Shown: positions 1 through 43,764, numbered from the stretch's first letter. The stretch: 43,764 bases of DNA from an uncultured Eubacteriales bacterium (GCA_903919045.1 CAIXGU010000254.1:1-43764); one strand, 5' to 3'. Notes: generated by a model from the letters alone, not told the origin. Made by a program: numbers and translations.

Positions 1-92
1 GAACGTGCTGTGATCGTCTCGCCCGGTTGGACGAAGTGCTCGATCCGGTAGACGCTATCGAGGTTCATCGAACCGAAATTGAGGATCCTCAT
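1..92 (-). CDS. rbsK: Ribokinase / PfkB-family sugar kinase, N-terminal part (runs off window left edge)
   Basis: Not in the ORF track. Minus-strand translation from ATG at 92 gives MRILNFGSMNLDSVYRIEHFVQPGETITAR, the ribokinase N-terminal GSxNxD...PGET signature. A GAGGTG SD lies just upstream. Confidence 0.8.
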   Translation of the reverse strand, partial: MRILNFGSMNLDSVYRIEHFVQPGETITAR

Positions 93-149
93 GTGGCACC
101 TCGTCTCTCGCGCTGCGGCGACATCCATGTTCTCCCTGCTGCACGGTCC

Positions 150-170
150 ATTCCATCATCCGCATGGAAT
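150..170. promoter_or_regulatory. Inverted repeat ATTCCAT-N7-ATGGAAT, candidate operator in the rbsK/GH18 divergent region
   Basis: Perfect 7-bp arms at 150-156 and 164-170 in the intergenic region 93-271. Confidence 0.4.
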
Positions 171-213
171 TCGCTTCGGTTCGCTTCGATAAGGGCGAAT
201 GGATCGGGGCTTC

Positions 214-222
214 TGCTAGAAT
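214..222 (+). promoter_or_regulatory. Putative extended -10 promoter (TGcTAGAAT) for the GH18 gene
   Basis: TGn-TAGAAT lies 50 bp upstream of the ATG at 272 in otherwise GC-rich DNA. Confidence 0.45.
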
Positions 223-271
223 CGAAGATGCCGGGATTTCACGAAGCTTCCTCTGGAAAGGCGGAGATATC

Positions 272-1288
272 ATGGTTTTCATGGGCTATTGCCTCGCTGA
301 GCATCTCCATGCGGTGAACGACAGGCAGGCGCATGGACTGACGCACCTGAACGTTGCGTTCGGCGTGGTCAGGAATGGCGCCGTCGACATCGAGGGCATC
401 CGCGCCTCCCGCGCGGAGTTGCCGAGGTTGCGAGCGGCTCATCCGGGTCTCCGGATCCTCCTGTCGATCGGGGGCGGCGACGAGAACCAGCGGCATCCCT
501 TCGGCGTCGCGACGCGGACGCAGGGCGACATCGACCGGCTGGCCGATTCGGCCATGGAGGCGGTCCGGGAATTCGGCTTCGACGGCATCGACTGCGATTG
601 GGAATACCCCTGTTCGAGCGGCGACCCCGCGGAACGGGGCCAGCATCTCGCGCTCATGCGGACGCTCCGGTCCCGCCTGGACGCTTCCGCCGCGAGACGG
701 GGGACGAAGGGCTGGCTGACCTACGCGGCGCCGTGCACGGAGGAATACATCCGGAACGTGGCCGTGCGGGAGCTGGCGCAGGTCGCCGACTACGTCAACC
801 TGATGGGCTACGATTTCCGATGGGCCGGCCCGCGCACGGGGCTGCACTGCAACACCTACAGCCCTTCGGACGACCCGGATCCGACCAGCATCGACTGGGC
901 CGTCGGGAAATTCATGGAAGCCGGGGTTCCGCCGGGCGGCATCGTCCTCGGGGCGGCCTTCTATTCGCATCGCTATGACGGCGTGCAAGGCGGCGGGAAC
1001 GGGTACGGGCAGCCGTATACGGGTGCGTATTCCTATGGACCCGGCTATGGGGAGATCAAGAACCGGTACGAGACGGACCCCCGCTTCACGCGGCACTGGC
1101 ATGAAGAGGCGAAGGAGCCCTGGTTGTTCGACGGAGAGAGCTTCCTCACGTACGACGACGCGGAAGCGATGGCCCACAAGGCCGAGCTGGCGAAGCGGAG
1201 GGGCCTGGCCGGCATGATGTACTGGGAACATGGGTGCGATCGGACCGGCACGCTCTTCGATGCGATCCACGACGCATTGAAGCGGTGA
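272..1288 (+). CDS. GH18 glycoside hydrolase (chitinase-like), single domain, no signal peptide
   Basis: Motifs LLSIGG, FDGIDCDWEYP (DxxDxDxE), NLMGYD, LTYDD and GMMYWE. Start moved from the track's 164 to ATG 272, which follows AAAGGCGGAG. Confidence 0.92.
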   Translation: MVFMGYCLAEHLHAVNDRQAHGLTHLNVAFGVVRNGAVDIEGIRASRAELPRLRAAHPGLRILLSIGGGDENQRHPFGVATRTQGDIDRLADSAMEAVREFGFDGIDCDWEYPCSSGDPAERGQHLALMRTLRSRLDASAARRGTKGWLTYAAPCTEEYIRNVAVRELAQVADYVNLMGYDFRWAGPRTGLHCNTYSPSDDPDPTSIDWAVGKFMEAGVPPGGIVLGAAFYSHRYDGVQGGGNGYGQPYTGAYSYGPGYGEIKNRYETDPRFTRHWHEEAKEPWLFDGESFLTYDDAEAMAHKAELAKRRGLAGMMYWEHGCDRTGTLFDAIHDALKR

Positions 1289-1293
1289 GCCCT

Positions 1294-3387
1294 TCATCGC
1301 GGATCGGGATGTTCCGCTCCCAGAAGTGAATAGACGACGGCGGACGGCACGATGGAGCGATTCCCGGCGCCGTCGAACAGCCGCCTCGCATCGGAAGGGA
1401 TCGCGAACTCCACGGAGCACGACGCGCCCGGCTCGAGGAAGACCTTCTCCATGCCGACGAGGCGCTCGATCGGCTGGTCCGGTCCGGTGCCGGGCGTCCG
1501 CAGGTACAGCTGCAGCACGCGATGGGAGGCGACCGGACCCTCGTTCCGCACGGTCGCGCCCACGCGGTCCGTGCCGTCCTCCGCACGGGAGGTCCGCAGG
1601 CCGTCGTGCACGAACCGCGCATAGGAAAGGCCGGCACCGAAGCGGTACAGGGGCTCCTTCCTGAAGTAGCGGTAGGTCCGTCCTTCCATGGCGTAGTCCC
1701 GGAAGTCCGGAAGGTCCGCCGTCGAGCGGTAGAACGTGACGGGGAGGCAGCCGCAGGGGGAGAACTCGCCGAAGAGGACCTTGGCGACGGCGAGACCGCC
1801 CATCGCCCCGGGGTAGAAGGCCTGGAGGACGGCGCCGGTCGAAGGCCCTTCGCCGAAGGGGGAGAGCGCGCTTCCGGAGAGGAGGACGAGGGCGATGGGT
1901 TTTCCGGTCGACCGGATCGCGTCGAGGAGACGCGCCTGGACGTCGGGAAGCTCGACGCCGGGCTTGTCTCCGCTCGCGAACGAATTCCCGGCGTCGCCTT
2001 CCTCGCCCTCCAGCGTGGAGTCCAGCCCGAGGCAGAGCACGACGGCATCGCAGAGCGATGCGGTCTCCATGGCCTCGGCCAGGAGGTCGCCCTTCGCGCA
2101 CAGGGACTGGTTCGGATCCCGGAACGGATGGGATCCCTGCGCATAACGGACTTCCACGGTCGGAGGGACGATGGAGCGGATCCCCCGGAGAATGGTCCAG
2201 GGATCCGACGGCGTGCCGTGGTAATTGCCGAGCAGGGCGGTGAGGGAATCCGCATTCGGGCCGATGACGGCGATGCGGCGCATCCGCGCGGCATCGAGCG
2301 GCAGGAGGCCGTCGTTCTCGAGCAGCACGAGGGAGTGGAGCGCGGCTTTCAGGTTGAGCGCCCGATGCTCCGCGCAGTCGACCCGATCGTACGGGATCGA
2401 GGCGTAGGGATGGCCGTCGGACGCCTCCCCGAGGAGCCCGAGACGGAAGCGGGCGACCAGGAGGCGCTCGAGGCTCCGGTCGAGGTCCCGCTCCTCGGCG
2501 AGGCCTCCGCGGACCGCCGAGAGCAGATGCAGGTATGCGTTCCCGCAGTTCAGGTCGCAGCCGGCGCGGAGGGCGAGCGCCGCCGATTCCTCCATCGTCG
2601 CGGTGACGCCGTGGCCCTCGTGGAAATCGCGGATCGCCCAGCAGTCCGACGTCACGTGGCCGTCGAACCCCCAGCGCTCCCGCAGGAGCTTCGTGAGGAG
2701 GCGCGCGCTCCCGCAGGCCGGTTCGCCGTTCACCCGATTGTAGGCGCCCATGACCGCTTCCGCCCGGCCTTCGCGGACGAGGGCCTCGAAGGCGGGAAGA
2801 TAGGATTCGAAGAGGTCCTTGTCGGAGACCCGGGCGTCGAACGAATGCCGTTCCGCCTCCGGGCCGCTGTGCACCGCGAAATGCTTGGCGCAGGCGGCGG
2901 CCTTGAGGACCGCCGGGTCGTCTCCCTGCAGCCCCCGGACGAAGGCGACGCCGATGCGGGAGGTCAGGTACGGGTCCTCGCCGTAGGTCTCGTGGCCGCG
3001 CCCCCAGCGCGGGTCGCGGAACAGGTTGACGTTCGGCGCCCAGAAGGTGAGGCCCTTGTATTGGTCGCGGTCGCCGTGCCGGACCGCAGCGTGGTGCTTG
3101 GCGCGCGCCTCCGTCGCCACGGCGTCGGCGATCTCCCCGACGAGCGCGGGGTCGAAGGTCGCGGCGAGTGCGATGGCCTGCGGGAACACGGTCGCGACCC
3201 CGGCGCGCGCGACGCCGTGCAGCGCCTCGTTCCACCAGTTGTAGGCCGGAATCCCGAGCCGTTCGAGCGCGGCAGCGCCGTGGACCAGCTGGAGGACCTT
3301 CTCCTCGAGCTCCATTCCGGCGACGAGGTCGCGGGCCCGTTGCCGGTAGACCGCATCGAGGGCGGGGTCGATGGCTCCCGTCGGCAT
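1294..3387 (-). CDS. GH3 beta-xylosidase/beta-glucosidase
   Basis: Motifs WWNEALHGVA, RDPRWGRGHETYGEDP, KHFAVH, TSDCWAI (nucleophile), LEGEEGD, and a C-terminal Fn3-like region. Confidence 0.93.
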   Translation of the reverse strand: MPTGAIDPALDAVYRQRARDLVAGMELEEKVLQLVHGAAALERLGIPAYNWWNEALHGVARAGVATVFPQAIALAATFDPALVGEIADAVATEARAKHHAAVRHGDRDQYKGLTFWAPNVNLFRDPRWGRGHETYGEDPYLTSRIGVAFVRGLQGDDPAVLKAAACAKHFAVHSGPEAERHSFDARVSDKDLFESYLPAFEALVREGRAEAVMGAYNRVNGEPACGSARLLTKLLRERWGFDGHVTSDCWAIRDFHEGHGVTATMEESAALALRAGCDLNCGNAYLHLLSAVRGGLAEERDLDRSLERLLVARFRLGLLGEASDGHPYASIPYDRVDCAEHRALNLKAALHSLVLLENDGLLPLDAARMRRIAVIGPNADSLTALLGNYHGTPSDPWTILRGIRSIVPPTVEVRYAQGSHPFRDPNQSLCAKGDLLAEAMETASLCDAVVLCLGLDSTLEGEEGDAGNSFASGDKPGVELPDVQARLLDAIRSTGKPIALVLLSGSALSPFGEGPSTGAVLQAFYPGAMGGLAVAKVLFGEFSPCGCLPVTFYRSTADLPDFRDYAMEGRTYRYFRKEPLYRFGAGLSYARFVHDGLRTSRAEDGTDRVGATVRNEGPVASHRVLQLYLRTPGTGPDQPIERLVGMEKVFLEPGASCSVEFAIPSDARRLFDGAGNRSIVPSAVVYSLLGAEHPDPR

Positions 3388-3397
3388 GGCGCGGACC

Positions 3398-4432
3398 TCA
3401 GCCGTAGTCGACGTCCACGGGCTCGCGGCGCGCCGCGGAGTCCATGATCGCGAGGATGGAAAGGCTGGTGTTCGCCGCGTCCTCGAGGGTCACGGGGAAG
3501 GGCCTCCCGTCGGCCATCCGGTCGATGAAGGTCCGGATGCTCTCGAACGCGAACCCTTTCGCTTCCCCGTAGATGCGATGCTTCACCAGCATGTCGGGCA
3601 CCTCGACGCCGGTGTCCGTGACCTTCTGCAGCAGGGTGTGGTGGCTGGCATCGATGGCGATCATGCCCTTCGTGCCGAGCAGGTTGCACTTGATGTCGTT
3701 GACGTTCGGATTGCCGTTCGGCGTGATCCAGCCGTTCTCCATCTGGGCGATGCCGCCGTTCCCGAATTCCAGCGTGCTCTGGTAGAGGTCGACCGTGTCG
3801 ACGCCCAGCGAACGGAGCAGGCCGGACCGGCTGACCGCGAAGACGCGCTTCACCTCGCTGCCGAAGAACCACCGCAGGGTATCGAGGCTGTGGCTTCCGA
3901 GGAACCAGAGGATCGAGGAGCGGGCGGCCCAGGAGAGCATGTCGGTGGCGACGGACCGGACGTCGTTGAGGCGGAAGTACGCGCTGACGAGGTCGCCCAG
4001 CTCGCCGCGCTCGAGGGATTGGTGGGCGACGTGGAAGGCGGGGCTCCAGCGGTTGTGGAGGTCGACCATGGCGCGCACGCCGTTGCGCTCCACGGCCTCG
4101 CGGATCCGGAACACATCCTCCCGCGTCGTCGCGAGCGGCTTCTCGATGATCATGCTCCGGCCGGCGTTCGCCGCATCGATCGCGATGTCGGCGTGGGCGA
4201 AGTCCGGCGTCACGATCGCGAGGACGTCGCAGCCGGAGTGCGCGAGCATCTCCCGGTGGTCCGTGTAGACGCCGGAGACGCCGAGCGTTCCGGCCAGCGC
4301 CGCCGCGCGCGCGGCATCGCGGTCGCAGACCGCGACGACCTCCGTGAGCGGGTGGTCCTGGTACAGCCGCCCGTGGTTCTCTCCCCACAGGCCGGCGCCG
4401 ACGATGGCGACCTTCATGCGGCTCGTGAGCAT
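3398..4432 (-). CDS. Gfo/Idh/MocA-family NAD(P)-dependent sugar oxidoreductase
   Basis: C-terminal part of the track ORF 3398..6940. MLTSRMKVAIVGAGLWG Rossmann motif, TPDFAH, EKPLA, HNRW, HSLD. SD AAGGAGGAG precedes ATG 4432. Confidence 0.9.
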   Translation of the reverse strand: MLTSRMKVAIVGAGLWGENHGRLYQDHPLTEVVAVCDRDAARAAALAGTLGVSGVYTDHREMLAHSGCDVLAIVTPDFAHADIAIDAANAGRSMIIEKPLATTREDVFRIREAVERNGVRAMVDLHNRWSPAFHVAHQSLERGELGDLVSAYFRLNDVRSVATDMLSWAARSSILWFLGSHSLDTLRWFFGSEVKRVFAVSRSGLLRSLGVDTVDLYQSTLEFGNGGIAQMENGWITPNGNPNVNDIKCNLLGTKGMIAIDASHHTLLQKVTDTGVEVPDMLVKHRIYGEAKGFAFESIRTFIDRMADGRPFPVTLEDAANTSLSILAIMDSAARREPVDVDYG

Positions 4433-4464
4433 GGTCTCCTCCTTCCGGCGGCCCCGCGTCCGGT

Positions 4465-6369
4465 TCAGAACTGACCGACGGTCGCGGTGCGGGTGAAGCT
4501 GTTGTAATGGGGAAGGGCCGCGGGACCCGAGGGGACCGTGCCGTGGCAGGTGAGACGCTCCTCCTCGAGTTCCTCGATGCGGGATGACTCTCCGAGGAGG
4601 TAGGCATCCAGGCGGTGGACCACCGTCTCGGCCCGGGCCCGCAGGAACCCGTACTTGATGTCCTCGACCTCCCAGCCGAACGGCTTGTAGAAGTGCGACC
4701 ACGCGTCGCGATGGGCGTGGTGCAGCGCCGTCACGCGGTCGAGGTACTCCCCGGCGACGAGGTCCCGCAGCCCGGAGAGCGCGGCGCGGTCCCCGGCGTC
4801 GTAGGCGCGCTTCAGCCGGAGCCCCAGGTCGACCTTGACCTCGAGGACGCGGCACAGCTGCAGGCCCAGGCGCAGCCCCCACAGCGCGTCGGGTTCGCAC
4901 CCGCCCGCGTCGGCGAGGGCGGCCAGCGCATCCGCCTTCGCCCGATAGACGGCGGCGAAATCGCCTCGGGAGGCCTCGACGTCGAACTGCCCCAGCAGGA
5001 GGTCCTGCCAGAGGAAGTAGCGCTGCGGATTCGGGGATTCGAGTCCGACCAGGCTCAGGCCGTCCTCGATCTCGTCGATGCTGCCGACGGCCCAGAAGCT
5101 CTCGTAGGGCGCGCCCGTCATCACGCGGGCGTTCCTCCGGCTCTTCGGGGCGCCCGCATCGGCGCCGCCGAAGCAGGTTTCGGCGTAGATCATCATGCCG
5201 AGCAGGTCGGGGCCGGGCGGCGCCTCCCCGCCGTCGTCCTTCCAGACGCAGAGGAACATCTCCTCGAGTCCCCTGTCCCGCGCGGCGGCGACGCTCGCAC
5301 GGGTGGTCGCGGCGGTCCGGACGAGGTTCGGCACCAGTCCGATCCAGCTGCAGACCCCCGCCGCGAACAGCGGGCGGATCCCCTGGCGCAGGTGCTCGTC
5401 GATGTATTTCCGGTAGAAGGCCTCGTCCGTGTGGTAGTAGTCCCAATAGATGACGTCGTAATCCTTCGGGATGATCGCGCCGGTTCCCTCCGGAAGCACG
5501 ACGTCCGGGTCGTAGTATCCCGAATCCCGGATGTTCATGCGGAAGATCATGTCGCCCCACATCATCGGCCGGAGCCCGTGCCTCGTGCAGAGGGCCGCGA
5601 GCGCCTCGAGATGCTCGCGCATGATCTCCTCGGGCTTCGTGTAGCCGTGCTTCGAGAGATAGCGGCCCAGCCCGAGCCCATGCGCTTCGTCGAGGCCGAG
5701 ATGGATCCGGCGGGAGCGCACGCAGCCGCTGACGGAGACGATCATGTCCTCGATCAGGGAGAGGACCGCGGGATCCCCGGCGAGGAGGACGTGGGAGGTG
5801 TCCTGGAGGGGATCGGTCACGTTCCAGCGCAGGAAGCGCTCGAGATGCGCGAGCGCCTGGATGCAGGGGATGAGCTCGATGCCCAGGCCGTGGGCGAAAT
5901 CGTCGATCGCGGTCAGCTCGGCGGCGGTGTACCGGCCGCGGTAGTGCCCGAATTCGGGGTGGCCGGGCAGCGGGTAGGTGTCCTCGGTATAGAGCATCAG
6001 CGTGTCGTAGCCCATGAGGGCCATCTTGACGAGGAGGCCCTGCACGGTCCGGACGGTCGGGACGGAATTCCGGCTGCAGTCGTACATGACGCCCAGCGTC
6101 CGGAAGGGACGGTCCTGCCGGATCGTCTCCGGCGCGCCGCCCGCGAGCAGCGCGGAGGACGCGAGCCCGATGCCGCGGAACATCTCCGCCGGGCGGGAGA
6201 AGAGGACCTCCGCGCCATCGCCCGCCACCGTCACCCGGACGCCGGGCTCGTCCCTGCGCCGGAGGACCAACCGCCCCTCCAGCTCTGCGGGAAGCGCCGC
6301 CCTCACGGCTTCCAGTCCGCTCTCGAGCCCATCCGGCGCAGCCGTTCCATCGAACGCGATCCGCAGCAT
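4465..6369 (-). CDS. GH20 beta-N-acetylhexosaminidase (GcnA-like)
   Basis: Motifs DCSRNS, LYTEDTY, GRYT, ELIPCIQALAH, HLGLDEA (catalytic DE), YWDYY, PFGWEV. SD AGGAGG. Confidence 0.88.
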   Translation of the reverse strand: MLRIAFDGTAAPDGLESGLEAVRAALPAELEGRLVLRRRDEPGVRVTVAGDGAEVLFSRPAEMFRGIGLASSALLAGGAPETIRQDRPFRTLGVMYDCSRNSVPTVRTVQGLLVKMALMGYDTLMLYTEDTYPLPGHPEFGHYRGRYTAAELTAIDDFAHGLGIELIPCIQALAHLERFLRWNVTDPLQDTSHVLLAGDPAVLSLIEDMIVSVSGCVRSRRIHLGLDEAHGLGLGRYLSKHGYTKPEEIMREHLEALAALCTRHGLRPMMWGDMIFRMNIRDSGYYDPDVVLPEGTGAIIPKDYDVIYWDYYHTDEAFYRKYIDEHLRQGIRPLFAAGVCSWIGLVPNLVRTAATTRASVAAARDRGLEEMFLCVWKDDGGEAPPGPDLLGMMIYAETCFGGADAGAPKSRRNARVMTGAPYESFWAVGSIDEIEDGLSLVGLESPNPQRYFLWQDLLLGQFDVEASRGDFAAVYRAKADALAALADAGGCEPDALWGLRLGLQLCRVLEVKVDLGLRLKRAYDAGDRAALSGLRDLVAGEYLDRVTALHHAHRDAWSHFYKPFGWEVEDIKYGFLRARAETVVHRLDAYLLGESSRIEELEEERLTCHGTVPSGPAALPHYNSFTRTATVGQF

Positions 6370-6399
6370 TGCGATTCCTCCTGTCCTCCGTCGGGACGC

Positions 6400-7323
6400 T
6401 CAGCCCTTCTTCGACTCCGCCAGCGCGGCATAGTTCGGGTTGTCGTAGGGGAAATCGTCGTCGAGCGGATTCCCGTGCGGCGGCAGGATCGACCACGAAT
6501 TGTAGTGATGGACCGCATACCCGGCCTCCGGGACGCGCCATTCCGTCTCGACGATCCGCCGGAGCGCGTGGAGCTCCTCGCAGAGCCGGACGGTCCCGAT
6601 GTGGTCGAAGGTGATGTTGATCTCCTCGTAGATGCGTCCGGTCTCGAATGCCAGGGAGATCCGCCGGCCCAGGCGCTCCGCGAGCGCGAGCCCCGTCCTC
6701 GCGAATTCGACGGCGCCGCGCGCGGTGTCGCGATAGGACATGAAGAGGGTCGTGTCGGCGTGGCGGATGCAGAACTCCGTCAGGTCCATCGGACGTCCGT
6801 CGGCATCGGCGCACGGGTAGCGATCGAACCAGCAGGGGATGTCGAGCTCGAGCGCCGTCCCGGTGCGGTCGGCGACCTGGCGCGCACGGAGGAGGAACGA
6901 CCGGTACGCCGCGACGACGGTGGCGTTGTCGGTCTCCCACGCGGGGAGCTGATGCGGCTCGATGTCGAGATGCAGGCCGTAGAAGCGTTCCTCGGGGGCG
7001 GAGACGCGCTGGTGGTCCTCATAGAACGCGAAGAACCGCTCTCCCTCCTGCCGGCCCTCCGGCAGCACCCAGCGAGCGTCCGCGCCGATCAGGGCGACCC
7101 GCACGCCGGCCGCGCGGCAGGTCCGGACGAAGGTCCGGTACTCCTCGGCGCTCCTCTTCCCGGGCGCGTAGACCAGGTAGATCTCGTTGACGCCGTTCGG
7201 GACGAGGAAGCGCAGGACCTCTTCGGGCCAGCCGATCTCCTCCGCGCGCCAGACCCAGGTGCCGAAGGGGACTCTTCTTCCGACCCGGTTGAAATCGCAG
7301 GGTTCCGCGTGGTTCGTGGACAT
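6400..7323 (-). CDS. Uncharacterised putative TIM-barrel glycoside hydrolase, cytoplasmic paralog of 12501..13487
   Basis: Motifs GTWVW, NGVNEIYL, RFYGLHLDIEP, MSYRDTA, FETG, AVHHYNSW. No signal peptide. SD GAAGGAG precedes ATG 7323. Confidence 0.7.
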   Translation of the reverse strand: MSTNHAEPCDFNRVGRRVPFGTWVWRAEEIGWPEEVLRFLVPNGVNEIYLVYAPGKRSAEEYRTFVRTCRAAGVRVALIGADARWVLPEGRQEGERFFAFYEDHQRVSAPEERFYGLHLDIEPHQLPAWETDNATVVAAYRSFLLRARQVADRTGTALELDIPCWFDRYPCADADGRPMDLTEFCIRHADTTLFMSYRDTARGAVEFARTGLALAERLGRRISLAFETGRIYEEINITFDHIGTVRLCEELHALRRIVETEWRVPEAGYAVHHYNSWSILPPHGNPLDDDFPYDNPNYAALAESKKG

Positions 7324-7506
7324 GGCGGCCGCTCCTTCCATTCATCGGAGATCGATGGACCCATCATACACGACTCCTTCGGCGGCGGCTGGAATCTGTG
7401 CAGAAAAGCGAAGGGATGGACAGGACCCAATGCGATTTCGGTATTATGCACATATCCGTGCGTCTATACTGGAACGGAAGGACGCAACGGGGGAGGGAAG
7501 GACGCA
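7324..7506. promoter_or_regulatory. Divergent promoter region between the left minus-strand operon and the central operon
   Basis: AT-richer intergenic stretch with TATACT (7465-7470, +), TATGAT (7363-7368, -) and an inverted pair TGTGCA (7398-7403) / TGCACA (7447-7452). Confidence 0.5.
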
Positions 7507-9147
7507 ATGGTCCCGACGAAGTCGATCGCATGGATCCTCGCCGCCAGTCTGGTCCTCGCGCTCGCGGGCTGCGCGGAGTGCGCGCCGAGCGACGCGACGC
7601 CCGAACCCTCCGCGAACGGGAAATACCGCCCCGCGATCGAGCTGACGGTCCCCGGCCGGGTCCTCGTGCGCGACGCGGCAGGCTACGATGATTTCCGCAA
7701 TCCGTGGACCGAGGCCTACGAGGACGAGCTCGGAATCACGCTCGTGCCCAAGTGGACCGCCGCCGCCGCGGAGAACGTGACGCTGAGCGAGCAGCTGGCG
7801 GCGGGCGTCGTCCCGGACCTGATGCCGGGACTGGGCCGCGCCGAATTCGAGCTCGTGGTCCGGCTCGGGCTCGCGGCGGACATGGGGGACCTGGTCGACC
7901 GCTTCGCGAGTCCCCTCACGAAGGAGATCCTCCACAGCGACGGCGGCTATTCGATCCAGAGCTCCACGATCGACGGGAAGCTGTACGCGCTGCCCCACGT
8001 CTATGGGAATACGGACAACATCCCGATGATGTGGATCCGGACGGACTGGCTCCGGGAGCTCGGGCTCGAGGTCCCCAAGACGCAGGACGACCTCGAGGCC
8101 GTCCTCGAGGCCTTCGTGCGCAGGGACCCCGACGGGAACGGCGTCGAGGATACGTTCGGTCTCTGCAGCACCGGCAGCCTGTGGGAATTCGGAGCCGTCT
8201 TCAACATGTTCGGAGCCCAGCCGTTCTGGAGCTGGTACTATGACGGGTACCACCGGCTCCGCTACTCCACCGTCTCGTTCGTCCCCCAGATGAAGGAGGC
8301 GCTCGCCTACCTCCAGCGCCTCTATCGCGCCGGCCTGGTCTACCCCGAATTCGGCGTGCTTCCTGCGGACCGCTACTACCGGACCTTCGCCGATGGCAAG
8401 GCGGGCGTCGCGTTCGAATACAAGTACCTGCCGCTGCACATCCAGGAGGATGCCGCCGGAGGCCGCGTCACGGCCGAATGGAAGGCGTACCCCCTCCCGA
8501 CGGCGCTGCCCGGCGGACAGCCGGCGCGCCCGTTCTCCTACCATGGTCCGGCGGCCTACAATGTCGTCTCCTCGAAATGCAGGTACCCCGAGGCGGCGAT
8601 CCGGATGCTGGACCTGTACACCGAGAAGGTCCATTCGGACCGGAGCGACGACTCCTACGACCGGTTCGTGCAGACCCCCGGCGGCGTCTCCGTGGAGAGA
8701 TACGCCGTGTTCCGGATGTCCGTCGCGAACGACCTCTCCGAATTCGACGACATCGCGGCGGCGGTCGAAGCCGGGGACCCGGCCGGACTCACCCGCAGCG
8801 AAGCCGAGAAGTACCGCCTGTGCATCCAGTACGAGGAGGGCGACCTGACCCGGTGGGCGGATTACCAGTATTATGGTCCGGGAAACGCCACGGTGACGGT
8901 CATCCGCTACTACTCGACCGCGGTGACCCCGTTCTTCTCCGACTACTATGGGCCGGAGCCGCAATCGGCGGGCCTCTATTTCGGCCAGCTCAACAGCCGC
9001 TGGCTGGAGACCTGCACCCGGATCATCATGGGGGACGCGGACGTCGGCATCTACGACGACTTCGTCCGGGCCTTCTATTCGCTCGGCGGCCAGCAGGCCG
9101 AGGACGAGCTGAACGCCATGGTGGCGGCGGCGACGGTGACGCCGTGA
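7507..9147 (+). CDS. Extracellular solute-binding lipoprotein (LplA-like carbohydrate SBP), probably sensor-associated
   Basis: Lipobox LAGC, and motifs DGKLYALP, WIRTDWLRELGLEVPKT, DPDGNG, YPEAAIRMLD. Start ATG 7507 follows GGGAGG. The stop overlaps the kinase start (GTGA). Confidence 0.88.
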   Translation: MVPTKSIAWILAASLVLALAGCAECAPSDATPEPSANGKYRPAIELTVPGRVLVRDAAGYDDFRNPWTEAYEDELGITLVPKWTAAAAENVTLSEQLAAGVVPDLMPGLGRAEFELVVRLGLAADMGDLVDRFASPLTKEILHSDGGYSIQSSTIDGKLYALPHVYGNTDNIPMMWIRTDWLRELGLEVPKTQDDLEAVLEAFVRRDPDGNGVEDTFGLCSTGSLWEFGAVFNMFGAQPFWSWYYDGYHRLRYSTVSFVPQMKEALAYLQRLYRAGLVYPEFGVLPADRYYRTFADGKAGVAFEYKYLPLHIQEDAAGGRVTAEWKAYPLPTALPGGQPARPFSYHGPAAYNVVSSKCRYPEAAIRMLDLYTEKVHSDRSDDSYDRFVQTPGGVSVERYAVFRMSVANDLSEFDDIAAAVEAGDPAGLTRSEAEKYRLCIQYEEGDLTRWADYQYYGPGNATVTVIRYYSTAVTPFFSDYYGPEPQSAGLYFGQLNSRWLETCTRIIMGDADVGIYDDFVRAFYSLGGQQAEDELNAMVAAATVTP

Positions 9148-10889
9148 AGCGCGTCTTCCACCCCTCCTCCCTCTTCATGAAGCTCACGGGCGTCTTCCTC
9201 GCCGTCGTGGCGATCCTGTGCGCCGTCTATCTGTATTCGTACGTCTCGAGCATGAATCTTCTGCAAAGCGAGAAGACGACGTCGCTGGCGAATGCGGGTC
9301 GCAGCCAGGTCCAGACGATCGACTGGCAGATCGCGAACGCGAAGCGCGCGATCTACAACCTCTATTCGCTGCAGGACTGGAATTCGCTCGCAATGGCGCA
9401 CGGCTACGTCCTCGACTACGACGTGCTGCAGCAGGTCAAGGCCGCCGAGGACCGGATCCGGCTGCTCGTCAACGACAGCGAGATCCCGAGCGAGGTCGTC
9501 GTCCATTTCCCTCGGTGGGGACGCAGCATCTCGGCGAACCTCGGGCTGGTCGACTACGACGCGGAGCGGTGGGAAGGCGTCTCCATGCCGCGGAACTCCG
9601 TCGGAGCCCAGATCGTGTACCGCGACGGGTCCGCCTATCTCACCACCCGCTACCAGACGGCCGGCCCGGCCCTGTACGGCGTCGACGCGGTGCTGTCCTT
9701 CGAGCGGAGCTACCAGGCGTTCGGGGATTACGCGATGATGGGGGTGCCGCTGAACAACTATCTGTACGACACGGCGAGCGGGAACCTCCTGTACCGGCAC
9801 GAGGAGTTCGGGGGCGAGGCCGATGCGTTCCTCGCGGACCGCCTGGAGGGACTGGACCTCGCGAGCGGGAACCCGGCGACGCTGCGCTTCGGCGGCGATC
9901 GCTACCTGGTGCTGTCGGCCTCCTCCTCCTACAGCCGGCTGCGGGTCGTGAACATCGTCCGCCCGTCCGACCTCATCGAGCCGTTCGCGCGGCAGACCCG
10001 GCTCGTCATCCTCTTCACCGCCCTCATGTCCCTCTCGCTCGTCCTGACCCTGGCGTACCTGAGGCACAGCATCGTCCGCCCGGTCGAACGGATGGTCCAG
10101 GCGTTCAAGCCGGTCGAGCAGGGGGACTTCTCGGTGAGCCTCGCCCCGACGTCGAACGACGAGTTCGCGACGCTGTACCGGTCCTTCAACCACATGGTGG
10201 AGAACCTGCATGTGCTGGTCAACGAGGTGTACCAGAAGGAGCTGCTGGTCCAGCGCGCTTCCCTGAAGCAGCTGCAGAGCCAGATCAGCCCGCATTTCCT
10301 GTACAACAGCCTCTATGCGCTCTCGGCCATGATCAAGATCGGGGACAACGAGAACGCCGAGCGCTTCTGCATGTACCTCTCGAACTATTTCCGGTACATC
10401 ACCCGGAGCGACGCGGACCTCGTGCCGCTGGCCGACGAATGGCGGCATGCCGAGAACTACCTGAACATCATGGCCATGCGCAGCGGCACGGTGCGGGTCG
10501 AATTCCAGGAGGAACTCCCTGCCGGCGTGCGAGACCTCCAGGTCCCGCGCCTGATCGTGCAGCCCATCGTCGAGAACGCCTTCGTCCATGGCGGCAAGAG
10601 CGTGAAGACGTTCCATCTGCGCGTCACCGCGGCCGCCGACGCCGACCGGGTCCTGATCCGCGTGGAGGACAACGGCACGGGCACGGACGACCGGCTCATC
10701 GAGGCGATGAACGACCGCCTGCAGGACCTTCTCGCGCACGAGGAGGTCACCGGCCTCATGAACATCCACCGCCGCCTCCGGATCGTGTTCGGCCCGGAGG
10801 CCGGTCTCTCCGCCAGCCGGAGCGAGCTCGGCGGCGTCTGCGTGACGGAGACGCTGGTCCGGAAGGGAGGCGACGAGGATGACCTATAG
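9144..10889 (+). CDS. YesM/LytS-type sensor histidine kinase (2 TM, HAMP, His_kinase, HATPase)
   Basis: Two hydrophobic segments, HAMP (NDEFATLYRSFNHM), H-box QSQISPHFLYNSL, QPIVENAFVHG, VEDNGTG, GLMNIHRRL. GTG start at 9144. Confidence 0.92.
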   Translation: MKRVFHPSSLFMKLTGVFLAVVAILCAVYLYSYVSSMNLLQSEKTTSLANAGRSQVQTIDWQIANAKRAIYNLYSLQDWNSLAMAHGYVLDYDVLQQVKAAEDRIRLLVNDSEIPSEVVVHFPRWGRSISANLGLVDYDAERWEGVSMPRNSVGAQIVYRDGSAYLTTRYQTAGPALYGVDAVLSFERSYQAFGDYAMMGVPLNNYLYDTASGNLLYRHEEFGGEADAFLADRLEGLDLASGNPATLRFGGDRYLVLSASSSYSRLRVVNIVRPSDLIEPFARQTRLVILFTALMSLSLVLTLAYLRHSIVRPVERMVQAFKPVEQGDFSVSLAPTSNDEFATLYRSFNHMVENLHVLVNEVYQKELLVQRASLKQLQSQISPHFLYNSLYALSAMIKIGDNENAERFCMYLSNYFRYITRSDADLVPLADEWRHAENYLNIMAMRSGTVRVEFQEELPAGVRDLQVPRLIVQPIVENAFVHGGKSVKTFHLRVTAAADADRVLIRVEDNGTGTDDRLIEAMNDRLQDLLAHEEVTGLMNIHRRLRIVFGPEAGLSASRSELGGVCVTETLVRKGGDEDDL

Positions 10890-12504
10890 GATCATGGTCG
10901 TGGACGACGAGACCGTCATCACCGACTGGGTCGCCCATCTCCTCGCGACGCGCTTCGGACCTGCGGTCGAGGTCTATCGCCACAACGACGCGTCGGCCGC
11001 CCTCCGGCAGCTCCTGACGGGCCTCTTCGACATCGCGGTCCTCGATATCAGCATGCCGGGCATCTCCGGCATCGACATCCTCCAGGAACTCGAGGCCAAG
11101 CGGATCGGCACGCGGATCATCTTCCTCACGGCGTACGGGGAATTCGAATACGCGAAGCGGGCCATCACGCCGCAGGTCGCGGCCTACATCCTCAAGGGCG
11201 AGCCGGACGAGATGCTGGAGCAGGCGGTCCGCGACGCCATGAAGCGGATCGAGGAACAGGTCGAGACCGAGAATCTCGTCCGCATCGCGCGCCGGCGGAT
11301 CGAGGCGGCGCCGACCGGGATCCGCCGCGAATACCTGGTCCGGCTCCTCCAGGGGCAGGGCGCGCCGGGTCCGGACGGGCCGCAGGTCCCGATGCTGCTG
11401 TCGCCGGAGAAGGGGACGCGGATGCTGATCTGCGCCCTGAACGGACGGGACGAGGAACCGCCGGTCCCGGGGCTCCTCCTGGAGATGGGCGCGCACATCG
11501 AGGAGGCGCTGGGACGCTCCTACGTCTTCGAGGGCGTCATGATGCAGAACGACAGCCTCGTGTGGCTGCTGCAGCCCCGCAGGGAGGAGGACGCCGGACC
11601 GGAGCCCCTCCTGGCGGTGATCGAGGGAGCGCAGACGCTCTACAGCCGGCATACAGGACACGACCTGCTGTTCGTCCATTCGAGCGCGCCGTTCCCGTTC
11701 GCCGAGACGGGACGGGTCTACCAGCAGCTGCTGCCGCTGCTCGCGTTCGGCTACGGCAAGGGACACATCGTGCTGGCCGAGGAGGACCTCCCGGAAGCGG
11801 GAGCGGCGGCGACGCCCGGGGAGGAGCGTTCCGCACCGCCGCTGCGTCGCGCGCCCATGCTGCTTTCGCTGCTCGAGCGCGGCGAACGCAAGGAGAGCCT
11901 CGAGCTGCTGGACGAGATGCTGGCGCCGTTCGGGAAGCTCCGACCCGACGGCGACCCGGCGCTCCTCGAGACCTACAGCATCGTGAGCGGCGTCCTGCTG
12001 GCCGCCCTGAACCGGACGGGCGCCTACGCCGACATCAGCCGCAGGCATCCGCTCGTCTGGCTGGGAGACCCCCATGCGTTCTCTTCGGGAGAGAAGGCCG
12101 CGGAGGCGTTCCGACGACTGGCGGGGATGCTGCTCCTGCGGACCGAGCGGAAGAAGGACGGCCGTTCCCAGGCCTGCGTCGAGAAGGCGAAGGAATACAT
12201 CGCGGCGCATCTGGACCAGGACCTGTCCCTCATCCTCCTCGCCGAGCAGGTGTTCCTCAACCCGTCGTACCTCTCCATCCTCTTCAAGAACAAGGCCGGA
12301 TGCACCGTCTCCGACTACATCAAAGGGGAGCGGCTGAAGAAGGCGGAGCAGCTCCTCGCGGAGACGAGGATCAAGATCAACGAGATCGCGCGGAGCGTCG
12401 GCTACCCGAACGCGACGTACTTCGGACGCTTCTTCAAGCAGGAGACGGGGCTCACGCCGCTCGAGTACCGCGACCGGCATGCGGTCCGGGAGGACCGGGC
12501 ATGA
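10879..12504 (+). CDS. YesN-type response regulator (REC + AraC HTH)
   Basis: VVDDE, LDISMPGISG, FLTAY. C-terminal LNPSYLSILFK...VGYPNATYFGRFFKQETGLTPLEYR. Confidence 0.93.
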   Translation: MTYRIMVVDDETVITDWVAHLLATRFGPAVEVYRHNDASAALRQLLTGLFDIAVLDISMPGISGIDILQELEAKRIGTRIIFLTAYGEFEYAKRAITPQVAAYILKGEPDEMLEQAVRDAMKRIEEQVETENLVRIARRRIEAAPTGIRREYLVRLLQGQGAPGPDGPQVPMLLSPEKGTRMLICALNGRDEEPPVPGLLLEMGAHIEEALGRSYVFEGVMMQNDSLVWLLQPRREEDAGPEPLLAVIEGAQTLYSRHTGHDLLFVHSSAPFPFAETGRVYQQLLPLLAFGYGKGHIVLAEEDLPEAGAAATPGEERSAPPLRRAPMLLSLLERGERKESLELLDEMLAPFGKLRPDGDPALLETYSIVSGVLLAALNRTGAYADISRRHPLVWLGDPHAFSSGEKAAEAFRRLAGMLLLRTERKKDGRSQACVEKAKEYIAAHLDQDLSLILLAEQVFLNPSYLSILFKNKAGCTVSDYIKGERLKKAEQLLAETRIKINEIARSVGYPNATYFGRFFKQETGLTPLEYRDRHAVREDRA

Positions 12505-13487
12505 AGCGCGTGCCGGCCGTTCTCGCCGGGATCCTGCTGATCGCCGCGCTGGCCTCCTGCGCCGCCCCGTCCGCCGCGGCGCCGACGCCCACCCCGCCGG
12601 AAGCGACGCCGACCGCCGGAACCGCCGCGCCGACCGCCCCCGGATCCCCGACCTCCCTGGCGTCGATCTACGCTGGAAGGGAGAGCCACGTCCTCGGCAC
12701 CTGGTGGTGGAACGCGGACCTGATCCGCAAGGCGGCCGACCGGAAGATCCGGCTCGATTTCCTTCAGGCGAACGGCGTGACGGAGATCTACCTCTCCTTC
12801 GGCGGCGTCGTCTGGGATTCGCAGTACCGGGACTTCATCGCCGACTGCACCGCGCGGGGCATCCGGGTCTCCGCCCTGGACGGAGACGCAGCCTGGCTGA
12901 ACGCCGAAGGGTACGCGGCCTACGAGCGCTGGCTGGCGCATGTCGCGGCATACCAGGAAGCGGCGGTCGAAGGGGAGCGATTCTACGGCATCCACCTGGA
13001 CCTCGAGCCCCTGCAGAACGCGGAATACGCCGCCGATCCGGCATCGATGGCGACCGATGTCGCCCGCATCTACGACCGGGCGCGGGCCTTCTGCGACGCG
13101 CAGGATCTCGAGTTCGCCGCCGACGTGAGCCTGTGGCTCGACGACCCCGCGCTGGGGACGCCGGATCCGCAGGACCCGGTGACCCTCGGGGAATACATCG
13201 CCCGCCGCGTGGACACGCTGGCGCTCATGGCCTACCGGGACACCGCGGCCCGTCAGTTCGCGGATGCGCAGCCGATGCTCCGGATCGCGCAGCGGACGGG
13301 CAAGGCGGTCGTCGTCGGCAGCGAGACCGGGAAGGTCGACGAGCCGGAATTCGTCACGTACTACGAGGAAGGCAAGGCCGCCCTCGTGGACCAGATGGGG
13401 AAGCTCCAGATCCTGATGGACGGAACGGGACTGCGCTATGGACTGGCCATCCATTACGTCGAGTCCTGGTTCGACCTGAAGGACTGA
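12501..13487 (+). CDS. Lipoprotein, uncharacterised putative glycoside hydrolase (paralog of 6400..7323)
   Basis: ATGA overlap with the regulator. Lipobox LASC, Pro/Thr/Ala linker, and motifs GTWWW, NGVTEIYL, RFYGIHLDLEP, MAYRDTA, SETG, AIHYVESW. Confidence 0.75.
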   Translation: MKRVPAVLAGILLIAALASCAAPSAAAPTPTPPEATPTAGTAAPTAPGSPTSLASIYAGRESHVLGTWWWNADLIRKAADRKIRLDFLQANGVTEIYLSFGGVVWDSQYRDFIADCTARGIRVSALDGDAAWLNAEGYAAYERWLAHVAAYQEAAVEGERFYGIHLDLEPLQNAEYAADPASMATDVARIYDRARAFCDAQDLEFAADVSLWLDDPALGTPDPQDPVTLGEYIARRVDTLALMAYRDTAARQFADAQPMLRIAQRTGKAVVVGSETGKVDEPEFVTYYEEGKAALVDQMGKLQILMDGTGLRYGLAIHYVESWFDLKD

Positions 13488-13495
13488 GGTGAGGC

Positions 13496-13511
13496 GCCGT
13501 CGGAAGACGGC
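13496..13511 (+). other. Intergenic stem-loop GCCGTC-GGAA-GACGGC upstream of the SBP gene
   Basis: 6-bp stem with a GNRA tetraloop and no U-tract. Confidence 0.45.
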
Positions 13512-13549
13512 ATATCGCAATCGCCAGGAGAGAGATTGAAGGAGGAATC

Positions 13550-14905
13550 ATGAAACGTCTGACTGGTCTCGTCCTCATCCTCGTCCTCGTCTTCGCAGTG
13601 GCCGCCTGCGCCCCTGCGCCGACGCCGACATCCACGCCCGTGCCCACGGCGACGCTCACGCCCGAGCCGACCTATGATTACGGCGGCCTTACGGTCCGCC
13701 TGGCCTGGGGCTGGGGTCCGCGCTTCACGGAACCGGGCGAGGACAAGGACCGCTTCGATGCCCGCGTCAAGGAAGTCGAGGAGAAGCTCAACATCAAGTT
13801 CGAGTGGAAGCAGATCGACGCCGGCGAGTTCTGGGACAACATGGTCACGAACACCCTGGCCAACAAGAGCCCCGGAACCGTCAACTTCACCTTCCCGTGG
13901 GTCTTCCCCGACTGGATCAAGGCGGGTCTGCCCGCCGACGTCAAGACCATCGCTTCGCGCGTCGGGATCGACATGGGCTCGACGGCCTGGGATCCGCTGG
14001 CCCGCGTGGCGGGAACGTACGGCGACAAGCTGTACTGCTTCGACAAGTTCCCGCTCGAGGTCAACGGCGGCTTCATCTTCAACAAGCGCCTGCTGCAGGA
14101 AGCCGGACTCAAGAGCCCGTATGACCACGTCAAGGACGGCACCTGGAACTGGGATACCCTTCGCGCCTATTCGAAGCTGCTGACCAAGGTCGACGCGGAC
14201 GGCAAGACCACGCAGTACGGCCTCTCGTCGATGTATCCCCAGTCCCTCGCCGACCTGCTGGTCCTCAGCAACGGCGGCGACCTCGTCGACAGCTCGGGCG
14301 CCACGCCGGTCGTGACCGCCGATTCCGAGCCGGTCCTCGAGGCCCTCAGCATGTACCAGCAGCTGGTCGCGGTCGACAAGAGCGTCCGCATCGGCGACCC
14401 GAACGACTGGGAGAGCAACATCAAGGCCTTCGCCAGCGGCGAGGTGGCCATGATGCTGGCCGAGCAGTGGGTCGTCGACTACATCAACACCATGAAGCCG
14501 GAGGAGTTCGGCTTCGTGTACTTCCCCAAGGGGCCGAAGGGCACCGACTATGTCTCGACGGCCGGCTACTTCATGTTCTGGATTCCCGCGAATCTCGACG
14601 AGAAGACGCAGGACGCCACGCTGCTGGCCTACAGCATGATCTTCGACAACCTCTATCCCGAGATGACCCTGACGGACTACTACAAGCAGATGGCGGAGAA
14701 GTACGTCCACGATGAGGACGGCGCCGCGATCTACGCGGACATCCAGGCCAACCAGCGCTTCAAGATGATGGCGGGCGACCGCTACGGCGTCGACAGCTGG
14801 GCGCTGTACAACCTGCTCGCCACCCTGGACAACACCCCGCAGTCCGCCGTGGCCGCGCAGAAGCCGGTCATGGAGGCCAAGATCGCCGACTTCCTCGCGA
14901 AGTAG
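13550..14905 (+). CDS. Carbohydrate ABC transporter solute-binding lipoprotein
   Basis: Lipobox VAAC, Pro/Thr linker, YDYGG, FNKRLLQEAG, GTWNWD, FGFVYFPKGP. Strong SD AAGGAGG. Confidence 0.9.
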   Translation: MKRLTGLVLILVLVFAVAACAPAPTPTSTPVPTATLTPEPTYDYGGLTVRLAWGWGPRFTEPGEDKDRFDARVKEVEEKLNIKFEWKQIDAGEFWDNMVTNTLANKSPGTVNFTFPWVFPDWIKAGLPADVKTIASRVGIDMGSTAWDPLARVAGTYGDKLYCFDKFPLEVNGGFIFNKRLLQEAGLKSPYDHVKDGTWNWDTLRAYSKLLTKVDADGKTTQYGLSSMYPQSLADLLVLSNGGDLVDSSGATPVVTADSEPVLEALSMYQQLVAVDKSVRIGDPNDWESNIKAFASGEVAMMLAEQWVVDYINTMKPEEFGFVYFPKGPKGTDYVSTAGYFMFWIPANLDEKTQDATLLAYSMIFDNLYPEMTLTDYYKQMAEKYVHDEDGAAIYADIQANQRFKMMAGDRYGVDSWALYNLLATLDNTPQSAVAAQKPVMEAKIADFLAK

Positions 14906-14927
14906 GCGGAGCAACGAATCGCCCGAA

Positions 14928-14953
14928 CCCGGCGGAGGGAGACCTCCGCCGGG
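14928..14953 (+). other. Strong intergenic stem-loop after the SBP gene (mRNA stabiliser or leaky terminator)
   Basis: CCCGGCGGAGG-GAGA-CCTCCGCCGGG: perfect 11-bp stem, GNRA loop, no poly-U tail. Confidence 0.65.
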
Positions 14954-14970
14954 GGAGGCCCGGGGGAGAG

Positions 14971-17859
14971 ATGGCAAGACGTCGTTCCGCAGCGCTGATC
15001 CTGGCCCTACTGGTCGCTTCGCTGCCGGTCCTCGCGGTCGGCGCGGATGCGGGGTACGTTCCCGGCACCGGCTCGTCCGATCCGGGCGGCGGCCTCCTCC
15101 TCTCGGCAGGAAGCGCGGACTCCCTCGTTTCCTATCGGGACTACCTCGATTTCCTCGCGGAGAACACGGCGATCCCTCCGGCCGAAGCCGACCTCCCGAT
15201 CCCGTTCGACCGGCTGGAGCAGGGCGGAGGCGTCTTCGAGACGCTTCCGGACGCCGTCCACATCGACGAGGACGGCTCGCTGACCGTCGAGGTGACCGCC
15301 CCGCGGACCGCCCTCTACGAGCTCCGGTTGACGTACATGCCCGAGCCCGGCCGGTCCGCGGCCTGCGAGCTGTCCGTCCTGGTCGGCGACGCCGTGCCCT
15401 ACCGCCAGGCGGCGACGATCCTCGCGGACCGCATCTGGAAGCCTCGGTCCGGCACGATCGAACAGGACAGCAACGGGAACGACATCCGGCCGACGGAGGT
15501 CGAGGACGCCCGCTACAGCACCCTCCGCGCCATGGACAGCACCGGCTACACGACCACGCCGCTGCTTTTCCGTCTCGAGGGAGGCGTGAACCGGATCACG
15601 ATCCACGACAACCGGGAGAGCATCCGGATCCGGGAGATCGCGCTCTGCGCCCCCGAGGCCCTCCCTTCCTACGAAGAATACATCGCGGAGCATGCGGACG
15701 CCTCCATGGCGTCCGAGAGCTGCGCTCGCATCCAGGCGGAGCATCCCGCCTGGACGAACGATCCGGTCCTCGTTCCGACCTCGGACCGGACCTCTCCTCT
15801 GACCGAGCCGTACAAGGGCTCGAAGATCAGCCTCAACACCATCGGCCAGGACGGGTGGAGCCTGACCGGGCAGACCATCGCCTGGAGCTTCGACGCCCCG
15901 CAGGACGGGCTGTACGAGATCCGCTTCAAGGCCAAGCAGAACTACACGAGGGGCACCTATTCCAGCCGCACCCTGCTGGTCGACGGCCGGATCCCCTTCG
16001 CGGAGGCCCAGTCCGTCCGGTTCACGTACAGCAGCCGCTGGCAGCGGGTCACGCTCGGGGACGGAACGGATCCGTACTTCGTCTACCTCGGCGCCGGCCG
16101 GCACGAGCTGGCCCTTCGGGTGACGCTGGGCGACCTGGGCGACGTGCTCGGCCGGGTCGATGCGTGCGCCGCGGAAGTCGGCTCGATCTACCGCAAGTTC
16201 CTGATGATCATGGGCGCGAATCCGGACACGATGCGCGACTACAAGCTCGACCGGCAGCTGCCGGACGTCTTCGTCGAGATGGCGGACCTCGCGGACCGCC
16301 TGGACGCGGTCGCCGCCGACATGGGCGCGATCACGGGCACACGGGGGACGGAGCTGCTCAGCCTCACGCGCATGGCGATGACCCTCCGCGACTTCGTGGA
16401 GAAGCCGTACGAGATCCCCGCGAAATTCGCGATCTTCACCGGCGACATGTCGTCCCTGAACGCCTGGAAGAACGACGCCGCCTATCGTCCGCTCGAGCTG
16501 GACTCCATCGACGTCGCGGCGCCGGACGCCCCGGAGGAGCGGGTGCGGCCGAGCATCTGGGAGACGATCGCCCATGGCGCGACGCTGTTCTTCTCTTCCT
16601 TCTTCGAGAACTACGACGACCTCGGCCGCACGTCGGACACCGCGAAGACGCTGACGGTCTGGTCGACGACCGGGCGGGACCAGGCGCAGGTGCTGAACCA
16701 GCTGGTCAAATCGGGCTTCCGTCCGGACCGCGACGTCAACGTGCAGATCCAGCTCGTGCGGATCGATGCGATCCTCCCGTCCACCGTCGCCGGCAACGGC
16801 CCGGATGTCATCCTGTACGCTCCCCAGCAGATGCCGGTCAATTTCGCCATCCGCGGAGCCGCCCTCGACCTGAGCCGCTTCCCCGGATTCGACGACGTCG
16901 CGGCCCAGTTCCGCGAGAGCGCCCTGACGCCGGCCCGGTTCAACGGAGGCGTCTACGGCCTTCCGGAGACCGAGACGTTCCCCATGCTCTTCTACCGCGC
17001 GGACATCCTCCGGGAGATCGGCGTCTCGGTCCCGCGGACCTGGCCGGAGGTGCTGCAGGCCATCCCCGACCTCCAGAAGAGCAACATGAGCCTGCTCCTC
17101 GAGACGGGCATCTCGAACACCGTCGACAACACCCTGGGGCTTTCCGCCTACGCGATGCTGCTCTACCAGAACGGCGGCCGGTTCTACGAAGGGGACGGGA
17201 TCCGGACGCTGCTCGACCAGGAGACCGCGATCGAGACCTTCCGGACCTGGTGCCGCCTGTACACGAACTACGGCCTGCCGACGACCTTCAATGCGGCCTA
17301 CCGGTTCCGGACGGGCGAGAGTCCTCTCGTCATCTCCGACATGAGCCTCTACAACACCCTGATGATCTCCGCTCCGGAGATCAAGGGCCTGTGGGGCATG
17401 ACCACCGTGCCCGGCACGCCGCGGAACGGGACCGTGGACCGGTCCGTCAAGACCGCGACCACCTACACGATGGCCACGAGGACCTGCGACGATCCGGACG
17501 ACGCCTGGACCTTCATCCGGTGGTGGCTGGGCGAGGACACCCAGCTCGCCTACGCCCGCGACCTGGAGAGCCTCATGGGGACGGCCGCCCGCTACATGAC
17601 CGCCAATGTCGATGCGTTCTCCCGCCTGCCCTGGGCGACGAAGGACCTCGACTCCATCCTGGAGCAGAGCCGCTGGACCGTCGGCGTCCCGGAGGTCGCG
17701 GGCGGGTACTTCCTGCCGCGCCACATCAACAACGCCTTCCGCAGCGTCGTGATCGACAAGGCCGACCCCCGGGAGGCCCTGATCTCGTATGCCAAGGTGA
17801 TCGACGAGGAGCTCCGCGAGAAGCGCCTCGAGTTCGGGCTGCCGGTCGACGGCGGCTGA
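14971..17859 (+). CDS. Large (962 aa) extracellular protein: two CBM6/35-like beta-sandwich modules, helical linker, C-terminal sugar SBP domain
   Basis: Signal peptide. Duplicated motifs VEVTAPRTALYEL...FRLEGGVNRITI and WSFDAPQDGLYEI...VYLGAGRHELAL. C-terminal SBP motifs GRDQAQ, GVYGLPET, FYRADIL, VPRTW, WGMTTVPG. Confidence 0.82.
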   Translation: MARRRSAALILALLVASLPVLAVGADAGYVPGTGSSDPGGGLLLSAGSADSLVSYRDYLDFLAENTAIPPAEADLPIPFDRLEQGGGVFETLPDAVHIDEDGSLTVEVTAPRTALYELRLTYMPEPGRSAACELSVLVGDAVPYRQAATILADRIWKPRSGTIEQDSNGNDIRPTEVEDARYSTLRAMDSTGYTTTPLLFRLEGGVNRITIHDNRESIRIREIALCAPEALPSYEEYIAEHADASMASESCARIQAEHPAWTNDPVLVPTSDRTSPLTEPYKGSKISLNTIGQDGWSLTGQTIAWSFDAPQDGLYEIRFKAKQNYTRGTYSSRTLLVDGRIPFAEAQSVRFTYSSRWQRVTLGDGTDPYFVYLGAGRHELALRVTLGDLGDVLGRVDACAAEVGSIYRKFLMIMGANPDTMRDYKLDRQLPDVFVEMADLADRLDAVAADMGAITGTRGTELLSLTRMAMTLRDFVEKPYEIPAKFAIFTGDMSSLNAWKNDAAYRPLELDSIDVAAPDAPEERVRPSIWETIAHGATLFFSSFFENYDDLGRTSDTAKTLTVWSTTGRDQAQVLNQLVKSGFRPDRDVNVQIQLVRIDAILPSTVAGNGPDVILYAPQQMPVNFAIRGAALDLSRFPGFDDVAAQFRESALTPARFNGGVYGLPETETFPMLFYRADILREIGVSVPRTWPEVLQAIPDLQKSNMSLLLETGISNTVDNTLGLSAYAMLLYQNGGRFYEGDGIRTLLDQETAIETFRTWCRLYTNYGLPTTFNAAYRFRTGESPLVISDMSLYNTLMISAPEIKGLWGMTTVPGTPRNGTVDRSVKTATTYTMATRTCDDPDDAWTFIRWWLGEDTQLAYARDLESLMGTAARYMTANVDAFSRLPWATKDLDSILEQSRWTVGVPEVAGGYFLPRHINNAFRSVVIDKADPREALISYAKVIDEELREKRLEFGLPVDGG

Positions 17860-17877
17860 CGTCCGGGAGGAGCGCGC

Positions 17878-18834
17878 ATGGAATCGAGATCCCAGAGAAG
17901 CGCCCGGCGCCTGCTGGACTGGTCCCGGTCCCGGGACCCCTGGCTGCGCCTGCTGGCCCGGGTCTGGCGGTACCGGACGGCCTATCTCTTCCTCCTGCCG
18001 TTCGCCGTCGTCTTCCTCGTCTTCACGGTGGCGCCCGTCGTCATCTCCATGCTCTACGGCTTCACGTACAACAACCTCCTCGAGCCGGCCCGCTTCATCG
18101 GATTCGCGAACTACATCAAGCTCGCCACCCACGACGACGTCTTCCTCATCGCCCTGAAGAACACCATCGTCTTCGCCGTGCTCACGGGGCCCCTCGGCTA
18201 CGTCCTCAGCTTCATGGTCGCCTGGTTCATCAACGAGCTGCCGAAGCGCATCCGGCCGCTGTTCGTCCTGATCTTCTATTCGCCGTCGATCGCCGGATCG
18301 ATCTACATCATCTTCGGGATCCTCTTCAGCGGCGATTTCTACGGGTACGTGAACGCCACCCTGATGAACTGGGGATTCATCGATCAGCCGATCAACTGGC
18401 TCGCGGACCCGAAGTACATGGCCTTCGTCGTGGTCATCTGCGTGCTGTGGACGAGCATGGGCGCCGGGTTCCTGTCCTTCGTCGCCGGCCTGCGCAGCAT
18501 GGACAGGCAGTATTTCGAGGCCAGCGCCATCGACGGCGTCCGCAACCGCTGGCAGGAGCTCTGGTACGTCACGCTCCCCCTCATGAAGCCCCAGCTGATG
18601 TTCGGGGCCATCCTGAGCATCACGGCCGCCTTCTCCATCCACGAGGTCACGATCGCGCTCATGGGATTCCCCAGCACCGAATACGCGGCGCACACCGTCG
18701 TGAACCACCTATGGGACTACGGATACCTCCGCTTCGACATGGGCTACGCGTCGGCGATCGCCACGGTGCTGTTCCTGGTCATGATCGGGTGCAACAAGGC
18801 GATCAACGCCATGCTTCGAAAGGTGGGGAAGTAG
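17878..18834 (+). CDS. Carbohydrate ABC permease (MalF/UgpA-like)
   Basis: Multiple TM segments, FIGFANY, EAA loop YFEASAIDG, MGYASAIA. Confidence 0.93.
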   Translation: MESRSQRSARRLLDWSRSRDPWLRLLARVWRYRTAYLFLLPFAVVFLVFTVAPVVISMLYGFTYNNLLEPARFIGFANYIKLATHDDVFLIALKNTIVFAVLTGPLGYVLSFMVAWFINELPKRIRPLFVLIFYSPSIAGSIYIIFGILFSGDFYGYVNATLMNWGFIDQPINWLADPKYMAFVVVICVLWTSMGAGFLSFVAGLRSMDRQYFEASAIDGVRNRWQELWYVTLPLMKPQLMFGAILSITAAFSIHEVTIALMGFPSTEYAAHTVVNHLWDYGYLRFDMGYASAIATVLFLVMIGCNKAINAMLRKVGK

Positions 18835-19788
18835 ATGGCCGCACGCAGGGCGAACGGCGGGGACCTGCTCCGCCTGGCCGGCCGGAGCGTCCGGACGCTC
18901 GGGGAAGGCTATGTCCGCACCCGGTCCGGAATCCGCCGCACGTTCCACGTCCGGGCGACGCGCAGCGCGAGCGGCAACCTCGCCAATCTCCTGATGCTCG
19001 CGATCTTCTCCGTCCTGATGCTCGTGCCCATGCTGTACGTCGTCAACAACGCCTTCAAGCCGGTGGACGAGCTGTTCATCTTCCCGCCGCGGATCTTCGT
19101 GCAGAACCCGACGCTCGACAATCTCCGCGACCTCGCCTCGATCCTGGGCAACTCCTGGGTGCCGGTGACCCGCTACCTCTTCAACACGGTGCTGATCACC
19201 TCGGCGGGAACCGCCCTGCACGTCCTCTTCGCGAGCATGGCGGCCTATGTCCTCGAGAAATATCCCTTCCCGGGATCGAAGGCGTTCTTCGCGCTCGTGA
19301 TCACGACCCTGATGTTCTCCGCGACCATCACCAGCATCCCCAATTTCATCATCCTGTCCCGCCTCGGGATGGTCAACACGCTCTGGTCGATCATCGTCCC
19401 CGCCATCGGCGCGCCGCTCGGCCTGTTCCTGATGAAGCAGTTCATGTCGACGGTGCCCGACAGCGTCATCGAGGCCGCGAAGATCGACGGCACGAGCGAG
19501 ATGCGCCTCTTCTTCCGCATCGTCATGCCCATGGTGAAGCCGGCCTGGCTCGCCCTGATCATCTTCTCGGCGCAGAACCTGTGGAACACGACCGGCGACA
19601 TCTACATCCGCAGCGAGTCGCTCAAGCCCCTTCCGTACGCCATGCAGCAGATCATGTCCGCGGGCGTGGCGCGCGCCGGGGCGGGCTCCGCCGTGGGGCT
19701 CCTCCTGATGGTCGTGCCGATCGCGGTCTTCATCGCCAGCCAGAGCAGCATCGTCGACACCATGGCGACCTCGGGGATCAAGGAATGA
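18835..19788 (+). CDS. Carbohydrate ABC permease (MalG/UgpE-like)
   Basis: NPTLDN, LFLMKQF, EAA loop VIEAAKIDG. Starts immediately after the previous stop. Confidence 0.93.
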   Translation: MAARRANGGDLLRLAGRSVRTLGEGYVRTRSGIRRTFHVRATRSASGNLANLLMLAIFSVLMLVPMLYVVNNAFKPVDELFIFPPRIFVQNPTLDNLRDLASILGNSWVPVTRYLFNTVLITSAGTALHVLFASMAAYVLEKYPFPGSKAFFALVITTLMFSATITSIPNFIILSRLGMVNTLWSIIVPAIGAPLGLFLMKQFMSTVPDSVIEAAKIDGTSEMRLFFRIVMPMVKPAWLALIIFSAQNLWNTTGDIYIRSESLKPLPYAMQQIMSAGVARAGAGSAVGLLLMVVPIAVFIASQSSIVDTMATSGIKE

Positions 19789-21368
19789 GCGCGCGGCGGG
19801 GAAGACCCGCGGAACGGGCGGCGTCCCGCTGGCCGGGCCGGATCGCGGCGGTCCTCGCCGCGGCGGCGCTGGCCGCCTCCTGGCCGGTGCGCACGGCGGC
19901 GTCGGAGGACGTCTACCTCTCGCCCGACCACCGGAGCTACACGACGACGTACACGGGAGCCCCGGCGGAGGGCCCCCAGCCCTATGCGATCGAGAAGGTG
20001 CTCCTCGGCGCGGAGATCGGATGCGGCTCCTTCGACGACCCTTCGGACATCTTCGTGGCCGACGACGGCGCGCTCTACATCGCCGACACCAGCAACAACC
20101 GCATCGTCGTGCTCGAAGCGGACGGCACGTTCCGGCGGCAGTACCTCGGCGCATCGATTCCGGGCGGAGGATCGCCGCACCTGTTCAACGCGCCGCAGGG
20201 CGTCTTCGTCGCGCCGGACGGGGACCTGTACGTCGCCGACACCGAGAACGGGGCGGTGGTGCAGATGGACGACGACGGCCGCCTCGTCCGCCTCCTCGAA
20301 CGGCCCACCGGCGCGGTCGTCAGCGAGACCCTGGTCTTCAAGCCCTCCCGCGTCGTCGTCGATGCGGTCGGCCGCATCTTCGTCGTCTCCCTGTTCGTCA
20401 ACCAGGGGATCCTCGAATACTCCCCGGAAGGGGAATTCAAGGGCTTCCTCGCGGCGGGCAAGGTCAACCCGAGTCCGATCGAGGTCTTCTGGAAGCGGAT
20501 CTCCACGGCCGCGCAGCGGGCCCGCATGGTCGATTTCGTTCCGATCGAGTACAACAACCTCGCCCTGGATGACGAAGGATTCATCTACGCGACCATGGCC
20601 GCGATGGACAAGGACATCCTCTTCAGCGAGATCGCGGCGAAGACCGGAACGGAGGAAGGCACCCTGGTCCGCCGCCTCAACATGCTGGGCAACGACATCC
20701 TGCGGCAGGAAGGCTTCTTCCCGCCGGTCGGCGACGTGGACATCCTCGACTACCGCGTCAACCTGTTCGGCGCCTACCAGGGCCCCTCCCTCATCGTGGA
20801 CGTCTCCTGCGCCTCCCATGGGAAGTTCAGCCTCCTGGACAACAACCGCAAGCGGATCTTCGTCTACGACGGAGAAGGGGACATGCTCTTCGCGTTCGGC
20901 GGACCGAATTCCGCCGTCGGAGGGTTCGTCACGCCCCTCTCCATGGACCAGGGGGACGGCCGGTACTACGTCCTGGACAAGCAGACGGGCGCCCTGACGG
21001 TCTTCCGCGTCACCGAATACGGACAGCACGTCCTGAACGCCATCGACCTCTACGAGACCGGACAGTACGATGCGAGCGCCGCCGAATGGGAGCAGGTCCT
21101 CGCGCGGAACGCCAACATGGAGCTCGCCTATTCCGGAATCGGCAAGGCGCTCTACAGCAAGGGCGACTACGCGGCGGCGATGCGCTTCTTCCGGGACGCC
21201 AACGACAAGTCCTGGTACTCGAAGGCCTACAAGGAATACCGCAACGCGCTCGTGGCGGCCTGGTTCCCCGTCCCGGCGGCCGCGGTCCTCGCCCTCGCGC
21301 TCTTCCTCTTCCTGCGGAAGCTCGTCCGGACGACGCGGGGTTTCCTGAAAGGAGGGACGGCGCCATGA
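19785..21368 (+). CDS. NHL-repeat beta-propeller protein with C-terminal TPR and transmembrane anchor
   Basis: C-terminal part of the track ORF 15855..21368, ATGA-coupled. Signal-like N-terminus. NHL repeats PSDIFV..LYIADTSNNRIVV and PQGVFV..LYVADTENG. TPR-like ELAYSGIGKALYSKGDYAAAMRFF. C-terminal hydrophobic helix followed by basic residues. Confidence 0.85.
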   Translation: MSARRGRPAERAASRWPGRIAAVLAAAALAASWPVRTAASEDVYLSPDHRSYTTTYTGAPAEGPQPYAIEKVLLGAEIGCGSFDDPSDIFVADDGALYIADTSNNRIVVLEADGTFRRQYLGASIPGGGSPHLFNAPQGVFVAPDGDLYVADTENGAVVQMDDDGRLVRLLERPTGAVVSETLVFKPSRVVVDAVGRIFVVSLFVNQGILEYSPEGEFKGFLAAGKVNPSPIEVFWKRISTAAQRARMVDFVPIEYNNLALDDEGFIYATMAAMDKDILFSEIAAKTGTEEGTLVRRLNMLGNDILRQEGFFPPVGDVDILDYRVNLFGAYQGPSLIVDVSCASHGKFSLLDNNRKRIFVYDGEGDMLFAFGGPNSAVGGFVTPLSMDQGDGRYYVLDKQTGALTVFRVTEYGQHVLNAIDLYETGQYDASAAEWEQVLARNANMELAYSGIGKALYSKGDYAAAMRFFRDANDKSWYSKAYKEYRNALVAAWFPVPAAAVLALALFLFLRKLVRTTRGFLKGGTAP

Positions 21369-21997
21369 AGCCGGCCACGTTCGGAAGCGGGCTGCGGTAC
21401 GCCCTCCACATCGTCGCGCATCCCTTCGACGGCTTCTATGACATGCGCCACGAGAAGCGGGGGAACCTGGGAGCGGTCCTGCTCCTCTACGCCCTCTTCG
21501 TGGAATCCGTGCTGGCGATGCAGCAGTACGGCGGGTTCCTGATGTTCGATTTCGACCCCCGCTCCTACAATGTCCTCCGGAGCCTGCTGACCATCGTCCT
21601 GCCGATCGTCCTCTTCTGCGTCGCCAACTGGTCCTTCACGGCCCTGACCGACGGCGAGGGCCGCTTCGTCGACATCGTGATGGCGCTCGGCTACGCGCTG
21701 GTGCCGGCGATGGCCGCGAACTTCCTCGGGACGCTCCTGTCCAACGTCGTGGTCGAGAATGAAACGGACTTCGTGGGCATGCTCATCGGTCTGGGCGTGG
21801 TCTGGAGCGGATTCCTGGTCTTCGCCGGAATCCTGACGATCCACCGCTTCACGGTCCGCAAGACCCTCTTCACGCTGGTCATCACGGTCGCCGGGATGGT
21901 CTTCATCGTCTTCCTGGCCCTGCTGTTCGGCAGCGTCATCGACAAGCTGATCGGCTTCGTCACGGGCCTGATCACCGAAATCCGGCTGAGGAGCTGA
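21365..21997 (+). CDS. Yip1-family integral membrane protein
   Basis: ATGA-coupled, 210 aa, about 5 TM helices. HPFDGFYDMRHEKRG and NWSFTALTDGEGRF are typical of the bacterial Yip1 proteins found in these clusters. Confidence 0.78.
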   Translation: MKPATFGSGLRYALHIVAHPFDGFYDMRHEKRGNLGAVLLLYALFVESVLAMQQYGGFLMFDFDPRSYNVLRSLLTIVLPIVLFCVANWSFTALTDGEGRFVDIVMALGYALVPAMAANFLGTLLSNVVVENETDFVGMLIGLGVVWSGFLVFAGILTIHRFTVRKTLFTLVITVAGMVFIVFLALLFGSVIDKLIGFVTGLITEIRLRS

Positions 21998-22001
21998 AGC
22001 G

Positions 22002-24617
22002 ATGGCCATGCGCATCCCCCTGTCCCGGCGCGGCCGGGCGATCCTTCCGCTGGTGGCGCTGACCCTGTGCGCCGCCCTTCTCCTGTCCGGCTGCGAAGCG
22101 TTCTCGGCTCCCGTCTTCTATCCGCTTCTCACCCAGGACGGCATCGAGGCGTTCCCGTCGTCGGAGACGGCATGGAAGCCCTCCGCGGAGGACCTCGGGC
22201 TCGGGAGCATGCGGGTCGTCGCCGAGGACGAGGATGCGGCGCTGTACTTCCATCCGAAGACCACGGAGATCGCCGTCCTCCGCAAGGCCACGGGCGCGGC
22301 ATGGTATTCGAATCCGCAGGACCGCGCGGGAACGGACGACGCGCTCCTCAACGCCCAGGCCGTGGTCGTCACGCTGAACCGGCGGGACGTCGCGCGGATC
22401 TGGAACACGTTCGACGACAGCGTCGCCTACGGCCAGTTCAGGACGACGCCGATCGACGGGGGCATCTCCGTCGAATACCTGATGGGCAAGCGCCAGGAGG
22501 AGCTGCTGTACCCGGCCGGACTGACCGAGGAGCGCTTCCAGGCGCTGCTCGACCAGATGCCGTCGGACAAGGAGCGCAGCTACCTGAAGCGGATGTACGG
22601 GCACGTGGATCTCACCGCGATCCCGAGCGCCCAGCAGCGGGACGACCTCAAGGCGAAGTTCACCGAGCTCGACCCGGACCTCGGCGGGAAGATGTACGCC
22701 CTGAAGAGCCTCCTGTCGAAGCTCGAGCAGAAGAACCTGAAGGCGACCCTGGAGAGCGCCGGCTACACCGCGGAGATGCGCGCGGCCGACGAGGCCGCGG
22801 TCGGCTATGCGGGCTCCGGGGATTCCGACGACAGCTTCACGCTGGCCATCGACTACACGCTCGAGAACGGGTCGCTGGTGGTCCGCGTCGATCCCGCGCG
22901 GATCCGCGCGACGGAGAAGCTGAAGGTATCCGAGATCACGGTGCTCCGGAACTTCGGCGCGCAGAAGCCGGGCGGCGGGGGCACCCTGTTCGTGCCGGAC
23001 GGGAGCGGGGCCATCATCGACGCCGATTCCGCCCGGCCAGCCCCCTGGGCCGAGTACGTCCGGAAGGTGTACGGCCAGGACTACGGCGTCCTCCGGACCG
23101 ACCGGGTGGATTACAGCGAGCAGACGTATCTGCCGGTCTTCGGGGCCTACGGATCCGCCGGCGGATTCCTCGGGATCGCCGAGAAGGACGACGGGCAGAT
23201 GTCCGTGACGGCCGGCATCGCGCAGGTCGAGTCGGGCTATGGATTCGTGGCCCCCCGGTTCACGCTGCTCACGTTCGCGTTCGTCGCCCTCGAATCCTCG
23301 GCGAAGAACGCCCTGAACCTCTATCCGCGGGAGGCCGTCGACGATCCGATCCAATTGAGGTACCTGTTCGTCGACGGGGCCGGGACCTCGTACGACGACC
23401 TCGCGGTGGCGTACCGGAACGCCATGATCGCGGAAGGCGCGCTCGACGGCGTGAACGGGCGCGACGGGCTGGCGACGGCCGTGCGCGCGATCGGCGCCAT
23501 CGACGGGATCCGCTCGATCCTCGGGTATCCCGCCCGGATCGTCCGGGAGCTGACGTCCTTCGACGAAGCGAGGGAGCTGGGCCTCGCCCTGCGGAGCGCC
23601 GCACCCTCCGCCGACGTCGTCCTCTCCTACGCCGGCTGGCAGCGGGGCGGCCTGCGGAGCGGCTACCTGCGCATGCCTGCGGTCGAGCCGAAGCTCGGGA
23701 ACGCTCGGCGGCTCACGGAGCTGGCCGAAGCCCTGCAGGCCGAAGGCGTGGTCCTCCTGCCGGAAATCGAGCCCCAGTACTGCTACCCCGGCCCCGCGCC
23801 CGGAGGATTCAATCCGCTGCGCCAGGCGATCCGCTTCATCACGCGGGACACAGGGTACAAGCCGGTCCACGACATCGCCAACTTCTACATGGAGTCGGGC
23901 GTCCCGGTCCCCTACATCGTGCGTCCGGACCTGGTTGCGGCGGATGCCGGCTCCTACATGGAGCGGTACCGTGCGCTCGGCATCGGCGGCATCGGCGTCG
24001 GCGCCCTGTCCTCGGAGCTCTACTCGGATTTCAATGCCCGCCGCGTCCTGTCCGAGAACGACACGATCGGGTACTTCCGGCAGGCCCTGGAAGGGATCGG
24101 CGCGGACGGGACGCTGGTCGGAGGAACCGGAGCGAACGCCTATGCGCTCTTCGCGCTGGACTATGCGATGGGTCTTCCGGTCACCTCGTCGAACCACCCG
24201 ATCCTCACCCGCAGCGTGCCGTTCCTGCAGATCGCGCTGTCCGGGTCCGTTTCATATACGATGCCGGAGCTCGACCGGGCGACGGATCCCGCCCTGTATG
24301 CCCTGCAGGCCATCGAGACGGGGTCCGGCGTCTATTTCGACTACTTCGCCGACGAGGCGTCGGCCATCAAGGACACCGATTTCGACGCGCTCTACGGAGC
24401 GGCCGCCGCGAGCATCGGCGACCTCGGCGCCTCGGTCGCGGCGGAGGTCTCCGCGGCGCTCGCACCGGTGGCCAATCGGCGGATCGTCGCCCACGAGCGT
24501 CTCGAGGAGGGCGTCTACCGCACGACGTACGAGAACGGGTACGCGGTCGAGGTCAACTACGGCCGGACCCCGTGGAACGGCATCCCGGCCCGCGGCTACC
24601 GGGTGGTCGCCCCGTAG
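22002..24617 (+). CDS. DUF5696-like large lipoprotein
   Basis: Lipobox LSGC. Motifs WYSNP, LFVPDGSGAII, LPVFG, YAGWQRGG, LYSDF, VPFLQIALSG, and C-terminal GVYRTTYENG..VNY. Confidence 0.72.
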   Translation: MAMRIPLSRRGRAILPLVALTLCAALLLSGCEAFSAPVFYPLLTQDGIEAFPSSETAWKPSAEDLGLGSMRVVAEDEDAALYFHPKTTEIAVLRKATGAAWYSNPQDRAGTDDALLNAQAVVVTLNRRDVARIWNTFDDSVAYGQFRTTPIDGGISVEYLMGKRQEELLYPAGLTEERFQALLDQMPSDKERSYLKRMYGHVDLTAIPSAQQRDDLKAKFTELDPDLGGKMYALKSLLSKLEQKNLKATLESAGYTAEMRAADEAAVGYAGSGDSDDSFTLAIDYTLENGSLVVRVDPARIRATEKLKVSEITVLRNFGAQKPGGGGTLFVPDGSGAIIDADSARPAPWAEYVRKVYGQDYGVLRTDRVDYSEQTYLPVFGAYGSAGGFLGIAEKDDGQMSVTAGIAQVESGYGFVAPRFTLLTFAFVALESSAKNALNLYPREAVDDPIQLRYLFVDGAGTSYDDLAVAYRNAMIAEGALDGVNGRDGLATAVRAIGAIDGIRSILGYPARIVRELTSFDEARELGLALRSAAPSADVVLSYAGWQRGGLRSGYLRMPAVEPKLGNARRLTELAEALQAEGVVLLPEIEPQYCYPGPAPGGFNPLRQAIRFITRDTGYKPVHDIANFYMESGVPVPYIVRPDLVAADAGSYMERYRALGIGGIGVGALSSELYSDFNARRVLSENDTIGYFRQALEGIGADGTLVGGTGANAYALFALDYAMGLPVTSSNHPILTRSVPFLQIALSGSVSYTMPELDRATDPALYALQAIETGSGVYFDYFADEASAIKDTDFDALYGAAAASIGDLGASVAAEVSAALAPVANRRIVAHERLEEGVYRTTYENGYAVEVNYGRTPWNGIPARGYRVVAP

Positions 24618-24633
24618 GGCGAAGGGGGACGGC

Positions 24634-25554
24634 ATGAAGCGAATGAAGCGACGGAAGCAGCTGCTGGCCGCGAAGAGGAACCGGTACGGCTATCTCTTCG
24701 TCGCGCCCTTCCTCATCGGATTCGCGCTGTTCACCCTGCTCCCGATCCTCCAATCCATCCTGTTCAGCCTATCGGACCTGAAGCTCACGTTCACGGGCTA
24801 CGAACTGTCCTTCGCCGGCCTGAAGAGCTACCAGCGGGCCCTGCTCGTCGACGCGGACGTCCGCCGCCTCATCGTCAACGCGCTCGTGCAGACCTTCACG
24901 CAGCTCCCCGTCATCCTGGCGTTCAGCTTCTTCGCCGCCCTTCTCCTGAAGAACCCGTTCCCGGGCCGCGGACTGGCGCGGTCGATCTTCTTCCTCCCGG
25001 TCATCATGGTGTCGGGCGTCATCGCCAGCATCGACAATTCGAACCTGACGCTCGCGACCATGATGAACCGGAACACGGCCGATCTCGTCAACGGCGTGGC
25101 CACCTCCTTCTCGGCGAACAAGCTGATCCTGTCGCTGTTCAGCGACGCGATCCCGGCCTTCGTCCTCGACTTCCTCGGGAAAGCCGTCGACGGCATCTAC
25201 GACATCATCATGGCCTCGGGACTCCAGATCATCATCTTCATCGGGGGCCTCAACACGATCTCCCCCTCCGTCTTCGAGGCCTCCAGCATCGAGGGCGCGA
25301 CGGCGTGGGAGAGCTTCTGGAAGATCACGTTCCCCATGATGGGCCCGTACCTGCTGCTCAACACGGTCTATACGATCATCGATTCCTTCCTGAACGTGAA
25401 GAACCCGCTGATCCTGACCATCCAGAACTACCTCATGTCGTTCTCCGAGTTCAGTTTCGGTTCCGCGGTCTCCTGGATCTACTTCGGCATCATCCTGCTG
25501 GTCGTCGGCGTCACGCTGGCCATCATCTCGAAGAGGGTGTTCTACTATGAATGA
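24634..25554 (+). CDS. Carbohydrate ABC permease (MalF-like), second pair
   Basis: Start MKRMKRRK after GAAGGGGG. GYLFVAPFLIG, RSIFFLPVI, EAA loop VFEASSIEGATAWESFWKITFP. Confidence 0.92.
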   Translation: MKRMKRRKQLLAAKRNRYGYLFVAPFLIGFALFTLLPILQSILFSLSDLKLTFTGYELSFAGLKSYQRALLVDADVRRLIVNALVQTFTQLPVILAFSFFAALLLKNPFPGRGLARSIFFLPVIMVSGVIASIDNSNLTLATMMNRNTADLVNGVATSFSANKLILSLFSDAIPAFVLDFLGKAVDGIYDIIMASGLQIIIFIGGLNTISPSVFEASSIEGATAWESFWKITFPMMGPYLLLNTVYTIIDSFLNVKNPLILTIQNYLMSFSEFSFGSAVSWIYFGIILLVVGVTLAIISKRVFYYE

Positions 25555-26494
25555 CCCGCGCAGCCTCCTCCGCCGCCTCGGCCCCCGCCACTGGGGGAAG
25601 TGGGCGCTCTCGCTCGCCAAGGCCGTCTTCATCCTCGGCATCTGCTTCACGATCCTCTATCCGCTCATCGTGAAGTTCTCCATGTCGCTGATGGACCAGC
25701 GGGACCTGTTCGACCGGATGGTCAAGTTCATCCCCAACACGCTGCGTCTCAGCAACTACCCCGAGCTCATCGGCTACATGAAATACTGGACCGCGCTGGG
25801 GAATACCCTCTGGCTGTCCCTCGCGGTCGCCCTCGCCCAGGTGTTCTCGTCCAGCCTCGTGGGCTACGGCTTCGCCAAGTTCGACTTCAAGGGGAAGGGC
25901 CTCCTGTTCGCCTGCGTCCTCGTCGCCATGGTCCTCCCGCCGTTCGTCAGCATCACGCCGCTCTACCTGAATTTCAAGAGCTTCCATCTCTTCGGGCTCC
26001 TTCCCGCGGACGCGCTCGTCGGGAATCCGGCGCCGCTCCTGATCCTGTCCCTGACCGCCTCCGCGCCGCGATGCGCGCTCTACGTCTTCCTCGCCCGCCA
26101 GTTCTTCCGGGGGGTTCCGAAGGAGATCGAGGAAGCCGCCTCGATCGACGGAGCGGGAACGGTCCGGGTCTACTTCTCGCTCATGCTGCGCATGGCCTCC
26201 TCCATCCTCGTCACCATCTTCCTGTTCGCCTTCGTCTGGCAATACAGCGACACGCTGTTCACGGGGATGTTCTACAGCGGCCTCGACACCCTCTCCAAGC
26301 GCCTCTATCTCCTCGGGTACACGTTCGGGGCCGCCATCAGCATGGACGCGAGCGGCACGGCCGGCAACATCGGCTACATCTCCATCATGCAGGCGACCGG
26401 AACGCTGATGACCATCCTGCCGCTGGTCATCCTGTATTTCTTCATGCAGAAGACCTTCGTCCAGTCCGTGGAGCGGACCGGACTCGTCGGCTGA
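25547..26494 (+). CDS. Carbohydrate ABC permease (MalG-like), second pair
   Basis: GYGFAKFDFKGK, RQFFRGVPKEIEEAASIDGA, FVQSVERTGLVG. Confidence 0.93.
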   Translation: MNDPRSLLRRLGPRHWGKWALSLAKAVFILGICFTILYPLIVKFSMSLMDQRDLFDRMVKFIPNTLRLSNYPELIGYMKYWTALGNTLWLSLAVALAQVFSSSLVGYGFAKFDFKGKGLLFACVLVAMVLPPFVSITPLYLNFKSFHLFGLLPADALVGNPAPLLILSLTASAPRCALYVFLARQFFRGVPKEIEEAASIDGAGTVRVYFSLMLRMASSILVTIFLFAFVWQYSDTLFTGMFYSGLDTLSKRLYLLGYTFGAAISMDASGTAGNIGYISIMQATGTLMTILPLVILYFFMQKTFVQSVERTGLVG

Positions 26495-26512
26495 CGCCGG
26501 AAAGGAAGACGC

Positions 26513-27889
26513 ATGCTGCGCAAGCTTCCCTGGTTCGCCCCGGACGGCGGGCTCGAGTACGAATACGCCCAGGCGGTCTCGGAAGGCCTGCCGGTGCAGG
26601 CGATGCAGGCGCGATTCGAGGCGGCGGCCTCCCTCGAGCCCGGAAGCCCGGAGCGGATCCGCCTCGCCGTCGCGCTCCACGAGGAGGTCGCCGCCCTCGC
26701 GGCGGCGCATCCGGAAGCCGCCGCCGCGGAGCCCTCCGACCTGGAGGGGATCCTGGCGCTCGCGCCCGCACCGCCGGACCTGCCGCCTCCGGACACGGAC
26801 GACGGGCTCCGGTACGACCGCGTCTACGGCGCCTGGCTCGGACGCTGCGCCGGCTGCCTGCTGGGACAGCCCGTCGAGGGCTGGGATCGCGCGCGGATCG
26901 AAGGATTCTGCCGCGAGACCGGCAACCTGCCGGTCCGCGGATACCTGCGGTCGGACGTCCCCGAAGGGATCCGCGCGACGTACCGCGTCGCCGACCGGCT
27001 CGACTGGGCCGGCGGGAAGACCGTGAACTGGCTCAACAACGTCGCCTGCATGCCCGAGGACGACGACACGAACTACACGATCCTCGGCCTCCGCATCCTC
27101 GAGACGTACGGCCCCGGCTTCACGTCGGACGACGTCGCCGAGGCCTGGCTGCAGAACCTGCCGATGCTCCACCTGTGCACGGCGGAGCGCGTCGCCTACC
27201 GGAACGTCGCGAACGGGATCTTCCCGCCGGCCAGCGCCGCTTTCCGCAATCCGTTCCGCGAATGGATCGGAGCGCAGATCCGCGCCGACTTCTTCGGCTA
27301 CATCGCGCCGGGCGACCCGCGGCGCGCGGCGTCGGCCGCCCATCGCGACGCCGCCGTCTCGCACGTCCGCAACGGGATCTACGGCGAGATGTGGGTCGCC
27401 GCGATGCTCGCCGCGGCCGCCGTCACGCAGGACGCCGGGCTCGTGCTCGAAGCCGGCCTGTCCGTCGTTCCGGCCGGGAGCCGGCTCGCGGCGGCCGTCC
27501 GCGGCATCGCCGAGGCGCATCGCCGGGGCGAAGGCGTCCGGGAGACGGTCGACGGGATCCACGCGCGGCATCGGGAGAGCTGGGAGCATGACTGGTGCCA
27601 CGTCCTCTCCAACGCGCAGGTGGTCGCCGCGGCGCTGCTCTACGGCGGCGGGGACCTCGGTACGACGCTCGGCATCGCGCTGACCAGCGGCTTCGACACC
27701 GACTGCAACGGCGCGACCGCGGGCAGCCTCGTCGGGATGATGCGCGGCGCCTCCGCGCTGCCCGCGGAATGGATCGCCCCGCTCCGCGACACGGTCCTAT
27801 CGGGAGTCGACGGCATGGGCAGGGCCGCCCTCTCGGACCTGGCCCGCCGCACGATGGCCTTCGTCCGGCTTCCGGACGCCGGCGCCTGA
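26513..27889 (+). CDS. ADP-ribosylglycohydrolase-family protein
   Basis: GAWLGRCAGCLLGQPVEG, EDDDTNYT, TAERVAY, REWIGAQIRAD, SHVRNGIYGE, DTDCNGATAGS. Confidence 0.9.
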   Translation: MLRKLPWFAPDGGLEYEYAQAVSEGLPVQAMQARFEAAASLEPGSPERIRLAVALHEEVAALAAAHPEAAAAEPSDLEGILALAPAPPDLPPPDTDDGLRYDRVYGAWLGRCAGCLLGQPVEGWDRARIEGFCRETGNLPVRGYLRSDVPEGIRATYRVADRLDWAGGKTVNWLNNVACMPEDDDTNYTILGLRILETYGPGFTSDDVAEAWLQNLPMLHLCTAERVAYRNVANGIFPPASAAFRNPFREWIGAQIRADFFGYIAPGDPRRAASAAHRDAAVSHVRNGIYGEMWVAAMLAAAAVTQDAGLVLEAGLSVVPAGSRLAAAVRGIAEAHRRGEGVRETVDGIHARHRESWEHDWCHVLSNAQVVAAALLYGGGDLGTTLGIALTSGFDTDCNGATAGSLVGMMRGASALPAEWIAPLRDTVLSGVDGMGRAALSDLARRTMAFVRLPDAGA

Positions 27890-27899
27890 CGCCGCCGCC

Positions 27900-30800
27900 A
27901 TGGCAGGACCGGATCCGACCGCCCCGTTCGCGCTGGTCCCGACCGTCCTCGTCCGACGGTCGGCCCGCGGTCCGCAGCGGATCCTTCGGATCGAGAGCCG
28001 GACCGTCGCGGGGGACGCCGAGGCGGTCCTCTTCGGGCCCGACGGACCGCTCGGTGCGACGCGCGGACCGTTGCGCCCCGGCGCCTTCCTCGAGGCCGAG
28101 GTGCCGGAGCCGGAGGCGCCGATCGCGCTCCGCGCCTTCCTTTCCCTCGACGGCGCACCGGCGGTCCCGCTGGATCTCCAGCTCGCCCCTGCGCGGCGCT
28201 GGTCGGTCCATCTCGTCCAGGCCTCCCATCATGACCTGGGCTACACGTCGCTGCCGTCGATCGTGAAGGCGGAGCAGGTCCGCTGGCTGGAGGAAACGCT
28301 CGAATTCTGCCGGGAGAGCGACGGGGAGCCGGAGGACGCCCGGTTCCGGGCCGTCATCGAGCAGGCGTGGTCGCTCGAGGCCTTCTTCGCGTCCGCCCGC
28401 CCCGCGCATCGACGGGAGATGGCCCGCCGCCTCCGGGAAGGACGCCTGGAATGCGGCGCGACGTTCGGGAACATGGTGACCGAGTCCCTGGGCCACGCCG
28501 AAATGCTCCGCTGCCTCGAGCCGGCGGCGGCGCTCGCGCGCCGGTACGGCTTCGTCCTCACGAGCGCCGAACACAACGACATCCCGGGCTTTTCCTGGGG
28601 ACTCGCCGCCGCGCTCTCCGCCGCCCGCATCCGCCTGCTGGTCCTCGGCCTGCCCCTGTACCACCTCTGGGGCGGAGAGGGCATCGAAGCGCTCTGGGAC
28701 GAACGCGTCCTCTTCGGGCGCGGCGTTCCCACCGTCGCGCGGTACGCCGCCCCGGACGGCGGGCAGGTCCTCCTCTGGAGCGGCAATCGGGGCTGCGGCG
28801 GGGATGCGCGGACGCGGATCGACGCGCTGCCCGACCATCTCGGCGGACTCGAGGCGAACGGCTATCCGCATGACATCCTCCGGTGGGCCGTGCAGGGAGC
28901 CGCCCGCGACAATTCCCCGTACATCCCGGGCTATGTCGCCTTCGTGAAGGACTGGAACGAGCGCTACGCCTCCCCGCGGCTGGTCGTGTCGACGAACGCC
29001 CGCTTCCTGCGCGACTTCGAGGAGCGCCTCGCGCATCCGCTGCCGACGGTCCGCGGCGATCTTCCCGGACAGGACTACCCCTCCGGCCTGCTGTCCGTCG
29101 CCCGCGCCACGACCGTGAACCGGTCCACGCAGCGCCGCCTCCCGGAAACAGAAAGCCTCGCTGCCGTCGCCCGGCTGCACGGCGCAGCGGACCCGCCGCT
29201 CGGGACCGTCCGGCAGGCCTGGGACGACCTGCTCGCCTACGACGAGCACGCCTTCGGACTGCATTTCCCGGCGGGACCGGCCGCCGCCGCCGCCGAAGCG
29301 GAGAAGTCGCTGGCCGCCCTCCGGAGCGCGGCGCTCGTCCACGACGCGTCCTGCCGGACGTTCGCGGCGCTCCTCGACGGCCTTCCGCCGGTACCGGACG
29401 GATGCTGGCTGGCCGTGCGCAATCCGTCGCCGCACCGGGCGACGCGGCCGGTGCGGACGTCGCTCCGGGAGATCGACAATTTCCTCGGGGACCTCCACGC
29501 CGTGCCTCCGGAACAGGATCCGGCCGGCCAGGGCCTTCTCGTCGGCGTGCCGCTGGGCAACCGGTGGCACGACTTCCCGCCGGATGCCTTCCTGCAGGGG
29601 GCGTTCCGCCTCGTGGACGCGAACGGCGGGAACGTGCCGTTCTCCCTCACGCTCGCCGAGGAGCTGCGCATGGACGAGGACGCCGCCCGGCGGGCGGGCC
29701 TTGGGCGGAGCGGCGGCCGCATCGACTTCCAGCCGACGGCGACGGGACTGCTCGTCGACCTCTCGTTCGTGGCGACGGATCTGCCGGCCTGCGGCGTCGC
29801 GCTCTATCGCCTGGTCCCGTCGACGGAAGCCCGGCCGGTCGCGCGGTACGTCCCCTGCCGGGAGGGGGCGGTCGAGAACGCGTTCTATCGCCTCTCGGTC
29901 CGGGAGGGGCGCGTGCGCATCCGCAGCTTGGCGCTGGGGAAGGAGCTGCTGGAGGAGGACGGCCCCGACCTGCCCTTCCAGTTCCTCGTCGCGTCGGGAG
30001 GCGACCCGCCCGTCCGAGGCGCGGCGACAGGCTTCCGGACGCTGGAGTCCCCCGTGGTCCGCGCCCTCCGGATCGACGGGACCGCGCCGGGGCACCCGAG
30101 GACGGCGGTGACGCTGGTCCTCCACGAGGGTCTCGACCGGATCGACTTCCGCGTGGAAGCGCTCAAGGACGACGATCCCCTCCTCGACGTCCAGCTGGCC
30201 GTCCCGCTGGCCGCGGATTCGCCCCGCCTGCTCTGCGACGGGGTCCTCTCCGCAGCGGAGCCCGGCTGCGACTGGATCGCCCCGGTCCGGGCGGGCGCCG
30301 TCCCGGTCGGCGAGTGGGTGGTCCTGAACGATGCGGACCATGCCGTGCTGCTGGGGTCGCTGTCCCCGATGGCGGGCTACGACGAGCCGACGCCGGCGAA
30401 CGTCTCCTTCGCCCACCGGTCCGTCTACCGACGGGACGCGGAACGGCCGTTCAAGGGTCCCGCCCGGAGCGGACGGCTCTACTGGCATCTGTTCGACAAC
30501 GATTTCGGCACGAACTTCGCCGTGACCCAGAGCGGACGCTTCGGATTCGCCGGGACGCTCCGTGCCTTCCGCGATCCCCTATCGGAAGCCGAGGCGGACC
30601 GCGCGGCCCGGTCGCTGCAGGAGGCCGCGGCGACGCAGTTCCGCCGGGGCCGGGAAGACGCCGGGCCTATGGACTTCCCGTTCGGCCGGGACCTCGTCCG
30701 CCTGCCGGACGACCTGCGCCTGCTCCGCCTCGAGGCGATGCCGGACAGGGATGCCTACAGGGTCGCGGTCTGGAACCGATCGGACCGGCCGCGCCGCGCG

Positions 30801-30995
30801 CGGCTGGAGTTCCCCGGAACGCGCGTCGGGCGCGTCCGGCGGACGACGGCGACCGGAGAGGCGATCGGCGCGGTGCGTGCGGAACCGGAGGCCGTCCCGC
30901 TCGACCTCCCGCCACATGGCATCTCGTTCCTCGCGATGACGCTGGTCCGGCGCGATGCGGCGCCACCGGACCTTTCGGAAGGAGAGCGACGATGA
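27900..30995 (+). CDS. GH38-like glycoside hydrolase (atypical alpha-mannosidase family), 1031 aa
   Basis: Zn-binding SHHDLGYT, putative nucleophile region HNDIPGFSW, DNSP, LLAYDEHAFG, VRNPS. Extra N-terminal beta domain. Confidence 0.75.
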   Translation: MAGPDPTAPFALVPTVLVRRSARGPQRILRIESRTVAGDAEAVLFGPDGPLGATRGPLRPGAFLEAEVPEPEAPIALRAFLSLDGAPAVPLDLQLAPARRWSVHLVQASHHDLGYTSLPSIVKAEQVRWLEETLEFCRESDGEPEDARFRAVIEQAWSLEAFFASARPAHRREMARRLREGRLECGATFGNMVTESLGHAEMLRCLEPAAALARRYGFVLTSAEHNDIPGFSWGLAAALSAARIRLLVLGLPLYHLWGGEGIEALWDERVLFGRGVPTVARYAAPDGGQVLLWSGNRGCGGDARTRIDALPDHLGGLEANGYPHDILRWAVQGAARDNSPYIPGYVAFVKDWNERYASPRLVVSTNARFLRDFEERLAHPLPTVRGDLPGQDYPSGLLSVARATTVNRSTQRRLPETESLAAVARLHGAADPPLGTVRQAWDDLLAYDEHAFGLHFPAGPAAAAAEAEKSLAALRSAALVHDASCRTFAALLDGLPPVPDGCWLAVRNPSPHRATRPVRTSLREIDNFLGDLHAVPPEQDPAGQGLLVGVPLGNRWHDFPPDAFLQGAFRLVDANGGNVPFSLTLAEELRMDEDAARRAGLGRSGGRIDFQPTATGLLVDLSFVATDLPACGVALYRLVPSTEARPVARYVPCREGAVENAFYRLSVREGRVRIRSLALGKELLEEDGPDLPFQFLVASGGDPPVRGAATGFRTLESPVVRALRIDGTAPGHPRTAVTLVLHEGLDRIDFRVEALKDDDPLLDVQLAVPLAADSPRLLCDGVLSAAEPGCDWIAPVRAGAVPVGEWVVLNDADHAVLLGSLSPMAGYDEPTPANVSFAHRSVYRRDAERPFKGPARSGRLYWHLFDNDFGTNFAVTQSGRFGFAGTLRAFRDPLSEAEADRAARSLQEAAATQFRRGREDAGPMDFPFGRDLVRLPDDLRLLRLEAMPDRDAYRVAVWNRSDRPRRARLEFPGTRVGRVRRTTATGEAIGAVRAEPEAVPLDLPPHGISFLAMTLVRRDAAPPDLSEGERR

Positions 30996-32353
30996 ATGGA
31001 AAGATCGCCCTGATCGGTGCCGGAAGCGGGATGTTCTCCCTGAACCTCGTCCGGGACCTGTGCCTCGCCCCGGGGCTGTCCGGGATGGAGGTCTGCCTGA
31101 TGGACATCGACCCGGAGAGGCTGGACGGCATCCACCGCTTCTGCGTCCGCTACGCGGCGGAGGTCGGCGCCCCTCTCTCGGTCACGAAGACCCTGTCCCG
31201 CGCGGAGGCGCTCGCAGGAGCTTCCTTCGTCGTCCACACGGCGCTGGCCGCCTCCCATGCGAAGCTGCGCGAGGGCTGGGCCATCGCGGAGCGTCTCGGC
31301 TACCGCTTCGGCGGAAGCCTGCAGATCCTCCACGACGAGGCCTTCTGGATCAATTTCCACCAGTTCCGCCTCATGGAGGACATCCTGCTCGACATCCGGC
31401 GGATCTGCCCCTCGGCGTGGTACCTCGTGGTCGCCAATCCCGTCGTGACGGGCATCACGTACCTCAAGAGGAAGTATCCGGATTCGAACATCGTCGGGAT
31501 GTGCCACGGCTTCGGCGCCATCTATCGCCTCGCCGACCTGCTCGGACTTCCGAAGGACGGGATTTCCTTCGAAAGCATCGGGGTCAACCACTTCGTCTTC
31601 CTGAACAGGTTCCTGTTCAAGGGCGAGGACGCCTATCCGCTGCTCGACCGATGGATCCGGGAGAAGAGCGAAGCGCATTTCGCGAAGGTCTGGTATTCCG
31701 ATTTCGAAGGCCCCATGGTCGTCGACCTCTACCGGAAGTACGGCCTGTGGCCGGTCGGGGACACCGCGACGCCGGGAGGCGGCTCCTGGCCGTGGTGGTA
31801 CCACACGGACGACGAGACCGCCGAAGCGTGGCGGGAGAAGCCCATCGAGGGATATCTGGGCTATTTCGGCTGGGTGGAGTCGCAGGCGAAGCGGATCCGG
31901 GAAGCGTCGGCGCGCTCCGACCTGCGGCTGACGGAGGAATTCCCGCCGCAGGCGTCGGGAGAGCCCGTCGTCCCCCTGATCGAGGCCCTGCATGCCGGCG
32001 TCGAGCGGGTGGTCATCGTGAACATCCTCAACGACGCGGAGTACGTCCCCGGACTCCCCCGGGACTTCGCCGTCGAGATCCCCGCGCTCTGCAGCGCGAA
32101 GGGCATCCAGGGCATCCGGTGCAATCCCCTCCCGCGGCAGATCCTGTCCTTCGTGCACCGCGACAAGATCGCACCCTGCGAGATGGAGCTCGCCGCCTTC
32201 GAGCAGGGCTCCTACGACCTGCTCCTCGCCATGGTGATGATGGATCCGTTCACCCGCAGCGAGCGCCAGGCGAGGGAGCTGCTGGACGCGATCCTCGCGC
32301 TCGAGTGGAACGGCGCGATGCGGGAGCATTACCGCCGCGAACCGCTCCGGTAG
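30992..32353 (+). CDS. GH4 NAD+/Mn2+-dependent glycosidase (alpha-glucosidase/galactosidase/glucuronidase group)
   Basis: ATGA-coupled. KIALIGAGS, LMDID, ANPV, GMCHG, GVNHF, VEIPA, DPFTRS. Confidence 0.92.
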   Translation: MNGKIALIGAGSGMFSLNLVRDLCLAPGLSGMEVCLMDIDPERLDGIHRFCVRYAAEVGAPLSVTKTLSRAEALAGASFVVHTALAASHAKLREGWAIAERLGYRFGGSLQILHDEAFWINFHQFRLMEDILLDIRRICPSAWYLVVANPVVTGITYLKRKYPDSNIVGMCHGFGAIYRLADLLGLPKDGISFESIGVNHFVFLNRFLFKGEDAYPLLDRWIREKSEAHFAKVWYSDFEGPMVVDLYRKYGLWPVGDTATPGGGSWPWWYHTDDETAEAWREKPIEGYLGYFGWVESQAKRIREASARSDLRLTEEFPPQASGEPVVPLIEALHAGVERVVIVNILNDAEYVPGLPRDFAVEIPALCSAKGIQGIRCNPLPRQILSFVHRDKIAPCEMELAAFEQGSYDLLLAMVMMDPFTRSERQARELLDAILALEWNGAMREHYRREPLR

Positions 32354-32418
32354 GGGAGGACCTCGCGATCGGAACGAGCGGTGCGGCGCAGCCGGTTGCG
32401 GCGAAGCCGCGGAGGAGG

Positions 32419-32895
32419 TCAGCCTTCCTGGACGTAGTTCTTGAGCGGAGTCCGGTAGATGCCGGGCGTCGAGCCCTCGACGACGGTCGCTCCGACGGCC
32501 TTGGCGTAGAAATCCACGGGGCCCGCGCCGCCGATGAAGGCGTAGGCGTGTCCCTGGGACTTCATGTCCTCGAGGCAGGCGTACAGGAGGCGGGTTCCGA
32601 TCCCAAGCCCCCGGCACGACGGATCGACGCCCGTCGGCCCGAAGAAGCCGCGGCAGGTGGCGTCATGGCACGCGAAGCCGACGACGCAGTCCTCCCGGAC
32701 GGCGAGGAAGCAGGTGATCGGCTGGCGGGAGAAGGCGACGGCGCATTCGCCCTCCCAGCCGGGCCCGAAGGCTTCGGACACCCAGCGGAGGACGGGCTGG
32801 CGGTCATAGGCCAGGGCGCGTCGGATCTCGACGCCGGCATCGGCGGACGGCGGAGCGGGAGGAAGCGCATAGAGTCTCACGAGCATGTCGGGCAT
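32419..32895 (-). CDS. GNAT-family N-acetyltransferase
   Basis: C-terminal part of the track ORF 32419..34464. MPDMLVRLY, FFGPTGVDPSCRGLGIG (acetyl-CoA motif A), FYAKAVG. SD GGAGGTG. Confidence 0.85.
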   Translation of the reverse strand: MPDMLVRLYALPPAPPSADAGVEIRRALAYDRQPVLRWVSEAFGPGWEGECAVAFSRQPITCFLAVREDCVVGFACHDATCRGFFGPTGVDPSCRGLGIGTRLLYACLEDMKSQGHAYAFIGGAGPVDFYAKAVGATVVEGSTPGIYRTPLKNYVQEG

Positions 32896-32925
32896 GGGGC
32901 ACCTCCGAAGGGTCCTGGGGATCCG

Positions 32926-35547
32926 ATGCGGCATGGGCTCCGGCACACGGGAGCCACCCAGTCGATTATACCTCACGAGAGCCCCGAAAGGGGCCGGGGG
33001 CGCGGCCGGACGATCCACGTCGCACCCCACGCGCACGTCGATCTCGCCTGGTACTGGACCCGGGAGGAGACGCGGCCCCTCCTCCGGGACATCTTCGACG
33101 GGGCCCTGCTGCCCCTGATGGAGGCGGACCCTGCGTTCCGCTTCACGCAGGACCAGGCCTTCCTCTTCGAAGAGCTCCAGGCCATCCTTCCGCCCGATCG
33201 CTGGGAGCGGCTCCGCTCGCTCGTCGCGGAGGGGCGCCTCGAGCCGGCCGGGGGCCTCTACGTGCAGCCGGAATTCGCGGAGCCCTGCGGGGAGAGCCTC
33301 GTGCGGCAGCTCCTCTACGGACGCCGCTCCTTCGAGGCGATGTTCGGCCGAACGGTCGACTGCCTCTGGAACGTCGACTCCTTCGGCCAGACGTCCCAGC
33401 TCCCGCAGCTCGCCCTGCAGAGCGGTATCCGTCGCATGGCTTTCATGCGCGGCATGCCGTCCGACGAGGCGGCGGAGGCGCCGACGGAATTCCTCCTGCG
33501 CGGCCCGGACGGCTCCCGGATCCTCTGCCACTGGATGGCGGGCACGTATTTCATCGGCCGTCATGGACCGATCGCGGAGAAGCTGGCGCTCCTCTCCTCG
33601 AAATGCACGACGGATGCGCTCCTCCTTCCGTTCGGCGGGGACCTGTACCGACACCGCCAATCCGCCCGGGAGATCGCCGCGCTCGTCGAGGACGCCGCGC
33701 GGGCCGCCGGGGTTCCGTTCCGGGAGGTCCGCGTCTCCACGGCTTCGGCGTTCTTCGACGATGTGGAGGCCTCCGCGGACTCGGGGTCCGCGGCCCTCCC
33801 GGAACGGGCGACGGACCTCTCCGTACCGCTGCACCTGCAGGATCTCCGAGGCACCTTCGCGAACCGGATCAGCCTCAAGCTCGCGAACCGCCGCGCCGAG
33901 CGCGCGGTCCTCGCCGCCGAGGCGCTGCTCGCGCTCCTGGGCGGCGACGCGGCGGAACTGGACCCGCTGTGGAAAGAAGTCCTCTTCTGCCAGTTCCACG
34001 ACATCCTGGGAGGCAGCTGCATCGATGCCGTCGCGGAGGATGCCGCGACGCGGCTGGCCGAGGCGGAGGCGTCGGCGGTGAGCCTGATCGGAAGGCGGCT
34101 CGGTGCCCGGGAAGGCGGACCCTTCCTCTCCGTCCTGAATCCGTCCGCCGCACGAATCGCCCCCATCCGGGCGGAGGCTTCCTTCCCGAAGGGCGCATTC
34201 TCCGGAGGCTTCGACGCCGTCGGGGAGGACGGCCCGCACCCCTGCGCCCTCTCGTCCCTCGAACGGCATGCCGACGGCTCCCTCGCCCGCGCGCAGGTGG
34301 AATTCATGGCTGCACTGCCTCCCTGGTCGGTCCGGAGCTTCCGGCTGGTCCCCGCCGCGACGTCTCCCGCCGCTCCGGTAGCGGAAGGCCCTCCGGTCCT
34401 GGACAACGGCATCCTGCTCGTGGAGATCGATCCGTCGACCGGGGATCCGCAGCGCATCCTCCACCGGCCTTCCGGACGCGAACTGCTCGACGGTCCCGGC
34501 AATCTCCTGCGCTTCGAGGAGGAGTCGGATCCCGACCTGGAGGGGCGGATCGGCTCCATCGGCCGGTGGGCGGAAGACGGCGAGGCCATTCCGGAGAGGG
34601 TCCTGCAGGGCGCCTCGCCGTCAGGCGCCTGGGTCTCGGTCCGGAAGCGCGTCGACGGGTGCCTCGTCGAGAAGGAGATCCGCCTCATGGCAGGAGAGGA
34701 CCTCGTGCGCTTCACGACGGCGATCGAGGTCCTGGACCGGCGGAACCGGCTCGTCTGGACGGAGTTCGCGGTGCGGGGCGCCCGCGCCGCGCTCCATGCG
34801 GTGCCGTTCGCCATCCTGGAGCGCCCCGACGGTCTCTTCCCATCGGAGCATGCCGCGGGCTTCGCCGTCGATGGGGGCGTCGTCGCCGTGCTGGACCAGG
34901 GCACCTGCGGTCGACGGACCGCGGAAGGACGAATCGGGACGGCTCTCCTGCGCACGATCGCCGACTTCAGGGACTACCGGGCCATGCGCGCCGCCAACGG
35001 CTTCGCAGGAGAAGCGGCCGGCGACTGCACGAAGGCGGCCGAGGTGGGACGCCATGTCTTCCGCTACGCGCTGGCGTTCCGGACCTCGAAGGCCGGAATG
35101 GCGGCGGCGGGCCACGCCTTCAACCACCAACCCTTCGCGTTCCAGTGCACGGAGGAGCGCACGGCGGAACTCTGGACCGGTGCGTCCGAGGGGTTCCTCG
35201 TCACCTCCCTCCGGCCGGCCGACGGATCCGCGGTCCTCCTCCGGGGCTACGAGACGAACGGTGCCGGCGGCACGTCTTCGCTCTCCTTCGCGCGGCGACC
35301 GGTCGCCTTCGAGGCGGCCCCTCTGCTCGAAGTTCCCGCCGGTCATCGGACGGAACGGGACGCGGGGCCGGGCGACCCGGTCCCGGATCCGACGGGGATG
35401 CTCTATGCATTCGACGTGGCGCCCTTCGGGATCCGGACCTTCCGGTTGGTCCCGCACGCCAGCGGCACGTCGGAGTACCGTCCTTCGGGGGAAAGCGGTA
35501 CGATGGGAAATGGACCGGGAGCGGACCTCGCCGGTCCCGAAGCATGA
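32926..35547 (+). CDS. GH38 alpha-mannosidase (start uncertain)
   Basis: HAHVDLAWYW, FTQDQ, GESLVRQLLYG, WNVDSFG (nucleophile), QFHDILGGSCI, LDNGIL. ATG 32926 is the nearest canonical start upstream of the first motif and lacks a good SD. Confidence 0.85.
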   Translation: MRHGLRHTGATQSIIPHESPERGRGRGRTIHVAPHAHVDLAWYWTREETRPLLRDIFDGALLPLMEADPAFRFTQDQAFLFEELQAILPPDRWERLRSLVAEGRLEPAGGLYVQPEFAEPCGESLVRQLLYGRRSFEAMFGRTVDCLWNVDSFGQTSQLPQLALQSGIRRMAFMRGMPSDEAAEAPTEFLLRGPDGSRILCHWMAGTYFIGRHGPIAEKLALLSSKCTTDALLLPFGGDLYRHRQSAREIAALVEDAARAAGVPFREVRVSTASAFFDDVEASADSGSAALPERATDLSVPLHLQDLRGTFANRISLKLANRRAERAVLAAEALLALLGGDAAELDPLWKEVLFCQFHDILGGSCIDAVAEDAATRLAEAEASAVSLIGRRLGAREGGPFLSVLNPSAARIAPIRAEASFPKGAFSGGFDAVGEDGPHPCALSSLERHADGSLARAQVEFMAALPPWSVRSFRLVPAATSPAAPVAEGPPVLDNGILLVEIDPSTGDPQRILHRPSGRELLDGPGNLLRFEEESDPDLEGRIGSIGRWAEDGEAIPERVLQGASPSGAWVSVRKRVDGCLVEKEIRLMAGEDLVRFTTAIEVLDRRNRLVWTEFAVRGARAALHAVPFAILERPDGLFPSEHAAGFAVDGGVVAVLDQGTCGRRTAEGRIGTALLRTIADFRDYRAMRAANGFAGEAAGDCTKAAEVGRHVFRYALAFRTSKAGMAAAGHAFNHQPFAFQCTEERTAELWTGASEGFLVTSLRPADGSAVLLRGYETNGAGGTSSLSFARRPVAFEAAPLLEVPAGHRTERDAGPGDPVPDPTGMLYAFDVAPFGIRTFRLVPHASGTSEYRPSGESGTMGNGPGADLAGPEA
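32965..32970 (-). promoter_or_regulatory. Consensus -10 box (TATAAT) for the GNAT gene
   Basis: ATTATA on the + strand, 70 bp upstream of the GNAT start. This is a rare AT-rich hexamer in this DNA. No clear -35. Confidence 0.45.
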
Positions 35548-35557
35548 GGTGGGACGC

Positions 35558-36637
35558 ATGGATGCCTGCAACGGACCGGACCTCGGCCTGACGAACCTGA
35601 GCCGTCTGTCCACGGCGCGGACGCGCTCGATCAGTCCGGAAAACCGCAACGGCGGGAAGGGAGAGGGCGGCCGGTCGACCGACGGCACGGGCGCACGCTT
35701 CGCACGGGACCTCGGCGTCGGGTGGAAGATCTCCCCGAGCCTCGTCGTCGGACCGGGCGAGCGCATCGACATCGCGGACGCCGAGGGCGAGGGCGTCATC
35801 CAGCACATCTGGATGACCCCGACGGGCCGTTGGCGGAACACGATCCTCCGATTCCACTGGGACGGGTCCCCGTCCCCCTCGGTGGAATGCCCGATCGGCG
35901 ACTTCTTCGCCTGCGGCTGGGGCGAGTTCGCGCCGCTGGTGTCCCAGGCCGTCTGCGTGAACCCGGGCAGCGCCTTCAACTGCTATTGGCCCATGCCCTT
36001 CCGGAAGGGGTTCCGCATCGAAGTCGAGAACCGCGACGACGAGCCGATGGTCCTCTTCTACCAGATCGATTTCGCGTTGACCGACGTTCCCGGGGACGCG
36101 GCCTATTTCCACGCGCAGTTCCGGCGCTCGAACCCGCTGCCCTATGCGGTGCCGCACACGATCCTCGACGGCGTGCGAGGCGCGGGCCAGTACGTCGGGA
36201 CCTACCTCGCGTGGGGGTCGAACAGCGACGGCTGGTGGGGCGAAGGCGAGGTCAAGTTCTATCTGGACGGCGACGAATGGCCGACGATCTGCGGGACCGG
36301 CACGGAGGACTACTTCTGCGGCTCGTACAACTTCGAGGACAAACGCATCCGCCAATACCGGGAGTTCTGCACGCCGTATGCGGGGCTCCCGCAGGTCCTC
36401 CGCCCCGACGGGGTCTATCGGTCGCAGCAGCGGTTCGGCCTGTACCGCTGGCACATCCCCGATCCGATCCGGTTCGCCTCGGACCTGCGGGTGACGGTCC
36501 AGGCGCTGGGATGGCGCAGCGGCGAGCGCTACCTTCCCCTGCGGGACGACATCGCCTCGACGGCCTTCTGGTACCAGACGCTTCCTGCGGCCCCGTTCCC
36601 TCCGCTCGGCAGCCGGGACGACCTCGAGGTCGTCTGA
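35558..36637 (+). CDS. DUF2961 / GH172 glycoside hydrolase (alpha-D-arabinofuranosidase/alpha-D-fructofuranosidase family)
   Basis: RSISPEN, GWKISP, IQHIWMT, PIGDFF, NCYWPMPF, YFHAQFRR, WWGEGEVKFYLDGD, ICGTGTEDYF, YRWHIPDPIRF. SD GAGGTG. Confidence 0.9.
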   Translation: MDACNGPDLGLTNLSRLSTARTRSISPENRNGGKGEGGRSTDGTGARFARDLGVGWKISPSLVVGPGERIDIADAEGEGVIQHIWMTPTGRWRNTILRFHWDGSPSPSVECPIGDFFACGWGEFAPLVSQAVCVNPGSAFNCYWPMPFRKGFRIEVENRDDEPMVLFYQIDFALTDVPGDAAYFHAQFRRSNPLPYAVPHTILDGVRGAGQYVGTYLAWGSNSDGWWGEGEVKFYLDGDEWPTICGTGTEDYFCGSYNFEDKRIRQYREFCTPYAGLPQVLRPDGVYRSQQRFGLYRWHIPDPIRFASDLRVTVQALGWRSGERYLPLRDDIASTAFWYQTLPAAPFPPLGSRDDLEVV

Positions 36638-36683
36638 GCGCCGCCCTCTATGGACGCGGAAGGGGCGCCGGACCTCTCGCCTT

Positions 36684-37559
36684 TCAGCGCCGTCGGGTCA
36701 CGCCGCCGACGCGCCGGTACTCGCGCGGGCTGTACTCCATCTCCCGCTTGAAGAACCGCGAGAAATAGAACTCGTCCGCGAACCCCAGCCGCTCCGCGAC
36801 CTCCTTCACCGGGAGGTCCGTGAGCAGCAGGAGCTTCGCGGCGCGCTGCACGAGCTGCGCGTGGACATACTGGTTCAGCGTGATGCCGGTGTCGCGCCGG
36901 TAGGCGCGGGCGCAGGCCGTCTCGGACAGGCCCAGCGCGCGGGCGACCGTCGCGGCCGAGAGACACGCGTCGAGATGCGCCGCGACGTAGTCGTGGAGCC
37001 GGCGGTACTTCGTGGCGAGGCTCATCCGGGAGCCGACGTCGGGAAGGAAGGCGCGGACGAACCGCGCGACCGTCTCGTGCACGACGCCCTGGAAGGCGAG
37101 GATGTCGGCGGCCTCCACGCCCCGGAACGAGGCGAGGAGCCGGTCGAGGAGGTCCTGCGGCAGGGGGAGTTCGAGGACGCGGGAGACGCCCTCGAAGAGG
37201 TCGAAGCCGGAGAAGCTGGCGGTGAAGTGGAAGTAGAACTTCTCGATCCGCCCGGCCGTGCGCAGGTCCACCCGGGTGTACGAAGGGATCAGGTACATGC
37301 GGCCCGGGACGAGGTCGACCCGGCCGTGCTCCGTGTCGAGCCATCCCGCGTCGGCCACCATGCAGTAGAGGCGGCTGAACGGGGAGGAGACGCCGTACCG
37401 GTTCCAGGAGAGGTCGCCGCGGAAGTAGCCGTGGTCGAACATCTCGATCTGCAACTGATTCACATAGGCCGTGAACATCTCGTTGCGGGCGATCCCGTGG
37501 GTGTCGATGCGGGACAGCCCGTCCTGCTTCAGGGCCTCCTGCTTCGTACGTCCGTCCAT
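36684..37559 (-). CDS. AraC-family transcriptional regulator
   Basis: Cupin-like N-terminus (FSRLY, YLIPSYT, YFHF) and C-terminal VKEVAERLGFADEFYFSRFFKREMEYSPREYR. SD GGAGGTG precedes ATG 37559. Confidence 0.92.
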   Translation of the reverse strand: MDGRTKQEALKQDGLSRIDTHGIARNEMFTAYVNQLQIEMFDHGYFRGDLSWNRYGVSSPFSRLYCMVADAGWLDTEHGRVDLVPGRMYLIPSYTRVDLRTAGRIEKFYFHFTASFSGFDLFEGVSRVLELPLPQDLLDRLLASFRGVEAADILAFQGVVHETVARFVRAFLPDVGSRMSLATKYRRLHDYVAAHLDACLSAATVARALGLSETACARAYRRDTGITLNQYVHAQLVQRAAKLLLLTDLPVKEVAERLGFADEFYFSRFFKREMEYSPREYRRVGGVTRRR

Positions 37560-37733
37560 GGTCCGCACCTCCCGGGGCACGCCCCTCTTCCTTGATAGCG
37601 CGAATGCATCCTTGCGTCAATCCCGTCCATGTTTCGCCCTGCCGCAGGTGGGTACAATGAGGCTGGAATGGTGCCTGTCGGCGCGCGGGAGGGTCCGCGC
37701 CCGCCGCTTCGTCCATGTTGCAGGAGGTACGGG
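37560..37733. promoter_or_regulatory. Divergent AraC/fucI control region
   Basis: TACAAT -10 at 37653-37658. TCCTTG direct repeat at 37589 and 37609. CGTCCATGTT at 37624 and 37710. Confidence 0.5.
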
Positions 37734-39569
37734 ATGGCTGCCGGGAAGACGACGAAGATGCCCGCGACGGAAGGCCCTGCGCCGGCGAACCGGCTGATCG
37801 GGCGCATGCCGCGAATCGGGATCCGCCCCTGCATCGACGGGCGGCGCGAGGGCGTGCGCGAGTCGCTCGAGGAGCGGACGATGGGGATGGCCCGCCAGGC
37901 GGCGGCGCTGATCTCGACGACGCTGCGGCACGCGAACGGTCTGCCCGTGGAGTGCGTGGTCGCGGAGACCTGCATCGGCGGCGTGGCGGAGGCGGCGCGC
38001 TGCGCGGACCTGTTCGCGCGGGAGAACGTGACGGCGACGCTGTCGGTGACGCCGTGCTGGTGCTACGGCACCGAGACGATGGACATGGACCCGCTGACCG
38101 TGAAGGCGGTGTGGGGCTTCAACGGGACGGAGCGACCCGGCGCGGTGTACCTCGCGGCGGTCATGGCCGCGCACGCGCAGCGGAAGCTGCCGGCGTTCGC
38201 GATCTACGGGCGCGACGTGCAGGATGCGGACGACACGCGGCTGCCGGACGACGTACGGGAGAAGATCCTGCTGTGGGCGAAGGCGGCGCTGGCGGTCGGC
38301 ACGATGCGCGGCAAGTCGTACGTGAACATCGGCGGCCCCTGCATGGGCATCGCGGGGTCGGTGGTCGACCCGCAGCGGTTCCAGGAGACGTTCGGGCTCC
38401 GCACGGAGTGGCTGGACCAGGTCGAGATCGAGCGGCGCATCGCGCGGGGGATCTACGATCCGGCCGAGTTCCTCACGGCGAAGGCGTGGCGGGCGGCGAA
38501 GTGCCCGGAGGGCGTCGACATCAACGTCGGGCAGAAGTACGCGCACACGCGGGCGCAGCTGGACGCGGAGTGGGACCGGGTGGTCCTGCAGACGATGGTC
38601 ATCCGGGATATCCTGGTGGGCAACCCGCGGCTCGCGCAGCTGGGCTTCGGCGAGGAGGCGCTCGGCCGCAACGCGATCGCGGGCGGCGTGCAGGGGCAGC
38701 GGCAGTGGACGGACCACTTCCCGAATCACGACTTCTCGGAGGCGATCCTGAACTCGTCGTTCGACTGGACGGGGATCCGGGAGCCGTACATCCTCGCGAC
38801 GGAGAACGACGGGCTGAACGGGATGGCGATGCTGTTCGGGCACCTGCTGACGGACCGCGCGGCGGTTTTCGCGGATGTGCGCACGTACTGGAGCCCGGAC
38901 GCGATCGCGCGGGTGACGGGATGGACGCCGACGGGCGCGGCCTCGGGCGGGCTGATCCACCTGATCAATTCGGGGGCGGCGGCGCTCGACGGGAGCGGCG
39001 CGATGCACGACGAGGGCGGAAAGCCCACGATGAAGCCGTTCTACGCGATGACCGGGAAGGACGCCGACGCCTGCCTCAAGGCGACGAAGTGGTGTCCGGC
39101 GGACGTCGGCTACTTCCGCGGCGGCGGGTTCTCGTCGCAATTCGAGACCAAGGCCGAGATGCCGGTGACCATGGTCCGCCTGAACCAGGTGGAGGGCGTG
39201 GGGCTGGTGCTCCAGCTCGCGGAAGGGAAGACGGTCGCGCTGCCGGGGCTGATCAGCCGCAAGCTGCAGGACCGCACGAGCCCGACCTGGCCGACGACGT
39301 GGTTCGCGCCGCGGACGACGGGGCAGGGCGCATTCACGGACGTCTATTCCGTCATGGCGAACTGGGGCGCGAACCACGGGGCGTTCTGCTACGGGCACAT
39401 CGGGTCGGAGCTGATCGCGCTCGCGAGCATGCTGCGCATCCCGGTGGCGATGCACAACGTGCCGGTCGAGCGCATCGTGCGCCCGCACGCCTGGGCCGCG
39501 TTCGGCACGACGGAGACGGAGTCCGCGGACTACCGCGCCTGCGCCGCCTACGGGCCGCTGTACGGCTGA
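37734..39569 (+). CDS. fucI: L-fucose isomerase (L-fucose/D-arabinose isomerase)
   Basis: [93 protein letters not shown] precedes ATG 37734. Confidence 0.96.
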
Positions 39570-39607
39570 GCGAAGACCGGCGCGGCGCGCTCGGAAAGGA
39601 ACGACCG

Positions 39608-40747
39608 ATGGAACGGAGATCCTTCCGGAAGACGATCCGAAGCCCCTGGCCCGGCAGGATGACCGGGCGCGAGCGCTTCCGCCGGCAGATGCACTTCCAG
39701 CCCGTCGACCGCTCCTTCCACATGGAGTTCGGGTACTGGGAGGAGAACTATGCGGAGTGGGGGATGCTCCGCGACAACGGCATCCGCGCCGAATGGCAGG
39801 CGAACCGGTTCTTCGGGTTCGACCCCATCGAGGTCGTCTCGGGCGCAACGTTCCTGAAGCCGGCCTTCCGCGAACGCGAGGCGGGGCGAACGGAAAACGG
39901 GCGCATCCTGCTCATGAACGGCGACGGCCTGCTCGCCGAGATCCCGGCCGACGGCCACAGCTCGATCCCGCACTACCTGAAGCCGACGGTCGCGACGCCG
40001 GAGGACTGGCGGCGCGTGAAGAAGGAGCGGTTCGATCCGGACCACCCCGGCCGCAAGGTCGACGTCGCCGCGCTGCAGGCGCTGCATGGCCCGGACGAGG
40101 CGCGGGACTACCCGCTCGGCGTCGACTGCGGGTCCATGATCGGGCGCATCCGGGACATGCTGACGTTCGAGGGCGTCTGCTTCGCGTACGCCGACGAACC
40201 GGCGATGCTCGAGGACATGGTGGAGACCTGTTGCGTGCTGGTCGAGCGGTTCCTGGACCAGGTGCTGCCGCACTTCCGGTTCGACTACGCGAGCGGCTGG
40301 GAGGACATCTGCTTCAACAAGGGCCCGATCCTGCCGCCGTCGTTCTTCCGGGATGTCGTGAAGCCGCGGTACCGGCGCATCCGGGACAAGCTGGAGAAGC
40401 ACGGCGTCGACGTCTGGTACACCGACTGCGACGGCGACGTCCGCCCGATCCTGCCGCACCTGATGGATGGGGGCATCAACTGCCTGTTCCCGTTCGAGGT
40501 GAACTCGTGCGCGCATCCGGGCGAGCTGCTGGCGGAATACCCGGAGCTGCGGATCATGGGCGGCGTGGACAAGATCGAGCTGGGCAAGGGCCCGGCGGCG
40601 ATCGACGCGTACCTCGAGACGCTGGTGCCGTGGGTGGAGCGAGGCGGGTACATCCCGTTCTGCGATCACCGCTGCCCGCCGAACGTCAGGGAAGAGGACT
40701 ACCTGTACTACCTGGACCGCAAGAAGGCGCTGTTCGGGATGGGATGA
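39608..40747 (+). CDS. Uroporphyrinogen decarboxylase/cobalamin-independent methyltransferase (URO-D/CIMS) superfamily protein
   Basis: MTGRERF, WEDICFNKGPILPP, YTDCDGD, FPFEV, MGGVDK, GGYIPFCDHRCPPNV. SD GAAAGGA. Confidence 0.85.
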   Translation: MERRSFRKTIRSPWPGRMTGRERFRRQMHFQPVDRSFHMEFGYWEENYAEWGMLRDNGIRAEWQANRFFGFDPIEVVSGATFLKPAFREREAGRTENGRILLMNGDGLLAEIPADGHSSIPHYLKPTVATPEDWRRVKKERFDPDHPGRKVDVAALQALHGPDEARDYPLGVDCGSMIGRIRDMLTFEGVCFAYADEPAMLEDMVETCCVLVERFLDQVLPHFRFDYASGWEDICFNKGPILPPSFFRDVVKPRYRRIRDKLEKHGVDVWYTDCDGDVRPILPHLMDGGINCLFPFEVNSCAHPGELLAEYPELRIMGGVDKIELGKGPAAIDAYLETLVPWVERGGYIPFCDHRCPPNVREEDYLYYLDRKKALFGMG

Positions 40748-41580
40748 GATCCACGGGCAGGCAGGCAGTGAAACGGGAGGAGACGGACATTCTGAGGGAC
40801 TTCGGGCAGGAGAAATTCGACGTCGTCATCCAGGCGGGTCAGTCGAACAGCGAAGGTTCTGGATTCGGCGATGCGTCGACCCCATTCACGCCGGAGGAGA
40901 GGATCTGGTTCCTCCAGGGGGACATGACCCTATCCCAGGCGGCCGAGAAGGTCGAAGGAAACCGAGTGGTGGGCAACTTCTCGCTCGCCTTCGCGGAGCG
41001 CTATATACAGGAAGGCATGCTTGCGGAAGGCAGGAAGCTGATGATCCTTCGGGCCGCCGTCGGAGGGACCGGCTTCTCGGACCATCGATGGGGACCCGGA
41101 GACGATCTGCAGAAGCGGATGATCGACATGATCGCCGCTTCCTTGGGCTTGAACGGCGAGAACCAGGTCGTCGCGATGCTCTGGCATCAAGGCGAGACGG
41201 ATGCCTACAATCAAGTGGACATCCGGACGCACTACGGGAATCTGGCCACGCTCGTCCAACGGACCCGGGAGGCATCCGGAATCGAAGACCTCCCCTTCCT
41301 CGCGGGAGATTTCGTCGAGGACTGGAAGAAGGACAATGCTGCGATCAGCCTTCCGATCGTGAGTGCCATGCGGACCTTCTGCGTCGATGCAACAGCCGCA
41401 GGATTCGTGGAATCGACAGGCCTGCTGTCGAACGATGAAGCGATCCACGACGGGGATACGATCCATTTCTGCAGGGAGTCGCTCTACAAGCTGGGCAGAC
41501 GATACTTCGCCCGGTACCAGCGGATCGTCGCATGCCGGCAGGAGAGCCGCGACCTCTCGGCGACGAGTTCGGAAGACTGA
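40744..41580 (+). CDS. SASA/DUF303 (sialate O-acetylesterase-like, SGNH) carbohydrate esterase; start uncertain (40744, 40768 or ATT 40789)
   Basis: AGQSNSEG, AVGGTGF, LWHQGETD, DTIHF (DxxH). Confidence 0.88.
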   Translation: MRSTGRQAVKREETDILRDFGQEKFDVVIQAGQSNSEGSGFGDASTPFTPEERIWFLQGDMTLSQAAEKVEGNRVVGNFSLAFAERYIQEGMLAEGRKLMILRAAVGGTGFSDHRWGPGDDLQKRMIDMIAASLGLNGENQVVAMLWHQGETDAYNQVDIRTHYGNLATLVQRTREASGIEDLPFLAGDFVEDWKKDNAAISLPIVSAMRTFCVDATAAGFVESTGLLSNDEAIHDGDTIHFCRESLYKLGRRYFARYQRIVACRQESRDLSATSSED

Positions 41581-41663
41581 TTTCGGGCGCCCCGGCTTCC
41601 TTCGCGGGCGATTTCGCCTTCACGAAGCGGATTCTGCCGCTGGAAGGGGTCCGCGCCTCCTCC

Positions 41664-41692
41664 TCGACTCTTCGCCTCCGGCACGGTATCAT
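41664..41692 (+). promoter_or_regulatory. Putative sigma70/sigmaA promoter for the DUF362 gene
   Basis: TCGACT (41664-41669), 17-bp spacer, TATCAT (41687-41692). SD AAGGAGG downstream. Confidence 0.4.
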
Positions 41693-41727
41693 CGGACCGG
41701 ACAAGCTCCGAAGGAGGATCCGGGACG

Positions 41728-42861
41728 ATGGAGGCACCGAAGGTCTATTTCACCGATTTCCGCACCGAGATGTACGGCGCCGGGCTGCCGGCGAAGCTGA
41801 AGAAGCTCCTGAAGAAGGCCGGCTTCGGGACGCTGGATATCGAGCACCGGTTCGTGGCCGTGAAGATGCATTTCGGCGAGCTCGGGAACGTCGCGTTCCT
41901 GCGCCCGAACTACGCGAAGGCCGTCGCGGACCTCGTGAAGGAGATGGGCGGACGCCCGTTCCTGACCGACGCGAACACCCTGTACCCGGGGAGCCGCAAG
42001 CACGCGCTCGAGCACCTCGAGACCGCCTGGGAGAACGGCTTCTCGCCGCTGTCCGCCGGTTGCCCCGTGCTCATCGCGGACGGCCTCAAGGGCACGGACG
42101 ACGTGGCCGTTCCAGTCCGCAACGGCGTGCTCCTCAAGGAGGCGAAGATCGGCCGCGCGGTGATGGACGCGGACGTCGTCGTCAGCCTCACGCATTTCAA
42201 GGGGCACGAGGCGACCGGCTTCGGCGGCGCGCTCAAGAATATCGGGATGGGCTGCGCGAGCCGCGCCGGGAAGTCCGAGCAGCACAGCTCGGGGAAGACC
42301 GCGGTCGATGCGGACGCCTGCACCGGCTGCCGCGTGTGCTGCAAGCAGTGCGCGAACGGCGCGATGCTCTTCGACCCGGTCGCGAAGAAGATGCGCATCG
42401 ACCCCGCCGCGTGCGTGGGCTGCGGCCGCTGCATCGGCGCGTGCGCCTTCGACGCGATCGCCCCGATGGAATCGAGCTCGAACGCCGACCTGAACCGCAA
42501 GATCGCCGAGTACGCCCAGGCGGTCCTCGACGGCCGGCCGCACTTCCACGCGAGCCTCGTGATGGACATCTCCCCGAACTGCGACTGCCACGGCGAGAAC
42601 GACGCGCCGATCCTCCCGGATGTCGGGATGTTCGCGTCCTTCGATCCCGTCGCGCTCGACCAGGCCTGCGTCGACGCCTGCCGCAAGCTCCCGCCGATGC
42701 CGAACTCGCAGCTCGCCGACAACCTCGCGCGCACCGGGTTCGTCGATCTCCATGATCCCTTCCGGAACAGCACGCCGGAGTCGGAGTGGAAGACCTGCCT
42801 CGCGCACGCCGAGAGGATCGGCCTCGGGCGCCGCGACTACACGCTCGTCCGCGTCAAGTAG
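41728..42861 (+). CDS. DUF362 domain protein with 2x[4Fe-4S] ferredoxin domain
   Basis: AVKMHFGE, TDANTLY, HFKGH, GGALKNIGMG, CTGCRVCCKQC, CVGCGRCIGAC, PNCDC, DPVALDQA. Confidence 0.9.
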   Translation: MEAPKVYFTDFRTEMYGAGLPAKLKKLLKKAGFGTLDIEHRFVAVKMHFGELGNVAFLRPNYAKAVADLVKEMGGRPFLTDANTLYPGSRKHALEHLETAWENGFSPLSAGCPVLIADGLKGTDDVAVPVRNGVLLKEAKIGRAVMDADVVVSLTHFKGHEATGFGGALKNIGMGCASRAGKSEQHSSGKTAVDADACTGCRVCCKQCANGAMLFDPVAKKMRIDPAACVGCGRCIGACAFDAIAPMESSSNADLNRKIAEYAQAVLDGRPHFHASLVMDISPNCDCHGENDAPILPDVGMFASFDPVALDQACVDACRKLPPMPNSQLADNLARTGFVDLHDPFRNSTPESEWKTCLAHAERIGLGRRDYTLVRVK

Positions 42862-43764
42862 GCGTCGTCTTCCTCCAGGTCCTGCCCTCGCCCCACATCC
42901 CCTCGAGCCAGTGCAGGACCAGCTGCGGCCAGACCGCGACGGCGGGTACGGGCCGCGCGGGGTCGGCCTCGTAGAGGCCCGCGAGGAACCGCATCCAGGC
43001 CTCCGCGAAGGCCTGCGGGTCGTCCGCCGCCACCGCGGAGCGCAGGGCCTCGGGCAGCGCCTCGGGACGCGTCCTCGCGAGCGCCGCGAGGTACTGCATC
43101 ACGGCCTCCATGCACGCGTCGGCGTCCTCGCCGAACTTGCCGGCCGCCCAGTCCTCGTCCGCCAGGCTGAGCCCGTGGCGCCCCTCGCGGAAGACATGGA
43201 GCTCGCACGGGACGCCCTGCGCGCGGCACGCCGCGGCGAAGCGCAGGCTGTTCTCGACGGGGACCAGCTCATCGGTCATCGTATGCCAGACGAACATCGG
43301 CGGCGCATGCGGCCCGACGCGCGTCTCGAGGCTGGCGGCGGCGAGCGCCTCCGTGGACGCGTCCCTCCCGAGGAGCGCGTGGAACGACCCTTCGTGCCAG
43401 ACGGCCGGATCGGTCGTGATCACGGGGTAGGACAGGACGACCGCGTCGGGCCGGTTGGGGACGCCCGGGAAGGCGGCGTCGGCGGGGTCGACCTCCGGGT
43501 GGCGCGTCGCGAGCGAGCCGGCGAGGTGGCCCCCGGCGGAGAAGCCGCACACGGCCACGCGGTCGGGCCGGACGCACCAGGCGTCGGCATGGTGCCGCAC
43601 GGCCTGCACGGCCCGCGACAGGTCCCGCAGCGGCTGCATCCCGAGCGGCGTCGTCTCCTCGTCGAACAGGCGGCCCGTGGCCGTCGAGTAGATCACGGTG
43701 AAGGCCTGGAAGCCGGCCTCGAAGAAGCGCATCGCGACGTTCTGCGCCTCGGTCGGGCTCGTGA
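42854..43764 (-). CDS. Alpha/beta-hydrolase (BD-FAE/acetyl-xylan-esterase-like), 5' end outside window
   Basis: GFSAGGHL (nucleophile Ser), DELVP (Asp), HGLSLA (His). The frame stays open to the window edge (..SPTEAQNVAMRFF..). 8-bp convergent overlap with the DUF362 gene. Confidence 0.88.
   Translation of the reverse strand, partial: TSPTEAQNVAMRFFEAGFQAFTVIYSTATGRLFDEETTPLGMQPLRDLSRAVQAVRHHADAWCVRPDRVAVCGFSAGGHLAGSLATRHPEVDPADAAFPGVPNRPDAVVLSYPVITTDPAVWHEGSFHALLGRDASTEALAAASLETRVGPHAPPMFVWHTMTDELVPVENSLRFAAACRAQGVPCELHVFREGRHGLSLADEDWAAGKFGEDADACMEAVMQYLAALARTRPEALPEALRSAVAADDPQAFAEAWMRFLAGLYEADPARPVPAVAVWPQLVLHWLEGMWGEGRTWRKTTPT

Follow-up and report, generated by a model that had tools for sequence, protein, structure and literature searches.

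Two distantly related barrel proteins flanking a sensor module represent a large, unnamed family of candidate glycoside hydrolases

The two genes that flank a sensor module in the window analysed here (the whole of a 43,764-nucleotide stretch of DNA from an uncultured Eubacteriales bacterium) encode distantly related homologs belonging to a very large, unnamed protein family that, judged from its sequences, is most likely a candidate new glycoside hydrolase (GH) family. One of them, P0001 (6400..7341, minus strand), is the predicted cytoplasmic member, with 313 aa when read from the ATG at 7341; an alternative start (ATG at 7323) gives 307 aa, the form of the database protein P0003. The other, P0002 (12501..13487, plus strand), is a surface lipoprotein of 328 aa. 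We consider it probable that the pair are hydrolases of glycans containing N-acetylhexosamine (HexNAc), P0002 with a role at the cell surface and P0001 with one in the cytoplasm.

The kinship of the two proteins emerges from direct comparison. BLASTP aligns them across nearly the whole catalytic domain (87/263 identical residues, 33%, E 1e-40), and the alignment contains all six motifs (GTWxW, FLxxNGVxEIYL, ERFYGxHLDxEP, MxYRDTA, ETG and GxAxHxxxSW) from which an initial annotation of this DNA had concluded that the pair aligns end to end. Both show full-length profile similarity to members of the wider family, and in a search of their own genome they matched a 43-member family profile with E-values of 3.5e-97 (P0001) and 3.0e-81 (P0002), being the only family members that this search recovered from the 2.64-Mb assembly. 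A recent duplication was considered and rejected: in a quick maximum-likelihood tree each protein sits in a separate, well-supported clade (11/11 rows with SH-aLRT 99, and 8/8 rows with SH-aLRT 100), and these two clades form a three-way polytomy with 29 other family members. None of 40 further genomes sampled within this order had a close homolog of P0001 or P0002, so the conservation of the pair is based on few metagenome bins.

The family was originally described as unassigned, and indeed neither protein has a meaningful Pfam or NCBIfam match at E<=10, nor is any Pfam family consistent across 43 family members. Counted in clusters at 50% identity, its size is 5287 at E<=1e-3, 3941 at E<=1e-10 and 1525 at E<=1e-30. 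Its signature runs around the barrel as W-x-W (beta1), [HQN]-L-D-[IV]-E-P (beta4), W (beta5), M-x-Y-R-[DN] (beta6), E-T (beta7) and H (beta8), and P0001 and P0002 carry all of these elements. Among the 23 longest relatives scanned, six are fused to dockerin and one each to CBM4_9, SLH+RCC1+DUF4832/4874, Cu_amine_oxidN1, PD40 and Laminin_G_3, with no fusion in 12, while Atlas clusters of the family occur with CBM30, CBM96 and Big_7. A crude rule assigns a hydrophobic N-terminus to ~200 of the 264 family members, and a lipobox as well to 42 of these. Some sources label family members ‘Amidase’; biochemical data were not found for any member.

The N-terminus of P0002 (MKRVPAVLAGILLIAALASC) has a lipobox, L-A-S-C, and behind it a stretch of ~35 residues in which Pro, Thr and Ala abound; by inspection of the sequence, its signal peptide, MKRVPAVLAGILLIAALAS-C, agrees with the lipobox pattern [LVI][ASTVI][GAS]C. 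The protein is thereby divided into signal peptide and lipobox (residues 1-20), Pro/Thr/Ala linker (~21-55) and barrel (~64-328). P0001 has neither a hydrophobic N-terminus nor a signal peptide, and the proposal of one cytoplasmic copy and one lipoprotein on a Pro/Thr stalk is accordingly upheld. So is the proposed translational coupling of P0002 to the response regulator, whose stop codon (TGA, 12502-12504) overlaps the P0002 start (ATG, 12501-12503) as ATGA, with GGGAGGA 5-12 nt upstream of the ATG. The further claim that P0002 is the sole clearly exported hydrolase candidate in the locus has to be given up: a lipobox is likewise present in an 871-aa DUF5696 protein (22002-24617), which makes this a second exported enzyme candidate.

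The sensor module between the paralogs (7507..12504, plus strand, assigned by Pfam) comprises the lipoprotein SBP1 (7507-9147), a sensor kinase with His_kinase and HAMP domains (9144-10889) and a response regulator with receiver and AraC-type HTH domains (10879-12504), all on the plus strand. Downstream of P0002, on the same strand, Pfam identifies a run of uptake genes (13550..26494) for SBP2, a 962-aa SBP-containing protein, two permeases, an NHL/TPR protein, a Yip1 protein, the DUF5696 lipoprotein and two more permeases. Directly downstream of P0001 lies a gene for a GH20C-type beta-hexosaminidase-like protein (4465..6369, minus strand; 634 aa, without signal peptide; Pfam Glyco_H_20C_C at 8.5e-45 and a weak Glyco_hydro_20 match). 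At the edge of the locus, Pfam assigns three further genes whose products are without signal peptides: a cytoplasmic GH18 (164-1288, plus strand), a GH3 (1294-3387, minus strand) and a Gfo/Idh/MocA oxidoreductase (3398-4432, minus strand). Both P0001 and P0002, here and in their closest relatives, keep company with a GH38 mannosidase, a fucose isomerase, several ABC importers and a two-component sensor.

The GH20C-type hexosaminidase gene is a conserved partner of P0001. In 10/12 loci it immediately follows the P0001 ortholog, as confirmed by Pfam (locus L012 is too short and L014 is without GH20C), and likewise downstream of a family member with 32% identity in locus L019. In 8-9 related loci the uptake cassette runs directly into the P0001 ortholog and GH20C. 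One locus, L004, matches the sensor layout, with a P0002 ortholog 58% identical, and holds both clades together in the arrangement seen here (SBP2-P0002-RR-HK-SBP1 / P0001-GH20C). The contexts of distant family members are unrelated: behind a gene for UDP-glucose dehydrogenase or for a GT4 glycosyltransferase, next to ftsZ/spoIIGA, or as a lone gene. Substrates probably vary within the family.

The AF2 model of P0001 is a (beta/alpha)8 barrel with eight strands and eight helices (pLDDT 93.9, pTM 0.91), and its nearest structures are all glycosidases, in agreement with the GH-like TIM barrel first suggested. The best match is Cwp19 (Z 18.4-18.6, rmsd 3.7, 242-243 aligned), followed by a putative chitinase domain, 4wiw (Z 17.7), and then by GH164, GH1, GH5, GH18 and PgaB at Z 15.5-16.6; the chitinase-like lectins concanavalin B and imaginal disc growth factor are also among the matches. 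Compared with this predicted model, GH18-like and clan GH-A-like barrels are indistinguishable (Z 15.5-16.6 each).

In profile comparison by hhalign, with E-values that refer to single comparisons, and profiles of 30 GH18, 29 GHL10, 12 GH5 and 9 GH42 sequences, the family matches GHL10 at 97.1% (E 5.1e-11, 238 columns from beta1 to beta7) and GH18 at 95.2% (E 2.9e-8, 133 columns over beta3-beta6), the latter comparable in strength to the match between GH18 and GHL10 (97.1%). The 43-row alignment A1 gave 96.4% for GHL10 and 91.1% for GH18, with 0.1% for a reversed-profile control. The values for GH5 and GH42 were 8.5% and 0.4%, against 95.8% for a GH5-GH42 control, and profile-profile comparison yielded no link to GH20C. 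By these profiles, the family is a remote relative of both GHL10, whose members hydrolyse peptidoglycan glycans, and GH18 (chitinases and endo-beta-N-acetylglucosaminidases), slightly nearer to GHL10 (the Cwp19/DigH type). Pfam GH18 (PF00704) has no match to P0001 or P0002 at E<=10 and reaches E 0.071 in 1 of 43 members; Pfam GHL10 (PF02638) has no match to the family, and none at E<=1e-20 in the bacterium's own genome.

The proposed catalytic D-x-E of P0001 lies right after strand beta4 in H124-L-D126-I-E128-P129 (codons 6955..6972, minus strand), the equivalent in P0002, numbered from the BLASTP alignment, being H165-L-D167-L-E169-P170 (codons 12993..13010, plus strand). The GH18 motif after beta4 is DxxDxDxE, as is also visible in the GH18 sequences used here. 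hhalign places Y121/H124/D126/E128 on its D/D/D/E, just the last Asp and the Glu being kept, and M201/Y203/R204 on the M/Y/D of MxYD, with Asp replaced by Arg204 and Asp/Asn in the next position. HLDxE and MxY had been assigned to these same GH18 sites by the initial annotation, which the alignment bears out. Its observation that His replaces a GH18 Asp also agrees with the alignment, but His124 is not invariant (H in 235/271 domains, Q in 22, N in 9).

Conservation was counted over 271 domains of 264 proteins. The beta4 acids are near-invariant (D126 268/271, E128 269/271); P129 is kept in 265/271, Ile or Val precedes Glu128 in 261/271, and the counts at the other columns are W171 269, M201 266, Y203 264, R204 267 and H278 267. 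E233, which ends strand beta7, is Glu in 245/271 domains; the 26 others have N (9), D (8), Q (4) or another residue (five), and 23 of these 26 retain both D126 and E128, which argues that E233 is not indispensable as a nucleophile. Clan GH-A enzymes and PgaB carry a catalytic Glu at the equivalent site, which together with the retention of E233 in 245/271 domains leaves room for a Koshland mechanism on non-acetylated sugars. With no confident Pfam or NCBIfam hit to a characterised family, no non-GH fold among the nearest structures, and the HLDxE acids conserved, the earlier interpretation stands in part: it holds as to family, fold, GH18 analogy and conserved acids, and not as to the sole exported candidate, while its division of labour, in which the surface copy would release the inducer and the cytoplasmic copy would trim, is conjectural.

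The product of each gene is, in our proposal, an enzyme made of one (beta/alpha)8-barrel domain of ~270 residues. Its active site would lie on the C-terminal side of the barrel, where Glu128 would act as general acid assisted by Asp126 (Asp126-x-Glu128-Pro after beta4), together with Tyr203-Arg204 after beta6, and where Trp171 (beta5), Glu233 (beta7) and His278 (beta8) would line the pocket. Such enzymes would cleave beta-linked, HexNAc-containing glycans with retention. That they do so by substrate assistance, as in GH18, seems to us close to an even prospect, and that Glu233 serves as the nucleophile is doubtful. The family lacks two of the four acids in the GH18 signature (Y/F121 and H124 stand there), and Arg stands for Asp after the Tyr, a point against a GH18-type reading; fusions to CBM4_9, CBM30 and dockerin are commoner with plant beta-glucan or xylan enzymes, a point against HexNAc.

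Lipid-anchored on its flexible stalk, P0002 would cut a polymer or glycoconjugate at the surface into oligosaccharides. The neighbouring ABC systems would import these, and their presence would be sensed by way of SBP1, the kinase and the AraC-type regulator. In the cytoplasm, P0001 would act on the imported material, with the adjacent GH20C-type hexosaminidase and the cytoplasmic GH18, GH3 and GH38. Only tentatively do we combine all of this into one reading, in which H-x-D-x-E-P/M-x-Y-R supports substrate-assisted HexNAc cleavage, an endo-acting P0002 supplies the conserved double ABC importer cassette while yielding the oligosaccharide signal, and P0001 and GH20C finish the products. If true, one unknown family would decide which substrate is served by uptake machinery that is generic in all other respects.

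The alternative that fares best, unlikely as we judge it, is that these are classical two-carboxylate retaining glycosidases akin to clan GH-A, with Glu128 as acid/base and Glu233 as nucleophile, acting on a non-acetylated beta-glycan (mannan, galactan or glucan); the match to GH18 motifs would then reflect shared barrel ancestry alone. Glu-Pro after beta4, Tyr after beta6 and the frequent Glu ending beta7 occupy clan GH-A positions, GH164, GH1, GH5 and GH42 structures score as high as GH18 (Z 15.8-16.6), GHL10, the closest profile, links to GH42 at 95.6%, and the dockerin, CBM4_9 and CBM30 fusions would suit such enzymes. Yet the family profile fails to reach GH5 and GH42 where these two readily find each other, Ile/Val rather than the Asn of N-E-P precedes Glu128, E233 is replaced (mostly by N, D or Q) in 23 domains that keep the beta4 acids, and the conserved partner gene is of beta-hexosaminidase type.

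Less probable again is that the pair are cell-wall enzymes like Cwp19 and DigH, cutting peptidoglycan or a secondary cell-wall glycan as hydrolases or lytic transglycosylases, with P0002 a surface autolysin or remodeller and P0001 engaged with hexosaminidases in cytoplasmic muropeptide recycling. Cwp19 and GHL10 are the top structural and profile matches, and Cwp19 lyses cell walls and is called a lytic transglycosylase in the title of a paper; at the positions of the family's Glu128 and Glu233, however, GHL10 has Tyr and Cwp19 has Gly, respectively. The majority of members are secreted and occur as singletons in spore-forming Firmicutes, with some beside ftsZ/spoIIGA/sigE or fused to SLH or Cu_amine_oxidN1; the ‘Amidase’ label would fit, and the GH3 and GH20-type enzymes beside P0001 are compatible with muropeptide recycling. 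Against this, the pair is embedded, here and in its closest relatives, in a nutrient-uptake locus (ABC importers, GH38 mannosidase, fucose isomerase, two-component sensor), and its genes, present in 0/40 sampled genomes of the order, are accessory, unlike those of housekeeping wall enzymes. Least probable are non-catalytic sugar-binding or scaffold barrels with a retained chitinase-like pocket, a reading that the concanavalin B and imaginal disc growth factor matches and the replacement of two GH18 signature acids would suit, but that conflicts with the retention of E128 and D126 (the Glu is typically lost in GH18-derived lectins) and with the enzyme-typical dockerin and CBM fusions.

The sole solved relative of the family is PDB 10yv (‘Putative GH97 from Cellulomonas fimi’, 275 aa), for which no paper was found and which shows that somebody is working on a family member. 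The 43-member profile matches it over its full length (E 5.5e-25; single-sequence queries E ~2e-7), and it keeps D126, E128, P129, E233 and H278, but it is a divergent branch with Gln at His124 and Val/Phe/Ile at M201/Y203/R204. The GH97 of its title finds no support for this family: Glyco_hydro_97 (PF10566) has no match to P0001 or P0002 at E<=10 and reaches E 0.083 in 1 of 43 members, and hhalign gives 0.6% against one GH97 catalytic domain, with little power because 151 genomes yielded only this one GH97 sequence as a target. GH97 enzymes have three domains, ~650-750 aa and Ca-binding glutamates; each of the two proteins studied here consists of one barrel, P0001 with 313 aa and P0002 with 328 aa.

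GHL10 enzymes (C. difficile Cwp19, PDB 5oq2/5oq3; E. coli DigH), which are extracytoplasmic, share G-x-H-L-D after beta4 and M/Y after beta6, but they carry Asp-Tyr in place of Ile/Val-Glu128 and their domains are ~60-80 residues longer. The Cwp19 paper names as the key residue the Asp in HLDDY, at beta4, plus a Tyr at beta6, columns that hhalign aligns with HLD and Y203 of the family, and Gly328 stands there where the family carries Glu233. Clan GH-A (GH5, GH42, GH1, GH164) shares the fold and similar positions of the Glu, Tyr and Glu after beta4, beta6 and beta7, but has no profile similarity to the family, which is without the Asn before the beta4 Glu. In GH18 (clan GH-K), the first two Asp of DxxDxDxE and the beta6 Asp correspond to Tyr/Phe, His and Arg of the family, which has an extra conserved Glu (beta7) and His (beta8) and a smaller barrel without the alpha+beta insertion, and the alignment misses beta1-2 and beta7-8; the structures match at Z 15-16, with D126-x-E128 on the catalytic D-x-E and M201-x-Y203 on M-x-Y.

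The window, an entire 43.8-kb contig from a 2.64-Mb metagenome bin (67% GC), carries two paralogous genes whose products are best interpreted as glycoside hydrolases of an unnamed family related to GH18 and GHL10, with a predicted acid catalytic centre at D126-x-E128 (residues numbered as in P0001). The first, P0001, is an open frame at 6400..7341 on the minus strand (313 aa, or 307 aa if the ATG at 7323 is the start, the form stored as P0003), and the second, P0002, occupies 12501..13487 on the plus strand (328 aa); GC3 is ~0.9 in both, as usual for genes of this contig. The initial annotation described them as a pair flanking a sensor module, and this holds: both frames are real, they are 33% identical over 263 residues (BLASTP, E 1e-40) in an alignment that contains all of the motifs previously picked out by eye, and the genes between them encode a solute-binding lipoprotein, a sensor kinase (His_kinase/HAMP) and a receiver/AraC-HTH regulator. 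P0002 begins MKRVPAVLAGILLIAALAS-C, a signal peptide that ends in a lipobox, followed by a Pro/Thr/Ala-rich segment, in keeping with its earlier description as a lipoprotein on a Pro/Thr stalk, and the N-terminus of P0001 has no hydrophobic stretch; P0002 is accordingly predicted at the surface and P0001 in the cytoplasm. Coupling of P0002 to the response regulator is also borne out, as the regulator stop and the P0002 ATG overlap (ATGA), with GGGAGGA just 5′ of them. The divergent intergenic region of about 165–185 bp between P0001 and the operon of solute-binding protein, kinase and regulator (7342–7506) is a likely candidate operator site for the AraC-type regulator.

Neither protein has a meaningful match in Pfam or NCBIfam, and among 43 family members (alignment A1) compared with Pfam at E<=10 no family was common to more than three; GH18 (0.071) appeared once and weakly, and no Pfam match stands behind the names 'DUF4434' and 'Amidase' that source databases use. 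The family is nonetheless large, its profile matching 5287, 3941 and 1525 of 1.84 billion cluster representatives (50%-identity clusters) at E<=1e-3, 1e-10 and 1e-30, respectively. It is common in Firmicutes from gut, rumen and soil and present in Actinomycetota, Bacteroidota and Proteobacteria, and the matches include tandem two-domain and multidomain proteins. Among 23 long relatives scanned, six contain dockerins and 12 have no additional Pfam domain, while CBM4_9, SLH+RCC1+DUF4832/DUF4874, Cu_amine_oxidN1, PD40 and Laminin_G_3 occur in one each; related clusters in the ESM Atlas are joined to CBM30, CBM96 and Big_7 and share no common Pfam family. A crude test of N-terminal hydrophobicity marks ~200 of 264 members as apparently exported, a lipobox being present in 42, and much of the remainder is the cytoplasmic P0001 clade. 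Just one relative has a solved structure: PDB 10yv, entitled 'Putative GH97 from Cellulomonas fimi', which single sequences match at E about 2e-7 and the family profile at 5.5e-25. Its GH97 label is unsupported by our tests, which gave one weak Pfam match among the 43 members (0.083) and an hhalign value of 0.6% against one GH97 catalytic domain, a comparison that is weak because the target is a single sequence.

AlphaFold2 run on A1 yielded a confidently modelled eight-stranded (beta/alpha)8 barrel (pLDDT 93.9, pTM 0.91) with the conserved residues all at the C-terminal strand ends: W29 and W31 on beta1, D126-x-E128-P129 directly after beta4, W171 after beta5, M201-x-Y203-R204 at the end of beta6, E233 at the end of beta7 and H278 at the end of beta8. 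The proposed AlphaFold and Foldseek check recovered a TIM barrel but no discriminating match; against the PDB, Foldseek listed only generic barrels (tagatose epimerases, GH53, GH20C and GH18, all with TM about 0.5). Exhaustive structural comparison placed C. difficile Cwp19 first (Z 18.4–18.6, rmsd 3.7 Å over 242–243 residues) and the putative chitinase domain 4wiw second (Z 17.7), followed by a plateau at Z 15.5–16.6 comprising GH164, GH1, GH5, GH42, GH18 and PgaB. The modelled fold says glycosidase-type barrel and leaves the clan unchosen.

Using profiles made from genome matches to Pfam families, hhalign related the 271-domain family alignment to GHL10 (97.1%, E 5e-11, 238 columns) and GH18 (95.2%, E 2.9e-8, 133 columns), with 96.4% and 91.1%, respectively, for the smaller A1; GH5 (8.5%) and GH42 (0.4%) scored low, and hhalign showed no kinship with DUF4015 (4.7%) or GH20C (4.3%). 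Control pairs gave 99.2% for GHL10 with DUF4015 and 95.8% for GH5 with GH42, and the reversed family profile reached 0.1% against GH18 or GHL10. Since its similarity to GH18 and to GHL10 roughly equals that between these two (97.1%), we place the family, from its profiles, as a third branch of the GH18/GHL10 superfamily. Separately, the GHL10 profile also joins GH42 of clan GH-A (95.6%), although GH18 scores only 0.7% with GH42 and 1.9% with GH5; GHL10 thereby bridges these groups of barrels.

In the GH18 alignment Y121, H124, D126 and E128 pair with D/D/D/E of DxxDxDxE, which upholds the earlier remark that a His replaces an Asp, and M201, Y203 and R204 pair with M/Y/D of MxYD. The D-x-E acids are nearly invariant across 271 domains from 264 proteins (D126 in 268, E128 in 269), as are P129 (265), W171 (269), M201 (266), Y203 (264), R204 (267), H278 (267) and W31 (264). 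H124 is somewhat more variable (235/271; Q 22, N 9), as is E233 (245/271; N 9, D 8, Q 4, five others), in a beta7 region that aligns unambiguously. In the majority of domains E233 could be an obligatory nucleophile that acts with E128 in a clan GH-A-like mechanism, a less likely rival to which the prevalence of both residues and the GHL10–GH42 similarity lend some colour; the low GH5 and GH42 scores of the family itself do not favour it. Moreover, 23 of the 26 domains with a residue other than Glu at E233 retain both D126 and E128, a pattern that agrees better with a D-x-E catalytic centre, in which E233 matters to the pocket but can be replaced, than with an obligatory nucleophile. In the tandem members P0123 and P0124, the residue equivalent to E233 is Asn in domain 1 and Glu in domain 2, which suggests that their domains are sub-functionalised or partly degenerate. 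A cell-wall role resembling Cwp19/DigH would suit the top structural match and the GHL10 score. H-L-D of the GHL10 'GvHLDDY' pairs with H124-L-D126, but the Tyr of that motif pairs with E128, and in Cwp19 the beta7 residue equivalent to E233 is Gly328, according to its structure paper. A non-catalytic, lectin-like role sits poorly with the near-invariant D126 and E128.

For the D126-x-E128 glycosidase reading, the most likely substrate would contain HexNAc and be cleaved with substrate-assisted retention. GH18 and GHL10 both act on GlcNAc/MurNAc polymers; we draw the analogy from this, from the match of the D-x-E and M-x-Y columns to GH18 and from the conserved partner of P0001, a beta-hexosaminidase-type enzyme. 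GH185/DUF4838 (Sp_0475, PMC10570127) was weighed in view of the HexNAc context and ruled out as a separate Pfam domain without match to P0001 or P0002. The hexosaminidase partner, a GH20C-type gene, directly follows the P0001 ortholog (41–64% identical) in 10 of 12 loci; of the other two, one is on too short a contig and the other has no GH20C. Two permeases precede the pair in nine loci, and DUF5696, Yip1 and NHL genes come before it in 8–9. In a Ruminococcaceae bin, too, GH20C comes after a family member (32% identity) and is accompanied by GH31. Some genomes hold extra copies within one operon: in a related bin, a third family member with 35% identity to P0002 is located after GH20C (L009:10769–11659).

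The locus also encodes cytoplasmic GH18, GH3, the GH20C-type hexosaminidase, GH38 (32926–35547), a second GH38-like protein, several ABC importers, DUF2961, a Gfo/Idh/MocA oxidoreductase, an L-fucose isomerase and a SASA esterase, together with an ADP-ribosylglycohydrolase-family gene (26513–27889; Pfam 5.4e-50) that has orthologs in two related loci (L005, L007). A short way upstream of the bona fide GH38, a 1031-aa cytoplasmic protein without a Pfam match (27900–30995) has an N-terminal 'HLVQASHHDLGYT' stretch like the metal-binding start of GH38 mannosidases. A block at 14971–26494 (a 962-aa SBP-containing protein, two permeases, NHL/TPR, Yip1, a DUF5696 lipoprotein and two permeases) recurs in the same order in 8–9 related loci, and P0001 with GH20C look like substrate-specific cargo enzymes that have been added to an importer of generic type. 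We found no paper on DUF5696 in the literature searched, and its AF2 model from nine sequences is poor (pLDDT 56.8). Because this protein also carries a lipobox, P0002 is not, as had been proposed, the only exported enzyme candidate. It is plausible that surface P0002 would release an inducer and cytoplasmic P0001 would trim imported material. The P0002 clade is small (seven orthologs, 52–68% identity); one ortholog (locus L004) shares the SBP2-P0002-RR-HK-SBP1 / P0001-GH20C layout, and both clades co-occur in two further bins, judged by source names and contig sizes. Across 40 further genomes sampled from this order P0002 had no homolog at E<=1e-25 and neither gene a close one, which marks the locus as accessory. 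More remote family members, from Paenibacillus, Bacillaceae, Brevibacillus and Clostridia, lie in unrelated contexts (after UDP-glucose dehydrogenase or a GT4 glycosyltransferase, next to ftsZ/spoIIGA, or by themselves), and their substrates probably differ.

The family appears uncharacterised and is unnamed in Pfam and NCBIfam: literature searches (C. fimi/GH97, new GH families, GHL10/Cwp19/DigH, GH18 TIM barrels) found no description of it, no activity for any member and no paper on 10yv, although priority may lie elsewhere given that unpublished structure. Its placement suggests an annotation route for thousands of 'hypothetical proteins', a part of which bear unsupported names such as 'amidase', 'DUF4434' or 'GH97', and the P0001/P0002 pair is a good handle on the cargo that the conserved SBP/NHL/Yip1/DUF5696 double-importer cassette takes up where it serves neither xylan nor beta-glucan. 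TIM-barrel glycosidases of chitinase-like type are a known kind of enzyme in glycan-utilisation loci, and the position of this family beside GH18 and GHL10, with its candidate catalytic D-x-E, gives a concrete plan for mutants and substrate screens.
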